Notes: a model not told the origin generated them from the sequence alone. Numbered from the stretch's first letter, positions 1-64,000 are shown. The stretch: 64,000 bases of DNA from Gammaproteobacteria bacterium (GCA_029263725.1 JAJUFS010000001.1:19439-83438); one strand, 5' to 3'. A program made the numbers and translations.

Positions 1-1224
1 CACCTGCCCGGCGCGGAGCTGCCGGCGGCGGAAGTGATCGTCAATCCCAACCTGCCGGGCGATCCCTTCCCCAGCAAGGCGCTTGCCGGCGTCGGCGTGA
101 TGTTCTACGTGCTGCTGGCGCTGCGCCGCCTGCTCCGGCAACGCAGTCATCCGGGCGGCAGCGTGAATCTCGCCGAGTGGCTGGATCTCGTCGCGCTCGG
201 CACGGTGGCGGATGTCGCCGCGCTCGATCACAACAATCGCGTGCTGGTGCACCAGGGGCTCGCTCGCATCCGCGCCGGACGGTGCCGGCCCGGCATCCAG
301 GCACTGATCAACGTCTCGGGACGCGTCCGCGCCGGCCTCGTGGCATCCGACCTCGGCTTTGCGCTGGGCCCGCGCCTGAACGCCGCGGGCCGTCTCGAAG
401 ACATGTCCATCGGCATCGAATGCCTGCTGGCCGAGGAGCCGGGGCGCGCCGCGCTGCTGGCGCAGCGGCTGGATGCGCTCAACCGCGAACGCCGCGACAT
501 CGAGCAGCAGATGCAGCTCGAGGCGCTGGATGTCATCGAGCGGCTGCAGCTCGCCGACGAGCTGCCGCCGGCGCTGTGCCTGCACCAGGATGACTGGCAC
601 CAGGGCGTGGTCGGCATCGTCGCCTCGCGCATCAAGGAGCGCGTGCATCGCCCGGTGATCGCCTTTGCGCGCGACGGCCAGAGCGGCTTGCTGAAGGGTT
701 CGGGCCGCAGCATCAACGGCGTGCACCTGCGCGACGTGCTGGATGCCGTGGCCGTGCGTCATCCCGGCCTGATCGAGAAGTTCGGCGGGCACGCGATGGC
801 GGCCGGGCTGAGCCTGCGCGCCGAGCGGCTGGCGGCCTTCGAGGCCGCCCTGCACGAGGAAATGCTGCGCTGGGTGGATCCCGCCGAGCTGCGCGGCGTG
901 ATTCACTCGGACGGCGAGCTCCCGGCGCAATTCCTCACCCTGGAATGCGCGGAGATCCTGCGCGAGGCGGGGCCCTGGGGACAGCACTTTCCCGAGCCCG
1001 TGTTCGACGGCATTTTCGAGGTGCGGGACGCGCGGGTGGTCGGCGAGCGGCACCTGCGGCTGCGGCTGGGCTGCGAGGGCAGCCTCATCGACGGCATCGC
1101 CTTCAACGCCGCCGACACCAGCCTCGGCTCGCGGGTGTATGCCGCCTACCGGCTGGACGTGAACGAATGGAACGGCACCCGGCGGCCGCAGCTCGTGCTC
1201 GAGCACCTGCTGCCCTGCGATTGA
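1..1224 (+). CDS. recJ: single-stranded-DNA-specific exonuclease RecJ, C-terminal part (5' end outside window)
   Basis: The frame is open from the window edge. The translation (VADVAALDHNNR..., GGHAMAAGLSL, NEWNG) is typical of the RecJ DHH/DHHA1 and C-terminal region. It is followed by prfB-lysS as in E. coli. Confidence 0.85.
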   Translation, partial: HLPGAELPAAEVIVNPNLPGDPFPSKALAGVGVMFYVLLALRRLLRQRSHPGGSVNLAEWLDLVALGTVADVAALDHNNRVLVHQGLARIRAGRCRPGIQALINVSGRVRAGLVASDLGFALGPRLNAAGRLEDMSIGIECLLAEEPGRAALLAQRLDALNRERRDIEQQMQLEALDVIERLQLADELPPALCLHQDDWHQGVVGIVASRIKERVHRPVIAFARDGQSGLLKGSGRSINGVHLRDVLDAVAVRHPGLIEKFGGHAMAAGLSLRAERLAAFEAALHEEMLRWVDPAELRGVIHSDGELPAQFLTLECAEILREAGPWGQHFPEPVFDGIFEVRDARVVGERHLRLRLGCEGSLIDGIAFNAADTSLGSRVYAAYRLDVNEWNGTRRPQLVLEHLLPCD

Positions 1225-1294
1225 CCCTGCGGATGAGACCGCGGATGCGTTAAGATGCGCGGCTTCGTGCCGAAGAATTCGAGAGTCAGACGCG

Positions 1295-2390
1295 ATGGAA
1301 ATCAATCCGATCAGACACCGCATCAAGGATCTCAAGAGCCGTTCCGAGGCTCTGAGGGGGTATCTTTGACTACGCTGAAAAGAAAGACCGCCTCGAGGAA
1401 GTAACCCGCGAGCTGGAAGTTCCCGATGTCTGGAACGATCCCGAGCGCGCCCAGGAACTGGGCCGCGAGCGCGCCCGGCTGAGCGAAACCGTCGGCACCC
1501 TCGACAAGCTGGGCCGCGCCCTGGATGACACCGAGGAACTGCTGGAGCTGCTCGCCGAGGAAGACGATGCCGCCGGCATCGCCGACATCGAGAAGGAACT
1601 GGACCAGCTGGAAGAGGACGTCGAGCGCCTGGAGTTCACGCGCATGTTCTCGGGCGAGATGGACGCCAGCAACGCCTTCCTCGACATCCAGGCAGGCTCC
1701 GGCGGCACCGAGGCCCAGGACTGGGCGGAAATGCTGCTGCGAATGTATCTGCGCTGGGGCGAGAAGAACGGTTTCGACACCGAGATCATCGAGGCTTCTG
1801 CGGGCGAAGTCGCCGGCATCAAGAGCGCCACGGTGAAGTTCACCGGCGAGTACGCCTACGGCTGGCTGCGCACCGAGACCGGCGTGCACCGGCTGGTGCG
1901 CAAGTCGCCGTTCGACTCCGGCAACCGCCGCCACACCTCGTTCGCCTCCGTGTTCGTATCGCCGGAAGTCGATGACGACTTCGAGATCGAGATCAACCCG
2001 GCTGACCTGCGCATCGACACCTACCGCGCGTCGGGCGCGGGCGGCCAGCACGTCAACCGGACCGAGTCTGCGATCCGCATCACCCACGAGCCCACCGGCA
2101 TCGTCGTCGCCTGCCAGAGCGACCGCTCGCAGCACAAGAACCGCGCCACGGCGATGAAACAGCTTAAGGCGAAGCTGTGGGAGCTCGAGATGCAGAAGCG
2201 CCGCGCCGAGCAGCAGAAGCTGGAAGAGAGCAAGGCCGACATCGGCTGGGGCAGCCAGATCCGCTCCTACGTGCTCGACCAGTCGCGCATCAAGGACCTG
2301 CGCACCGGCCACGAAACCGGCAACCCGCAGGCGGTGCTGGACGGCGACCTGAACCCCTTCATCGAGGAATCTTTGAAGCAGGGTCTGTGA
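1295..2390 (+). CDS. prfB: peptide chain release factor 2, needs a +1 programmed frameshift at 1364-1370
   Basis: ATG at 1295 opens a 24-codon frame ending AGG GGG TAT CTT TGA C (1355-1370). The +1 frame from 1368 continues [12 protein letters not shown]... into the listed ORF ending at 2390. That ORF carries the SPF and GGQ (SGAGGQHVN) motifs. Confidence 0.93.
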
Positions 2391-2393
2391 GAA

Positions 2394-2479
2394 ACGGAAG
2401 AAGGCAGAAGCCGGAAGGAAGAAGAGATGAAGGAAACGCGATCTTCTTTCTTCTCACTTCTTCCTTCTCTCTTCTTCCC
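2394..2479. repeat. imperfect hairpin with a homopurine 5' arm and a homopyrimidine 3' arm, prfB-lysS spacer
   Basis: gaaggaagaag (about 2415-2425) pairs with cttcttccttc (about 2457-2467). It shares the 12-mer cttctttcttct with the element at 4005-4070. Confidence 0.6.
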
Positions 2480-2491
2480 GAAGGAAGCGAA

Positions 2492-3985
2492 ATGAACCAT
2501 AACGACGAAAACCATCTCATCGCCGAGCGCCGCGAGAAGCTGCGTGAGCTGCGGGAAGCCACGGGCAACGCGTTCCCCAACGATTTCCGCCGCAACGCGC
2601 TCGCCAATGACCTGCACGGCCTGTACGGCGCGCGAAGCGGCGAGTCGCTGGAAGCCGAGAACATCGAGGTGAGCGTCGCCGGCCGCATCATGGCCAAGCG
2701 CGTGATGGGCAAGGCGAGCTTCGTGCACATCCAGGATTCCAGCGGCCGCATCCAGCTGTTCCTGCAGCGCGATTCGCTGCCCGAAGGCGTGTACGAGAGT
2801 TTCAAGGGCTGGGACCTCGGCGACATCGTCGGCGCGAAGGGTACGCTGTTCCGGACGAAGACCGGCGAGCTTTCCATCAAGGCGAGCGAACTCAGGCTGC
2901 TGACCAAGTCGCTGCGGCCGCTGCCGGACAAGTACCACGGCCTTGCCGATCAGGAGATGCGCTACCGGCAGCGCTACGTCGATCTCATCATGAGCGAGGT
3001 GTCCCGCGAGGTGTTCCGCAAGCGCACCCGCATCGTGCAGTTCATCCGCGAATTCATGAACTCGCACGGCTTCATGGAAGTGGAAACGCCGATGATGCAA
3101 CCCATTCCGGGCGGTGCCGTGGCGCGGCCGTTCATCACGCATCACAACGCGCTGGACATGGATTTCTACCTGCGCATCGCGCCCGAGCTTTATCTCAAGC
3201 GCCTGGTCGTCGGCGGCTTCGAGCGCGTCTACGAAATCAATCGCAGCTTCCGCAACGAAGGCGTGTCGACCCGGCACAACCCCGAGTTCACCATGCTCGA
3301 GTTCTACTGGGCCTACGCGGATTACCGCGACCTGATGGACTTCACCGAGCTGATGATGCGCGACCTCGCCGAGCTGATCACGGGCTCGACCACGGTGAGC
3401 TACCAGGGCGAGAGCTACGACTTCGGCAAGCCGTTCGCGCGCATGACCGTCAAGGAAGCGGTGATCGCGTACAACCCCGATCTCGACATGGGGCGGCTCG
3501 ATGATCGCGACTACCTGGCCGCGGCCTGCGCGCAGCTGAAGATCGCCGTGGAGAAGAGCTGGGGGCCGGGCAAGCTGCTGCTCGAGATCTTCGAGAAAAC
3601 CGCCGAGCACCAGCTCAAGGACCCGACCTTCATCACCCATTACCCGACGGAAGTGTCGCCGCTGTCCCGCCGCAACGATGACGACCCCAGCGTCACCGAC
3701 CGCTTCGAGTTCTTCGTCGGCGGCCGCGAACTCGCCAACGGCTTCTCCGAACTCAACGATCCCGAGGACCAGGCCGAGCGCTTCCGCGAGCAGGTGAAGC
3801 AGAAGGACGCGGGCGATGACGAGGCGATGTTCTACGACGCCGACTACATCCGCGCGCTTGAGTACGGCATGCCGCCGACGGCGGGCGAGGGCATAGGCAT
3901 CGACCGCCTGGTCATGCTGCTCACCGACTCGCCGTCCATCCGCGACGTGCTGCTGTTTCCGGCGATGAGGCCGGAGGGAGCGTAA
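2492..3985 (+). CDS. lysS: lysine--tRNA ligase (class II)
   Basis: [22 protein letters not shown]... N-terminus, class II motifs ([15 protein letters not shown]). The ATG at 2492 is in frame with listed ORF 2177-3985, whose 5' extension is low-complexity. Confidence 0.93.
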
Positions 3986-4004
3986 GACGCAGGACGACGC
4001 CTGT

Positions 4005-4070
4005 GGGAAGAGGTAGAAGAGAGAAGAAGCTGCCGCGAACTCTTCTTTCTTCTACCTTTTCTCTTCTCCC
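4005..4070. repeat. imperfect hairpin with homopurine and homopyrimidine arms, downstream of lysS
   Basis: gggaagaggtagaagagagaagaag pairs with cttctttcttctaccttttctcttctccc (ggtagaaga / tcttctacc core). Same family as 2394-2479. Confidence 0.6.
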
Positions 4071-4090
4071 TTCTCATGCAGGAGGTTCCG

Positions 4091-4690
4091 ATGTATCGCG
4101 TCCATGGCATGACCGGGTCGGGTAACTGTCACAAGGTCCGGCAGATTCTCGAGCTGACCAACCAGCCCTACGAATGGGTGGAGGTCGATCTGCTCGCCGG
4201 TGCCACGCGCACGCCGGAGTTCCTGGCGATGAATCCGAACGGTAAGGTGCCGGTGCTGGAGTTCGATGACGGCCGCACGCTGCCCGAATCGAACGCGATT
4301 CTCTGCTACCTCGCCGAGGGAACGGCCTGGCTGCCTGAAGATCGCTTCGCGCGGGCGCAGGTGCTGCAGTGGCTGTTCTTCGAGCAGTACAGTCATGAGC
4401 CTGCCATCGCGGTGGCGCGTTTCATCAAGGTTTTCCTGCCGGAAGATCATCCGCGTCGCGCCGAGCTGCCGGGCCTGGTCGAGCGCGGCAATCGCGTGCT
4501 CGCCGTGATGGACAGGCATCTTGCGGAACGTGCCTTCTTCGTCGGTAACGTGCCTACCGTTGCCGACATCGCCCTGCATGACTACACGCATCGCGCCGCG
4601 GACGGCGGCTTCGATCTCGATGCCTTCCCGCACGTGCAGGCCTGGCTTGCGCGACTGCTTGCGAACGGCTTCAGGGAAATGACGGCCTGA
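4091..4690 (+). CDS. glutathione S-transferase family protein
   Basis: GST N-terminal fold signature ([27 protein letters not shown]). The ATG at 4091 follows GGAGG at 4081-4085. The longer start at 4076 is possible. Confidence 0.8.
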
Positions 4691-4699
4691 TCGCCGGCA

Positions 4700-5599
4700 T
4701 CACGAGGGCAGTCGGCGCAGCGGACTGCCGTCGATGGCAAGCGTCCTGTCCTCGCTGTCGAGGTTCGCTACCGCGAGGATGAGCGTCTCCTCGTCGAGCG
4801 GCGCCACGTTCACCACCTCACCTGCCGCCTGACCGTTCTCGTCACGAATGACGTCGCCGGGAGCGGCGGCGGCAGTCACGAATATCGCCGGACGCTTCTT
4901 CACGCGGCCGAGGTATTTCATGCGGGCGATGATTTCCTGCCCGGTGTAGCAGCCTTTCCTGAAGCTGATTCCGTCCAGTTCATCGAGGCCGAGGTGCTGC
5001 GCGACGTGCGCATCCTGGATTTCGGGAAGGATGCGCGGCAGGCGACAGAGAATGTCCCAGCGCGCCAGCGCGTCGTCATCCGCGGCCGCGATGTCAAGCG
5101 CAGGCATGGAGGCGGCTGGAGCGACGATCTCCACGCGCGGCACGGGCGAGGCGGGCAGGGCGAAGACCACGCAATCGTTCCAGCCCGCAGCCGATCCCTG
5201 CGGCGGCACGGGCAGGCCGCTTTCCTTCAGCAGTTGCGGAATTTTTTCGCCGATCAAGGCACGGGCGGCAAGATCGTCGCGCCGTTCGATGTTCACCTTC
5301 GAACGCAGCACGAACATGCGCAGCCGCTGCAGTACTGCATCGACGATGGGCCTGTCGACGACCAGCAGGAACGCAGGTGCTTCGACGGGCCGCCGCAGCA
5401 CGCGCAGGAAGGCGAGCACACGGCCCTTGGGACTGTGATAGCCGGCCAGCTGCGCGCCGCCTGCTGCAAGTGCGTTGACGTCGCTCGAAAGCTGTCCCTG
5501 CAGGAACGACGCCGCATCCGGGCCGGTCACTTCGATGATGGCGTGCGCGTTCATGGCGGCGCCTGCCGCCGCCGGAAATACTGTCTGGTTTGCTGTCAT
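4700..5599 (-). CDS. ygfZ: folate-binding Fe-S cluster repair protein YgfZ (GcvT-like)
   Basis: C-terminal KGCYTGQEIIARMKYLGRVKKR signature and N-terminal GPDAASFLQGQLSSDV. Start is uncertain (5599, 5554 or 5653). Confidence 0.75.
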   Translation of the reverse strand: MTANQTVFPAAAGAAMNAHAIIEVTGPDAASFLQGQLSSDVNALAAGGAQLAGYHSPKGRVLAFLRVLRRPVEAPAFLLVVDRPIVDAVLQRLRMFVLRSKVNIERRDDLAARALIGEKIPQLLKESGLPVPPQGSAAGWNDCVVFALPASPVPRVEIVAPAASMPALDIAAADDDALARWDILCRLPRILPEIQDAHVAQHLGLDELDGISFRKGCYTGQEIIARMKYLGRVKKRPAIFVTAAAAPGDVIRDENGQAAGEVVNVAPLDEETLILAVANLDSEDRTLAIDGSPLRRLPS

Positions 5600-5736
5600 A
5601 TGCCGGTGAAAACTGGTGAGGCCGGACATCATAGGCAAGTCCGCGTCCGGCATGAAGTCCGCGGCGCGTTGCGGGAAGCGCGTGTATTTCTTACACTTGG
5701 CGCCCCATCAGCACCCTTCCAGCCGTCCGAGGAAAG

Positions 5737-5916
5737 ATGTCCACCGGCAACGATTGCAAGCCTTTGCAGGAATCCGGCGAGCCGAAGCTCTGGCAGCCCG
5801 AGCCCGCGGAGCAGCCTGTCGAGCCGGAGCGCCCGAAGGAATACGGTGGCCGCAATGGCCCTGATCCGACGCGCTATGGCGACTGGGAGAAGAACGGCCG
5901 CTGCATCGACTTCTAA
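5737..5916 (+). CDS. DUF1674 / SDHAF4-like small protein (59 aa), absent from the ORF track
   Basis: My own translation is MSTGNDCKPLQESGEPKLWQPEPAEQPVEPERPKEYGGRNGPDPTRYGDWEKNGRCIDF*. The C-terminal EYGG..GP.PTRYGDWE..GR..DF is the DUF1674 signature. It lies 47 nt upstream of sdhC. Confidence 0.75.
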   Translation: MSTGNDCKPLQESGEPKLWQPEPAEQPVEPERPKEYGGRNGPDPTRYGDWEKNGRCIDF

Positions 5917-5963
5917 CCCGCATGCGTTGCTTCCGGGCAGCGCGCACTGAGAAGGAAGGACTC

Positions 5964-6407
5964 ATGACCGCGTCGAACAACCCCGCGTCCGGGGGCTACC
6001 AGACGGACAGCCCGCGCTTTGACCGGCCGCTGTCGCCGCATCTGCAGGTGTACCGCTGGCAGATCACGATGCTTACTTCCATCCTGCATCGAGCGACCGG
6101 CATCGTGCTGTCGGTCGGCGCGCTGCTGCTGACGTGCTGGCTGGTGGCCGTGGCCATCGGCGGCGAGCACTACGCGCGCGTCGCCGCCATCATCACGCAC
6201 CCGGCCGGCCAGGCGTTCCTGTTCCTCTGGTCGATCGCCTTCTTCTATCACTTCGCCAACGGCATCCGTCACCTGCTCTGGGACGCCGGCTGGGGCTTCG
6301 AGATCAAGCGGATGTACGCGAGCGGTTACACGGTGTTCGCGTTCGTCGTCGCCGCCACTGCCATCACCTGGTGGCTGGCCTGGGACAAGATCGGAGGTGG
6401 CGCGTGA
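5964..6407 (+). CDS. sdhC: succinate dehydrogenase cytochrome b556 subunit
   Basis: LSPHLQVYRWQITMLTSILHRATG motif, three TM helices, first gene of sdhCDAB. Confidence 0.9.
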   Translation: MTASNNPASGGYQTDSPRFDRPLSPHLQVYRWQITMLTSILHRATGIVLSVGALLLTCWLVAVAIGGEHYARVAAIITHPAGQAFLFLWSIAFFYHFANGIRHLLWDAGWGFEIKRMYASGYTVFAFVVAATAITWWLAWDKIGGGA

Positions 6408-6781
6408 TGCAGACACCCATGAAGCGAGTACGCGGCCTCGGTTCCGCGAAGTCGGGCACCGAGCATTTCTGGATGCAGCGCCTCACCGCGCTCGCGCTGA
6501 TCCCGCTGGGCCTGTGGTTCGTGTACTCCATCGTCACGCTCGCGGGCGCCGATCACGACAGCGTGGTCGCCTGGATGCGCCATCCCGTGCGCGCCACGCT
6601 GCTGGCGCTGTTCGCCGCCACGGCCTTCTACCACTCCAAGCTCGGCTTGCAGGTGGTGTTCGAGGACTACGTGCACACCGGGTGGCTGAAGTTCACCGCG
6701 CTCATCCTCAACAACTTCATCCATGTTCTGCTCGGCGCGGCTGCTGTGATCAGCGTGCTGCGCGTCGCCTTCGGGGATTGA
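6407..6781 (+). CDS. sdhD: succinate dehydrogenase hydrophobic membrane anchor subunit
   Basis: ATGA overlap with the sdhC stop. Translation [23 protein letters not shown]..., position within the operon. Confidence 0.88.
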
Positions 6782-6785
6782 TTCA

Positions 6786-8591
6786 ATGACCAACGCCATC
6801 AAGGATTACAACGTCGTCGACCACACCTATGACGTGATCGTGGTCGGCGCCGGCGGCGCCGGCCTGCGCGCGACCGTCGGCCTCGTGGAGCTGGGCTTCA
6901 AGACCGCGAACATCACCAAGGTCTTCCCGACGCGCTCGCACACCGTCGCGGCCCAGGGCGGCATTTCCGCCTCGCTCGGCAACATGGGCGAGGACGACTG
7001 GCGCTGGCACATGTACGACACCGTCAAGGGTTCCGACTGGCTCGGCGACCAGGACGCGATCGAGTACATGTGCAAGGAAGCGCCGCAGGCGGTGATCGAG
7101 CTCGAGCATTACGGCATGCCGTTCTCGCGCACCGAGGATGGCCGGATCTACCAGCGCCCCTTCGGCGGCATGACCACGCATTTCGGCAAGGGCACCGCGC
7201 AGCGCACCTGCGCCGCGGCTGACCGCACCGGCCACGCCATGCTGCACACGCTGTACCAGCAGGCGCTGAAGCACCAGGCGGAATTCTTCATCGAGTACTT
7301 CGCGCTCGATCTCATCATGGAAGACGGCGCCTGCCGTGGCGTGATCGCCTGGAACCTGGCGGATGGCACGATCCATCGCTTCCGCGCGCAGATGGTGATC
7401 CTTGCTACCGGCGGTTACGGCCGCGCCTATTTCTCCTGCACCTCCGCGCACACCTGCACCGGCGACGGCAATGCCATGGTGCTGCGTGCCGGCCTGCCGC
7501 TGCAGGACATGGAATTCGTGCAGTTCCACCCGACCGGCATCTACGGCTCGGGCTGCCTCATCACCGAGGGCGTGCGCGGCGAGGGCGGTTACCTGACCAA
7601 CTCCGAGGGCGAGCGCTTCATGGAGCGCTACGCGCCGAACGCCAAGGATCTTGCCTCGCGCGACGTGGTGTCGCGTTCGATGACCATCGAGATCCGCGAA
7701 GGCCGCGGCGTCGGTCCGGAGAAGGACCACATCTATCTCAACCTCATGCATCTCGGCCCCGAGGTGATCAACAAGCGCCTGCCGGGCATCGCCGAGACCG
7801 CGAAGATCTTCGCCGGCGTGGACGTGACGAAGCAGCCCATCCCGGTGATCCCGACGGTTCACTACAACATGGGCGGCATCCCGGCGCTGTACACCGGCGA
7901 GGTGGTGACGCTGAAGGACGGCAACCCGAACACGGTCGTGCCGGGCCTGATGGCGGTGGGCGAGGCAGCCTGCGTGTCCGTGCATGGCGCGAACCGTCTC
8001 GGTTCCAACTCGCTGCTGGACCTGGTGGTCTTCGGCCGCGCCGCGGCCAGGCGCTGCGGGGAGATTCTCACGCCGGGCGCGCGCCAGAAGCCGCTGCCGG
8101 AGAACGCCGGCGAGGCGACCTTCCAGCGCCTTACCCGGCTGCGCGAAACCGCCTCCAACACCTCGGGCCGCCCGACGGCGGAAATCCGCCTCGAGATGCA
8201 GCGGACCATGCAGAACCATGCCGCGGTGTTCCGCACCGGCGAGGTCATGGAGGAAGGTCTCGAGAAGCTCAAGGAAACCTTCAAGTCCTTCCGGCAGGTG
8301 CGCGTCTCCGACCGCAGCATGATCTGGAACTCCGATCTGGTCGAAACCCTTGAGCTCGAGAACCTGCTCGGTCAGGCGATGGTGACGCTCAATTCCGCCA
8401 TCAATCGCAAGGAGTCCCGCGGCGCGCACGCCCGCGAGGATTATCCGGAGCGCGACGACCAGAACTGGATGAAGCACACGCTGGCGTGGATTGGCCCGGA
8501 AGGCGAGGTCAGCCTCGATTACCGGCCGGTGCACCTGCGCACGCTGACCGACGAAGTGGAAGTGGTGCAGCCGCAGAAGCGCACTTACTGA
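6786..8591 (+). CDS. sdhA: succinate dehydrogenase flavoprotein subunit
   Basis: [16 protein letters not shown] fold, [13 protein letters not shown] (covalent FAD His), [18 protein letters not shown]. Confidence 0.96.
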
Positions 8592-8668
8592 TCACCGCGC
8601 CGGAACGTCGACGCACCAGTTGAACGAGTTGATTTTTTCCGGGCGCGGCCCGCGAAGAGGAAAACAGC

Positions 8669-9454
8669 ATGGCTGAATTCACGCTGCCGAAGAATTCGAA
8701 GATCAGGAAGGACGGCAAGGTCTACAAGGCAGACAAGACCGCGACCAACGTGAAGGTCTTCAAGGTCTATCGCTACGATCCGGATTCGGGCGAGAACCCG
8801 CGCATCGACACTTACGAGGTCGATCTCGACAAGTGCGGCCCGATGGTTCTCGACGCGATCATCAAGATCAAGAACGAGATCGATTCCACGCTGACCTTCC
8901 GCCGCTCCTGCCGCGAGGGCATCTGCGGTTCCTGCGCGATGAACATCGACGGTACCAACACGCTGGCCTGCACCAAGGCCATCGAGGACATCAAGGGCGA
9001 CGTGAAGATCTATCCGCTGCCGCACCAGCCGGTGGTGAAGGACCTTGTTCCGGACCTGACCAACTTCTACGCGCAGTACGCCTCCATCGAGCCGTGGATC
9101 AAGACCAAGACGCCGCCGCCGCCGGATCGCGAACGGCTGCAGTCGCCGGAAGACCGCGACAAGCTCGACGGCCTGTACGAGTGCATCCTCTGCGCCTGCT
9201 GCTCGACGGCCTGCCCGAGCTACTGGTGGAACAGCGAGCGCTACCTTGGCCCGGCCATCCTGCTGCAGGCACGCCGCTGGCTGGCGGACTCCCGCGACGA
9301 AGCCACCGGCGAGCGTCTCGACAACCTCGAGGATCCGTATCGCCTGTATCGCTGCCATACCATCATGAACTGCACCAAGACCTGCCCGAAGGGATTGAAC
9401 CCGGCGAAGGCGATTGCCGAGACGAGGCAGGACCTGGTGAAGCGGAAAGTGTAA
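8669..9454 (+). CDS. sdhB: succinate dehydrogenase iron-sulfur subunit
   Basis: Cys clusters [31 protein letters not shown] and [17 protein letters not shown]. Confidence 0.96.
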
Positions 9455-9618
9455 GCGGGGCCGGCGTCTTTTGCGTCAGGACGTCGTTGCGGCTCGCCTC
9501 GGAATGCTCATGTACTGCCATGCACCGCTTCCTCGGCGATCCGCGCCTCGTCCTGCCGTAAAATCCATCCGGCCTTGAGGTTGTCGTGCCACTCCGATCA
9601 ACGCTGACGGAACTTTCA

Positions 9619-9861
9619 ATGTCCGAACAAGCGCGCCTCAAATGGCTCTGCCGCCGCGGCATGAAGGAGCTCGACGTGCTGCTCGAGCATTACCTCGAGC
9701 ACGAGTATCCGCGCGCGGACGAGGAAGAGCGCGCGGCGTTCCGCGAGCTGCTGGAATGCCAGGATCCGGTGCTGTGGGATTACGTCATGGAGCGCGACCA
9801 GCCCGGGAGCGAGGTGACAAGGAATGTCGTCCGCAAGCTCGTATCCGCATTGCGCGCTTGA
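9619..9861 (+). CDS. sdhE: FAD assembly factor SdhE (YgfY/CptB family)
   Basis: RLKWLCRRGMKELDVLL...(F)RELLECQDPVLWDYV matches the SdhE RGxxE family pattern. ATG at 9619. Confidence 0.85.
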   Translation: MSEQARLKWLCRRGMKELDVLLEHYLEHEYPRADEEERAAFRELLECQDPVLWDYVMERDQPGSEVTRNVVRKLVSALRA

Positions 9862-10228
9862 GCTTCGCCCCAGCCGCCTGCTGTTCGCGTTTTCCCTTGC
9901 ATTGACCGCGTTCGCGGCATTCGCGCCATGGTACGCGAGGCTGCCCGTCCTGATCGCGCTGCCACTGATGTTTCTTGTCATCGTCGCGGCGCGCCCGCTG
10001 TTCCGCTGGGCGCGCGGTCCGCGGCGCCTGGTGCTGCATGCGGACGGGCGCTGGGAAATCGATGACGGCAGTCGTTGCCTGCACCAGGCGGATCGTCTGT
10101 TGCCCGGCGTCTTCCTCGGCGCGAGCCTGCTCCTGCTGCACTGGAAGTGCCTTCACTGCGGCACGCGCGTGCGCGCCGCCGTCCTGCATGACAATTGCGA
10201 TGAAAATAGTTTCCGCCGCTGCGAATGA
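9824..10228 (+). CDS. YgfX/CptA-like inner membrane protein
   Basis: Overlaps the sdhE 3' end by 38 nt and is preceded by GAGGTGA. It has two predicted TM helices then a basic soluble tail. Position matches E. coli sdhE-ygfX. Confidence 0.6.
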   Translation: MSSASSYPHCALELRPSRLLFAFSLALTAFAAFAPWYARLPVLIALPLMFLVIVAARPLFRWARGPRRLVLHADGRWEIDDGSRCLHQADRLLPGVFLGASLLLLHWKCLHCGTRVRAAVLHDNCDENSFRRCE

Positions 10229-10278
10229 GGCTGCGTTTCACGCCGGACGAAGAATTGTTCGGAGCGAAGCGCGCCTGA

Positions 10279-11898
10279 TCACCACTGCACTGGACGGGTC
10301 GCGCCGGAGAAGTTTGGCGGCACCAGCACGGTGTCCCGCGGCGGGCGCGAGTCGTCGCGCTCGGGGTAGTCCAGCGTGTAGTGCAGGCCGCGGGATTCGC
10401 GCCGCGATTGCGCCGAACGCACGATCAGCTCGGCGACGGTCACCAGGTTGCGCAGCTCGACGAGATCCGCGGTGACGCGGAAGTTGCTGTAGTACTCGGT
10501 GATCTCGGCCTTCAGCAGTTCGACGCGCTTCAGCGCTCGCGCCAGTCGCTTGTTGGTGCGCACGATGCCGACATAGTCCCACATGAAGCGCCGCAGCTCG
10601 CCCCAGTTGTGCGTGACCACGACTTCCTCGTCGGAATCTGTCACCCGGCTTTCGTCCCAGTGCCGTAGCGCTTCCAGTTGCATGCCGCCGATGCGCGCGG
10701 CGATGTCCTCGGCCGCGCCTTCCGCCAGCACCAGGCACTCGAGCAGCGAGTTCGAGGCCATGCGGTTGGCGCCATGCAGTCCGGTGTGCGCGACCTCGCC
10801 GATGGCGTACAGGCCGGGGACGTCGGTGCGCCCGGCGAGATCCACCATGACGCCGCCGCAGGTGTAGTGTGCCGCCGGCACCACCGGCACCGGTTCGCGG
10901 GTGAGGTCGTAGCCATACTCCAGGCAGCTCGCGTACACGTTCGGGAAATGCTCGCGGACGAAGTCCGCGGGCTTGTGGGTGATGTCCAGCAGCACGTGGT
11001 CTATGCCGAGGCGCTTCATCTCGTGGTCGATGGCGCGCGCCACGATGTCGCGCGGCGCGAGTTCCGCGCGTGCATCGAAGTCGGGCATGAAGCGCCTGCC
11101 GTCGGGCAGCCGCAGCAGCGCGCCTTCGCCGCGCAACGCCTCGGTGAGCAGCAGCGTCTTGGCCTGCGGGTGGAACAGGCAGGTCGGATGGAACTGCATG
11201 AATTCCATGTTGGCGATGCGGCAGCCGGCTCGCCACGCCATGGCGATGCCATCGCCGGTGGCGCCATCGGGATTCGATGTGTACAGGTAGGCGCGGCTGG
11301 CGCCGCCGGTGGCAAGCACGACGATGCGCGCACTGACCGCATGCACTTCCTGGCTGGCGACATTCAGCAGGTAGGCGCCGAGCACGCGGTCATCGCGACG
11401 GCCGAGACGGCGCGCGGTGACGAGGTCGATGGCGATGTGCGAGGTCAGGATTTCGATGTTGGGCGCGCGGCGGATGGCGTCTTCCAGGGTGTTCTGGATC
11501 TCGCGGCCGGTGGCATCGGCGGCGTGGATCACGCGCCGGTGGCTGTGGCCGCCCTCGCGGGTGAGGTGGAAACCGCCGTCCTCGGCGCTGCGCGTGAACT
11601 TCACGCCGCGCTCCACCAGCCAGCGCACCGCTTCCGGCCCGCGGCTGACGATGTGCCGGACGACGTTCTCGTTGCACAGTCCCGCCCCCGCGTTCAGCGT
11701 GTCGGCGACATGCATGTCTATGGAATCCTCGTCATCCAGCACCGCGGAGATGCCGCCCTGGGCGCGATGCGTGCTGCCGTCGTTGAGTTCTCCCTTGGAG
11801 ACGATGGCAATGCGCAGCGTGGAGGGCAGGCGCAGGGCAAGGGTAAGCCCGGCCGCGCCGGAACCGAGGATGAGCACGTCGAATGCTAGCTGTTGCAT
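10279..11898 (-). CDS. nadB: L-aspartate oxidase
   Basis: [19 protein letters not shown] fold, [16 protein letters not shown], divergent from rpoE as in E. coli. ATG at 11898 preferred over the 11937 extension. Confidence 0.93.
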
Positions 11899-12029
11899 GG
11901 CAACACCAGGGGGAGCTGATACAATGCCGCCCTTCATTCGACATGAAATCGCGTTCAGGGAAGCGGCGCGAGGACGGGCCGGAAAACCAGAAAACGGCCT
12001 CGGGCGGGCGAAAAATATACCTTGCCGAT

Positions 12030-12069
12030 GAAACTTTGTCCTGAACCTTTTTCAATCCAGCCGGTCTAC
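12030..12069 (+). promoter_or_regulatory. candidate sigma-E type promoter(s) upstream of rpoE
   Basis: GAAACTT-N15-TCAAT (12030-12056) and an overlapping GAACCTT-N15-TCTAC (12043-12069). Both resemble the GGAACTT...TCnaA consensus of autoregulated rpoE/algU promoters. Confidence 0.3.
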
Positions 12070-12095
12070 CACCACGTTGACAAGCGCAGCGGGCA

Positions 12096-12674
12096 ATGAG
12101 CCGTAATACCGACCAATTGCTCGTGGAGCGCGTGCAGCGTGGCGACAAGGCGGCCTTCGATCTGCTGGTGCAGAAGTACCAGCACAAGATCGTCAAGCTG
12201 GTTTCCCGCTACGTGTACGAACCTTCGGAAGCCCTGGACATTGCGCAGGAGAGCTTCATCAAGGCGTATCGTGCGCTGCCCAACTTCCGCGGCGAAAGTG
12301 CGTTCTACACCTGGCTCTACCGAATCGCCATCAATACCGCCAAGAATTTCGCCGTGGCGGAGGGCCGGCGTCCGATTGACCAGCAGGTGGACTTGCAGGA
12401 CCCTGAACAATACGAGATGAATGCACGCCTCAGCAGCGTGGACACGCCGGAAAGCATGCTGCTGACCGACGAGATCCAGGCAACGGTGGAGGCGGCGATA
12501 GAAGGCCTTCCGGAGGAACTGCGCACCGCGATCGTGCTGCGCGAGCTGGAAGGCCTGAGTTACGAGGAAATTGCCGTGGCGATGGATTGTCCCGTCGGCA
12601 CGGTGCGCTCCCGGATCTTCCGGGCCAGAGAAGCGATCGGCAACCGGCTGCGGCCGCTGCTCGACCAGGACTGA
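12096..12674 (+). CDS. rpoE: RNA polymerase sigma factor RpoE/AlgU (ECF sigma-24)
   Basis: LVERVQRGDKAAFDLLVQKYQHKI..., YEEIAVAMDCPVGTVRSRIFRAREAI region 4.2. Confidence 0.95.
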   Translation: MSRNTDQLLVERVQRGDKAAFDLLVQKYQHKIVKLVSRYVYEPSEALDIAQESFIKAYRALPNFRGESAFYTWLYRIAINTAKNFAVAEGRRPIDQQVDLQDPEQYEMNARLSSVDTPESMLLTDEIQATVEAAIEGLPEELRTAIVLRELEGLSYEEIAVAMDCPVGTVRSRIFRAREAIGNRLRPLLDQD

Positions 12675-12678
12675 AGGC

Positions 12679-13272
12679 ATGAACGACAAGCTGCTGGAAC
12701 AGGTCTCATTGCTGCTCGACGACGAGCTTCCGCCGGAGCAGGCCGAACTGCTGCTGGAGCGGATGCGGCGCGAGCCCGAGCTGCGGGACCGCTTCGCGCA
12801 GTACGCCTTGCTGGGCGAGGCCCTGCGCGGCCGCACGCTGAAGGTAGACCTGGCCGCGCGCGTCAGCGCCGCGCTCGACAACGAGCCCGCGCACGCGGTG
12901 CCGAGGCTGGCGCGCGTCGATCGCTGGCTGTCGCAGCTGCGCCCCGTCGCGGGACTGGCGGTGGCGGCCTCGGTGGCCATGTTCGCCGTGCTGGCGCTGC
13001 AGCCGGAACCGACCCAGCCCCCGGCGGAAGTCGTGCCGCCGCTCACCCCGGGTTCGCAGGCCGTGCTGCGCGCCCAGCAGGCCGGGTTCAGCGGCGTGGA
13101 TTCGCCGGAGCTGCAGACGCAGCTGCGTAAGTACCTGCTCAACCACAGCGAGCATGCCGGCACGCGGCGGTTGCGCGGCGTGATGCCCTACGTGCAGATC
13201 GCGGCGCATGATTCGACCGTCACCGAACCTGCCGCCGAGCAGAGCGAGCGGAGCCAGAAGGATGAGGAGTAA
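12679..13272 (+). CDS. rseA: anti-sigma-E factor RseA/MucA
   Basis: N-terminal LLLDDELPPEQAELLLERM...RFAQYALLGEALRG, central TM segment, located immediately after rpoE. Confidence 0.85.
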   Translation: MNDKLLEQVSLLLDDELPPEQAELLLERMRREPELRDRFAQYALLGEALRGRTLKVDLAARVSAALDNEPAHAVPRLARVDRWLSQLRPVAGLAVAASVAMFAVLALQPEPTQPPAEVVPPLTPGSQAVLRAQQAGFSGVDSPELQTQLRKYLLNHSEHAGTRRLRGVMPYVQIAAHDSTVTEPAAEQSERSQKDEE

Positions 13273-14236
13273 GTTCCTGCAGCTGGCGGGTGCGCTGCTG
13301 CTGATCGCATCTCCATCGGCGATGGCCCTGGGCGAGGCGCCGGACGCCTGGCTCAAGGAAATGGAAAAGGCCCTCGAGAACACCAGCTTCCGCGGCACCT
13401 TCGTCTACATCCATGACGACAAGGCCGAGACCATGCTGGTCTACCACCGCGCCGGCAAGCCGGGCGAAAGCGGGCCGCGCGAGCGGCTGGTGTCGCTGAA
13501 CGGCAGTGCGCGCGAAGTGCTGCGCGACGACGACGAGATCAAGTGCGTGCTGCCGGACGACAAGATGGTGCTGGTGGAGAAGCGCCACGCCCCGGATACG
13601 CTCGCGCGCGGCCTGCCCCTGAACGCTTCCCGTTACGCCGACTACTACGAGTTCGAGCTGCTCGGTGAAGGCCGCATCGCCGGCCATGGCGCGCGCATGC
13701 TGGCGATCAAGCCCCGCGATGGCTTTCGCTACGGCTACCGCCTGTGGCTGGAGGAAAAGACCGCGCTGCCGCTGCGCTCGGAGCTCGTGAACGAGGCAGG
13801 CTTCCCGGTCGAGAAGATGATGTTCACCGAGATCGAGATCGGCGGGCCCATCGATGACGCCATGCTGGAGCTTTCCGGCATCGGCGAGGACTACACCTGG
13901 CACGTGCGCGGCGGCGAGCAGGATGCCGATGTCCGCGAGTCCGTGCCGCTCGCCTTCGAATCGCTGCCGCCAGGCTACGCCGTGACGCGCAGCGAGGTGC
14001 ATCTCGAATCCGAACGTCCTTCGTGGCACGTGGTGCTTTCCGATGGCCTGGCCTCGGTGTCGGTATTCGCCGAACCGCTGGAAGAGGGCAAGCCGGCGCT
14101 GGCCGGGCTGTCGCGCCTCGGCGCGGTGAACGCCTTCGGCCTGCGCCTCGCGCAGCATCACGTCACCGTGGTCGGCGAAGTGCCGCAGGCCACCGTCGCC
14201 GCCATCGGCGAGGCGGTGCGCTACACCGGCGAATGA
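13262..14236 (+). CDS. rseB: sigma-E regulatory protein RseB/MucB
   Basis: Signal peptide MRSKFLQLAGALLLIASPSAMA, overlap with the rseA stop, operon position, about 320 aa. Confidence 0.85.
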   Translation: MRSKFLQLAGALLLIASPSAMALGEAPDAWLKEMEKALENTSFRGTFVYIHDDKAETMLVYHRAGKPGESGPRERLVSLNGSAREVLRDDDEIKCVLPDDKMVLVEKRHAPDTLARGLPLNASRYADYYEFELLGEGRIAGHGARMLAIKPRDGFRYGYRLWLEEKTALPLRSELVNEAGFPVEKMMFTEIEIGGPIDDAMLELSGIGEDYTWHVRGGEQDADVRESVPLAFESLPPGYAVTRSEVHLESERPSWHVVLSDGLASVSVFAEPLEEGKPALAGLSRLGAVNAFGLRLAQHHVTVVGEVPQATVAAIGEAVRYTGE

Positions 14237-14718
14237 GCGCCGCCGTGCAGGAATTCATCACCGAACGCGCCCGCGTCCTGCGAGTGGAAGCGGGCATCGC
14301 CTGGGTGAGTTGCGAAAGCCAGGCAGGCTGCGCGCGTTGCGCGGCCGGGCAGGGCTGCGGCGGCGGCATCTTCTCGAAACTGCTGCGCGGCCGCCTCGAG
14401 GATCTGCCGGTGCCCACCGATCTTGCGCTCGCTCCGGGCGACTTCGTGCTCATCGGCCTTGCGCAATCCGCGGTGCAGAACGCCTCGCTGCTGCTGTACG
14501 GCCTGCCGCTCGCCGGCGTCATCCTCGGTGCGCTTGGCGGATGGCTGCTGGGTGCGAGCGATCCTGCCACCTTCCTCGGACTGGCCGCGGGCTTCGCGGC
14601 CGGCCTGCTGCTGGCGCGCCGGGGCGCGCGCCGGCTTGCCGGCAATTCCTCGCTGCAGCCGGTGTTGCTGCGCAAGCTGGCCGAAGGCGAACCTTGTTCC
14701 GCGGGGCCGTTGGCCTGA
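14233..14718 (+). CDS. rseC: SoxR-reducing system protein RseC/MucC family
   Basis: ATGA overlap with the rseB stop. N-terminal Cys-rich segment (CESQAGCARCAAGQGCGGG) followed by two TM helices. Confidence 0.8.
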   Translation: MSAAVQEFITERARVLRVEAGIAWVSCESQAGCARCAAGQGCGGGIFSKLLRGRLEDLPVPTDLALAPGDFVLIGLAQSAVQNASLLLYGLPLAGVILGALGGWLLGASDPATFLGLAAGFAAGLLLARRGARRLAGNSSLQPVLLRKLAEGEPCSAGPLA

Positions 14719-14754
14719 CAATACGGCGCAAATCGCCGGGGTTCGGAAGTTTCC

Positions 14755-16146
14755 ATGCGCATTCGCCTGCTTGCGGTCTTCGCCGCGCTCTTCCTCTTTT
14801 GCGCCAGTGCCGCTGCCGCGCCGCAAGGCCTGCCGGATTTCGTGGCGCTCGCACAGAAGGTCAATGCCACCGTGGTCAACATCAGCACCTCGCAGCCGCC
14901 GCAGCAGCTTGCCGGCGCGCTGCCGGGCTACCCGGAAGGCGAGGGCTACGATGACCTGCTGGAACGCTACCTGCCCGAGCAGGTGCCGCCGGAAGGCTTC
15001 TACGACTCCAGCTCCCTGGGCTCCGGCCTGATCATCTCCGCCGAAGGCGAGATCCTCACCAATTACCACGTCGTCAAGGACGCGCGGGAAATCATCGTCA
15101 AGCTCGCCGACCGGCGGCAGCTCAAGGCCGAGGTGCGCGGTGTGGACGTCGCCAGCGATCTCGCGCTGCTGCGCATCGACGCGAAGGACCTGCCGGTGGC
15201 GGTGATCGGCGATGCCGACGAACTGCAGGTGGGCGAGTGGGTGATGGCTATCGGGTCGCCGTTCGGCTTCGACTATTCGGTCACTTCCGGCATCGTCAGC
15301 GCCAAGGGCCGCAGCGTCGGCACGGAGCGCTACGTGCCGTACATCCAGACCGACGTCGCCATCAACCCGGGCAATTCCGGCGGGCCGCTGTTCAACCTCC
15401 AGGGCGAGGTCGTCGGCATCAATTCGCAGATCTACAGCCGCACCGGCGGCTTCATGGGCGTGTCCTTCGCCATTCCCATCAATCTCGCCATGGACGTGGT
15501 CCAGCAGCTGCGCGAGACCGGGCGTGTCAGCCGCGGCTGGCTGGGCGTGGACATCCAGGACGTGACGCGGGAACTCGCCGAGGGCTTCGGCATGTCCCGT
15601 CCCGAAGGCGCGCTGGTGCGCGCGGTGCTGCCGGACAGCCCGGCGGCGGCCGCGGGGATTCGCGTCGGCGACGTCATTCTCGAGTTCGGCGAGCGGGTGA
15701 TCCACGCCGCCAGCGAACTGCCGCCGCTGGTGGGCGGCGTGCGCGCCGGCCACGAGGTGAGCCTCAAGGTGATGCGCGACGGCCGCAGCACGCGCCTGCC
15801 GGTCACGCTGGGTGAAGTGCCGGTGGAGGAAACGCCGGTGCTGGCCGCCGCCGAACCGGAACAGAATGGCCTGCTGGGTCTCGATATCCGCGACCTGCGC
15901 TTCGCCGAGCGCGAGGCGCTGGCGCTGCCCGACGGCGGCGTGCTGATCGAGGACGTCCGGCCGGGCCCCGGCCTGGACGCCGGCCTGCAGGCGGGCGACA
16001 TCATTCTCAGCATCGACCGCCGGCCCGTGCGCAATGAAAAGGAGTTCCGCAGCGCAGTCGAGGACCTGCCCCAGGACCGCCACGTGGCCGTGCTGGTGCA
16101 GCGCGCCGGCAGCACCATGTTCCTGCCGTTGCGGGTGCGGCGATGA
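14755..16146 (+). CDS. degP: periplasmic serine endoprotease DegP/MucD (HtrA family, two PDZ domains)
   Basis: Signal peptide, catalytic GNSGGPL motif, TNYHVV, two PDZ-like C-terminal repeats. Confidence 0.93.
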   Translation: MRIRLLAVFAALFLFCASAAAAPQGLPDFVALAQKVNATVVNISTSQPPQQLAGALPGYPEGEGYDDLLERYLPEQVPPEGFYDSSSLGSGLIISAEGEILTNYHVVKDAREIIVKLADRRQLKAEVRGVDVASDLALLRIDAKDLPVAVIGDADELQVGEWVMAIGSPFGFDYSVTSGIVSAKGRSVGTERYVPYIQTDVAINPGNSGGPLFNLQGEVVGINSQIYSRTGGFMGVSFAIPINLAMDVVQQLRETGRVSRGWLGVDIQDVTRELAEGFGMSRPEGALVRAVLPDSPAAAAGIRVGDVILEFGERVIHAASELPPLVGGVRAGHEVSLKVMRDGRSTRLPVTLGEVPVEETPVLAAAEPEQNGLLGLDIRDLRFAEREALALPDGGVLIEDVRPGPGLDAGLQAGDIILSIDRRPVRNEKEFRSAVEDLPQDRHVAVLVQRAGSTMFLPLRVRR

Positions 16147-16385
16147 AGGCGGTGCTCTACAGCCGCCGCGATTGCCACCTGTGCGATGACATGCAGGCGG
16201 CGATCACGCCGTTGCTGGCGCAGCGCGGCCTGCAGCTTGCGGTGATCGACATCGACACGGATCCTGCGCTCGTCGAGCGCTTCGGCGTGCGCATCCCGGT
16301 GTTCACGCTGGATGACGAGATCATCTGCGAGGGCCGTCCGGACGAGGCGGCCGTCCGTGACGCGCTGGGACTCTCCGGCGCCTGA
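16143..16385 (+). CDS. glutaredoxin-like protein (DUF836 type)
   Basis: 80 aa with a CHLC (CxxC) motif near the N-terminus and IPVFTLDDE. ATGA overlap with the degP stop. Confidence 0.7.
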   Translation: MKAVLYSRRDCHLCDDMQAAITPLLAQRGLQLAVIDIDTDPALVERFGVRIPVFTLDDEIICEGRPDEAAVRDALGLSGA

Positions 16386-16424
16386 TCCCTTCGCGAAACT
16401 TCCCGACGCCCGCCGGGCGACCGG

Positions 16425-16430
16425 TATAAT
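16425..16430 (+). promoter_or_regulatory. candidate -10 hexamer for lepA
   Basis: Perfect TATAAT 33 nt upstream of the lepA ATG. No convincing -35 element. Confidence 0.3.
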
Positions 16431-16462
16431 GGGCCGCTTTGCGCTCCCCCACACTGGAACCC

Positions 16463-18256
<1,794 letters not shown>

Positions 18257-18275
18257 GGAAACGGAAGGAAACGGG

Positions 18276-19040
18276 ATGAGCGTGGACTTTGCCTTGCTGC
18301 TTTTCGTGCTGACGGTTGCCGGCGGCCTGATCTGGGCGTTCGATGCCGCGGTACTCGCGCCGAAGCGCCGCGCCGAGGGGCGCACCGACATGCCGGTCGT
18401 GGTGGAGTACGCGCGCTCGCTGTTCCCGGTCATCCTCATCATCTTCCTGCTGCGTTCCTTCGTCGCCGAGCCGTTCCGCATTCCATCGTCGTCGATGGAA
18501 CCGACGCTGGAGGAGGGCGATCTCATCCTCGTCAGCAAGTTCGCCTACGGCATCCGCCTGCCGGTGCTGAACCGCCTGGTGGTCGACCTCGGCACGCCCG
18601 AGCGCGGTGACGTGGTGGTGTTCCGCTTCCCGCAGGACCCGCGCCAGGATTACATCAAGCGCGTGGTCGGCCTGCCCGGCGACGAGATCGTGTACATCGA
18701 CAAGCGCCTGTACGTGAACGGCGAGCTGGTCCAGGAGGAGAGCCTCGGTCCCGCGCTCACCGAGGAAGGCTTCGAGGTGGTCGAGTACGGCGAGAAACTC
18801 GGCGAGGTCGAACACCGCATCTACAAGATGCCGCGCCGCCACGATCCGCGGCGCTTTGATATCGTGGTGCCCGAGGGACGCTATTTCGTCATGGGCGACA
18901 ACCGCGACAATTCCAACGACAGCCGTGGCTGGGGCTTCGTTCCGGACGAGAACCTCGTCGGCCGCGCCTTTCTCATCTGGATGAACTGGCGCGTGGGCGA
19001 GTGGCCGGAGTGGAACCGCATCGGCAACGTGATTCGATGA
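18276..19040 (+). CDS. lepB: signal peptidase I
   Basis: IPSSSMEPTL catalytic Ser box, YIKRVVGLPGD Lys box, GDNRDNSNDSR box. Confidence 0.95.
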   Translation: MSVDFALLLFVLTVAGGLIWAFDAAVLAPKRRAEGRTDMPVVVEYARSLFPVILIIFLLRSFVAEPFRIPSSSMEPTLEEGDLILVSKFAYGIRLPVLNRLVVDLGTPERGDVVVFRFPQDPRQDYIKRVVGLPGDEIVYIDKRLYVNGELVQEESLGPALTEEGFEVVEYGEKLGEVEHRIYKMPRRHDPRRFDIVVPEGRYFVMGDNRDNSNDSRGWGFVPDENLVGRAFLIWMNWRVGEWPEWNRIGNVIR

Positions 19041-19066
19041 AAGGCGCCCGCCTGGAGGGGAGACAG

Positions 19067-19435
19067 ATGCTGAACAGGAAAGAACAGAAGGGCATGACGC
19101 TGCTCGGCTACGTGATCGTGCTGGGCGTGGTGGGTTTCTTCGCGCTCATGCTGGTGAAGATCACGCCGCTTTACATCGAGTACCGCTCGGTGGTGAGCAT
19201 CATCAACGCGGTTGCGGCCGAAAGCTCCGCCAACGAGTCGCCGGCCATGCTGCGCGCATCCATCCAGAAGCGCCTGGACGTGAACGACATCGAGCGCGTC
19301 AAGGCTCGGGACTTCAGGATCACGCAGAGCCGCAGCGGCACCACGGTGGGCATCGAGTACGAGGCGCGCACCCAGTTCATCGGCAACATGTGGCTGCTCA
19401 TGGAGTTCGAGCATAGCGCCGAGCTCAAACGCTGA
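19067..19435 (+). CDS. DUF4845-like small membrane-anchored protein
   Basis: N-terminal TM (GMTLLGYVIVLGVVGFFALMLV). It sits at the conserved position between lepB and rnc. Start is uncertain (19037, 19067 or 19094). Confidence 0.6.
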   Translation: MLNRKEQKGMTLLGYVIVLGVVGFFALMLVKITPLYIEYRSVVSIINAVAAESSANESPAMLRASIQKRLDVNDIERVKARDFRITQSRSGTTVGIEYEARTQFIGNMWLLMEFEHSAELKR

Positions 19436-20112
19436 TGGATGAACTGGCTCGCCTGGAACGCCGGCTGGGATACCGGTTCCGTGAGCGCGCTTACCTCGTC
19501 CGCGCGCTGACGCATCGCAGCGCCGCGGCGGCCAACAACGAAAGGCTGGAATTTCTCGGCGACGCCGTGCTCGGCATGGTGGTCGCCGATTTTCTTTTCC
19601 GCAGCGATGTCGGCTACAGCGAAGGCGATCTCACCCGGCTGCGCGCCTCGCTGGTGAACCGCGAGACGCTGGCGGACGTCGCGCAGGCGCTGGAGATCGG
19701 CGACGTGCTGCGGCTCGGCCCCGGCGAACTGAAATCCGGCGGCTTTCGCCGCCGCTCGGTGCTGGCGAATGCGCTGGAATCGATCATCGGCGCCATCTAT
19801 CTCGACGGCGGCATCGAGGCCGCCGCGAAATTCATCCATGCCTCCTTCGGGCAGCTGTTCGCCAGCCTGCCGGATCCGAGCACGCTGAAGGATCCGAAGA
19901 CGCGCCTGCAGGAACTGCTGCAGGAGCGGGGACTCGGCCTGCCCGAGTACGAAACCTTGTCGGTCAGCGGTCCCGCCCACAGGCAGGTATTCAAGGTGGC
20001 CTGCCGCATACCGGCGCTGGAGCTCGAGGCGCGCGCCGAAGGCGCCAGCCGCCGCGGCGCCGAGCAGGCCGCCGCACAACGTCTTCTCGAGGAAATCGGT
20101 CATGGAAGCTGA
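19435..20112 (+). CDS. rnc: ribonuclease III
   Basis: NERLEFLGDAVL signature and a C-terminal dsRBD. Confidence 0.95.
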   Translation: MDELARLERRLGYRFRERAYLVRALTHRSAAAANNERLEFLGDAVLGMVVADFLFRSDVGYSEGDLTRLRASLVNRETLADVAQALEIGDVLRLGPGELKSGGFRRRSVLANALESIIGAIYLDGGIEAAAKFIHASFGQLFASLPDPSTLKDPKTRLQELLQERGLGLPEYETLSVSGPAHRQVFKVACRIPALELEARAEGASRRGAEQAAAQRLLEEIGHGS

Positions 20113-21016
20113 AGGCTTTCGCGCGGGCTTGATCGCGCTCGTCGGTCGCCCCAACGTCGGCAAGTCGACGCTGCTGAACGCGCTCGTCGGGCGCAAGGTG
20201 AGCATCGTCACGCACAAGCCGCAGACCACCCGTCACCGCATCATGGGCGTGAGGCACGAGGCCGGGCACCAGTTCGTGTTCGTCGACACGCCCGGCATCC
20301 ATCTGAACGCGAAGCGCGCGCTCAACCGCACGCTCAACAAGTCGGCGCAGGCGGTGCTCGATGACGTCGACCTCGTCGTGCTGGTGGTCGAGGCGCTGCG
20401 CTTCACCGAGGAAGACGATCACGTGTTGCGCCGGCTGCGCGGCCGCGACAACGTGGTGCTGGTGATCAACGAGGTCGACCAGGTGAAGGACAAGGATGCC
20501 TTGCTGCCTTTCATCGCCGGGATGAGCGAGCGCATGAACTTCGCCGCCGTCGTGCCGCTGTCGGCGCTGAAGACGCGCAATCTCGAGCCTCTGCTGGATG
20601 AACTGCGCGCGCGCCTGCCCGAGTCGCCGCCGCTGTTCCCCGAGGAGCAGCTCAGCGACCGCGACGAGCGTTTCATGGTCGCCGAGATCGTGCGCGAGAA
20701 GCTGATGGAGCGCCTGCACGAGGAGCTGCCGTATTCGCTCACCGTGACCATGGACCAGATGACGGTCGAGCCGCCAAAGGGCAAGGGTCCCGGGCTGGTG
20801 CGCATCGGCGCGACCATCTGGGTGGAGCGCGAAGGCCAGAAGGCCATCGTCATCGGCGAGGGCGGCTCCATGTTGCGCACCATCGGCAGGATGGCGCGCG
20901 AGGAACTGGAAACGCGCTTCGGCCGCAAGGTATTCCTCGAGCTGTGGGTGAAGCAGCGCGAGGGCTGGGCCGACGATCCGCGCCAGCTGCGGCAACTGGG
21001 CATCGATGAGCAATGA
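20102..21016 (+). CDS. era: GTPase Era
   Basis: GRPNVGKSTLLN G1 motif, DTPG, NEVD, KH domain C-terminus. Confidence 0.95.
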   Translation: MEAEGFRAGLIALVGRPNVGKSTLLNALVGRKVSIVTHKPQTTRHRIMGVRHEAGHQFVFVDTPGIHLNAKRALNRTLNKSAQAVLDDVDLVVLVVEALRFTEEDDHVLRRLRGRDNVVLVINEVDQVKDKDALLPFIAGMSERMNFAAVVPLSALKTRNLEPLLDELRARLPESPPLFPEEQLSDRDERFMVAEIVREKLMERLHEELPYSLTVTMDQMTVEPPKGKGPGLVRIGATIWVEREGQKAIVIGEGGSMLRTIGRMAREELETRFGRKVFLELWVKQREGWADDPRQLRQLGIDEQ

Positions 21017-21744
21017 TCCAGCGGCAGCGTGTCGAACTTCAGCCCGCCTGGCTGCTGCACCAGTTCGATTACCGTGATTCCAGCCGCATCGTCGAATTCC
21101 TGGTGCGTGACCACGGCCGCGTGGCGGTGGTGGCGCGCGGCGCACGTCGCGGCAGGCAGCGCGGCCTGCTGCAGCCCTTCCAGCCCCTGCTGCTTTCCTG
21201 GAGCGGCCGCGAGCTCGGCACGCTCACCGGCCTGGAACCGGCCGGCCCGCCGATACCGCTTGCGGGCGAGGCGCTGCTTGCGGGCTTCTATCTCAATGAA
21301 CTCTGCCTGCGGCTGCTCGCCGCGCACGATCCGCAGCCGGAAGTCTTCCTGCTTTACGCTGCTGCGCTTGCAAAACTTCGCGACGCGGCCGATATTGCGC
21401 CGCCTCTGCGGCACTTCGAGCTCGGCCTGCTGGAAGCCATCGGTTACGGACTCAACCTGACCGTCGATGTGGCCAGCGGCGAGACGGTCAGCGCGTCGGA
21501 GAAGTATCTCTTCCAGCCGGACAGCGGCCCGCGGCACGCGCGCAGCGGGCACGACCAGCAGCTCATCAGCGGCGCCAGCCTGCTGGCGATGGCAGCGGGC
21601 AGGCTGGAAGAGGCCCAAGTACTGCGCGACGCGCAGCGCATCCTTCGCGGCGCCATCGACCGGTTGTTGAACGGGCGTCCGTTGAAAAGCCGGGAAGTGC
21701 TCCGAGATATCTACTCTCGCAAGCGCCGCACCGGCGGCGATTGA
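21013..21744 (+). CDS. recO: DNA repair protein RecO
   Basis: Overlaps the era stop. [20 protein letters not shown]-terminal OB fold pattern, conserved rnc-era-recO order. Confidence 0.88.
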
Positions 21745-21763
21745 AACGCATCAGGAGCAGCCA

Positions 21764-22495
21764 ATGGCAAACGACATCATTCTTGGCGTGAACATCGACC
21801 ATGTCGCAACCCTGCGCCAGGTGCGGCGTGCGGACTACCCGGAGGTGCTGATGGCCGCCGAGCTTGCCGAGCAGGCCGGCGCCGGAGTGATCACCGTGCA
21901 TCTGCGCGAGGATCGCCGGCACATCCAGGACAGCGACGTGCGCGAGATCCGGGAGAGCATCGGCATCCCGCTCAATCTGGAAATGGCGGTGACCGACGAG
22001 ATGCTCGCCATCGCCGCGGACGTCCGCCCGCAGCATTGCTGCCTGGTGCCGGAACGGCGCGAGGAACTGACCACGGAGGGCGGCCTGGACGTGACCGGCA
22101 ATCTCGCGCGGCTGCGTGATGCCGTCGGCCAGCTGCACAACCACGGCTGCCAGGTGTCGCTATTCGTCGACCCGGATCCGGAGCAGCTGGATGCCGCCGC
22201 CGATACCGGCGCGAAGGTCGTCGAGCTGCACACCGGCGCGTATGCGAACGCTTCCGGCGAGGCGATGATCAACGAGCTCGCGCGTCTGCGCGACGCCGCC
22301 ATCCACGCCGAGAAGCTTGGTCTTGCCGTGCATGCCGGCCACGGTCTCAACGTGCAGAACGTGGGGCCGGTGGCGAAGCTGCCGCAGATCGTCGAGATGA
22401 ACATCGGCCACTGGCTGGTGGCACGCGCGGTGTTCGTCGGCCTCGAGCACGCCATCAAGGAGATGCTCGGCGTGATGCGGGATGCGAGGAAATGA
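21764..22495 (+). CDS. pdxJ: pyridoxine 5'-phosphate synthase
   Basis: [38 protein letters not shown] motifs. Confidence 0.95.
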
Positions 22496-22872
22496 TATTC
22501 GGCGTCGGCACCGATCTCTGCCAGATCGAAAGAATCGAGAAGGTCTACGCGAAATACGGCGATCGCTTCGTTGACCGGCTGCTCATGCCGGAGGAGCGCG
22601 CGCAGTTCGAAAGGACCCGCCGCAAGGTGCGCTTTCTCGCCATGCACTTTGCCGCCAAGGAAGCCATCGTCAAGGCCATGGGCACCGGTTTCCGCCAGGG
22701 CATCTGGATACGCGACGTCGGCTTCATCCAGGAACCCTCCGGCAAGCCGGTGCCGGTGTTCTCCGCCAACGCGCGCCGCAAGCTCGAGGAGATCGGCGCC
22801 GGCGAAGGCTTCGTTTCCCTTACGGATGAAGCCGGAATGGTCGCGGCGTTTGCCGTACTCATGAAGCGCTGA
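22492..22872 (+). CDS. acpS: holo-[acyl-carrier-protein] synthase
   Basis: [12 protein letters not shown] and [10 protein letters not shown] motifs, 126 aa, overlaps the pdxJ stop. Confidence 0.93.
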
Positions 22873-22884
22873 TCTACATTCCCC

Positions 22885-22907
22885 AGCCCGGCGATCTACG
22901 CCGGGCT
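22885..22907 (+). terminator. stem-loop after acpS (no U tract)
   Basis: agcccggcg-atcta-cgccgggct, a 9-bp perfect stem. Confidence 0.35.
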
Positions 22908-22985
22908 CCCGATGCAAGCCGCTCGCCGTCCCCGCGAAAGTCAGGGCGTGTTCATTGAACGCGTCATCGACGCTCGGGGGTTTAC

Positions 22986-24302
22986 GTGTCATTGCCAGCT
23001 GCCGTTCTGCTGTCCGGCGTTTTCCTTTCCGCGGGCGCATTGGCCGCGCCCGCGATTCTCGTCTCGCCCGATCCGCAACCGCGCGACGGCTTCGGTCTCG
23101 TGGTTGCCGCGCATGACGATCTCATTGCGGTCGGCGCGCCCGGCGCCGATACCTCCATCGCCGAGGGTTACGTGCACCTGTACGAGTTCGACGGCACGGC
23201 CTGGCGGCATGCGGCCACCCTGCAGCCGCCCGAAGGATTCACGCACGAAGGCTTCGGTCTCGGCATCGCGATCGATGCCGCGCGTGTCGTGGTCGGTGCG
23301 CCGCGGGCGGACCTGAATGGCTTTGATGACACCGGCGCGGCTTACGTGTTCGTGCGCACCGCCGACGGCTTTCGCCTGGAAGCGCGATTGACCGCGGCCG
23401 ATGCCGCGCCGCGCACCGGCTTCGGCACATCCGTGGCGCTGGACGGCGGCAGGCTGATCGTCGGCGCAAACGGGCGAATCGACGAGTTCGGGCCGCCGCT
23501 GGGCGCGGCCTACGTGTTCGAGCATGACGACACGCACGGCTGGCAGCAGCACGCCAGGCTCCAGCCCGCCGCCTACCGCGACAGTCTCTACGGCAGCGAA
23601 GTCGCGTTGAGCGCGTCGTCAGCCGCGGTCGGCGCGCCCAACAACGGCGTCGACGGCAAGGGCATGGTGATGTTCTATGTGCGTGAAGACAGCGGCTGGT
23701 TCGAGAACGGCATCATCGCGCCCGAGCTGGGCGGCAGCCTCACCTCCTTCGCCAGTGCGCGAATGGTGATGGAGGGCAGCCGCATCGCCATTAGCGCCGA
23801 CAGCGACCAGGCAAGCTTCGGCGGCGCGCAGGGCAGGGTGTATGTCTACGAGCGTGGCGCGGATGGCTGGCAGGAACAGGCCGTGCTCGCGCCGCCCTCG
23901 GACGAGGGCCATGGCTTCGGCTGGTCGCTCGCCATGGCGGGCGATCACATCGCGGTGACGCAGACCAATGGCAGCCAGGTGTTCCTGTTCCGCAGGAATG
24001 CCAGCGGCTGGTCATTGATCGACACCCTCGCGCCGGAAGGCTTCATTTCCGTATCGCGGCGCGCGCTGGCGTTGACCGCGAACCGCCTCGTGGTGGGCAG
24101 CGAGGGCGAGGCGCAGGTGCATGAACTCGCCGAAACGGCCGATGGCAATGCTGCGTCATCCCCCGATGCCGGCGGTGACGTGGTGCTGATCGTCGAACCC
24201 ATCCCCGAGCGCAAGAGTGCAAGCGGTGGCGGCGGCATCGGCGGCTGGCTTGCGTTCATGCTCCTGGCGCTCGCTCCCAGGCTTCGCGTCCGCCGGGAAT
24301 GA
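22986..24302 (+). CDS. secreted seven-blade FG-GAP-like beta-propeller protein with a GlyGly-CTERM-like sorting tail
   Basis: Signal peptide, then about seven repeats of the form (D/E/T)GFG..(V/I)A..(D/G)..(L/I)(I/V)VGAP. C-terminus is SASGGGGIGGWLAFMLLALAPRLRVRRE. Confidence 0.7.
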   Translation: MSLPAAVLLSGVFLSAGALAAPAILVSPDPQPRDGFGLVVAAHDDLIAVGAPGADTSIAEGYVHLYEFDGTAWRHAATLQPPEGFTHEGFGLGIAIDAARVVVGAPRADLNGFDDTGAAYVFVRTADGFRLEARLTAADAAPRTGFGTSVALDGGRLIVGANGRIDEFGPPLGAAYVFEHDDTHGWQQHARLQPAAYRDSLYGSEVALSASSAAVGAPNNGVDGKGMVMFYVREDSGWFENGIIAPELGGSLTSFASARMVMEGSRIAISADSDQASFGGAQGRVYVYERGADGWQEQAVLAPPSDEGHGFGWSLAMAGDHIAVTQTNGSQVFLFRRNASGWSLIDTLAPEGFISVSRRALALTANRLVVGSEGEAQVHELAETADGNAASSPDAGGDVVLIVEPIPERKSASGGGGIGGWLAFMLLALAPRLRVRRE

Positions 24303-24693
24303 TCTCGAACATCGGATGCGCGGTGAGCGAGACATGACCGCGCAGCCGTTGCGCCCATTGCGGCGCGCGCTGATCGAGTTTCGCCTGCAGGTGGGCGCGC
24401 TCGAATCGCATCTGCCCGCACGTCACCGTCATGCGGATGTCGTTACCGGGCGCGAGTATGCGTCCTGCATCGAAGCGATAGCCGCGCGCCTGCGATTCCT
24501 GCAGCACGCCGTCCAGGTAGCAGCCAATGGCCTCAAGCGGCTGCGGCAGGTCGCGGAAACGCGATAGCTGCGGATGTTGCCGGTAGCCGCGTGTCTCGCC
24601 CGCCAGCACCTTCTGCGCGAGCAGCGCTTCGCGCCACAGTGCCACCAGCCCGGCGGGATCAAGATGACGGGGATGCAGACTCCACAGCCGCAT
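24256..24693 (-). CDS. pyrimidine dimer DNA glycosylase / endonuclease V-like protein
   Basis: MRLWSLHPRHLDPAGLVALWREALLAQKVL..GYRQHPQL pattern recalled from bacterial DenV-like (Pyr_excise) proteins. It lies 6 nt downstream of the LLM gene. Confidence 0.6.
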   Translation of the reverse strand: MRLWSLHPRHLDPAGLVALWREALLAQKVLAGETRGYRQHPQLSRFRDLPQPLEAIGCYLDGVLQESQARGYRFDAGRILAPGNDIRMTVTCGQMRFERAHLQAKLDQRAPQWAQRLRGHVSLTAHPMFEIIPGGREAWERAPGA

Positions 24694-24699
24694 GCGTGA

Positions 24700-25689
24700 T
24701 CACAGGCCGCGCGCGGCTTCCGCGGCAAGCTCGTAGGATCGCATGCGCGCGTCGTGGTCGAAGATCTGCGAGGTAATGATCAGCTCGTCGGCCTGCGTAC
24801 GTTCGATGAAGGCGCGCATCGCCTCGCGCACGTCCTCTGCCGTGCCGATGCCGCTGCACGACAGCACTTCGTCGATGAGATTGCGCTCGTGCGGCAACAG
24901 GCTGTCGCGGTAATGCGCGACCGGCGGCGGCAAGGGTGTCGGCCGGCCGCGACGCAGGTTGACGAAGGCCTGTTGCATGGAGCTTGCAAGATATTCCGCT
25001 TCCTCGCGGCTGTCGGCGGCAAACACGTTGAAGCCGAGCATCACGTACGGCTTCTGCAGCCGCTCCGAGGGCTGGAAGCGCGCGCGATACAGCGTGATGG
25101 CATCGAACAGCTGTGCAGGCGCGAAATGCGAGGCGAAGGAGTAGGGCAGGCCGAGCGCCGCGGCGAGCTGCGCACCGAACAGGCTGGAGCCGAGAATCCA
25201 CACCGGGATGTTCAGGCCGGCGCCGGGCACGGCGATCACCGCCTGTCCCGGTTCCGGATCGTCGAAGTAATGCAGCAGTTCGACGACGTCGCGGGGAAAG
25301 GCTTCCGGGTCGGTGAGCAGGTCGCGCCTGAGCGCGCGCGAAGTCGGCGAGTCGGAACCCGGCGCGCGCCCAAGACCGAGATCGATCCTGCCCGGGAACA
25401 GCGATTCCAGCGTGCCGAACTGCTCGGCGATCACCAGCGGCGAATGGTTCGGCAGCATGATGCCGCCCGCGCCGACGCGAATGCGTTCGGTGACCGAGGC
25501 GACCATCTGGATGAGCAGGCTGGTGGCGGCGCTGGCCACGCCCGGCATGCCGTGATGCTCCGCCATCCAGTAGCGCCGGAAACCCAGCCGTTCGCAATGC
25601 TGCGCCAGCTCGCGCGTATGCCGGAAGGATTCGGCAGCAGTACTGCCGTCGTTGATGGGCGAAAGATCGAGTACGGAAAGCGGGAACAT
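24700..25689 (-). CDS. LLM-class flavin-dependent oxidoreductase (luciferase-like)
   Basis: [11 protein letters not shown]...[26 protein letters not shown] is typical of YhbW-type luciferase-like monooxygenases. Confidence 0.85.
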
Positions 25690-25750
25690 GGCAGGCCTCA
25701 CGCATGAAAGCGACAAGGCTAACCCCTGGCGGCAAGGGGTTGAAGGCTGA

Positions 25751-25780
25751 AAGCAAAACGCCCGGCAGCGCCGGGCGTTT
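25751..25780 (-). terminator. intrinsic terminator after the EF-hand gene
   Basis: Minus strand reads ACGCCCGGC-gcu-GCCGGGCGU followed by UUUUGCUUU. Confidence 0.65.
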
Positions 25781-25799
25781 CGTCAGCCGTGCGGTGCGA

Positions 25800-26042
25800 T
25801 CACTCGTGCACCGGCACCTCTTCCTGCTCGGCCGAAACCTGCTTGAGTTCGTCCTCGGCAAGCTGGCCGTCCTGGTTCTGGTCGTAGGCGTCGAAGTTCG
25901 CGGAAATCGCTTCCACGGAGGCGGCTTCTTCCCTGGAGAGCTGGCCGTCGCCATCCTGGTCGTGATCGGCAATCCTGACTTCTTCGTTGGCAAACGCCGC
26001 GCCGAACGCCGCGGCAAGGGCAATCGCGAGAATCTTCTTCAT
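25800..26042 (-). CDS. small secreted EF-hand calcium-binding protein
   Basis: Signal peptide MKKILAIALAAAFGAAFA. Two canonical 12-residue EF loops, DQDGDGQLSREE and DQNQDGQLAEDE. Confidence 0.75.
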   Translation of the reverse strand: MKKILAIALAAAFGAAFANEEVRIADHDQDGDGQLSREEAASVEAISANFDAYDQNQDGQLAEDELKQVSAEQEEVPVHE

Positions 26043-26227
26043 GGAAACGTCTCCTGTCATGTCTTGCGGGGAGCAGAATGCTCACCCTTCGTCATGCACG
26101 AGACGTGCCACGTCGAAAGCCGCGCCGTTGTGCCATCGTTGACGATGGCCTGTCGCCGGGAGGCAACGCAGTCATGTCAAATGCGTGCAGGCGCGCGGTT
26201 CATGCGCGTCGCCGGCAGGCGACGCGC

Positions 26228-26908
26228 TCAGGCTTCCTGGTAACGCTCCAGCAGGTACTGCAGCGAAATCTCGCTGGTTTCCTCGAAGTGCACATCCAGC
26301 ACGTCGAACGACTGGATGCGGTCGATGCGGAAGGTGCGGTAGTCGCCGCGCAGCTCGCACCAGGAAAGCAGCGTCCAGACATTGCCCCAGAACACCAGGC
26401 CCAGCGGCCAGACGATGCGGCGCGAAAACGCTTCGTCGGCGCGTCGGTAGCGCATCTCCAGCTTGCGCTTGTCGTTGATGGCCTCGCGAATGATGTCGAG
26501 CCGCGCGCCGAATTCCTCCGCGTCCGGGAAGCTCGGCGCGAACATGCGCGGCTGCCGCAGTTCCGCCTTGAGCTTCGGCGGCAGCACCGAGTCGATCTTG
26601 ATCAGCGCTTCCTTGGCCGCAGCCGAAAGCTTCCTGCCGCCCCAGGCGTCGATCATGCGCGCACCGACGATCAGCGCCTCGATTTCCTGCGGCGTGAACA
26701 TCAGGGGCGGCAAGTGGAAACCACCGCGCAGCACGTAGCCGATGCCCGCTTCGCCTTCGATGGGCACGCCGGAAAGCATGAGGTCCTGCACATCGCGATA
26801 GATGGTGCGCTCGGAGACTTCCAGCCGCTCGGCAAGCTGCCGCGCGGTGGTAAGCCGCCGGCCCTGCAGGTACTGGATGATCTGGAAAAGACGATCCGCA
26901 CGTCGCAC
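26228..26908 (-). CDS. YafY-family transcriptional regulator (HTH plus WYL domain)
   Basis: GTG start at 26908 gives (M)RRADRLFQIIQYLQGRRLTTARQLAERLEVSERTIYRDV, the typical YafY N-terminus. The region upstream of 26908 in the listed ORF looks non-coding. Confidence 0.8.
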   Translation of the reverse strand: MRRADRLFQIIQYLQGRRLTTARQLAERLEVSERTIYRDVQDLMLSGVPIEGEAGIGYVLRGGFHLPPLMFTPQEIEALIVGARMIDAWGGRKLSAAAKEALIKIDSVLPPKLKAELRQPRMFAPSFPDAEEFGARLDIIREAINDKRKLEMRYRRADEAFSRRIVWPLGLVFWGNVWTLLSWCELRGDYRTFRIDRIQSFDVLDVHFEETSEISLQYLLERYQEA

Positions 26909-26961
26909 GTCCTGGCTTCCCCCGTCGAGATGATGTTCATGGTGCGCAGTCTGCCGCCGCG

Positions 26962-27504
26962 TTACTCGCCTTCCCAGTAGTCGCGGCAATCGCTTTCGCG
27001 CGCGACGTACAGCAGCTGCCTGCCGTCGGCATGGGAAGGAAACGCGGCCATCAGGCTGAACTTGCCGGAGTCAGGGTACTCGCAGATCTCCGGCGTCCTC
27101 CGGGTACTGACGCACAGTATCTTCAGTTCCGCGCTGCCGGTATTGATGAACTGGTGCGCGGTTTCCGGCCCGCCCGCGGGGCAGGCGACGAAATCTCCCT
27201 TGCGTACGGCATGACGCTCGCCGCCGTAGCGCATCTCGCCTTCGCCTTCGAGGATGAAGAACATTTCCTCGTTGACGCGGTGATTGTGATACGGGAAGGC
27301 GCGCCTGCCCGGGGGAATCACCGTGATGTTGTAGCCGAGCTGCTCGGCGCCGATGAGCGTGCCGATCATGCCCATGCGCGCAGCATACTTGTCCGCCGTG
27401 GCCGGATCGTCCGGCGAAAATTCCGGCGGCCGCGGATGCAAGGCGATGTCGTCGATGTTGATGATGCGTTTCATCGTCGCATCGTTGCGGGTGTCATCGT
27501 TCAT
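26962..27504 (-). CDS. cupin domain protein
   Basis: PYHNHRVNEEMFFILEGEG...GDFVACPAG cupin motifs 1 and 2. AGGAG lies 8 nt upstream of the ATG at 27504. Confidence 0.8.
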   Translation of the reverse strand: MNDDTRNDATMKRIINIDDIALHPRPPEFSPDDPATADKYAARMGMIGTLIGAEQLGYNITVIPPGRRAFPYHNHRVNEEMFFILEGEGEMRYGGERHAVRKGDFVACPAGGPETAHQFINTGSAELKILCVSTRRTPEICEYPDSGKFSLMAAFPSHADGRQLLYVARESDCRDYWEGE

Positions 27505-27524
27505 GCTCGGTCTCCTGCAAAGGT

Positions 27525-28121
27525 TCAGAACGCGCACGCGGCGTGCGTCGTCTCCTGTTCCGGCGAGAAGCGTGCATGCAGCAGCAGGGCGGTGACTTCC
27601 TCGGCCAGGTCGCGGGCGGCGTCGGGCCGCGCCGTGACGATGTTCTGGTCGCTGAGCGCGGCCGCGGGCACGTAGAAGCCGCTGGACGAGAAGCCCGGTA
27701 CATGGGTTTCGAGGTAGCGCGCGCTCGCGGCCGTGTGATTCACGCCATCGAGCAGTCCGACGCGGGCGAGTGCGGTGACGCCGCTGCCGATGGCGGCGAG
27801 CGGCACCGCCGCTTCGTCGAAGCTCTGCAGGAGGTCGGTGACCGCCGCGGTGACGAGATCGCGCGAGGCGTTCCGCTGCGGCTGTTCCCACAGCGCCCCG
27901 GCGGGCAGCACGAACAGCCCGGCGCGCGCCAGGTCGATGACGTCGGGGCTGCCTTCCGCCAGCACCCGCAGGCCGCTGGCCGCGGTCACCGCGGCTTCCG
28001 TCAGGCCGAAGGCAATGACGCGATAGCCGGCGACGTTGCGCACCGACTCGAGCATGGCGCTGACGCCGTGATCATCGAATCCGTCGAAGACGAGAACATA
28101 GGCATGCTTGCGATAGGCCAT
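27525..28121 (-). CDS. DJ-1/PfpI-fold protein lacking the nucleophile Cys
   Basis: YVLVFDGFDD...LAAIGSGVTALARVGLLDG aligns with the ..aaIC.G...LA.aGLLdG elbow, but has Gly where the catalytic Cys should be. Confidence 0.65.
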   Translation of the reverse strand: MAYRKHAYVLVFDGFDDHGVSAMLESVRNVAGYRVIAFGLTEAAVTAASGLRVLAEGSPDVIDLARAGLFVLPAGALWEQPQRNASRDLVTAAVTDLLQSFDEAAVPLAAIGSGVTALARVGLLDGVNHTAASARYLETHVPGFSSSGFYVPAAALSDQNIVTARPDAARDLAEEVTALLLHARFSPEQETTHAACAF

Positions 28122-28194
28122 GGCGCCCCCCTTTGCTGCAATTGCGGCAGCAATTCTGCACCGGGCCTGCTGACAGCGTTCTGTCAGTAGTGTG

Positions 28195-28971
28195 TCAGGC
28201 TGGCGCCGCCATGCCTTCGATGATGAGTTCCTCGCGGTGCGCCGCGCGCAGGCGGTGCAGCAGCTTGTCCGCGGCATGGAACATGCCGTTGAGGTCGCGC
28301 GGGGCGGGCGAGGCGGTGACCGCGCCGATGCGCGCGTGCACGCGCCGCGCGTCCAGCGCGAGGCGGACCTTCTCCAGGGCCACGTGCGCCGCCGCCTGGC
28401 CGGTCTCGGGCAGAAGGATCGCGAATTCGCCGGCTTCCAGCCGTCCCGCCACATCGCTGATGCGCAGGCTGTCGGCGAGCACTTCGGCGACCTGGCGACA
28501 TTGACCGTCCTGGTCGGCGTCGAGGGTGAGATAGGCCAGCGTGACCGGCTCGCCATTGCGATGGCAGACCGCCAGCACCGAGCCGGCGCGCTCGAAGAAG
28601 CCGTGGCGGCTCGCCAGCCCGGTTTCCTCGTCGACCGCGGCGAGTTCGTGGGCGGTTTCGCGGTTCACGTGCAGCCAGCGCGCCAGCAGGGTGACCACCA
28701 CGAACAGCGCGCCCTGCAGCAGCAGGTTGGTCAGCCAGCTGGCCGGCTCGAAGTAGGGACTGCCGGCCTCCAGCGAGACCATGGCCCACAGGCCGGCGGC
28801 GAGCACCGCGGCGATGATCGCGGTGGTGCGCTCCAGGTACCAGCCCGCGAAGATCAGCGGCACGAAGTACAGCGGCCCGGCGTACATGGCGAAGCGGCCG
28901 TAGTGGTCGATGGCGGCCGCGGCCAGGATGCCCGCGAACACCAGCAGCATGATCAGGAAGCGGTTGTTCAT
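28195..28971 (-). CDS. membrane GGDEF-domain protein with a degenerate active site (EAGEF) and a retained RxxD I-site
   Basis: About four N-terminal TM helices. DEETGLASRHGFF matches D.LTGL.NRR.F. RISDVAGRLEAGEFAILLP aligns with RxxD-x5-GGDEF. The FK.iND..GH..GD segment is shortened to LDADQDGQ. Confidence 0.8.
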   Translation of the reverse strand: MNNRFLIMLLVFAGILAAAAIDHYGRFAMYAGPLYFVPLIFAGWYLERTTAIIAAVLAAGLWAMVSLEAGSPYFEPASWLTNLLLQGALFVVVTLLARWLHVNRETAHELAAVDEETGLASRHGFFERAGSVLAVCHRNGEPVTLAYLTLDADQDGQCRQVAEVLADSLRISDVAGRLEAGEFAILLPETGQAAAHVALEKVRLALDARRVHARIGAVTASPAPRDLNGMFHAADKLLHRLRAAHREELIIEGMAAPA

Positions 28972-28977
28972 GAATGT

Positions 28978-29026
28978 CCTCCCCGCACCGTTCCGGTTTC
29001 CGGAAACGGTATTACACGCGGGGAGG
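28978..29026 (-). promoter_or_regulatory. hairpin sequestering the Shine-Dalgarno of the GGDEF gene
   Basis: Minus-strand RNA reads CCUCCCCGC-(31 nt containing the palindrome GTTTCCGGAAAC)-GCGGGGAGG-acauuc-AUG. The GGAGG lies in the 3' arm. Confidence 0.45.
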
Positions 29027-29070
29027 ACGGGCTGTGCGGATGATTGCGTAGGGGATGCAACCGAGTCCGC

Positions 29071-29400
29071 TCACATGGCGATGCAGGCGGTCCAGAGCTC
29101 GTCGGTGAACAGCAGGCGCGTCGTGCCGCAGATGCGGACGTGGTTCATGGTGCAGGCATCGCCGTCCTCGTCGACGATCTTGACGTCGTAGTTGCCGCAG
29201 GGAATGTTCTGCAGCGTCAGCTTGCTGCTGCTTTCCAGCGTGTCGTCGGCGAGCTGGTCGTCGCCCCACTCCGAGTCGGAGGTGGACGAGACGTAGAGGT
29301 ACCAGAAGTCCCAGCTGCTGCCGTTGTGAATGACGAGGTCGGCGGCATGGGCGGTGAGCGGCAGCATGCCCGCAGCCAGCAGGATGATCAGGCGTTTCAT
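29071..29400 (-). CDS. small secreted four-cysteine protein (109 aa), unknown function
   Basis: Signal peptide MKRLIILLAAGMLPLTAHA. The mature part has four Cys (CGNYDVKIVDEDGDAC, RICG, TAC). G/C-rich third-position codon usage matches neighbouring genes. Confidence 0.6.
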   Translation of the reverse strand: MKRLIILLAAGMLPLTAHAADLVIHNGSSWDFWYLYVSSTSDSEWGDDQLADDTLESSSKLTLQNIPCGNYDVKIVDEDGDACTMNHVRICGTTRLLFTDELWTACIAM

Positions 29401-29567
29401 GTAAGTCCCCCCGGTGAAGATGGCCGGGAAGCGCCCGGCCGCAACGATACGAAGCTTTGCCGATGGGGAAGGGGCTGGCAAGCGTTCGGGCGGCAAACGG
29501 CGTGGAACGGCGAGTTTTTGGGGTGGCGCGTTTCACAAGCGGCATCGGCCCCCACGCAGACCGGGGC

Positions 29568-29592
29568 AAAAAAACCCCGCCTTTCGGCGGGG
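29568..29592 (-). terminator. intrinsic terminator after the lipoprotein gene
   Basis: Minus strand reads CCCCGCC-gaaa-GGCGGGG followed by UUUUUUU. It lies 54 nt after the stop at 29646. Confidence 0.8.
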
Positions 29593-29645
29593 CAAGCTCC
29601 ACTCGCGATGGAGACTGGCAGGAGGTTGTTGTTGTCCGGCGTGCC

Positions 29646-31139
29646 TTACAGGGCCGGCACGGTGTCTGCGGGCAGTTCGATCATGTAGGTGTCGACGTTG
29701 TCGTCGTTGCCCGAGTTCCAGTTCGAGTTGAACAGCACCTTGGTGAAGTCGCGGTTCACCGCCGCGTGCGGCTCGGAGAAGTAGTCGCCGCCCTTGTTGT
29801 AGGTGTGCGCCAGGTTGAGGATGCGCGGGTTCGGCTTCAGTTCCACCGCCATCACCTTGTTGGCGTACCAGCCGCTGCCGGCAACTTTCTCCTTGTAGGT
29901 CGAGATCAGCACCCAGCCCGGCTTGTAGAAGTTGCGCGCCGAGAGATGCATGGCGGTGGAGTTGCCGCCGGTGTAGATCTGCCACAGGTTGGTGGACTGG
30001 CCGTTGGCGAGGTCCCACATCCGCACCCAGCCGGAGTCGTAGTCGCCGGCGATCACCACGTCGCGGCCGTCGGCGTCCAGGCCCAGGTCGGAGTGCGGGC
30101 TCTTCGGCGCAAGACCGATGGCGAAGTTGAAGTCGCGCGAGAAGGACATCATGCCGCAGGGCTTGCTGCGCGTGCCGAGCGAGCCGCCCGAGCAGGCCGG
30201 CGAGCTCCAGGAGGGCACCACGTACTCGCCCGTCGCGCTGATGCTGATGTGATCCGGCGCCGGCACGCCGCCGCCGTCCTTCGCGAAGTCATACACGCCG
30301 GCGATCTCGTCCTTGAGCATGTCGTAGGAAATCATGCCAAGGCCCTTGTTGTTCGAATCCAGCACCACCAGGCCCCACCAGCGCGCGTCCATGGACGGCG
30401 AGCCTTCGGTCTTGGTCGAGACCTTGGCGGCGGACGGCCAGATCTGCTTGATGCTGGTGGCATCATGCCCCGCGATCTTCTGCACGCGGGTGAAGTCGGT
30501 CACCACGTTCTTCTCGCCGGTGGCGACGTTGTACTCGGTGATGGTCATGCCGCCGCCGTTCGGGATCACGTACATGACGTCCGGGTGCGTCGGATGCCAC
30601 TGCGGTTCGACGCCGGCGCCGTTGAGGTCGAGCTTCTTGATGAGCTTCAGCGTCTGGGTGTCGTACAGGTACCAGGACTGGCCGCGCGAATAGACGATGA
30701 AGCGCGAGTCGTCCGCGTTGAACGGCTGGCGGCGCGCATAGTCGTTGCGCGCGAAGCCGGACAGGCCTTCGGCGTCGGCATCGGTGGCGCGCACGATGCA
30801 GGAGCCGTAGACCGGATCGTTGTAGGGCTTGCCCTTGGCGGGCTTGGCGAAGCCGGAAAGCGGCTTGCTCGCATCCTGGCCTTCGACCAGCGCGAAGCTG
30901 CCGCTGTAGGTCGCGGCACAGGGGCCGGACTTGAAGCTGATGGCTTCGAGGCCGTCATCCGAACCCGGATCGGTCGTGGTCGGCGGCGCGCTGTCCGCGG
31001 GCACTTCGACCGCCGGGGGCGGGTTCGCGCCGGAAGGCGCGGTGTCCGGGGCGCTACCGCCGCCACCGCCACCGCCGCCGCAGCCGGCAATGAGAAGGCC
31101 AAGAGGGAGGATCATCTTTGCGAGGTTGGAGTTCCACAT
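29646..31139 (-). CDS. beta-propeller-like lipoprotein of unknown function, downstream of tandem c-di-GMP riboswitches
   Basis: AGGUGA lies 7 nt before the ATG at 31139. Lipobox LLIAGC is followed by Gly8 and a Pro/Ala/Thr-rich linker. The remaining roughly 400 aa is W/Y/G-rich and resembles TolB/DPP-IV-like propeller repeats. Confidence 0.75.
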   Translation of the reverse strand: MWNSNLAKMILPLGLLIAGCGGGGGGGGSAPDTAPSGANPPPAVEVPADSAPPTTTDPGSDDGLEAISFKSGPCAATYSGSFALVEGQDASKPLSGFAKPAKGKPYNDPVYGSCIVRATDADAEGLSGFARNDYARRQPFNADDSRFIVYSRGQSWYLYDTQTLKLIKKLDLNGAGVEPQWHPTHPDVMYVIPNGGGMTITEYNVATGEKNVVTDFTRVQKIAGHDATSIKQIWPSAAKVSTKTEGSPSMDARWWGLVVLDSNNKGLGMISYDMLKDEIAGVYDFAKDGGGVPAPDHISISATGEYVVPSWSSPACSGGSLGTRSKPCGMMSFSRDFNFAIGLAPKSPHSDLGLDADGRDVVIAGDYDSGWVRMWDLANGQSTNLWQIYTGGNSTAMHLSARNFYKPGWVLISTYKEKVAGSGWYANKVMAVELKPNPRILNLAHTYNKGGDYFSEPHAAVNRDFTKVLFNSNWNSGNDDNVDTYMIELPADTVPAL

Positions 31140-31257
31140 TGTCTGATCACCTGAATCTCGTTTGCGAGTGGAACCGGCCCGCAGCGCCCGAAGGCGGGGT
31201 TCAGGGATCGATCAGGAACGCGGAGATCGTTGCTGGCCGCTGCCATGGCTGGCGGCG

Positions 31258-31329
31258 GGCAACCCCGCTGTCCTGGGCAATGCCCTTCGGACCGGTGGCT
31301 TTGCGTCCCCGCCTCTCGACGGGTTTGCC
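31258..31329 (-). promoter_or_regulatory. c-di-GMP-I (GEMM-I) riboswitch aptamer, gene-proximal copy
   Basis: Minus-strand RNA is GGCAAACCCGUCGAGAGGCGGGGACGCAAAGCCACCGGUCCGAAGGGCAUUGCCCAGGACAGCGGGGUUGCC. It matches the Vc2-type core GGCAAACC..(GNRA hairpin)..GACGCAAAGCC.CCGG...AGCGGGGUU.CC. Confidence 0.85.
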
Positions 31330-31436
31330 TTTTCGCGACTGGCGCGCACACGAATGCCGCGCCGGGCGCACGCTTCCTTGCGTGTTCTCTTGACCGGCGC
31401 GGTGAGTGACAGGTGAAGGTCTGACCGGCTTGGCCG

Positions 31437-31499
31437 GGCAACCCCGCTGTCCGCTTCCGGACCGGTGGCTTTGCGTCCCCGCCTCTCGACGGGTTTGCC
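31437..31499 (-). promoter_or_regulatory. c-di-GMP-I (GEMM-I) riboswitch aptamer, distal copy
   Basis: Minus-strand RNA is GGCAAACCCGUCGAGAGGCGGGGACGCAAAGCCACCGGUCCGGAAGCGGACAGCGGGGUUGCC. A 40-nt stretch is identical to the proximal copy; only the P2 tip differs. Confidence 0.85.
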
Positions 31500-31639
31500 T
31501 TTGCTGCCTGTCGCGTCCTGCGAGCGGTGCGTCCCTTGCTTCAGACGGGGGCGATCTTAGGGATCGGGGGGAGGGTCAACGGTGACGGGGGTCACGTTTC
31601 GGGCCGAGCCAGGCTGGAAAAATCCTTTAATAACAATAA

Positions 31640-31669
31640 GTTATGAAGATTACCCTCAGAACGTGAGGG
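31640..31669 (-). terminator. candidate terminator after the GT4 fusion gene, within an AT-rich spacer
   Basis: Minus strand reads CCCUCA-cguuc-UGAGGG followed by an A/U-rich run (uaaucuucauaacuuauuguuauuaaaggauuuuu). This is the only AT-rich patch in the locus and may also hold the riboswitch leader promoter. Confidence 0.4.
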
Positions 31670-31705
31670 GATTTCCCTCAGCGTACCGTAGGGCGCCGGC
31701 GACAG

Positions 31706-33949
31706 TCAGGCGGAAGCGCCCATCGCGCGGCGGGCGCGCTTGGCCAGCAGGTGGGCGTAGATGGCGAGTACCGACTCGGTGAAGCGGTCGATGGAGTGAT
31801 TGCGGGCGAAAGCGACGGCCGCCTCGGACATCTCCCGGCGCAGCGGCTCGCATTCCAGCAGCTCGCGCACCCGGCGGCACCAGGCGCGGCGATCCTCGGC
31901 GGTCTTGAAACCGGTGACGCCGTCGCGGATGACGTCGTCGATGCCGCTGGAGCGCACGGCGATGCAGGGCAGGCCCGCCGCCATGGCCTCGAGCAGCACC
32001 ATGCCCTGGGTTTCGGTCTTGGAGGCGAACAGGAACAAGTCGCCAAGGTGGTAATAGCGCGGGATCACCTCCGGCTTCACCGCGCCGGCGAGGATGATCA
32101 CCTCGGCAAGCCCAAGGTCGCCGATGCGCGCCTCGATGCGCCTGCGCTCCGGTCCGTCGCCGATGATCACGAAGCGGAATGGCTGGTGCAGCTCGCGTTT
32201 CAGCAGCGCGACCGCCTCCAGCAGGAAATCCAGGTTCTTCTCGCGGCTGAGGCGCGACACGGTGACCAGCACGCGCTCCTCGCCGATGCCGAGCTTGCCT
32301 TTCAGCGCCGCGACTGCTCCGGCGTCGACGCGGTTGAAGCGCTCGAACTCGATGCCGGTGGGCAGCACGAAGATGTCGGTCTTCACGCCGATCAGGCGCA
32401 GGTATTCCTCCGCGGAGTAGGTCGGCACGATCACGCCGTCGCACTTGTTGGAGAAGCGTCTCACCAGGTAGTGCGAGATCAGGTTGCGGAACAGCGGCCC
32501 CGGGATGCTTCTGACGAAATGCGCGTAGTGCTCAAGGCGCGTGTGATAGGTGTAGACCGCCGGCACGCCGAGGCGCCGCGCCCACAACAGTCCGAGGGAG
32601 CCGCACCAGATCGGGTGGTGGCAGTGGATGATGTCGGGGCGGAAGTCGCGGATGGCGCGGTGGACGCGCGGATGAAAGATGTTGGCGAGGCGGAACTCGC
32701 GCTTCTCGCCCCAGATGAACAGCGGCGGCAGGCGGCAGCTGCCATCGCGAGGCGCATCGCCGCGGTCGCGGCGGCGGTAGTCGGGCGCGACAACCAGCGT
32801 CTCGCGGCCCGCGGCGTCAAGGCCGCGGCGCAGGCGGTCGATGGAAATCGGCACGCCGCCGATGAACGGCAGGTAGTTGTTGGCGAACATCGCCACGCGT
32901 CGCACCTCGTCGAGCCAGGGCGCGCCGTCGACGTCGAAGCTCGGGTAATAGTCGCGGTCGGTGAAGATCAGCACGTACAGCTTGATGGCGATCAGCGTGA
33001 AGATGCTGACGATGAGCAGGAAGTTCAGGTAGCCGACGTAGAACAGCGAGTGGATGAACAGCCACAGGCCCTCCAGCGTGCGGAACACCGGATGCTGGCC
33101 GATGTCCAGCGGCTGGGCGGCGATGTCCACCCGCGCGCCGTCCACGCTGACCTTCACGTAGTGATAGAAGCTGTCGTCGTCGTTCATCACCAGGCCGCCG
33201 GCGCCGCCGGTGGTGACGTACTCCGTGCCGCCTTCGCTGTGGCGGGCGAACACCGGCAGGTTGGCGGAGAACACCGCGCGCACGCCATGGCGCGAAAACA
33301 GTTGAACGAGCCGTTCGCGCACTTCCTCGAAGGCGAAGTGATCCTCCGGCGAGGCGAACCAGTTGTCGCTGCCGCTTTCGAACAGCGGATGGCTCATGAA
33401 TACGAAGGCGTGCCGCTCGGTGCGTTCGCGCAGCTGTTCCTCCAGCCAGTGCAGCTGCCAGTCGAACGAGGTCTCGCCGGTGCTGTCGAGGAAGATGAAG
33501 CGGCTGTTGCCGGCGGTGAAGCTGAAGAAGTAGGGGCCGAAGCGGTCGTAATAGCGGAACGCGCCGAAGTTGCTCGCCTCGCGCGGCCCGAAGGTGAGCA
33601 GGCAGGGCACATCGAGATACCCGAGCGAGCCGCTCAGCGCGCGGTACTTGTCCTCGCCGCCGCCGCTCACCGCGTTGCCGGCTGACACCACGAAGTCCAC
33701 GCCGGAGGCGTTCAGCATCGGCAGTATCTTGCGCTCGAAGATGCCGATGGAATTGTTGATGTTGCCGACCACCGCGAAGCTGAACCGCTCCTTGCCCTCG
33801 AGCGAGGCCTCGATCTCGCGGATGGCGCGCGGGTGCATGGTCTCGTAGTCGCCGGCGAAGAAATTCAGATAGACCTTGTAGCCGACCAGCAGCAGCACGA
33901 TGGCCACGTTCAGCCAGAAGACGAGCTTGAGCCTCGCGCGCGCCGCCAT
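31706..33949 (-). CDS. fusion protein: N-terminal TM, degenerate metallophosphoesterase-like domain, TM segment, GT4-family glycosyltransferase
   Basis: C-terminal half has GT4 features (ANNYLPFIGGV, EX7E as ETQGMVLLEAMAAGLPCIA). N-terminal half has the calcineurin-like layout with motifs substituted: GNINN for DxH, AGNAV for GD, GPRE for GNHE. Confidence 0.8.
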   Translation of the reverse strand: MAARARLKLVFWLNVAIVLLLVGYKVYLNFFAGDYETMHPRAIREIEASLEGKERFSFAVVGNINNSIGIFERKILPMLNASGVDFVVSAGNAVSGGGEDKYRALSGSLGYLDVPCLLTFGPREASNFGAFRYYDRFGPYFFSFTAGNSRFIFLDSTGETSFDWQLHWLEEQLRERTERHAFVFMSHPLFESGSDNWFASPEDHFAFEEVRERLVQLFSRHGVRAVFSANLPVFARHSEGGTEYVTTGGAGGLVMNDDDSFYHYVKVSVDGARVDIAAQPLDIGQHPVFRTLEGLWLFIHSLFYVGYLNFLLIVSIFTLIAIKLYVLIFTDRDYYPSFDVDGAPWLDEVRRVAMFANNYLPFIGGVPISIDRLRRGLDAAGRETLVVAPDYRRRDRGDAPRDGSCRLPPLFIWGEKREFRLANIFHPRVHRAIRDFRPDIIHCHHPIWCGSLGLLWARRLGVPAVYTYHTRLEHYAHFVRSIPGPLFRNLISHYLVRRFSNKCDGVIVPTYSAEEYLRLIGVKTDIFVLPTGIEFERFNRVDAGAVAALKGKLGIGEERVLVTVSRLSREKNLDFLLEAVALLKRELHQPFRFVIIGDGPERRRIEARIGDLGLAEVIILAGAVKPEVIPRYYHLGDLFLFASKTETQGMVLLEAMAAGLPCIAVRSSGIDDVIRDGVTGFKTAEDRRAWCRRVRELLECEPLRREMSEAAVAFARNHSIDRFTESVLAIYAHLLAKRARRAMGASA

Positions 33950-33951
33950 GA

Positions 33952-35010
33952 TCAGCCCCGCGCGACTTCGCGATGGGTGATGACCGCGCCGATGAGCATG
34001 CCGAGATGCGCGCTCAGGAAGCGCCAGACGACCACCACCAGCAGCAGGTGCGAGGCCTGGGCGAGGTCGGCGAACAGGAAGCCGAACACGCCCTCGGCGA
34101 TACCGGCGGCGCCCGGCGTGGGCGAGAAGTACATGATGAAGGTCAGCACCGTCATCAGCCCGAGCACCAGGAACCAGTCGATCTCGTAGCCGAGTGCGAC
34201 CAGGATCAGCGCCGGGAAGGAGAACAGCGTCACCAGGTACAGCACGCTGTTGGCGAGGGACAGCAGCACGTTGCCCCAGCCGCCGCGGAAGTAGTCGCGG
34301 AAGCCGCGCGCGAAGTGCAGCAGCTCACGCTCGGCCGCGAAGCGCCAGTCACGGTGGCGGCGCGAGCTAATCATGCGCAGCCAGCGCATTCCCTTCAGCA
34401 GGCCGTGCGTCGGCGCCAGCAGCCATTGCGGCCGCAGCAGCGCGAAGCCGAAGAAGGCGAGATAGGCGAGCAGGATCAGCAGCAGGTAGAACAGGAACTG
34501 GCCGCGCAGCGGCACGTCCTGCAGCCGCGGGATGACGAGCAGCAGCACCGGGGTGGCGGCGAAGATCAGCACCATCACGATCATGGTGCGGATGGTGGTC
34601 GCGCTGGTGCCGGTGCCCACCGGCACGCCCAGCCTGCGCAGGTACCAGATCTGCGCGAAGCCGCCGCCGGTCACCAGCGGGGTGATGTTGGAGAAGAACA
34701 GGTTGATGAAGACCAGCTTGACCATTCCCGTGGGGGGAATGTCATGGCCCAGCGCCCTGAGGGTGTAGTGCAGCCGCGCGCCGTCGGTATACCAGTGCAG
34801 CAGCAGCAGGGCGGCCGCGGCGGCGAGAAAGCCGGGCTGCAGCAGCCGCCGGTCGAACACCAGGCCCTCGTTGGCCACGTCCCGGTAGACCACCGCCAGC
34901 CCGATCGCCGTCAGCGAGATGAAGATCAGCGCAAACAGCGGCAGGCGCCATCGCGGTCCTATGGGAGTGCTCTGGATCTCGTCGGGCATGGCGGCGTCTT
35001 GCAGGCGCAT
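33952..35010 (-). CDS. flippase-like membrane protein (lysylphosphatidylglycerol-synthase TM-region / UPF0104 family)
   Basis: About eight TM helices, FINLFFSNITPLVTGGGFAQIWYL motif typical of TIGR00374-like proteins. Its stop lies 2 nt before the start of the GT4 fusion gene. Confidence 0.7.
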   Translation of the reverse strand: MRLQDAAMPDEIQSTPIGPRWRLPLFALIFISLTAIGLAVVYRDVANEGLVFDRRLLQPGFLAAAAALLLLHWYTDGARLHYTLRALGHDIPPTGMVKLVFINLFFSNITPLVTGGGFAQIWYLRRLGVPVGTGTSATTIRTMIVMVLIFAATPVLLLVIPRLQDVPLRGQFLFYLLLILLAYLAFFGFALLRPQWLLAPTHGLLKGMRWLRMISSRRHRDWRFAAERELLHFARGFRDYFRGGWGNVLLSLANSVLYLVTLFSFPALILVALGYEIDWFLVLGLMTVLTFIMYFSPTPGAAGIAEGVFGFLFADLAQASHLLLVVVVWRFLSAHLGMLIGAVITHREVARG

Positions 35011-35113
35011 CAACGCGTGAAGGTAGCCCGCCGCCGCGGGTGGCGGAATATGTGAAGTCCTGTAGGAAAGCGGGCCGACAGGACAGGGATTTCCGTTTAC
35101 AATGCGCGGCCTC

Positions 35114-35190
35114 GCCCTCGTAGCTCAGCTGGATAGAGCGTCCCCCTCCTAAGGGGAAGGTCGCAGGTTCGACTCCTGCCGAGGGCGCCA
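35114..35190 (+). tRNA. tRNA-Arg (anticodon CCT)
   Basis: Cloverleaf folded by hand: acceptor GCCCTCG/CGAGGGC, D arm GCTC/GAGC, anticodon stem TCCCC/GGGGA with loop CTCCTAA, T arm GCAGG-TTCGACT-CCTGC, encoded CCA. Confidence 0.93.
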
Positions 35191-35199
35191 GTCCTTCCT

Positions 35200-35436
35200 T
35201 CAGTTCCTCGCCTGCCGCGCCGGTCGCGGCCACGCCGCCGTCATGCGAGTATCCGCATCCTGAAGCGGCAGCGCGCGTGCGAGCCGGTTGCGGCGGAGCA
35301 TGTCGACGCGGATCTCGGCGCGAATGCCGTGCATCGCGTCAGTCATGTGGGCGCGGATGGCGAGCGCGGTTTCGGCCTGCAGGTCGGTGGCGAACGGCGC
35401 GGCGGCAAGCAGCAGCGTGGTGACTAGCGGGTTCAT
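35200..35436 (-). CDS. small hypothetical secreted protein (78 aa)
   Basis: AGGAGA lies 6 nt upstream of the ATG at 35436. Signal-like N-terminus MNPLVTTLLLAAAPFATDLQA. No recognisable domain. Confidence 0.4.
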   Translation of the reverse strand: MNPLVTTLLLAAAPFATDLQAETALAIRAHMTDAMHGIRAEIRVDMLRRNRLARALPLQDADTRMTAAWPRPARQARN

Positions 35437-35747
35437 GGCGGTCTCCTGGTGGAATGGCGCGCAAAGCGTGCACGCGGGAGGTGTCAGGAAGATGACTGCC
35501 GCCTGAAAAGCGTTTGAACCCGGCGAATTCCGCGGAAACGATTCCAAGGCTGCGCCGCTGCTGGATTTTCCCCGTGGTGCGCCATTCCTTATTTGTATCG
35601 TTTCGGCTAAACTTTCGCGCCTGCGTCGCCCGGACGTCAGCCCGCTTTTGCACGGGACGCGCTAGGGCTGCTCGCCTCGACTGACGACGCGCACGAAGAC
35701 TCACTCACGCTTCCTGAACGCTGGGAACCCTGGCAAAGACGTCGGAA

Positions 35748-38612
35748 ATGAGCGACTCCTACGAACAGCAATTACGCGCCTCTCTTTTCTCGGGCGGCAA
35801 TGCCGCATATCTCGAAGAACTTTACGAACTTTTCCTGGAAGATCCGCAATCGATCGCGCCCGAGTGGCGCGAATTCTTTGCCGGTTTCCGGGCGGCGGGG
35901 GCGGCCGGCGGCGATGTGCCGCATGGGCCGATCATCGCGGAGTTCGAACGCCGTGCCCGCGAGCCGCGTCGTGCGGTCGCCGCGGGCGGCATGGACCCGG
36001 TGATGATCGAAAAGCAGGCCGCGGTCATGCGCCTCATCGAGGCCTATCGCACCCGCGGCCACCGCCACGCAAGGCTGGATCCGCTCGGGCTCGCGCCCCT
36101 GCCGAAGGAGCCGGACCTCGAGCTCGCCCATTACGGGCTGTCCGACGCGGACCTCGACACCGAGTTCAGCACGGTGTCGCTGACCGGCCCGGATCGCATG
36201 AAGCTGCGCGACATCCTCGCCATGCTGCGTTCCACCTATGCCGGCACCATCGGCTTCGAGTTCCAGCACATCTCCGTTTCCGAGGAGCGCGGCTGGCTGA
36301 AGGACCGCATCGAGACCTCGCGCGGGCGCATCGCGCTGTCCGCCGAGGAGCGCAAGCACCTGCTGGAGCAGCTCACCGCCGCCGAGGGCCTGGAGAAATA
36401 CCTCCACACCCGCTTCGTCGGCCAGAAGCGCTTCTCGCTGGAAGGCGGCGAGAGCTTCATCCCGCTCTTGAGCGACGTGATCCAGCAGGGCGGCGCTGCC
36501 GGCGTGCAGGAAATGGTCATCGGCATGGCGCACCGCGGCCGGCTGAACGTGCTCATCAACGTGCTCGGCAAGTCGCCGCGCGAGCTGTTCTCCGAGTTCG
36601 AGGGCGTCTATGACCCGAAGGTCACGGACCGCTCCGGCGACGTGAAGTACCACCTCGGTTTCTCGTCCGACATCAGCACCCCGGGCGGCAACGTGCATCT
36701 CGCGCTGGCGTTCAACCCGTCGCATCTCGAGATCGTCAACCCGGTGGTCGAAGGTTCGGTGCGCGCCCGCCAGGATCGCCGCGGCGACGTGCGCGGCGAC
36801 AAGGTCATGCCGATCCTGGTCCACGGCGACGCCGCGTTTGCCGGCCAGGGCGTGGTGATGGAGACGCTGCAGCTGTCGCAGGCGCGCGGCTTCTACACCG
36901 GCGGCACGGTGCACATCGTCATCAACAACCAGGTCGGCTTCACCATCAGCAACCCGGCCGACGCGCGCTCCACGCCGTACGCGACCGACGTCGCGAAGAT
37001 GCTGGAAGCGCCGATCCTGCACGTGAACGGCGACGATGCCGAGGCGGTGATCTTTGCCGCGCGGCTGGCGGTCGAGTACCGCATGAAGTTCCACAAGGAC
37101 ATCGTCATCGACCTCGTCTGCTATCGCCGCCACGGCCACAACGAGGCCGACGAGCCGTCCGCCACGCAGCCGGTGATGTACAAGATCATCAAGCAGCACA
37201 AGACCACGCGCGAGCTGTATGCCGAGAAGCTGCAGCAGGAAGGCGTCATCGCCGAAACCGATGCGCGCCGCATGGTCGAGAACTACCGGGCCGGGCTCGA
37301 CGAGGGCCGCACGGTGGCGCCGGCGGTGCTCGGCATGATCGGCAACGAATACACGGCCGACTGGTCGCGCTTCCAGCAGCACGCCATGGACGTGGAGGTC
37401 GATACCAGCATCGATGAGGCTCGCCTGCGCCGCCTCGGCGAGGCGATCACCACGGTGCCGGAAAACTTCCGCCTGCACGGCCGCGTGCAGAAGATCGTCG
37501 ATGACCGCCGCAAGATGCTTGCCGGCGAGCAGCCGATGGACTGGGGTTTCGCCGAGACCATGGCCTACGCGGCACTGATGAGCGACCGCTTCTCGGTGCG
37601 CCTGACCGGTCAGGACGCCGGCCGCGGCACCTTCTTCCACCGCCACGCGGTCTGGCACAACCAGGAAGACGCCTCCACCTACATTCCGCTGCAGTCGCTG
37701 GCGGATGGCCGGGTGCGTTTCACCGTGGTCGATTCGCTGCTGTCCGAGGAAGCCGTGGTCGGCTTCGAGTACGGCTATTCCACCGCCGATCCCGACGCGC
37801 TGGTCATCTGGGAAGCACAGTTCGGCGACTTCGCCAACGGCGCGCAGGTGGTGGTCGATCAGTTCATCAGCTCGGGCGAGGCCAAGTGGGGCCGTTACTG
37901 CGGCCTGGTGATGTTCCTGCCGCACGGCTACGAGGGCCAGGGTCCGGAGCATTCCTCCGCGCGCCTGGAGCGCTACCTGCAGCTGTGCGCCCAGCACAAC
38001 ATGCAGGTGTGCGTGCCGTCCACGCCCGCGCAGATGTTCCACATGCTGCGCCGGCAGATGATGCGCCCGCTGCGCAAGCCGCTCATCGTCATGACGCCGA
38101 AGAGCCTGCTGCGCCACAAGCTGTCCGTTTCGCCGCTGGAGGATCTCACCGGCGGACGCTTCCATCACATCATCCCCGAGATCGATGCGCTGGATGCGAA
38201 GAAGGTCAGCACGGTCGTGTTCTGCTCCGGCAAGGTGTACTACGACCTGCTGGAAGCGCGTCGCGCCGACGAGCGCAACGACGTCGCCATCATTCGCATC
38301 GAGCAGCTGTACCCGTTCCCCGAGAAGGAATACGAGGCGCAGCTCAGGAAGTATCCGAACGCGCGTGACATCGTCTGGTGCCAGGAAGAGCCGATGAACC
38401 AGGGCGCCTGGTACCAGATCCGGCATCGCCTGCAGCAGGGTCTCGGCAAGGACCACACGCTGCGCTACGCGGGCCGCGAGCATGCCGCCTCGACCGCGGC
38501 CGGCTACTTCCAGATGCACGTCGCCGAGCAGAAGGCGCTGATCGAGGATGCGCTGAACGGCGGCAACACGAACCACGGCAATCAGAGAAAAACAGGAACG
38601 GAGAAGGCATGA
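35748..38612 (+). CDS. sucA: 2-oxoglutarate dehydrogenase E1 component
   Basis: 954 aa, N-terminal [36 protein letters not shown] ThDP region. Confidence 0.97.
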
Positions 38613-39835
38613 GCATCGAAGTCAAGGTTCCGCAGCTTCCCGAGTCCGTCGCTGACGCGACGCTGGTGAACTGGCACAAGAAGGAAGGCGACCGCGTCGA
38701 GCGCGACGAGAACCTCGTCGACATCGAGACCGACAAGGTCGTGCTCGAAGTGCCGGCTCCGGCCGCGGGCGTGATCAAGAGCATCAGGATCCAGGACGGT
38801 GCGACCGTCACCAGCGGTGAAGTGATCGCCATCCTCGAGGAAGGCGAGGGCGCGGCGGCCGCACCGGCGGCGCCGAAGGCCGAGGAAGCCAGGGCCGCGC
38901 CGGCGGCGGCTGCAGAGGAAGAGGAAGGCGGCGCCGACATGCCGCTCAGCCCCTCGGTGCGCCGCCTGGTCGAAGAGCACAAGCTCGATGCCTCGAAGAT
39001 CAGGGGCACCGGCCGCGACGGCCGCCTCACCAAGGCCGACGTGCTCGATTTCATCGCCAAGGGCGGCAAGGACCAGGCTCCGGCCGCGAAGGCCGCGCCG
39101 TCCGCCGCTGCGGCGCCCGCCGCGCCGCGTGGCGCCCGCGAGGAGCGCCGTGTGCCGATGACCCGCCTGCGCGCGCGCATCGCCGAGCGCATGATGGAAG
39201 CCAACAACGAGACCGCGATGCTGACTTCCTTCAACGAAGTCGATCTTTCCGCGGTCATGGAACTGCGCAAGAAGTACAAGGACGTCTTCGAGAAGACCCA
39301 CGGCGTGAAGCTCGGCTTCATGGGCTTCTTCGTCAAGGCCGCCATCGAGGCGCTGAAGAAGTTCCCGGTGGTGAACGCCTCGGTCGAAGGCAACGACATC
39401 ATCTACCACGACTACTACGACATCGGCATCGCGGTTTCGACGCCGAAGGGCCTGGTCGTGCCGGTGGTGCGCGACGCCGACCAGCTCAGCCTCGCCGGCG
39501 TCGAGAAGGCCATCGCCGATTACGCGAAGAAGGCCCGGGAAGGCGGTCTCGCCCTGGAAGACATCACCGGCGGCACCTTCACCATCACCAACGGCGGCGT
39601 GTTCGGCTCGCTGTTCTCGACGCCGATCCTCAACCGTCCGCAGAGCGCCATCCTCGGCATGCACGCCATCAAGGAGCGCCCGGTGGTGGTCGACGGCCAG
39701 GTCGTCGCCCGTCCGATGATGTACATCGCGCTGACCTATGATCACCGCATCGTCGACGGCCGCGAAGCCGTGCTGACGCTGGTGACCATCAAGGAGATGC
39801 TCGAGGATCCGGCGCGTTTCCTCGTCGGCGTCTGA
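38609..39835 (+). CDS. sucB: dihydrolipoyllysine-residue succinyltransferase (E2o)
   Basis: ATGA overlap with the sucA stop. Lipoyl domain ([12 protein letters not shown]), Ala/Pro linker, catalytic DHRIVDG. Confidence 0.96.
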
Positions 39836-39842
39836 GCGCGTC

Positions 39843-39944
39843 TTTTGTCCTGATACTGCGTTGCTGGAATTTTCTGTCGCTCGTCATTACACAATCGGGT
39901 AACTCCTCGCGACAGAAAATTCCGCGCCTTGTCTCAGAACAAAA
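39843..39944. repeat. about 100-nt imperfect hairpin in the sucB-lpdA spacer
   Basis: Perfect 15-bp inner stem GGAATTTTCTGTCGC (39866-39880) / GCGACAGAAAATTCC (39909-39923) with a 28-nt loop. Outer arms TTTTGTCCTGA / TCAGAACAAAA have one mismatch. Locally AT-rich. Confidence 0.7.
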
Positions 39945-40025
39945 TCCGCAGCTCAGACCAGACATGAGACCAGGGCCCAGCTTCGATAATCGATTGAACT
40001 TTCAAAGAAGAATTCAGGAGTTGAA

Positions 40026-41462
40026 ATGAGCAAGTCCTACGACGTGATCGTGATCGGAGGCGGTCCGGCGGGTTACCCTGCGGCGATCCGCGCCGCGCAG
40101 AACGGCCTGAAGGTGGCGTGCATCGACGCGTGGAAGAACTTCGACGGCTCGCATTCCTTCGGCGGCACCTGCCTGAACGCGGGCTGCATTCCGTCGAAGG
40201 CCATGCTCGAGTCCTCCGAGATGTTCCACAAGGCGCAGCACGAGCTTGCCACGCACGGCGTGAAGCTCGGCAAGGTGGAGCTGGACCTGGCGACCATGCA
40301 GGCGCGCCGCGCCAGCATCGTCAAGCAGCTCACCGGCGGCATCGCGCAGCTGTTCAAGGGCAACGGCGTCGACGGCATTCGCGGCTTCGGCCGCCTGCTG
40401 AAGGACGGCAGGGTTGAGGTCACCGACTTCGACGATCCGTCCAGGAAGGAAATTCTTGAGGCGAAGCACGTCGTGCTCGCCGCCGGTTCGCAGCCGGTCG
40501 AGCTCAAGGCCGCGCCGTTCGACGGCGACAGGATCATCGATTCCTGGAAGGCGCTGGAACTCAACGAAGTGCCGAAGCGCCTCGGCGTCATCGGCGCCGG
40601 CGTGATCGGCCTGGAGCTCGGATCGGTGTGGAAGCGCCTCGGCGCCGAAGTCACCATCCTCGAAGCGCAGGAGAACTTCCTGTTCATGGCCGACCAGGAA
40701 CTTGCCCGCACCGCGGCGCGTGAATTCAAGAAGCAGGGCCTGGAGATCAAGCTCGGCGCCATGATGACCGGCGCAAAGACCTCGAAGAAGGACGTCACCG
40801 TCAGCTACAAGGACAAGGATGGCGAGCATGAGCTCGTCGTCGACAAGCTGATCGTCGCCGTCGGCCGCCGCCCGTACACCGAGAACCTCATCGAGGAAGG
40901 CTCCGCGGTGGAGCGCGACGAGCGCGGCTTCATCAAGGTGGATGACGAGTGCCGCACGGCCGTGAAGAACGTCTGGGCGGTGGGCGACTGCGTGCGCGGC
41001 CCGATGCTGGCCCACAAGGCGACCGAGGAAGGCGTGATGGTCGCCGATCTCATCGCCGGCAAGATCGCCGAGATGAATTACGACGTCATTCCCTCGGTCA
41101 TCTACACCAATCCGGAAATCGCCTGGGTGGGCAAGACCGAGGAGCAGCTCAAGAAGGAAAACATTCCGTACAAGAGCGGCAAGTTCCCGTTTGCGCCCAA
41201 CGGTCGCGCCAAGGCCATGGAAGCCACTGCCGGTTTCGTGAAGATGCTGGCGCACCAGGAGACGGACGAGATCCTCGGCGTGCACATCCTCGGTCCGGTG
41301 GCCGGCGAACTGATCGCCGAGCTGGTGCTGGCCATGGAATTCCGCGCCAGCGCCGAGGACATCCAGCGCACCATCCACGCGCACCCGTCACTGGCGGAAG
41401 CCATTCACGAGGCGGCGCTGGGGGTGGATAAGATGATGATCCACGGCGTTAACAGGAAATAG
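40026..41462 (+). CDS. lpdA: dihydrolipoyl dehydrogenase (E3)
   Basis: VIVIGGGPAGY FAD fold, redox-active GGTCLNAGCIPSK, C-terminal HAHPSLAEA. Confidence 0.96.
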   Translation: MSKSYDVIVIGGGPAGYPAAIRAAQNGLKVACIDAWKNFDGSHSFGGTCLNAGCIPSKAMLESSEMFHKAQHELATHGVKLGKVELDLATMQARRASIVKQLTGGIAQLFKGNGVDGIRGFGRLLKDGRVEVTDFDDPSRKEILEAKHVVLAAGSQPVELKAAPFDGDRIIDSWKALELNEVPKRLGVIGAGVIGLELGSVWKRLGAEVTILEAQENFLFMADQELARTAAREFKKQGLEIKLGAMMTGAKTSKKDVTVSYKDKDGEHELVVDKLIVAVGRRPYTENLIEEGSAVERDERGFIKVDDECRTAVKNVWAVGDCVRGPMLAHKATEEGVMVADLIAGKIAEMNYDVIPSVIYTNPEIAWVGKTEEQLKKENIPYKSGKFPFAPNGRAKAMEATAGFVKMLAHQETDEILGVHILGPVAGELIAELVLAMEFRASAEDIQRTIHAHPSLAEAIHEAALGVDKMMIHGVNRK

Positions 41463-41523
41463 CGCGGAAAGGGGAGCGGTCTTTTTCGTTCCTGCTTGCC
41501 GAACGCTTGCTTTGTTGACTTAA

Positions 41524-41548
41524 GGGACGCCTCGGCGTCCCTTTCTTG
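41524..41548 (+). terminator. intrinsic terminator after lpdA
   Basis: GGGACGC-cucg-GCGUCCC followed by UUUCUUG. Confidence 0.7.
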
Positions 41549-41562
41549 TCTGAGATGATTCG

Positions 41563-42585
41563 ATGAAATACCTGCTTGTCGCTTTCCTCTTCCTGACTGC
41601 GCTACCCGTCAACGCGGCAGTGGTGTTCATGTATCACCGCTTCGGCGAGGCGCGTCATCCCTCGACCAACGTGACGATGGAACAGTTTGCGCAGCATCTC
41701 GATTTCCTCGAGCGCGAGAACTTCGAGGTCTGGCCGCTGCCGCGCATCGTGCGCTGGCTGGACGAGGGCAGGGCGGTGCCCGACAAGGTGGCGGCGATCA
41801 CCATCGACGATGCCTATGCGAGCGTCCACGCGCGCGCCTTCCCGCTGCTGAAGGAGCGCGGCATGCCGTTCACGGTGTTCGTGTCCACTGACGCCGTCGA
41901 TCGGGGGCTTGGCGATTTCATGAGCTGGGAGCAGCTGCGCGAACTCAAGGCCGCAGGCGCAACGATCGCGAATCACTCCGCCACGCACGATTACCTGGTG
42001 CGCCGGAAGGAGACGGAATCGGATGCGGCGCGGCTTGCGCGCGTGCGTGCGGACATCGAACGCGCGCAACGCCGCCTGCAGGAAGAACTCGGCGACGACA
42101 TCAATGCGGCGCCGCGGCTGTTCGCGTATCCGTATGGCGAATACGACCAGGTGCTGGCCGACATGGTGAAGGCGATGGGTTACGTCGCCTTCGGCCAGCA
42201 TTCGGGGGCGCTGGGCAGGCACTCCGATACGCGCGCCTTGCCGCGCTACCCGGTCAACGAACGCTACGCGGCGATGAACGATTTCGCGCTGAAGGCGCGT
42301 TCGCTGCCGTTGCCGGTGCTGAGCGTCTCTCCCTGGGATCCGCTGGTGAAAGGACGCGTGGCGCCGGAACTCGTGCTGGAACTGGGCGAATCGGATGCGG
42401 ATCTCGGCCGCCTTGCCTGTTACTTCGAGGGCAAGCCGATGCAGCTGAGCCGCGAAGGGAAGACGCTGCGCGTCAGCACCGATGCCGAACTGCCTGCAGG
42501 TCGCAGCCGCTACAACTGCACGGCGCCGCACCGCGACGGCGGGCGCTGGTTCTGGTTCAGTCAGCCCTGGATCGTCGAGCGCTGA
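41563..42585 (+). CDS. polysaccharide deacetylase family protein (secreted)
   Basis: Signal peptide; FMYHRFGE..., ITIDDAY, FTVFVSTD, ANHSATH are NodB-type motifs. Confidence 0.8.
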   Translation: MKYLLVAFLFLTALPVNAAVVFMYHRFGEARHPSTNVTMEQFAQHLDFLERENFEVWPLPRIVRWLDEGRAVPDKVAAITIDDAYASVHARAFPLLKERGMPFTVFVSTDAVDRGLGDFMSWEQLRELKAAGATIANHSATHDYLVRRKETESDAARLARVRADIERAQRRLQEELGDDINAAPRLFAYPYGEYDQVLADMVKAMGYVAFGQHSGALGRHSDTRALPRYPVNERYAAMNDFALKARSLPLPVLSVSPWDPLVKGRVAPELVLELGESDADLGRLACYFEGKPMQLSREGKTLRVSTDAELPAGRSRYNCTAPHRDGGRWFWFSQPWIVER

Positions 42586-43500
42586 TCAGGGTGCGACGGC
42601 TTCGTCAGGGTCGGTTGCCTGCAGCACCAGGGTCGGCAGTTGATCCAGCGCGTTGGCGCGTATGATGCTGCGAATCTCGCGGACGTAGGCTTCGCCGCGC
42701 GCCGAGTAGGAGGACAGTCCGCCCGCCAGGATCCAGGGAGACAGCGGTTCGCCTTGCTCCCGCGCCTTGGCACGCAGCGAGCGGAGTTCGCCGTAGGCGG
42801 CGCCGACATTGATCGTGTGCAGGTAGTTCGCCACGGCTTCCTGGAGATTGTCGAACACCCGCACGTAATGACTGGCGTTCGCGGCGCGTTCGCGCGGCTC
42901 GATGCCGCGGGAACGGTCCCAGGTCCACATGCCGAACAGGTTGTTCGCTTCCTTCGCGAATCTGGACGTGCCCCAGCCGCTTTCATTCGCGGCCTGCGCG
43001 AGCACGAGCGCCGCAGGAATCACATCCACTCTTCGCAACAGTTTCCTGCGCACGCCGGGATCATTCACGTCGCCCGCCACGTTGTAGTGCGAGGCGATGC
43101 GCTCGATGCGCGCGCGCTCCTCTCCCTCAAGAGCCGCACTGCCCGAGAAAGCCTGCAGCAGCAGCGCGCGCTGCTCGCGGATGCGACGGTTCTCGGCGGC
43201 GACCAGCGGTGCCAACGTGCGGAAGAACAGCGCCTTGCGCTGGCGCACCGGCAACCGGTCGAAATCCGCGGGCAGGGCGGTGACCGCGATGGGCGGCACG
43301 CTGCCGTCTTCCGCCGGCGGCCAGCCATAACCGAGGCCGGCGAAGAACGCCTCGAGTTCATCGGAAGCATTCACTTCGAGCGGCGACAGTGCAGGCGTGC
43401 GCTGGACTCGTTCGCGTGAAGCCTCGGGCATGAGTGCGTCAAGGAATGCCGCGACTGCCACCGGCAGCACGAACAGCAGTACCGCGATGGAACGAATCAT
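42586..43500 (-). CDS. glucosaminidase-domain protein (Bax-like)
   Basis: LAQAANESGWGTSRFAKEANNLFGMW is the mannosyl-glycoprotein endo-beta-N-acetylglucosaminidase motif. N-terminal TM. The ATG at 43500 overlaps the relA stop (ATGA). Confidence 0.75.
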   Translation of the reverse strand: MIRSIAVLLFVLPVAVAAFLDALMPEASRERVQRTPALSPLEVNASDELEAFFAGLGYGWPPAEDGSVPPIAVTALPADFDRLPVRQRKALFFRTLAPLVAAENRRIREQRALLLQAFSGSAALEGEERARIERIASHYNVAGDVNDPGVRRKLLRRVDVIPAALVLAQAANESGWGTSRFAKEANNLFGMWTWDRSRGIEPRERAANASHYVRVFDNLQEAVANYLHTINVGAAYGELRSLRAKAREQGEPLSPWILAGGLSSYSARGEAYVREIRSIIRANALDQLPTLVLQATDPDEAVAP

Positions 43501-45575
43501 GTTCTTTTTCTCGTTGCCTCGTAGACGCCCGGAATCGCATTGAGGCGATTCAGGACGCGGCTCAACTGGGCGAGGTCGCGCACCTCCAGCGTGAGGTCGA
43601 TGTTGACGACGCCGGGTTCCGGCGTGGCGCGCGCGTTCATTGCCACGATGTTCACTTTCTCGTCCGCCATGGTGCCCGCGATGTCGCGCAGCAGCCCTTG
43701 GCGGTCGTGCGACTCGACGCGCAGGTCCACGGGATGCACGTCGTTCTGCTCGGAGCCCCATTCGACCGGCACGATGCGGTTTGGTTCACGTCCCGCCAGC
43801 GACAGCAGGTGCGCGCAATCCGCGCGATGCACGGATACGCCGTGACCGCGCGTGATGTAGCCCTGGATGGGGTCCGGCGGCACGGGACGGCAGCAGCGGG
43901 CGAACTTTGTCAGCAAGCGGTCCACGCCCGCAATGCGCATCGCGTCATCGTGGCGCGGAGCCGAAGCACGGCGCAGCGGCACGGCCGGCAGTTCCGGCAC
44001 GTTCTTCAGGCGCTGCAGGGCATTGGTGATCTGCACGCCGGAAATGTCGCCGGCGCCGATGGCAAGCCACAGCGCCTCGACATTGCCGAGCCGGAAGTGC
44101 CGCGCCAGCTCCTCGCCGCTGACATCCTCGAGATCGAGCCGCGACAGTTCCTTCTCGAGGATCGCCTTGCCGCGTGCGATGTTCTCCTCGTGCGACTGCT
44201 GCCGGAACCAGTAGCGGATCTTGTCGCGCGCGCGCGAACTGCGCGCATAGCCTTCCTGCAGCCAGTCGCGGCTGGGTTCGCCGCGTTTCGCGGTAATGAT
44301 CTCGACGCGGTCGCCGGTCTTGAGTTCGTGGTTCAGCGGCACCATGCGGCCATTGACGCGCGCGCCGCGGCAGCGATGGCCGATTTCGGTATGCACGTGA
44401 TAGGCGAAGTCGACCGGCGTGGCGCCGGCCGGCAGGTCGATGACGCCGCCGCGCGGCGTGAGCACGTAGATGCGGTCCTCGAAGATCTCGTCCTGGAAAC
44501 GGTCGATGAAGTCGTTGCCTTCCGATTCCAGCAGCTGCCGCAGCCACGCGACCTTTTCCTCCAGCGCGACGTCGCGCCCGCCGCCTTCCTTGTAGCGCCA
44601 GTGCGCGGCCACGCCGAGCTCGGCGTGCTGGTGCATCTCGAAGGTGCGGATCTGGATCTCGACCGGACGATCCTCGGGACCGAACACCGCGGTGTGCAGC
44701 GACTGGTAGTTGTTGCCCTTGGGGGTGGCAATGTAATCGTCGAACTCCTTCGGGATGTGCCGCCACCTGCCATGCACCAGGCCGAGCACCGCGTAGCAGT
44801 CGCGCACGCTGTCCACCAGCACGCGCACCGCGCGCAGGTCGTACAGCTCCTCGAGCTCCACGCCCTTGCGCTGCATCTTCTTCCAGATGCTGTAGATGTG
44901 CTTGGGCCGGCCCTTCACCGACGCCTTTATGCCGTTCACTTCCAGCAGGTTGGTAAGCTCGGCGATGACGGCGCGGATGTAGGACTCGCGTTCCTCGCGC
45001 TTCTCTTGCAGGGCGCGCGCGATCTGCCGATAGGTGTCCGGCTGGGCGTAGCGGAAGGCGAGGTCCTCAAGCTCCCACTTGAGCTGCCAGATGCCGAGGC
45101 GGTTGGCGAGCGGTGCGTAGATTTCCAGCACGACGCGCGCGGCGCGGCGCTGCTCCTCGACGCTGGCCGCCTTCAGGCCGCGCAGCAGCAGCAGCACGTC
45201 GGCAAGACGGATGATGATGGTGCGGATGTCCTGCACCATGGCGATAAGCATCTTGCGGATATTCTCGGCCTGCACGCCGGGGGCAGGGTGGGCGGCGTCG
45301 AGATCGGGCTCCTCGCCGGGCCGCGGCAGCATCGCGGCGCCCTCGGCAAGCTTCGCGATCGCCTCGCCGCACACGGGGACGATGTCGGCGCTCTCGAGGC
45401 GGCCGGCGGCGAGCGCCGGCATGAGCAGCGCGGCAACGGCGATTTCCTCGTGCAGGCCCAGCGAAGCGACGATCTGGTGCAGGGACTCGCCCCGGGCAAG
45501 CGATTCCGCCGCGCGGGCGCGCAGCAGCTCGCGGGCGGAGGAAACGGCATCCTGTGCTGGCATTTCTAGGTTCAT
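43497..45575 (-). CDS. relA: GTP pyrophosphokinase RelA ((p)ppGpp synthetase I)
   Basis: [25 protein letters not shown] is RelA-type rather than SpoT-type. Synthetase, TGS ([22 protein letters not shown]) and ACT regions are present. Start is uncertain (45575, 45563 or 45626). Confidence 0.85.
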
Positions 45576-45665
45576 GTCACGGTCCGAAGCGGGTCGCTGC
45601 CGCAAAGGGGGCGTTGCGGTTATCATACGCGCTGCCTTGGACTCATATATCTGGAAGGAGTTCTG

Positions 45666-46226
45666 ATGTTGCGGTCACGCATCATGATTTCACTCGCGGC
45701 GGCCTGCCTGCCGTTCGCCGCTTCCGCCGCCGACCTGGAGCTGAACGTTTCCGACGAGGCCTTCGAGCTGCGCTACGCGGCTGCGCCTTCCTCCGCCGGC
45801 GCCCAGGTCGATTACGGCATCCTGCACCAGGAAGACGACGTCTACATCGGTCACCTCGGCCTGCACCTCGTGGACAACGCCGGCACTCAGCGCAAGCCGG
45901 TGCGCGTCGGCCTGGGCGGTCGACTGGTGTTCGTGGAAACCGACCCCGCCTCCGGCGCCGCGCTCGCCATCGGTGCCTGGGCGCGCTTCAATATTCCCGG
46001 CGCCGATCGCTTCGCCGTTTCCGGCAGCATCTACGCCGCGCCCGAAGTGACTTCCTTTGCCGACATGGAAAAATTCATGCAGTTCAGCATCCGCGGCGAA
46101 TACGAGGTGCTGCGCAATGCCAGCATCTATCTCGGCTATCGCCGGGTGCGTGCGGACTTCGACGTCACCTCGCGCAGCGTGACGCTGGACAAGGGCCTGC
46201 ATCTCGGCATGAAGTTCAATTTTTAA
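45666..46226 (+). CDS. YfaZ-like small outer-membrane beta-barrel protein
   Basis: GGAAGGAG RBS, signal peptide ...AASAA, alternating beta-strand pattern, C-terminal ...GMKFNF. Confidence 0.6.
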
Positions 46227-46255
46227 ACAACGACAGGTTCAACGGGGACGATTCG

Positions 46256-46999
46256 ATGGCGGGTCACAGCAAGTGGGCGAACATCAAGCACAAGAAGGCC
46301 AAGGAAGATGCCAAGCGCGGCAAGATCTTCACCAAGCTGATTCGTGAGATCACCACCGCAGCGCGCAGCGGCGCCGATCCGGCGATGAACCCGCGCCTGC
46401 GCCTTGCCGTGGACAAGGCCTTCGACGCCAACATGCCGAAGGATACGGTGGAGCGCGCCATCAAGCGCGGTTCCGGCGGTGGCGAAGGCGAGCAGTATGA
46501 GGAAATCCGCTACGAGGGCTACGGCGTGGGCGGCGTCGCGGTGATGGTCGATTGCATGACCGACAACCGCAACCGCACCGCCGGCGAAGTGCGCCATGCG
46601 TTCTCCAAGAATGGCGGCAACCTCGGCGCGGACGGTTCCGTTGCCTATCTCTTCAGCCAGCACGGCGTGCTGAGCTACGAGCCCGGCGTCGACGAGGAAA
46701 AGCTCATGGAAGTCGCGCTTGAGGCCGGCGCCGAGGACATCGTCAGCGACGAGGACGGCAGCATCGAGGTGCTTACCCAGCCCGAGGATTACCAGGCGGT
46801 GCGCGATGCGCTCATCCAGGCCGGCTTCCAGCCCGCGCATGCGGAAATCACCCAGCGCGCTTCCACGCTGGTGCGCATCGAGGATCCGGAGCAGGCCGCC
46901 ACGGTGATGAAGATGATCGACATGCTGGAAGACCTCGACGACGTCCAGGCGGTCTACACCAACGCCGACTTCCCAGAGGAAGTGCTGGCGTCGCTGTGA
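46256..46999 (+). CDS. yebC: YebC/PmpR family DNA-binding transcriptional regulator
   Basis: [32 protein letters not shown]. Precedes ruvC as in many bacteria. Confidence 0.93.
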
Positions 47000-47013
47000 C
47001 GCCGGCGGCATGA

Positions 47014-47532
47014 ATGGCGCGCATACTCGGCATCGATCCCGGCTCGCTGTTCACCGGCTGGGGCATCGTTGACCAGGATGGCTCGCGCCTGTCGCGCGTC
47101 GCCAGCGGCGTGATCCGCACCGGCGGCGAGGAGTTCGTGCAGCGCCTGCGTGTGATTGCCCGCGAGACCGCGGCGCTGGTTGCCGAGTTCGAGCCGACCG
47201 AAGTCGCTGTGGAGCGCGCCTTCGTCCACAGGAACGCCGACAGCGCGCTCAAGCTCGGTCATGCCCGCGCCGCCGCCATCTGCGGCACCTTCGGCCGGGA
47301 ACTTCCCGTGTTCGAATACGCGCCGCGCGACGTCAAGCAGGCCGTGGTCGGCGGCGGTGCGGCCAGCAAGGAACAGGTGCAGCACATGGTGGCATTGCTG
47401 CTGGCGTTGCCGCCGGGGTTGCAGGCCGACGAAGCCGACGCGCTGGCGGTTGCGCTGACGCACGCCCTGCGCCGGCCCATGAACCAGAAACTTGCCGGGC
47501 TTCTGCCCGCGAAAAGGTCACGTAGACGATGA
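47014..47532 (+). CDS. ruvC: crossover junction endodeoxyribonuclease RuvC
   Basis: ILGIDPGS...TGWG, EYAPRDVKQAVVG and DEADALAVAL motifs. Confidence 0.94.
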   Translation: MARILGIDPGSLFTGWGIVDQDGSRLSRVASGVIRTGGEEFVQRLRVIARETAALVAEFEPTEVAVERAFVHRNADSALKLGHARAAAICGTFGRELPVFEYAPRDVKQAVVGGGAASKEQVQHMVALLLALPPGLQADEADALAVALTHALRRPMNQKLAGLLPAKRSRRR

Positions 47533-48128
47533 TCGGATTCCTCCGCGGACGCATTGTCGCCAAGCAGCCGCCGCTCTTGCTGCTGGATGTCAACGGCGTG
47601 GGCTACGAACTGGAAGCGCCCATGTCCACGTTCTACGACCTGCCCGAGACCGGTGCCGAGGTCACGGTGCACACCCATCTCGTGGTACGCGAGGACGCGC
47701 ACCTGCTGTTTGCCTTCGGCACCGAGGCGGAGCGCAGCCTGTTCCGGCAATTGATCAAGGTGACGGGCGTCGGTGCGCGCGTTGCGATCACGCTGCTCTC
47801 CGGCACCACCGTCGAGCAGTTCGCGCGCGCCGTGCAGGATGAAGACATCGCCTCGCTGACGCGCCTGCCGGGCGTCGGCAAGAAGACCGCGGAACGGCTG
47901 ATCGTGGAGATGCGCGATCGCCTCAAGGAAGTCGCCGGCGAGGGTGCGGGCGCGGCCGCATTCACGCGTGCGCCGGCATCCGCCGCCGACGAAGCCTTCG
48001 ACGCGCTGGTGGCGCTCGGCTACAAGCCGCAGGAAGCCACGCGCATGATCAAGGGCGTGGACACCGAGGGACTCGCCAGCCAGGAAATCATCCGTCGCGC
48101 CCTGCAATCGATCGCCAGGAAGTCCTGA
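47529..48128 (+). CDS. ruvA: Holliday junction branch migration complex subunit RuvA
   Basis: MIGFLRGRIV..., LIKVTGVGARVAI HhH, LTRLPGVGKKTAERL. Confidence 0.94.
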   Translation: MIGFLRGRIVAKQPPLLLLDVNGVGYELEAPMSTFYDLPETGAEVTVHTHLVVREDAHLLFAFGTEAERSLFRQLIKVTGVGARVAITLLSGTTVEQFARAVQDEDIASLTRLPGVGKKTAERLIVEMRDRLKEVAGEGAGAAAFTRAPASAADEAFDALVALGYKPQEATRMIKGVDTEGLASQEIIRRALQSIARKS

Positions 48129-48160
48129 GCGCGGCATGACATGAACAAAGAGCGGCATCC

Positions 48161-49201
48161 ATGACAGAAGAACGCATCATTTCCGGCGCCGCCACGCGCG
48201 AGGACGAGGCGATCGATCGCGCCATCCGGCCGAAGACCCTGGGGGATTACGTCGGCCAGCCGGCGGTGCGCGACCAGATGTCGATCTTCATCGAGGCGGC
48301 CCGCAATCGTGGCGAGGCGCTGGATCATGTGCTGATCTTCGGACCGCCGGGCCTCGGCAAGACCACGCTCGCGCACATCATCGCCAATGAGCTTGGCGTC
48401 AACCTGCGGCAGACCTCGGGGCCGGTGCTGGAACGCGCCGGCGATCTTGCCGCGCTGCTGACCAATCTCGAACCCAACGACGTGCTGTTCGTCGACGAGA
48501 TCCATCGTCTCAGCCCCGTGGTCGAGGAAGTGCTCTATCCGGCGATGGAGGACTACCAGATCGACATCATGATCGGCGAAGGGCCGGGCGCGCGCTCGGT
48601 GAAGCTCGACCTGCCGCCGTTCACGCTGGTGGGCGCGACCACGCGCGCCGGCCTGCTCACCTCGCCGCTGCGCGACCGCTTCGGCATCGTGCAGCGGCTG
48701 GAGTTCTACAACACCGCGGATCTCACCCGCATCGTGCTGCGCTCGGCCTCCATCCTGGGTCTTTCCATGGACGAGGAGGGCGCGCGCGAAATCGCCTCGC
48801 GCTCGCGCGGCACGCCACGCATCGCCAACCGGCTGCTGCGCCGGGTGCGTGACTTTGCCGAGGTGCGCGCCGATGGCCGCGTCAGCGCTTCCGTCGCGCG
48901 CGAGGCATTGGACCTGCTGGACGTCGACCGGCATGGCTTCGATCTCATGGACCGCAAGCTGCTGCTCGCCATCATCGAGAAGTTCGACGGCGGACCGGTG
49001 GGCGTGGACAGCCTGGCGGCGGCGATCGGCGAGGAGCGCGGCACCATCGAGGACGTGCTCGAGCCGTTTCTCATCCAGCAGGGCTTCCTCAAGCGCACTG
49101 CCCGTGGCCGCATGGCAACACGCAGCGCCTACCTGCATTTCGGCCTGCGTGCGCCGGCAGGCGGGACCGCAGGACCTGATCTTTTCGAACCGGAGCCGTG
49201 A
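48161..49201 (+). CDS. ruvB: Holliday junction DNA helicase RuvB
   Basis: [11 protein letters not shown] Walker [10 protein letters not shown] Walker [17 protein letters not shown]. Confidence 0.96.
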
Positions 49202-49294
49202 TATCGTCTTGCGCTGCAACTTCTGCGAAGACCGATGGTCTCTGATGCAGAAGGCATCACACCAATTGGTTCACGCAGCGTTTAATGTTTCCGC

Positions 49295-49714
49295 ATGACG
49301 ATTGACGACAAAGGCTTCTTCATCACCCAGGCACGCGTCTATTACGAGGACACGGACGCCGGCGGCGTTGTTTTCTACGCCAATTACCTCAAGTACATGG
49401 AGCGCGCCCGCACCGAATGGCTGCGCCGGCTCGGCGTCGAACAGCGTGCGCTGGCCGAGGAGCAGGACGCGCTGTTCGCGGTGGTGAACGTCAACGTCAA
49501 CTATCGCCGCCCCGCGCGGCTGGATGACCTGCTCGAGATCGGCGCGCGCGTCGTTGAACGCGGCAGGACGTCACTGGTTTTCGAACAGTTCGTGCGCCGC
49601 GCGGCCGATGGCGAGATTCTCGCCGATGGCCGCGTCAAGGCTGCCTGCCTCGCTGCCGGCAGCTTCCGGCCGCGCGCCATTCCCGCATTCATCCTGGAAA
49701 GGCTGCAATCATGA
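49295..49714 (+). CDS. ybgC: tol-pal system-associated acyl-CoA thioesterase
   Basis: RVYYEDTDAGGVVFYANYLKYMERARTEWLR hotdog-fold motif. Overlaps the tolQ start. Confidence 0.9.
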   Translation: MTIDDKGFFITQARVYYEDTDAGGVVFYANYLKYMERARTEWLRRLGVEQRALAEEQDALFAVVNVNVNYRRPARLDDLLEIGARVVERGRTSLVFEQFVRRAADGEILADGRVKAACLAAGSFRPRAIPAFILERLQS

Positions 49715-50385
49715 ACACCGATCTTTCGATCGTCGAGCTCATCCGCGATGCCAGCCTCATCGTGCAGCTCGTCATGCTGCTCCTGCTGCTCGCCTCGGTC
49801 GCCTCCTGGGCGGTGATCTTCCAGAAGCGCCGCGCGCTGAACGCGGCGCGCGCCGACGCGGATTCCTTCGAGAAGCGCTTCTGGTCGGGCATCGAGCTGT
49901 CCTCGCTGTACAAGCAGCTGAAGGACGATGACCGCGCGCAGACCGGCATGGCCGGCATCTTCGTGGCCGGTTTTCGCGAATACCTCCGGCAGGTGAAGCA
50001 GGGCGAACCGCAGCCGGAACGCATCGGCGAGGCGGCGCGCCGCGCCATGCATGTCGCGCAGCTGCGTGAACTCGATCGCCTCGAAGCCAATCTCGCATTT
50101 CTTGCGACAGTCGGTTCCACCAGCCCGTACGTCGGCCTGTTCGGCACCGTGTGGGGCATCATGAACGCCTTCCGCGCGCTGGGTAACGTCCAGCAGGCCA
50201 CGCTCGCCATGGTCGCGCCGGGCATTGCCGAGGCGCTGATCGCCACGGCCATGGGCCTGTTCGCCGCCATCCCGGCGGTGATCGCCTACAACCGCTACGC
50301 CGACCGGGTGGAGCGCCTGGAAGTCCGCTACGACACCTTCCTGGAGGAGTTCGTGGCCATCCTGCAGCGCAACGCGAGGCAATGA
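49711..50385 (+). CDS. tolQ: Tol-Pal system protein TolQ
   Basis: MotA/TolQ/ExbB channel motifs (LATVGSTSPYVGLFGTVWGIM, GIAEALIATAMGL). Confidence 0.95.
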   Translation: MNTDLSIVELIRDASLIVQLVMLLLLLASVASWAVIFQKRRALNAARADADSFEKRFWSGIELSSLYKQLKDDDRAQTGMAGIFVAGFREYLRQVKQGEPQPERIGEAARRAMHVAQLRELDRLEANLAFLATVGSTSPYVGLFGTVWGIMNAFRALGNVQQATLAMVAPGIAEALIATAMGLFAAIPAVIAYNRYADRVERLEVRYDTFLEEFVAILQRNARQ

Positions 50386-50386
50386 C

Positions 50387-50830
50387 ATGGCAGGCGGCGT
50401 GAGCAGGCGCGGCAAGCGGCGGCTGATGGGCGAGATCAACGTCGTGCCCTATATCGACGTGATGCTGGTGCTGCTCATCATATTCATGGTGACCGCGCCG
50501 CTGCTGACGCAGGGCGTGAAGGTCGAGCTGCCCGAGGCGGCCACCGAGAACCTGCCGCCCGAGGACAGCGACCCCATCGTTCTGACCGTGAACGCCGAGG
50601 GTGAGCTGTTTCTCAACATCGGCGAGGATCCGGAGGCGCCGCTGGATGATGAGTTCATCATCGCCGCGGTGTCCAAGGTGCTGCAGAACCGGCCCGATGC
50701 GCCGGTGATGGTGCGCGGCGACCGCAATGTCGATTACGGCAGCATCATGCATGCCATGAGCCTGCTGCAGCAGGCCGGCGCACCCAGCATCGGCATGGTC
50801 AGCGATCCGCCGAAACGCGGGGGGCGCTAA
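50387..50830 (+). CDS. tolR: Tol-Pal system protein TolR
   Basis: EINVVPYIDVMLVLLIIFMVTAPL is the ExbD/TolR signature. Confidence 0.94.
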   Translation: MAGGVSRRGKRRLMGEINVVPYIDVMLVLLIIFMVTAPLLTQGVKVELPEAATENLPPEDSDPIVLTVNAEGELFLNIGEDPEAPLDDEFIIAAVSKVLQNRPDAPVMVRGDRNVDYGSIMHAMSLLQQAGAPSIGMVSDPPKRGGR

Positions 50831-51661
50831 GTGAAGGGTGGCGGAAACTTCTCCGCCGTGTTCTGGTCGCTGCTGGTGCACGCGGCCATCGTCGGCGGTT
50901 TCCTGGTCACCGTGCGGCTCACCGCGCCGGCGGTGCAGGCGCCGCAGGTGGAGGTGATCCAGGCCGAGGTCATCAGCGCCGAGGCTTTGCGGCAGCGCGA
51001 GCAGGAACGCCTAGAGGCCGAGCGCCGCGCCGAGGAGGCCCGCCAGGCGGAAATCCGCCGCCAGCGCGAGGCGGAACTGGCCGAGCAGCGCCGCCGCGAG
51101 GAGCAGGCGCGGCAGGCGGAGCTGCGTCGCCAGGAGGAATTGCGCCGCAAGCAGGCGGAGGAGGAAGCCCGCCGCAAGGCCGCCGAGGAAGAAAAGCGCC
51201 GCAAGGCCGAGGAAGAGCGCAAGCGGCGCGAGGAAGCCGAGCGGCGCCGCAAGGAAGAGGAAGCGCGCCGCAAGGCGGAAGAGGAGCGCAAGCGCCGCGA
51301 GGCCGAGGAAGCCGCCCGGCAGCAGCGCGAATCCGAGTTGCAGGCGCAGATCGAGGCCGAGGAAAGGCGCTTGGCCGCGATACGCTCCGGCAAGCTGGCG
51401 GAGTACATTGGCCTCATGGATAACCGCATCAAGCGGCAGTGGCAGGAGCCGCCGAACCTCGGCGAGAACTTCTACTGCGAGTTCCGCGTGCGGCAGATCC
51501 CCGGCGGCGAGGTGGTTTCGGTGAACCTCGTCCGCTGTGACAACGAGGTGCTGCGCCGCAGCTGCGAGGCGGCCATCTGGAAGGCCTCGCCGCTGCCGCC
51601 ACCGCCCGAGCCGTCGCTGTTCGAACCGTACGTCAACATCGTCTTCAGCCCGGAGAATTGA
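50831..51661 (+). CDS. tolA: Tol-Pal system protein TolA (GTG start)
   Basis: N-terminal TM, long E/K/R/A-rich helical domain II, C-terminal TolA domain III (NFYCEFRVRQIPGGEVVSV). Confidence 0.9.
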   Translation: MKGGGNFSAVFWSLLVHAAIVGGFLVTVRLTAPAVQAPQVEVIQAEVISAEALRQREQERLEAERRAEEARQAEIRRQREAELAEQRRREEQARQAELRRQEELRRKQAEEEARRKAAEEEKRRKAEEERKRREEAERRRKEEEARRKAEEERKRREAEEAARQQRESELQAQIEAEERRLAAIRSGKLAEYIGLMDNRIKRQWQEPPNLGENFYCEFRVRQIPGGEVVSVNLVRCDNEVLRRSCEAAIWKASPLPPPPEPSLFEPYVNIVFSPEN

Positions 51662-52971
51662 TCATGCGCGTTCTCAAGTTCCTGGTGCTTCTGGCAATTT
51701 TCAGCCTGCCCGGTGTCGCCGCGGCGGAAATCACGGTGCAGGTGACCCGTGGCCTGGGCGACGCGCAGCCCATCGCCATCGTGCCGTTCGGTTTCGAAGG
51801 CCAGGGCCGGCCCGCCGTGGACGTGGCGGCGGTGGTGGCCGCCGACCTCGAGCGCAGCGGCCGCTTCAAGCCGTTTCCCGTCTCGGACATGCTGGAAAAG
51901 CCGGTGCGCGCCGCGGACGTGAAGTACCAGAACTGGCGCGTGCTCGGCGTCGATTACGTGGTGGTGGGCAACATCCAGGTGCAGGACGGCGGTTACGTCA
52001 TCCAGTTCCAGCTCCTCGACGTGTATCGCGGCCAGCAGCTGATGGGTTACAGCGTGCCCATCCGCGGCGAATACCTGCGCCGCGGCGCGCACCAGGTAGC
52101 TGACCTGGTCTACGAGGAACTCACCGGCGTGCCGGGCGCGTTCTCCACGCGCATCGCCTTCGTGCTTGCCACCGGCAAGGGCGAGGACACGCGCTACCAG
52201 CTGGTGGTCGCCGATGCGGACGGCGAGAACCAGCGCACCATCCTGCGCTCCGCGCGCCCGCTGATGTCGCCGACCTGGTCGCCTGACGGGCGCCGCCTGG
52301 CCTACGTTTCCTTCGAGAACCAGGTCGCCGAGGTCTTCGTGCAGGAGCTGGCCAGCGGCCAGCGGCAGAAGGTCTCGTCGCGCGAGGGCGTCAACGGCGC
52401 GCCCAGCTTCTCGCCGGACGGCCGGAAGCTCGCCATGACGCTGTCCTCGGAGGCAGGCAACCTGGACATCTGGGTCAAGGACCTGGAGTCCGGCGAACTG
52501 ACGCGGGTGACACGGCATCCTGCCATCGACACCGAGGCGGTGTGGGCGCCGGATGGCCGCACGCTCTTTTTCACCTCGGACCGCGGCGGCGCGCCGCAGA
52601 TCTACCGGATCGACTGGCAGGCGGGCAATGATCGTCCCGAGCGCGTCACTTTCGAGGGCAATTACAACGCCCGCCCGACGCTGTCGCCGGACGGCAAGCT
52701 GCTCGGCGTGTTGCACCAGTCGAACCGGGGCTTCAACATCGGGGTGCTGGACCTGGCCCGGCGCACGTTCAACGTGCTGACGGAGGGCCGCCAGGACGAA
52801 TCGCCGAGCTTCGCGCCCAATGGCGCGATGATCATCTACGCGACCAGCGAAGGTAACCGCGGCGTGCTCGCCGCGACTTCCGTGGACGGCCGCGTGCAGC
52901 AGCGGCTGGCGGTGCAGGAAGGCGACGTGCGCGAGCCGTCCTGGTCGCCGGCGCAGGAAGCGGGACGCTGA
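51658..52971 (+). CDS. tolB: Tol-Pal system beta-propeller protein TolB
   Basis: Signal peptide, TolB N-domain, repeated SP.WSPDG / P.FSPDG propeller motifs. Confidence 0.96.
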   Translation: MIMRVLKFLVLLAIFSLPGVAAAEITVQVTRGLGDAQPIAIVPFGFEGQGRPAVDVAAVVAADLERSGRFKPFPVSDMLEKPVRAADVKYQNWRVLGVDYVVVGNIQVQDGGYVIQFQLLDVYRGQQLMGYSVPIRGEYLRRGAHQVADLVYEELTGVPGAFSTRIAFVLATGKGEDTRYQLVVADADGENQRTILRSARPLMSPTWSPDGRRLAYVSFENQVAEVFVQELASGQRQKVSSREGVNGAPSFSPDGRKLAMTLSSEAGNLDIWVKDLESGELTRVTRHPAIDTEAVWAPDGRTLFFTSDRGGAPQIYRIDWQAGNDRPERVTFEGNYNARPTLSPDGKLLGVLHQSNRGFNIGVLDLARRTFNVLTEGRQDESPSFAPNGAMIIYATSEGNRGVLAATSVDGRVQQRLAVQEGDVREPSWSPAQEAGR

Positions 52972-53037
52972 ATGGGGTAGGCGCGGCCGGTTGTTCCGGC
53001 CGGGGATAACGACTGTTCAATTGCTGGAGGAAGACTC

Positions 53038-53562
53038 ATGAGCAGGATCAAGGTTCTTGGAGTGCTGGCTTCTCTGCTGCTCGCGGCCGGTTGCGCCTCG
53101 ACGGACACGCAGGAGGTGCCTGAGGATTCCCGCGAGACCGTGGGCACGGAAACGGGACGCGAGGCCGGCGGCGTCGGCCAGCCGGAGCGCATGAGCATCG
53201 ACGAGCGCCTCCAGGATCCGGCCGATCCGCTGTCGCAGCGCGTGGTCTACTTCGAGTTCGATCGCAGCGACATTCCGCGCGAGGAGCTGGCGACGCTGGA
53301 CGCGCATGCCCGCTTCCTGGTCGAGAACCCGAACGTGCGGATTCGCCTCGAAGGCCATGCCGACGAACGCGGCAGCCGCGAATACAACATCGGCCTCGGC
53401 GATCGCCGTGCGCAGGCCGTGCGCCGAATCCTGCTGTTCCAGGGCGTGTCCGCGGACCAGATCACCACGGTGAGCTATGGCGAGGAACGGCCGGCGGTGC
53501 AGGGCCAGGGCCCCGAGGTTTGGGCCAAGAACCGCCGCGTTGAAATCATCTACCTGCGCTGA
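53038..53562 (+). CDS. pal: peptidoglycan-associated lipoprotein Pal
   Basis: Lipobox LAAGC. OmpA-like domain (VYFEFDRSDI, LEGHADERGSREYNIGLGDRRA). Confidence 0.95.
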   Translation: MSRIKVLGVLASLLLAAGCASTDTQEVPEDSRETVGTETGREAGGVGQPERMSIDERLQDPADPLSQRVVYFEFDRSDIPREELATLDAHARFLVENPNVRIRLEGHADERGSREYNIGLGDRRAQAVRRILLFQGVSADQITTVSYGEERPAVQGQGPEVWAKNRRVEIIYLR

Positions 53563-53567
53563 TAGCC

Positions 53568-54299
53568 ATGAAGAAGAAGCTCGCAGGAATCCTGTTGGTC
53601 GCCACGGCGCTGGCCCTCGGCGGCTGCGCCGTGCGCGATGACGATCCGTATGCGGTGCGCGTGCGCGACCTGGAACAGCGCCTCGCCAACATCGAACGCA
53701 TCCTGCAGAACCAGAGCCTGGTGCAGTTGATGGGCCGCATCGAGGAACTGCAGAACGAGGTTCGCCTGCTGCGCGGCGAGGCCGAGACGCTGCGTTACGA
53801 CATGGACGGCGTCAGCCAGCGGCAGCGCGACATCTACCTCGATCTCGACCAGCGTCTGCAGGCGCTGGAGAACGGTGGCGCGCCGCGGGGCGGCGGGGCG
53901 CCCGCGGCCAGCGGCAGCGATCGTGACGATTACCAGGCCGCCTTCGGGCTGCTTCGGGAATCGCGCTACGACGAGGCCCGCCGCGCCTTCGAGGCCTTCA
54001 TCGAGAAGCATCCGCAGAGCAGCCTGCTGCCGAACGCCTGGTACTGGCTGGGCGAGGTCAACTACGTCAACAAGGCCTTCCAGCCGGCGATTGAACAGTT
54101 CCGCATCGTGGTCGACCGCTTCCCGCAGTCGAACAAGGCGGCGGATGCCTGGCTCAAGCTCGGCTATTGCCATTACGAGCTCGGGCAGTGGGCCAAGGCG
54201 CGCGAGGCGCTGACTTCAGTGGTTGATCGCTTTCCGGATCATTCCGCTGCCAAGCTTGCCGCGGAACGCCTGGAGCGCATGCGCCGCGAGGGGCGCTGA
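53568..54299 (+). CDS. cpoB: cell division coordinator CpoB (YbgF)
   Basis: N-terminal coiled coil (LEQRLANIERIL), C-terminal TPR repeats (YQAAFGLLRESRYDEA, AWYWLGE, AWLKLGYC). Located downstream of pal. Confidence 0.9.
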   Translation: MKKKLAGILLVATALALGGCAVRDDDPYAVRVRDLEQRLANIERILQNQSLVQLMGRIEELQNEVRLLRGEAETLRYDMDGVSQRQRDIYLDLDQRLQALENGGAPRGGGAPAASGSDRDDYQAAFGLLRESRYDEARRAFEAFIEKHPQSSLLPNAWYWLGEVNYVNKAFQPAIEQFRIVVDRFPQSNKAADAWLKLGYCHYELGQWAKAREALTSVVDRFPDHSAAKLAAERLERMRREGR

Positions 54300-54309
54300 C
54301 GGGTGGTAT

Positions 54310-54342
54310 CATGGCGGTTCACGATTGCTGTGAACCGCCATG
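54310..54342 (+). promoter_or_regulatory. perfect 13-bp hairpin between cpoB and queE
   Basis: CATGGCGGTTCAC-gattgct-GTGAACCGCCATG. The 3' arm contains the first in-frame ATG of queE (54340). No U tract follows. Confidence 0.5.
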
Positions 54343-55035
54343 ACCATTGATCTCCAGGCGGAATCCGCACGGGTCCGGAACGAAGTGCCGGCCGAGCGGC
54401 GTCTGCGCATCACCGAAATCTTCCATTCCCTGCAGGGCGAGTCGCGGACCCTGGGTCTGCCGACGGTATTCGTGCGCCTGACCGGCTGTCCGCTGCGCTG
54501 CGTGTACTGCGACACCGAGTACGCCTTCCACGGCGGCGGATGGCAGTCCTTCGAACAGATCCTGGCCACCGTGAAATCCTTCGGTGCGAAGCATGTCTGC
54601 GTCACCGGCGGCGAGCCGCTGGCGCAGAAGGCCTGCCTAGGGCTGTTGTCGCTGCTCTGTGATGAAGGCTTCGAGGTGTCGCTGGAGACCAGCGGCGCGC
54701 TGGACGTGTCTGCCGTCGATCCGCGGGTCATGAAGGTGATGGACCTGAAGACGCCGGCCTCCGGCGAGGAAGGGCGCAACCGCTGGGAAAACCTCGACGC
54801 GCTGACGCCGCATGACCAGCTCAAGATCGTGATCTGCAATCGTGAAGACTACGAGTGGGCTCGCCGGCAGCTGCAGGAAAGGCAGCTCGCGGCGCGCTGC
54901 GAGGTGCTGCTGTCGCCGAGCTGGGGGCAGCTGTCGCCGCGGGATCTGGCCGAATGGATACTCGAGGACCGCCTGCCGGTGCGCATGCAGGTCCAGTTGC
55001 ACAAGATCATCTGGGGCGAGGAGCCAGGGCATTGA
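54340..55035 (+). CDS. queE: 7-carboxy-7-deazaguanine synthase (radical SAM)
   Basis: [42 protein letters not shown]. The true start may be the GTG at 54385, which gives the usual short N-terminus before LRITEIF. Confidence 0.9.
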
Positions 55036-55703
55036 AACAGCGTGCAGTAGTGCTCCTCTCCGGCGGGCTGGATTCCGCCACGGTGCTGGCGATGGCGCGC
55101 GCCGAGGGCAGGGAATGCTACGCGCTCGGCTTCGACTACGGGCAGCGTCATCGCGCCGAGCTGCGTGCCGCCGAAAACGTGGCGCGTGCGCTGGGGGCGA
55201 AGGAGCATCGCGTGGTGCGGCTCGATCTTCGCGCCATCGGCGGTTCCGCGCTTACCGATGACGCCATTGCGGTTCCCGATGCGCCGACCGAAGGCATTCC
55301 CGTCACCTACGTGCCCGCACGCAATACCGTATTCCTGTCCATCGCGCTCGGCTGGGCGGAGGTGCTGGAGGCCGAGGAAGTCTTCATCGGCGTGAACGCG
55401 GTGGACTATTCCGGTTACCCGGATTGCCGTCCCGCCTTCATCGAGGCCTTCCAGCAGCTTGCCAACGTCGCCACGCGCCAGGCCGTGGAAGGCCGGCCGG
55501 TCGCGATCCGCGCGCCGCTGATGCATCTGTCCAAGGCGGAAATCATCCGGCGCGGCGTGGCAGCGGGCGTGGATTACTCGATGACCATCTCCTGCTACGA
55601 CGCCGATGAGGCAGGACAGGCCTGCGGCAGCTGCGATTCCTGCCGCCTGCGCCGCGCGGGCTTCGAAGCCGCCGGCGTGCCTGATCCGACCCGCTATCGC
55701 TGA
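55032..55703 (+). CDS. queC: 7-cyano-7-deazaguanine synthase
   Basis: A TTG start at 55032 overlapping the queE stop gives (M)[16 protein letters not shown] (PP-loop SGGxDS). C-terminal Zn Cys cluster [10 protein letters not shown]. Confidence 0.88.
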
Positions 55704-55726
55704 CACATCCTGGAAGAAGAAGAAAC

Positions 55727-56299
55727 TTGGAATCCCTGATCGTTTCCACCGTGACGGTGGCGCTCGCCGAGATCGGCGACAAGACCCAGTTGCTCGCGCT
55801 GGTGCTGGCGGCGCGTTTCCGCAAGCCGTGGCCGATCATCGCCGGGATCCTGCTGGCCACGCTGGTGAACCACGCCATTGCCGCGGAAGTCGGTGCCTGG
55901 CTGGCGCGCCTGCTTTCGCCAGACGTGCTGCGCTGGATCGTGGCGGCATCCTTTCTGGCGATGGGCCTGTGGGCGTTGATCCCGGACAAGGACAGCGGTG
56001 CAGCGGCGAAATACCAGTTCGGCGCCCTCCTCACCACGCTGATCGCATTCTTTCTCGTCGAGATCGGCGACAAAACGCAGATCGCCACGGTGGTGCTGGC
56101 GGCGAAGTACGCGAACGTCTTCATGGTCGTGGTGGGTACCACGCTCGGCATGCTGCTCGCCAACGTGCCGGTGGTGCTCGCGGGGCATTTCGCCGCGGAG
56201 AAGCTGCCGCTGCGCGCGATTCGCATCGTTACCGCGCTGCTGTTCATCGCGCTCGGCGTTGCGGCTTTCCTTGGCGGAGGGATGACGCTGGAAGGGTGA
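55727..56299 (+). CDS. TMEM165/GDT1 (UPF0016) family cation transporter
   Basis: Two copies of the E-x-G-D-K-T motif (LAEIGDKTQLLAL, LVEIGDKTQIATV) in a six-TM protein. Confidence 0.85.
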   Translation: MESLIVSTVTVALAEIGDKTQLLALVLAARFRKPWPIIAGILLATLVNHAIAAEVGAWLARLLSPDVLRWIVAASFLAMGLWALIPDKDSGAAAKYQFGALLTTLIAFFLVEIGDKTQIATVVLAAKYANVFMVVVGTTLGMLLANVPVVLAGHFAAEKLPLRAIRIVTALLFIALGVAAFLGGGMTLEG

Positions 56300-56301
56300 G
56301 G

Positions 56302-56377
56302 TGGTGGGCCGTGTAGGATTCGAACCTACGACCAATTGGTTAAAAGCCAACTGCTCTACCGACTGAGCTAACGGCCC
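56302..56377 (-). tRNA. tRNA-Lys (anticodon TTT)
   Basis: Reverse complement is GGGCCGT-TA-GCTC-AGTCGGTA-GAGC-A-GTTGG-CTTTTAA-CCAAT-TGGTC-GTAGG-TTCGAAT-CCTAC-ACGGCCC-A-CCA. Confidence 0.93.
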
Positions 56378-56550
56378 CCTGGGAAGCCGCGCATGATATA
56401 CGAACTGGCCGTCCCGAGAAAACCCGCAAAAGCGCCAGTCCGGCGTTTCACCGTGGCCCGCGTGGGAAACCCTCTGCTAAAATAGCGGGCCGCGCCCGGC
56501 TGGCCCGGGCACTCCGTTCCGCCACTTCCTTTACCAGGGGATGCACTGTC

Positions 56551-57570
56551 ATGAATCTCGAGGAACTGAACGATATCGCGCTTGCCATGGTGGCTCCGGG
56601 CAAGGGCATCCTCGCCGCCGACGAAAGCACGGGTACCATCAAGAAGCGTTTTGACTCCATCGGCGTGGAAAGCACCGAGGAGCTGCGCCGCGCCTACCGC
56701 GAAATGCTGTTCACCGCGCCGGGCATGGAACAGTACATCAGCGGCGTCATCATGTATGACGAGACCATTCGCCAGTCCGCCGCCGACGGCACGCCGTTCC
56801 CGCAGCTGCTGCAGAAGCTCGGCGTCGTTCCGGGCATCAAGGTGGATACCGGCGCCAAGGATCTTGCGCTGTGCCCGGGCGAGAAGATCACCGAGGGCCT
56901 CGACGGCCTGCGCGAGCGCCTCGCCGAGTACTACGAGCTCGGTGCACGCTTTGCCAAGTGGCGCGCGGTCATCACCATCGGCGAGGACATCCCCAGCAAC
57001 ACCTGCATCGAGACCAACGCGCACGCGCTGGCGCGCTATGCGGCGCTCTGCCAGGAAGCGAACATCGTGCCTATCGTCGAGCCGGAAGTCCTGATGGACG
57101 CCGACAACACCATCGAGGAGTGCTACGAGGTCACCGCGCACACCCTGAAGACGGTGTTCGACGAGCTGTACAAGCAGAACGTCGCCCTGGAAGGCATCGT
57201 GCTGAAGCCGAACATGGTCATCGCCGGCAAGAAGTGCCCGACGCAGGCGGAGCCGGAGCAGGTTGCCGAGATGACGGTGGCATGCCTGACCAACCACGTC
57301 CCGGCGTCGGTGCCCGGCATCGCGTTTCTGTCGGGTGGCCAGAGCGACGAGCTTGCGACCCTGCATCTCGCGCTGATGAACGAGATGGGGCCGCATCCCT
57401 GGGAACTGACCTTCTCCTACGGCCGCGCCCTGCAGGCCGCTGCCCTGAAGGCCTGGGGCGGCAAGAAGGAAAACGTCGAGGCGGCGCAGAAGGCCTTCCT
57501 GCATCGTGCCAAGTGCAACGGCGCGGCGCACGATGGCACCTACACGCCTGACATGGAAAAAGTGGCGTAA
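56551..57570 (+). CDS. fba: class I fructose-bisphosphate aldolase
   Basis: GKGILAADESTGTIKKRF..., LKPNMV (Schiff-base Lys region), FLSGGQS, SFSYGRALQ. Confidence 0.93.
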   Translation: MNLEELNDIALAMVAPGKGILAADESTGTIKKRFDSIGVESTEELRRAYREMLFTAPGMEQYISGVIMYDETIRQSAADGTPFPQLLQKLGVVPGIKVDTGAKDLALCPGEKITEGLDGLRERLAEYYELGARFAKWRAVITIGEDIPSNTCIETNAHALARYAALCQEANIVPIVEPEVLMDADNTIEECYEVTAHTLKTVFDELYKQNVALEGIVLKPNMVIAGKKCPTQAEPEQVAEMTVACLTNHVPASVPGIAFLSGGQSDELATLHLALMNEMGPHPWELTFSYGRALQAAALKAWGGKKENVEAAQKAFLHRAKCNGAAHDGTYTPDMEKVA

Positions 57571-57580
57571 GTTGCCGGCA

Positions 57581-57612
57581 AAGCGCCCCGCCCAAAGCGG
57601 GGCGCTTTTCTC
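57581..57612 (+). terminator. intrinsic terminator after fba
   Basis: AGCGCCCCGC-ccaaa-GCGGGGCGCU followed by UUUCUCU. Confidence 0.85.
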
Positions 57613-57641
57613 TGTGCGCCCAACTCTGCGTGGGGACCTGA

Positions 57642-58457
57642 ATGCGACAAGAAGAAACGCTGATAGAGATTCGCGGGCTCAAGTACCGGCGCGGTGACAA
57701 GGTCATCTTCGACGGCGTCGATCTCGACATTCCTGCCGGCAAGGTCACCGCCCTGATGGGGCCGAGCGGCACCGGCAAGACCACGCTGCTGCGGCTCATC
57801 ACCGGCCAGCTCGCACCGGATGAAGGCACGATCCGCGTCGCAGGGCAGGAGGTTGCCCGGCTGGACCGTTCCGAGCTGTATGCGCTTCGCCGCCGCATGG
57901 GCTTTCTCTTTCAGAACGGTGCGCTGCTCACCGACTTCACCGTGTTCGAGAACGTCGCCTTCCCGCTGCGCGAACACACCGATCTTCCCGAAGCATTGAT
58001 CCGCGACATCGTGCTGATGAAGCTGCAGGCCGTCGGCCTGCGCGGCACGGTAGACATGATGCCCTCGGAGCTTTCCGGCGGCATGGCAAGACGCGTGGCG
58101 CTGGCGCGCGCCATCGTCATGGACCCGGAAATGATCTTCTACGACGAGCCCTTCGTCGGGCTCGATCCGATTTCCATGGGCCAGATCGTCCGCCTGATCA
58201 AGCAGCTCAACGAGACCCTGGGGCTCACCAGCATCGTCGTCTCGCACGACGTGCAGGAAATCAGCACGGTGGCCGACCAGCTCTACCTGCTCTCCAACGG
58301 CAAGATCGTCGGCTCCGGCGCGCCTAAGGCGCTGCGCGAGGACAACTCGCCCTGGGTGCGGCAGTTCATGCAGGGCCTTGCCGACGGCCCGGTGCCGTTC
58401 CACTATCCGGCGCCCTCGCTCGAGGAAGCCTTCCTGGACCGGGAGGACAAGGAATGA
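57642..58457 (+). CDS. mlaF: phospholipid ABC transporter ATP-binding protein MlaF
   Basis: GPSGTGKTT Walker A, LSGGMARRVALARA signature, FYDEPF Walker B. First gene of the mlaFEDCB order. Confidence 0.9.
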   Translation: MRQEETLIEIRGLKYRRGDKVIFDGVDLDIPAGKVTALMGPSGTGKTTLLRLITGQLAPDEGTIRVAGQEVARLDRSELYALRRRMGFLFQNGALLTDFTVFENVAFPLREHTDLPEALIRDIVLMKLQAVGLRGTVDMMPSELSGGMARRVALARAIVMDPEMIFYDEPFVGLDPISMGQIVRLIKQLNETLGLTSIVVSHDVQEISTVADQLYLLSNGKIVGSGAPKALREDNSPWVRQFMQGLADGPVPFHYPAPSLEEAFLDREDKE

Positions 58458-59224
58458 GACTGGTACGCGAACTGCGTGACAATTCCGTGGAGTTCCTGAC
58501 CTCGTTCGGCTCCGCGGTGATCTTCTTCCTGCGGCTGCTGGCCTACACGCCGCGCGCGCTGCTGCGGCCGCGACTGGTTCTGCGGCAGGTGTATGTGGTG
58601 GGCGCGGAATCGCTGGTGCTGATCATGATGGCCGGCCTGTTCGTCGGCATGGTGCTGGGCCTGCAGTTCTACACCACGATGGCGAAGTTCGGCGCGGAGC
58701 AGTCGCTGGGCGCGGTCGTGGTGCTGGCGCTGGTGCGCGAGCTCGGCCCGGTGGTCACGGCACTGTTGTTCGCCGGCCGTGCAGGCACCGCGCTCGCCTC
58801 GGAGATCGGCCTGATGAAGGCCACCGAGCAGCTTTCGGGCATGGAAATGATGGCCGTGGACCCGGTGCGCTACGTGATCGTGCCGCGCTTCCTGGGCGCG
58901 TTCATCGCCATGCCATTGCTCACCGCCATCTTCAACGCCATCGCCATACTCGGCTCCTGGTGGGTGGCGGTGCAGCTCATGGGCCTGGACAACGGCCAGT
59001 TCTGGTCGCCGATGCCGGACAATGTCGACGTGTTCGACGATGTCCTTGGCGGCGTGCTGAAGAGCGTGTTCTTCGGCGCCGCAGCCGGCCTGCTGGCGGT
59101 GTTCGAGGGTTTCCGGGCGTATCCGACCGCCGAGGGCGTCAGCCGCGCGACGACGCGCACCGTGGTCATGACGGCCATGGCGGTGCTGGTGCTCGACTAT
59201 ATGCTTACTGCGATCCTGATCTGA
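58454..59224 (+). CDS. mlaE: phospholipid ABC transporter permease MlaE
   Basis: MlaE/Ttg2B permease pattern (ELGPVVTALLFAGRAGTALASEIG..., LSGMEMMAVDP). Confidence 0.9.
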   Translation: MRLVRELRDNSVEFLTSFGSAVIFFLRLLAYTPRALLRPRLVLRQVYVVGAESLVLIMMAGLFVGMVLGLQFYTTMAKFGAEQSLGAVVVLALVRELGPVVTALLFAGRAGTALASEIGLMKATEQLSGMEMMAVDPVRYVIVPRFLGAFIAMPLLTAIFNAIAILGSWWVAVQLMGLDNGQFWSPMPDNVDVFDDVLGGVLKSVFFGAAAGLLAVFEGFRAYPTAEGVSRATTRTVVMTAMAVLVLDYMLTAILI

Positions 59225-59234
59225 GGAATCAAAC

Positions 59235-59702
59235 ATGGGACAGAACAAGAGCGTGGATTTCGCCACTGGCCTGTTCATCTTTCTCGGCCTTGCGGCCATG
59301 TTCTTCCTGCTGACGCAGACGACGAACATCGAGGCCTACGGCGATGAGGGATACACGGTCACCGCCCGCTTCTCCAACATCGGCAACCTGAAGGAGCGCG
59401 CCCCGGTTTCGCTGTCCGGCGTGACCATCGGCCGGGTGAAGAAGATCGAAGTCGATCCCGAGCGCCTCGATGCGGTAGTCACCTTCACCATCGATTCGCG
59501 CTACAGCGCGATTCCGGCGGATTCCAGCGTGTCGATCCTCACCGCGGGCCTGCTCGGCGAGAAATATCTCGGCATCGAGCCGGGCGGAGACATTGAAAAT
59601 CTGAAGGATGGTGACGAAGTACTGTTTACGCAGTCTGCCGTGGTGCTTGAGAATCTGATCAGCAAGTACCTGTTCGACACCGCTTCAGGAGGTGAGGAAT
59701 GA
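59235..59702 (+). CDS. mlaD: outer membrane lipid asymmetry maintenance protein MlaD (MCE domain)
   Basis: N-terminal TM, MCE domain (APVSLSGVTIGRVKKIEVD..., LTAGLLGEKYLGIEPG). Confidence 0.9.
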   Translation: MGQNKSVDFATGLFIFLGLAAMFFLLTQTTNIEAYGDEGYTVTARFSNIGNLKERAPVSLSGVTIGRVKKIEVDPERLDAVVTFTIDSRYSAIPADSSVSILTAGLLGEKYLGIEPGGDIENLKDGDEVLFTQSAVVLENLISKYLFDTASGGEE

Positions 59703-60334
59703 CACGCACCATCCGATCCGTTCTCGTCCTGTTTGCCGCGGTGTTCGCGCTCGGCGCGAATGCCCGGGAAATGCAGGACCCCGCAAAGTTCGTCGAGGAG
59801 CGGGCACAGGCGATTCTCGCCGCGCTGGACGGCAGCCGAGAGGCCATTCGTGCCGATGGCAAGGCCGCGGAGGCCATCGTTGAGCGCGAGCTGCTGCCGT
59901 ACATCGACGTCGATTACATCTCCCGCCTGGTGCTGGGCCAGCACTGGCGCAACGCCAGCGAGGAGCAGCGCAAGCGCTTCCAGGCGGCCTTCCAGAACTT
60001 CCTGCTGAAGAGCTACGGCCAGGGGCTCGCCGACTTCACCGAGGACCGCCTGAAGGTCATGCCGCTGCGAGGCGAACCGGATCCGCGCCGTACCATCGTG
60101 CAGACGCAGATCGCCCGCGAAAGCGGCCAGCCCGTGCCGGTCGCCTTCACGATGCGCTGGACGGATGACGGATGGAAGCTGTTCGATGTGATCATCGAAG
60201 GCATTTCCTACGTCCGCAATTACCGCACCGACTTCAACAGCGAAGTGCAGCAGCGCGGCCTGGATGCCCTGATCGAGCGGCTCGAGAAGGGCCAGGGCCC
60301 GGAAGCGCCGGGAATGGAGAAGGACGCGTCGTGA
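59699..60334 (+). CDS. mlaC: phospholipid-binding periplasmic protein MlaC (Ttg2D family)
   Basis: Signal peptide, DVDYISRLVLGQHWR and WKLFDVIIEGIS motifs. Confidence 0.88.
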   Translation: MTRTIRSVLVLFAAVFALGANAREMQDPAKFVEERAQAILAALDGSREAIRADGKAAEAIVERELLPYIDVDYISRLVLGQHWRNASEEQRKRFQAAFQNFLLKSYGQGLADFTEDRLKVMPLRGEPDPRRTIVQTQIARESGQPVPVAFTMRWTDDGWKLFDVIIEGISYVRNYRTDFNSEVQQRGLDALIERLEKGQGPEAPGMEKDAS

Positions 60335-60612
60335 TGGCGGAAGCGAAGGAAGAGGGCGAAGTGCTGCGCGTCAGCGGCGATCTCACTTTCGCGACGGTTG
60401 CGGGACTCGCAAGACAGTCATCCGGCTGGAATCCGCGAGTCAGCGCCATCGATCTTGCCGCGGTGGGCGAGTGCGACAGTGCGGGACTTGCGTTGCTGCT
60501 GGAATGGCGGCGCCGCGCGCGCCGCGAAGGCATCGATGTCGTCTACAGGAACGTGCCGCCGCGCCTGCTGCAGCTGGCACGCATCAGCGAGCTAGATACC
60601 TTCCTCGCCTGA
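60334..60612 (+). CDS. mlaB: STAS-domain protein MlaB
   Basis: 92 aa. ATGA-type overlap with the mlaC stop. Anti-sigma-antagonist-like pattern (IDLAAVGECDSAGLALLLEW). Confidence 0.75.
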   Translation: MAEAKEEGEVLRVSGDLTFATVAGLARQSSGWNPRVSAIDLAAVGECDSAGLALLLEWRRRARREGIDVVYRNVPPRLLQLARISELDTFLA

Positions 60613-61437
60613 CACCTCTTCGGAAGTTTCTTCACCTTCTTCGGAACCCGCTTCGGCGGGTTCTTCCGTTTCCTCGTCAGGAATGTCTTCGAAGCTGTCA
60701 AAGTCCTCGTACAGGTCGTCGTAGTAGTCCTCGTCCCGCGGCGGGTTGCCGTCATGGACGAGATACTCGCGGCGCTGCAGGTAGGCGTCACGGATGAAGG
60801 CGTAGGGATCGTAGGCGGACTGCAGCTGCGGATCGAGATCGAGCAGCTGCGCGCGCATGTTGACGATGCCGAGCGCCCACACGTAGTAGCGCTCGGGCTC
60901 GTCGAAGAGCTGGACCATGGGATCGTACTGGAAGTCGGCCACGAGCGCGCCGGTGTCGCGGACCGTGGACGGGCCCAGGAAAGGCAGCACGAGGTAAGGG
61001 CCCGAGGGCACGCCCCAGCGTCCGAGCGTCTGGCCGAAGTCCTCGTTGTGCGCCTCCAGCCCGAAATGCGTCGCCGGATCGAAGATGCCGCCGATGCCGA
61101 TGGTGGTGTTCACCAGGAAGCGGCCGGTGTCACTCAATGCGTCGAGGAAGTCTCCCTGCAGCAGCTGGTTCACGATCACCAGCGGATAGCTCAGGTTGGA
61201 GAAGAAGTTGCTGACGCCTTTCTCGACGGGATCCGGCGTGATCGCGCGATAGCCTTTCGCGACCGGCTTCAGCACGGCGCGGTCCACCGAATCGTTGAAC
61301 TGGTACATCGCGCGGTTGTAGCGCTCCCACGGATCCTGCTCGGAACGCTCGGAGTTCTCGGGCAGGGAAGCGCAGCCGCTGAAGATCAGCGCCATGAGGA
61401 CGAGTGCGGGGAAGCGCAGGCTTTTCATGAGCGTCAC
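60592..61437 (-). CDS. mlaA: lipoprotein MlaA (VacJ) with an unusual acidic C-terminal tail
   Basis: Lipobox IFSGC, DPWERYNRAMYQFND and NFFSNL VacJ motifs. The last roughly 50 aa are D/E-rich. Confidence 0.9.
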   Translation of the reverse strand: MTLMKSLRFPALVLMALIFSGCASLPENSERSEQDPWERYNRAMYQFNDSVDRAVLKPVAKGYRAITPDPVEKGVSNFFSNLSYPLVIVNQLLQGDFLDALSDTGRFLVNTTIGIGGIFDPATHFGLEAHNEDFGQTLGRWGVPSGPYLVLPFLGPSTVRDTGALVADFQYDPMVQLFDEPERYYVWALGIVNMRAQLLDLDPQLQSAYDPYAFIRDAYLQRREYLVHDGNPPRDEDYYDDLYEDFDSFEDIPDEETEEPAEAGSEEGEETSEEVSGEEGI

Positions 61438-61480
61438 GTGCAGGCAGACAGGAAGCGCCGATTATACAGGCGCGGCAGCG

Positions 61481-62926
61481 TCAGTTTTGCGCCTGGCGCC
61501 GGGAATTTCGCCGCATCTCGAGCAGTGCATCGGTGACCTCCTTGAGGCGCGCCTCGTACTGCAGGCGTTCCTTGGAGGAAGCGCGGCTGCCGTTGACGGC
61601 GAGCGTGAGATGGTCGCGCGCCGCCCCAAGGTTGCCGAAACGGATGTAATACTCGGACATGTAGAAGTGCGACTCGGCGGTTTCGCCGGCCTCGGCCGCC
61701 ACCTGGGCGAGCACGCGGATTTCATCTGGCACCGGCTCGTGCCGGTTGAACAGGTCGCGCAGCATGACGAGCGCTTCATTGGCGCGGTCGGTCTGGCGGA
61801 GCACCTGCGCATGCGCCAGCACCACGGGCACATTGTGCGGGAAAAGCCCGTGGGCACGTTCCATCACCTGCTGCGCGCGGGCTGCCTCTCTCGCCTGCAG
61901 CAAGGCCATGCCGAGGCCAATATGGTAGTGCGTGATGCTGTCGTCGCTCGCCAGCAGTTCCTCGAACATTTTCACCGCCTGCTGCGGCTTGCCCGTGCGC
62001 ATCGCCTGCAGCGCATCTGCATAGGGCTTGCCCAACGGGTTGTCGGACACGCCGGCAACGACGTTCCCCGCGAGGACGCCGAGCCGCGCCTTCATCAGCG
62101 GGTAATTGCGCGATTCCTCCGCTTCGCCCGGGGTCATCTTCTGCACCCGTTGCGAGGATTCGATCACGCGGGACATGGAAAGCGGGTGAGTGGACAGGAA
62201 TTCCGGCATGCGCGAGTTCTGGATGCGCTGCGCACGCTGCATGGTTTCGAAGAAGCTCACCATGCCACGCGGGTCGAAGCCGGCGCGCGCCAGCATCTCG
62301 ACGCCGATGTAATCCGCCTCGTATTCCTGCTCGCGCGTGAAGTTGATCTGCTCCTGCGCCAGCATGCCCTGGCCAAGCATCATCGCGCCGGTCACGTCGT
62401 CGCCGCCGGCGCCGGCAGCGGCGAGCGCGATGGCGCCAAGCAGCACGGCCAGGCCTTTCAGGCCGAGGCTGCTGTTGGCCTCGAAGCGGCGGGCGACATG
62501 ACGCTGGGTGACGTGAGCGACCTCGTGCGCCAGCACGCTGGCCAGCTCAGATTCGGTCCGCGTCTTCAGCAGCAGGCCGCTGTGTATGCCGATGTAGCCT
62601 CCGGGCAAGGCGAAGGCGTTGACCGTGTCATCACGGACGATGAAGAACGTGAAGCGGGTGTCCTGATGGTCGCTGGCGGCAACCAGCCGTGAACCGACGT
62701 GCTGGATGTACTCGTTGAGCTCGGGGTCCTCGATCAGCAGGCCGTTGCGGCGCAATTCCGCGGTGATCTGGCGGCCTATGCTCGCCTCGCTGGTTCCTGC
62801 CAGCAGGCGCAGGGTGCCGCCGCCGAGCTCAGGCAGCGAAATCACGGGATTGGCCGCGGCCGGAGGCAACAGCTGGCTCAGCAATAGCAGGAAAATCAGG
62901 CATCTACGGAGCATCGACCCGACCAT
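61481..62926 (-). CDS. bepA: beta-barrel assembly-enhancing protease BepA (M48 peptidase plus TPR)
   Basis: Signal peptide, HEVAHVTQRH zinc motif, C-terminal TPR-like repeats, 481 aa. Confidence 0.88.
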   Translation of the reverse strand: MVGSMLRRCLIFLLLLSQLLPPAAANPVISLPELGGGTLRLLAGTSEASIGRQITAELRRNGLLIEDPELNEYIQHVGSRLVAASDHQDTRFTFFIVRDDTVNAFALPGGYIGIHSGLLLKTRTESELASVLAHEVAHVTQRHVARRFEANSSLGLKGLAVLLGAIALAAAGAGGDDVTGAMMLGQGMLAQEQINFTREQEYEADYIGVEMLARAGFDPRGMVSFFETMQRAQRIQNSRMPEFLSTHPLSMSRVIESSQRVQKMTPGEAEESRNYPLMKARLGVLAGNVVAGVSDNPLGKPYADALQAMRTGKPQQAVKMFEELLASDDSITHYHIGLGMALLQAREAARAQQVMERAHGLFPHNVPVVLAHAQVLRQTDRANEALVMLRDLFNRHEPVPDEIRVLAQVAAEAGETAESHFYMSEYYIRFGNLGAARDHLTLAVNGSRASSKERLQYEARLKEVTDALLEMRRNSRRQAQN

Positions 62927-62998
62927 ATCACGCCGGTCGACCGAGGAGGAGGCCGGAAAGGTGAATTTCCCGGCAAGAAAACGCTGGAGCAGGGCAAC

Positions 62999-63028
62999 AA
63001 AAAACCCCGGCCGAAGCCGGGGTTTTTT
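62999..63028 (-). terminator. intrinsic (bidirectional-looking) terminator after fadL
   Basis: AAAAAA-CCCCGGC-cgaa-GCCGGGG-TTTTTT, 10 nt downstream of the fadL stop. Confidence 0.85.
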
Positions 63029-63037
63029 GCAGTTGCA

Positions 63038-64000
63038 TCAGAACTGGTAGCGAAGGGCGGCGCCGAAGATGTCGGCACTGGCCTCGTAGGTACCGATCAG
63101 GGTGTCCTGCATGGACGCGCCCACCTCGTTGAGGACAATGTCGTCATCCAGGAAGAGATGCGCGTAGCCGAAGTCCATGCGCAGGTTTTCGCTGGCCTGC
63201 CAGCTGGCGCCCAGCGCCAGCCAGGTACGGTCAGCGTCCGGCAGGCGCGGCGTGCGGGTCTCGTCCGACACCGGGGTCTCGTCATACGCCAGACCGGCGC
63301 GGAAGGTCCACTTCGGGTCGTAGCGCCAGTCGAGGCCCAGCGAGTAACGCATCACGTTCTTCCAGTTCTCCGGCTGGACGGTGGGCGGCTGGCCGCTGCC
63401 GGTTTCCGGATCGTAGTTGTCGAAGTTGACGCGGATTTCCTCGAAGCTGTCCCAGCCGGTCCAGGTGACATCGCCACTGATCGTGAACTGCTCGTTGATG
63501 TCGTGCGCCACCGACAGCGACAGGGTCTGCGGGGTGGTGAAGTCCGCCTGGATGCCCTGGTTGATGAAGCGGTGTGTCGCCGTGAACACCGCCGGCGCGT
63601 TCTCGAAACGGGCATCGCCTTCGAGGTCATGGTCGATCTCGCTGCGATAGTGCAGGCCGATGCGCGTGGCATCGTTCTTCCACAGCACGCCGACGTTGAA
63701 GCCGAAGCCCCAGCTGTCACCCTCGATCTCCGCATAGCCGTCGTGCTGCTGCGGGTTCAGGCCGAGACCATTACAGGTCACCGGGTTGACGAAGTTGTAG
63801 CAGACGATGCCGTAGTCGACGATGTTGGTCAGCTTCACGCGCATGTGCATGGCGTTCAGGCCAAAGCCCAGCGACCAGTTGTCGTTGATCTTCCAGCCCA
63901 GCGACGGATTCAGGTTGAGCGTGGTCACGTTCGAATACACGCCCTGGTAGCGGCCCACCCAGTCCGGGTCATAGTCGGTGGAAAGGCCGAACGGAGCGTT
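63038..64000 (-). CDS. fadL: outer membrane transport protein, OMPP1/FadL/TodX family (5' end outside window)
   Basis: The frame is open to the window edge. Beta-barrel pattern and C-terminal ...FGAALRYQF are typical of FadL-family proteins. Confidence 0.8.
   Translation of the reverse strand, partial: NAPFGLSTDYDPDWVGRYQGVYSNVTTLNLNPSLGWKINDNWSLGFGLNAMHMRVKLTNIVDYGIVCYNFVNPVTCNGLGLNPQQHDGYAEIEGDSWGFGFNVGVLWKNDATRIGLHYRSEIDHDLEGDARFENAPAVFTATHRFINQGIQADFTTPQTLSLSVAHDINEQFTISGDVTWTGWDSFEEIRVNFDNYDPETGSGQPPTVQPENWKNVMRYSLGLDWRYDPKWTFRAGLAYDETPVSDETRTPRLPDADRTWLALGASWQASENLRMDFGYAHLFLDDDIVLNEVGASMQDTLIGTYEASADIFGAALRYQF

Follow-up and report, generated by a model that had tools for sequence, protein, structure and literature searches.

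A flippase-like gene paired with a glycosyltransferase fused to a metallophosphoesterase fold that lacks metal ligands, in marine and salt-loving bacteria

Marine and salt-loving bacteria carry a conserved, unstudied two-gene cassette in which a flippase-like membrane protein is paired with a GT4 glycosyltransferase fused to a metallophosphoesterase-fold domain that has lost its metal ligands. The cassette is a real, uncharacterised variant of lipid-glycosylation and flipping cassettes, and we put the probability that it glycosylates a membrane lipid and moves the product across the inner membrane at roughly one half. The gene structure, the fold, the ligand loss, the purifying selection, the conservation of the pairing and the intact glycosyltransferase motifs are shown, whereas topology, acceptor lipid, flipping and the part played by the dead domain are inferred. 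Positions below are those of the window, the whole 64,000-nucleotide stretch of gammaproteobacterial DNA that was analysed.

Gene structure and distribution of the cassette

Both genes lie on the minus strand. The upstream gene (33952..35010(-)) encodes a flippase-like protein (UPF0104/LPG_synthase_TM/PplT) of 352 aa with its ATG at 35010; an alternative in-frame TTG start at 35013 would give 353 aa (33952-35013(-)), and the 352-aa gene call recurs on independent contigs. Two nucleotides separate its stop from the ATG of the fused gene (31706..33949(-)), one uninterrupted ORF that encodes a 747-aa protein consisting of a transmembrane segment (TM1), the dead metallophosphoesterase-fold domain, a second transmembrane segment (TM2) and a GT4 glycosyltransferase. 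This layout, proposed in a preliminary description of the locus, is borne out by Pfam, hydropathy, an AlphaFold (AF2) model and Foldseek. Hydropathy identifies only two hydrophobic segments (~3-33 and 295-331), and AF2 places helices at residues 4-30 (TM1, 33860..33940(-)) and 290-329 (TM2, 32963..33082(-)); with a pTM of 0.54, the domain-to-domain arrangement in the model is uncertain.

The preliminary description had also named the possibility that a sequencing or assembly frameshift joins two genes. We found no observation in support of such an artefact, whether frameshift or chimera, and regard its probability as negligible, as it is excluded by the uninterrupted ORF, by the identical 747-aa protein called on 9 independent metagenome contigs and by the same architecture in 432 genomes. 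The survey across genomes that had been suggested thus revealed a widespread architecture: 432 GTDB species genomes encode a relative of ~740 aa, mainly in Marinobacter, Idiomarina and non-aeruginosa Pseudomonas, with some in Fodinicurvata and Desulfobacterales. More than 120 full-length homologues have 56-83% identity to the fused protein. No description of the protein or of the cassette was found in the literature searched.

The upstream protein exceeds the cut-offs of LPG_synthase_TM (PF03706; 110.3 vs. 33.4 bits) and of the flippase-like family TIGR00374 (85.2 vs. 43.2 bits), in agreement with its initial assignment as a LysylPG-synthase-TM/UPF0104 gene 2 nt upstream, and falls below that of GlcN_PG_flip/GpgF (NF053789; 39.8 vs. 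320 bits). The flippase activity of stand-alone UPF0104 proteins, GpgF included, is unproven (PMC12713373). The pairing is conserved: in 63 of 80 related loci the fused gene is immediately preceded by a flippase-like homologue, and in one very divergent branch (P0316) the two genes overlap by 11 nt. It is not obligatory, at least in cis, because ~20% of loci (a Pseudomonas clade, Desulfobacterales and one Marinobacter) have no adjacent flippase-like gene. In a further branch (P0257), a DedA/VTT protein occupies the flippase position, with YfhO and DUF374 encoded nearby; DedA/VTT proteins are another putative lipid translocator family. At locus L088, the cassette shares an operon with a CDP-alcohol phosphatidyltransferase, a GtrA protein and a paralogue of the dead domain whose motifs are intact.

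A metallophosphoesterase fold without metal ligands

The domain between the two transmembrane segments (N-domain, residues 55-280; 33110..33787(-)) scores 17.3 bits against Metallophos (PF00149), below the gathering cut-off of 21.5, whereas the other profiles proposed for checking the architecture (PF13439, PF00534 and PF03706) all score above theirs. Its calcineurin-like fold is established by structure, sequence alone being insufficient. The AF2 model (pLDDT 85) has the four-layer alpha/beta sandwich of PF00149, and Foldseek matches it to Rv0805 (E 1.3e-12), purple acid phosphatases and GpdQ with E-values of 1e-12 to 1e-9, probability 1.00 and TM-scores of at most 0.76. By sequence, phmmer aligns the domain with GpdQ at E 0.004, and a set of relatives with intact motifs (P0161-P0165) matches it at E 1e-16 to 1e-28. 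Among curated phosphoesterase families, the CpdA/SpdA/GpdQ-type diesterases, of cyclic-nucleotide or glycerophosphodiesterase types, come closest.

The ligand motifs of PF00149 (D-x-H, G-D, G-N-H-[DE], H and G-H-x-H) are replaced by N-x-N, G-N, G-P-R-E, S and N-x-P. By translation, former motif I is NINNS (63-67; 33749..33763(-)), where intact relatives have GD-x-H/R; motif II is GN (91-92; 33674..33679(-)), in place of the GD that carries the bridging Asp; motif III is GPRE (121-124; 33578..33589(-)), in place of GNH[D/E]; motif IV is SH (186-187; 33389..33394(-)), in place of H-x; and motif V is NLP (230-232; 33254..33262(-)), in place of H-x-H. None of the seven ligand or catalytic residues of the intact parent family is kept. 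The preliminary description had read the replacements as GNINN, GN and GPRE, and translation and alignment agree; far from revealing intact metal ligands, the alignment indicates that the changes are fixed across 120 homologues. N63, N66, N92 and E124 occur in 120/120 members and N65 and N230 in 119/120, with D at positions 63 and 92 in intact relatives, and three invariant Asn occupy former Asp/His sites. Position 122 is A, E, P, Q or D, position 123 is H (60 members) or N (52), position 186 is G (100/120) or S (11/120) where intact relatives have H, and position 232 is S or P.

Degeneration extends beyond the window's own subfamily, with all 10 representatives of divergent GT4-fused clusters retaining 0-2 of the 7 ligands. 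Most stand-alone relatives are intact, with the pattern D-x-D-N-H-[DE]-H-x-H-H. The Asn triad is not universal, because the substituted residues vary among fused subfamilies (N/E/S/D at 63, G/N/A/Q/S at 186 and N/G/S/A/K at 230). In addition, the nearest intact relatives already have GD-x-R/K/Q rather than GD-x-H at motif I, so the change from H to N at residue 65 does not count as a loss when set against the closest ancestors. Replacement of a ligand Asp or His by Asn is a classical inactivating mutation in the metallophosphoesterase superfamily. The domain descends from extracytoplasmic metallophosphoesterases and, since every metal-binding and catalytic residue is lost, cannot act as a binuclear hydrolase. 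A genuine calcineurin fold with systematic ligand replacement supports the original suggestion of a non-catalytic or repurposed domain.

Judging from substitution patterns, the dead domain is still functional and under strong purifying selection (median dN/dS over 798 pairs 0.197, compared with 0.157 for the glycosyltransferase and 0.189 for TM2). It keeps D155, G248-G249 and H263, which are common to intact relatives outside the ligand positions. TM2 has the highest mean identity to the window of the three regions (63%) and includes the invariant residues S301, G306, Y307 and N309. Because the dead domain is conserved as tightly as the glycosyltransferase, it is most likely a binding module. 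It could instead be a non-canonical enzyme, either a phosphodiesterase or a transferase, that uses a single metal or none, acts on the glycolipid after flipping to the periplasm and stands in for the deacetylase of the GpgSDF and HexSDF systems discussed below. Purifying selection would fit such an activity, as would the invariant polar residues at the old active site (N63, N66, S67, N92, E124 and N230), the presence of H123 or H187 in many members and the intact paralogue in the L088 operon, which implies some phosphoester chemistry in the ancestral pathway. We nevertheless consider this highly unlikely, given the loss of all seven ligand and catalytic residues by changes of the classical inactivating type, and given that variation of the substituted residues among fused subfamilies is unexpected for a conserved new mechanism.

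The predicted location of the dead domain is the periplasm, on the opposite side of the membrane from a cytoplasmic glycosyltransferase, because it sits between two transmembrane segments, follows a positively charged N-terminal tail and has intact relatives that are secreted or membrane-anchored. Averaged over the query and 120 homologues, the tail has 2.97 K+R vs. 0.03 D+E, and the region after TM1 has 1.68 vs. 4.10. The intact relatives are signal-peptide or TM-anchored proteins; for instance, P0163 and P0165 have a signal-peptide-like segment directly ahead of the first strand, and the TM-MPE-TM arrangement of the fused protein recurs in L088 and P0162. TM1, identified by its AF2 helix, hydropathy peak and N-tail charge, would be a signal-anchor with a cytoplasmic N-terminus, and TM2, a long conserved helix, would return the chain to the cytoplasm. 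GT4 enzymes need nucleotide sugars, which are cytoplasmic. The region after TM2 is acidic, and the prediction of topology is based on the positive-inside rule together with the relatives.

The glycosyltransferase and its likely acceptor

Both Rossmann lobes of the glycosyltransferase score well above cut-off: the N-terminal, acceptor-side lobe (residues 363-537; 32339..32863(-)) matches Glyco_transf_4 (PF13439) with 101.9 bits (cut-off 28.5), and the C-terminal, nucleotide-sugar lobe (residues 551-711; 31817..32299(-)) matches Glycos_transf_1 (PF00534) with 136.2 bits (cut-off 26.4). The EX7E motif reported initially, ETQGMVLLE (646-654; 31988..32014(-)), is present and intact. E646 and E654 are invariant in 32/32 aligned members, as are the basic nucleotide-diphosphate residues R566 and K571 and the G364-G365 pair. 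The domain is thus a GT4 enzyme, and its conserved motifs make it look catalytically intact.

Foldseek aligns the domain with MshA, BshA and PimB' (lowest E 4e-22, highest TMt 0.84), the best structural matches being MshA and BshA, GT4s with soluble acceptors. Among curated families, alpha-monoglucosyl-DAG synthase ranks first (best E 2.4e-67) and GlcNAc-PG synthase second (3.2e-41) for 32/32 members. By profile score, the domain is therefore nearest to the lipid glycosyltransferases Mgs and GpgS, below both equivalog cut-offs: the query reaches 188.1 bits vs. 400 for alpha-monoglucosyldiacylglycerol synthase (NF049988), with all 32 members below cut-off though it is the best family for each, and 120.5 bits vs. 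480 for GlcNAc-phosphatidylglycerol synthase GpgS (NF053787).

The choice of acceptor separates the lipid reading from one in which the GT4 makes or extends a sugar linked to a polyprenyl or other carrier lipid, a UPF0104, DedA or GtrA protein flips it, and an envelope polymer (LPS, capsule, periplasmic glucan or EPS) is decorated or built, the dead domain binding the carrier-lipid phosphate or the polymer. YfhO, found with DedA/VTT beside the fused gene in divergent branches, is an extracytoplasmic GT-C that uses lipid-linked sugars. The GtrA neighbour in another branch points the same way, as do an intact N-domain relative fused to a DedA domain resembling the undecaprenyl-phosphate transporter UptA and the many matching GT4 families that are polysaccharide enzymes (EpsE, stp2/stp3 and TuaC). 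However, the top two curated families of 32/32 members are DAG- or PG-acceptor glycosyltransferases by a margin of 10-26 E-value orders, and across the window and 80 gammaproteobacterial loci no polysaccharide gene (Wzx/Wzy, GT-C or initiating transferase) is a conserved neighbour; the sole conserved neighbour in those 80 loci is the flippase-like gene. We thus view an envelope-glycan role as unlikely.

The preliminary description had instead framed the locus by analogy with PlcP and Agt, encoded by separate genes that remodel phospholipids into glycolipids, as a fused, degenerate version of them. Spelled out, this would be a unit for phosphate-starvation lipid remodelling in which the phosphoesterase half, or its ancestor, supplies DAG for the glycosyltransferase. 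The proximity to alpha-monoglucosyl-DAG synthase is consistent with this, and the taxa here are marine, as are the bacteria in which the metallophosphoesterase PlcP is encoded beside the GT4 Agt (PMC4796936, PMC8528852). Both combine a metallophosphoesterase-superfamily module with a GT4 that makes, or in the window probably makes, a glycolipid, and both occur in marine and Pseudomonas lineages. PlcP, however, is described as an active phospholipase C, on the same side of the membrane as Agt and Pho-regulated (PMC4796936, PMC8528852), features that set it apart from the window's domain, which lacks ligands and so could not produce DAG, is predicted on the opposite side from its glycosyltransferase, with relatives secreted or anchored outside, and has its nearest curated phosphoesterases among cyclic-nucleotide and glycerophosphodiesterase types. 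The cassette lacks an upstream Pho box, both here and at 62 related loci, the best score over the 63 upstream regions being 9.1/14 vs. 8.8 for shuffled sequence. The framing is thus not supported, and we give it very little credence. The missing ligands, the predicted periplasmic location and the lack of a Pho box speak against a PlcP-type phospholipase C.

Proposed function and comparison with known systems

In the lipid-glycosylation reading that we prefer, the fused protein would be a two-pass inner-membrane protein whose cytoplasmic GT4 is tethered by TM2 and uses a nucleotide sugar to glycosylate a membrane lipid, which would be diacylglycerol or a phospholipid, for example phosphatidylglycerol. 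The UPF0104/PplT protein, whose gene is translationally coupled, would then shift the glycolipid to the periplasmic leaflet. Lipid flipping of this kind has been proposed for GpgF and HexF, and MprF is a demonstrated case. The dead domain would most likely bind a phosphoester or the glycolipid headgroup, and could either accept the product after flipping or respond to a ligand in the periplasm, coupled to the glycosyltransferase via the conserved TM2 and possibly in complex with the flippase-like partner. That the domain is a periplasmic ligand sensor, making the fused protein a one-component transmembrane receptor-glycosyltransferase, is a distinctly unlikely extension. If so, a phosphoester outside (a phospholipid or glycolipid headgroup, phosphate or a glycerophosphodiester) would switch cytoplasmic glycolipid synthesis through TM2, and a feedback loop governing outer-leaflet glycolipid content in salt-adapted bacteria would be completed by the flippase-like protein.

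The earlier view of the cassette as an undescribed route holds insofar as the system is absent from the literature searched, but overstates the case for the pairing of a glycosyltransferase with a flippase-like protein. GT4 and UPF0104 cassettes are established experimentally in Pseudomonas aeruginosa, where GpgSDF functions in GlcN-phosphatidylglycerol synthesis and makes, and probably flips, GlcN-PG (PMC12713373); HexSDF of Clostridioides difficile is cited as an analogous system in the same paper. Fusions of PplT with a GT-A or GT-B domain are common, and GT-PplT fusions have been catalogued in a survey that mentions no PplT architecture with a phosphoesterase (bioRxiv 10.1101/2022.03.11.483950).

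GpgSDF and HexSDF, each comprising a GT4, a modifying enzyme and a UPF0104 flippase, are the closest known systems. As in these, a GT4 that is predicted to be cytoplasmic and to act on a membrane lipid is encoded with a UPF0104/COG0392 flippase-like protein and a third, putatively headgroup-directed module, and the window's proteins match GlcN_PG_synth (120 bits) and GlcN_PG_flip (39.8 bits), below the respective cut-offs of 480 and 320. Unlike them, the window cassette has no deacetylase gene, which is also absent from the conserved neighbours in 80 loci, and does not have the three-gene composition. Its third module is instead a dead metallophosphoesterase fold, fused to the glycosyltransferase and predicted to be periplasmic, and its flippase gene comes first.

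The glycosyltransferase aligns end to end with Mgs/alMGS (NF049988; residues 351-738 vs. model positions 2-391 of 398), likewise a retaining GT4 with EX7E, but at 188 bits against a cut-off of 400, and in a protein with transmembrane segments and a predicted extracytoplasmic domain. Enzymes of the Mgs type are monotopic, peripheral proteins that have neither TM helices nor a domain outside the cytoplasm. For the dead domain, Foldseek also recovers Plasmodium GAP50 (3tgh, E 2.8e-11) and retromer VPS29 (8ttd, E 1e-6). Both have calcineurin-like folds with an anchoring or scaffolding role instead of an enzymatic one; they are, however, eukaryotic and of unrelated context, whereas the bacterial domain is inserted between two transmembrane segments of a glycosyltransferase. 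Finally, MprF and stand-alone PplT/YbhN proteins (PMC11980842; bioRxiv 10.1101/2022.03.11.483950) share the TM-domain family PF03706 with the upstream gene, and the logic of linking a lipid-headgroup-modifying enzyme to this translocator is shared as well. In the window, by contrast, two separate genes with translational coupling encode the translocator and the enzyme, and the enzyme is a GT4 with two TM helices of its own and an extra domain.

Structure and distribution of the two-gene unit

The fused gene (window positions 31706-33949, minus strand) encodes a 747-aa protein and is preceded, in the same direction and with a spacing of 2 nt (TGA tc ATG), by a flippase-like ORF (33952-35013, minus strand; 353 aa from a TTG start or 352 aa from the ATG at 35010). 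As a tRNA-Arg(CCT) gene lies on the opposite strand about 100 nt upstream (35114-35190, plus strand), between this cassette and sucA, and 566 nt separate the cassette from the nearest downstream gene in its own direction, the pair looks like a self-contained unit. Scans of the window cassette for consensus promoters and terminators returned nothing above chance. Regulation by phosphate starvation was considered and dropped, because the best Pho-box match in the upstream regions of the window and 62 related loci (9.1 of 14) is on a par with that in shuffled sequence (8.8).

Pfam assigns residues 363-537 and 551-711 of the fused protein to the N- and C-lobes of a GT4 glycosyltransferase, with a sub-threshold Metallophos match over residues 76-228 (17.3 bits vs. 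a threshold of 21.5), and the partner is a clear member of the LPG_synthase_TM/UPF0104 family (110 bits). The motifs reported in the preliminary description are all present in the translation, which reads NINNS, GN, GPRE, and ETQGMVLLE, and the position of the GHxH motif that it noted as absent now reads NLP. A search across the 64-kb window found no second phosphoesterase paralogue.

That description had also named a frameshift or assembly error joining two genes as a possible source of the fusion, an explanation whose probability is now negligible. Nine independent metagenome contigs carry a gene call for exactly this 747-aa product, always preceded, as far as contig extent permits, by a 352-aa LPG_synthase_TM gene; more than 120 full-length homologues (729-758 aa) share 56-83% identity; and, with each species represented by a single genome, 432 genomes proved to encode a relative. 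The best 80 of these belong to Marinobacter, Idiomarina/Pseudidiomarina, several non-aeruginosa Pseudomonas, Halopseudomonas, Marinimicrobium, Porticoccaceae, and Oleiphilaceae, together with the alphaproteobacterium Fodinicurvata and Desulfobacterales MAGs, and nearly all of these carriers represent marine or halophilic lineages. The public annotations examined use a generic name (“glycosyltransferase,” “membrane-associated protein”) or, by unverified automatic transfer, “1,2-diacylglycerol 3-alpha-glucosyltransferase.”

Downstream of the cassette on the same strand, a 258-aa membrane protein (28195-28971, minus strand) carries a GGDEF domain (43.9 bits) and is not conserved beside the cassette elsewhere. 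In a 497-aa ORF (29646-31139, minus strand), the N-terminus is lipoprotein-like and leads into eight consecutive glycines (LLIAGCGGGGGGGGS); the ORF matches no Pfam family, and none of the 80 related loci has a homologue of it. Near the fused genes of these loci, none of the window neighbors (these two, sucA, and the DJ-1-like and cupin genes) recurs. Four further long ORFs of 401-793 aa (14221-16083, 16157-18538, 21835-23040, and 24659-26023, all minus strand) match no Pfam family at E<=1e-5, and some may be shadow ORFs of opposite-strand genes in this DNA of 66% G+C.

A phosphoesterase fold without its metal ligands

Sequence alone barely detects a likeness of the N-terminal domain (residues 55-280) to phosphoesterases: phmmer gives an E value of 0.004 against GpdQ, and the nearest NCBIfam models are SpdA/CpdA diesterases (1.7e-5 and 0.008). 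The predicted structure settles its assignment to this fold. Residues 1-343, modeled with AlphaFold from 47 sequences (mean pLDDT 85, pTM 0.81), match Rv0805, purple acid phosphatases of mammals and plants, and GpdQ in Foldseek (E 1e-12 to 1e-9, probability 1.00, TM-score up to 0.76). The matches also include GAP50 and VPS29, which are known non-catalytic members of the metallophosphoesterase fold.

The domain profile was searched against 1.84 billion cluster representatives, which yielded 952 relatives at E<=1e-30, and the best 150 were aligned to the profile at ten motif positions. Most of these are stand-alone proteins of ~250-450 aa with the signature D-[RKQ]-D / N-H-[DE] / H-x / H-x-H, intact except in motif I, where the first His is family-wide R/K/Q (GD-x-R/K/Q, not the canonical GD-x-H); this large parent clade of extracytoplasmic metallophosphoesterases (P0256-P0386) has given up one classical His ligand and kept all others. 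Among the same 150, every representative of ~720-750 aa with one matched domain is a GT4 fusion. The ten fused representatives (P0245, P0246, P0247, P0251, P0253, P0254, P0257, P0276, P0316, and P0387) each keep zero to two of seven ligand or catalytic residues, and the window protein keeps none. Degeneration goes with glycosyltransferase fusion in all ten fused clusters examined.

The substitutions are close to fixed among 120 members of the protein's own subfamily. Asn63 and Asn92 (120/120 each) stand where intact relatives have Asp, the second being the bridging Asp; Asn65 (119/120) replaces R/H and Glu124 (120/120) occupies a D/E position; and three His positions are taken by Gly/Ser186 (111/120), Asn230 (119/120), and Ser/Pro232 (116/120). 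Asp-to-Asn and His-to-Asn changes at metallophosphoesterase ligand sites are textbook inactivating mutations of the superfamily. Thus, the domain very probably lacks canonical binuclear hydrolysis, and its earlier designation as a pseudo-enzyme holds. We consider a residual enzyme with non-canonical chemistry improbable, given that the substituted residues vary among fused subfamilies.

The dead domain is nevertheless under purifying selection. In codon alignments of 77 orthologues and the window (Nei-Gojobori; 798 pairs with dS of 0.2-1.5), median dN/dS is 0.197 for the dead domain, 0.189 for the second transmembrane helix (TM2), and 0.157 for the glycosyltransferase domain. Residues kept in common with intact relatives away from the ligand sites include D155, the G248-G249 (GGAG) loop, and H263. 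TM2 (residues 290-329, ~40 residues; window 32963-33082, minus strand) is the best conserved region, with 63% mean identity to the window protein and invariant polar residues S301, G306, Y307, and N309, which is unusual for a plain membrane anchor. Conservation of this kind marks a domain repurposed for binding or coupling, not a relic.

The fused protein has just two hydrophobic segments (approximately residues 3-33 and 295-331), both modeled as single helices (4-30 and 290-329) in the full-length prediction (pLDDT 80). Averaged over the window protein and 120 homologues, the N-terminal tail carries 2.97 K+R and 0.03 D+E and the 20 residues past the first helix carry 1.68 K+R and 4.10 D+E, a strong positive-inside signal pointing to a cytoplasmic N-terminus. 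GT4 enzymes draw on cytoplasmic nucleotide sugars. Together, these suggest an N-terminus inside, a dead domain that is likely periplasmic, and a glycosyltransferase domain inside. In agreement, a signal-peptide-like start leads straight to the first beta-strand in intact P0163 and P0165, and two intact relatives (P0162 and the L088 paralogue, both discussed below) share the TM-domain-TM layout of the fused protein.

These results bear on the analogy drawn in the preliminary description with PlcP-Agt, the pair that remodels phospholipids into glycolipids. We regard such a model as very improbable: the ligands are lost, the two domains are predicted to lie on opposite sides of the membrane, the relatives of the N-terminal domain are diesterase-type, and Pho boxes are absent upstream in the window and 62 related loci. 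While the analogy thus fails, the underlying observation stands.

The glycosyltransferase domain and its genomic contexts

The EX7E motif (E646, E654), R566/K571, and the G364-G365 loop are invariant in the glycosyltransferase domain, whose structure is that of an ordinary GT4 (structural matches to MshA, BshA, PimB', PimA, and WaaG; E down to 4e-22). We compared 32 family members with 18,950 curated NCBIfam models. For all 32, the best model is alpha-monoglucosyl-diacylglycerol synthase (best E 2.4e-67, aligned end-to-end) and the second is the GlcNAc-phosphatidylglycerol synthase GpgS (3.2e-41), above MshA and BshA. Both scores (188 and 120 bits) fall well short of the respective equivalog cut-offs of 400 and 480 bits; the fused protein is a relative of lipid glycosyltransferases that belongs to neither characterized family. 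We somewhat favor a lipid as its acceptor.

The pairing with a flippase-like protein that the preliminary description reported is conserved: in 63 of 80 related loci, the gene immediately upstream encodes a UPF0104 protein. The 17 loci lacking it fall in a clade of Pseudomonas, in Halopseudomonas pelagia, in one Marinobacter, and in three Desulfobacterales MAGs, with one more on a contig that is truncated. In Pseudomonas taeanensis (L001:4506-5558), the flippase-like gene is absent and a phage-type integrase lies directly upstream of the fused gene; this and the tRNA-Arg(CCT) gene upstream of the window cassette hint that mobile DNA has rearranged the cassette or its flank in some lineages. 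A sequence search of solved structures with the flippase-like protein gave no match. Neighbors conserved in Marinobacter (DUF481, rhodanese/UPF0176, DUF1722, GntR, and DsbA-like) were set aside as system parts, as they look like lineage synteny of unrelated housekeeping genes.

Divergent fused clusters vary this arrangement. The UPF0104 and fused genes overlap by 11 nt in the P0316 branch, and in the P0257-type branch (L084:2-6129) the order is YfhO-type GT-C, DedA/VTT, fused gene, and DUF374, with DedA in the UPF0104 position. A metagenomic operon (L088:1802-7223; P0276/P0398) encodes a CDP-alcohol phosphatidyltransferase (224 aa), a GtrA-like protein (139 aa), an intact TM-phosphoesterase-TM protein (338 aa), LPG_synthase_TM/UPF0104 (353 aa), and the fused protein (740 aa). 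The intact paralogue scores 271 bits to the domain profile with every motif intact, so that this single operon holds intact and dead paralogues of one domain. Evidently, an active extracytoplasmic enzyme gave rise to the dead domain and can still share an operon with it. Among the contexts examined, L088 alone links an intact paralogue to the cassette, and those of the intact stand-alone relatives P0256, P0260, P0265, and P0162 show no recurrent GT4 or flippase neighbors. P0162 (L081:5856-7562; 568 aa) is itself a fusion: a DedA/VTT domain that weakly resembles UptA, the undecaprenyl-phosphate transporter, precedes an intact member of this phosphoesterase family and a C-terminal TM helix.

The constant theme of the divergent fused clusters is a lipid or lipid-linked substrate and a putative translocator. 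The YfhO, GtrA, and DedA contexts could suggest an envelope-glycan route, in which a lipid-carrier sugar is used outside the cell; we consider this unlikely.

Proposed role and relation to known systems

Overall, the cassette is a conserved two-gene unit that combines an intact GT4 domain akin to lipid glycosyltransferases with a translocator-family partner. We infer that, at the inner leaflet, the glycosyltransferase would add a sugar to diacylglycerol or to a phospholipid. Its UPF0104 partner would then carry the product outward, as MprF moves lipids and as GpgF and HexF have been proposed to do (PMC12713373, PMC11980842). On the periplasmic side, the dead domain would bind a phosphoester or glycolipid headgroup, and could either take up the product or sense a ligand and signal via TM2. 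We give this picture as a whole about even odds (roughly 0.5), and any specific role for the dead domain is tentative at best.

Glycolipids and headgroup-modified phospholipids alter membrane charge, salt tolerance, and antibiotic susceptibility, and Marinobacter, Idiomarina, halotolerant Pseudomonas, and their marine or halophilic relatives probably use the cassette to make a lipid without assigned genes. The cassette is also a clean case of a bacterial pseudoenzyme domain, with identifiable intact ancestors and an intact paralogue in one lineage's operon, and makes the role of a dead phosphoesterase across the membrane from its fused enzyme a testable question. It offers a solid, testable lead for both bacterial membrane-lipid biology and pseudoenzyme evolution.

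Genes for such lipids are still being discovered in Gram-negative bacteria, as illustrated by gpgSDF, published in 2025 (PMC12713373). Among systems defined by experiment, gpgSDF of P. aeruginosa and hexSDF of C. difficile come closest; in both, a GT4 is combined with a UPF0104 flippase-like protein and an enzyme that modifies the headgroup (PMC12713373). Fusions of UPF0104 (“PplT”) domains with GT-A and GT-B domains have been catalogued in a preprint, which also remarks on the E. coli operon ybhP-clsB-ybhN and mentions no phosphoesterase architecture (10.1101/2022.03.11.483950). Full-text literature searches found no paper combining a metallophosphoesterase, a glycosyltransferase, a flippase, and a glycolipid, and nothing specific on the fused architecture or on glucosyl-PG genes, which bears out its earlier description as undescribed. 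Given these precedents, the logic of a glycosyltransferase plus a flippase is already known and the cassette, not categorically new, is a variant on it; the novelty lies in a glycosyltransferase that bears two TM helices of its own and a pseudo-phosphoesterase predicted to lie outside the cytoplasm, an architecture shared by at least 432 species.
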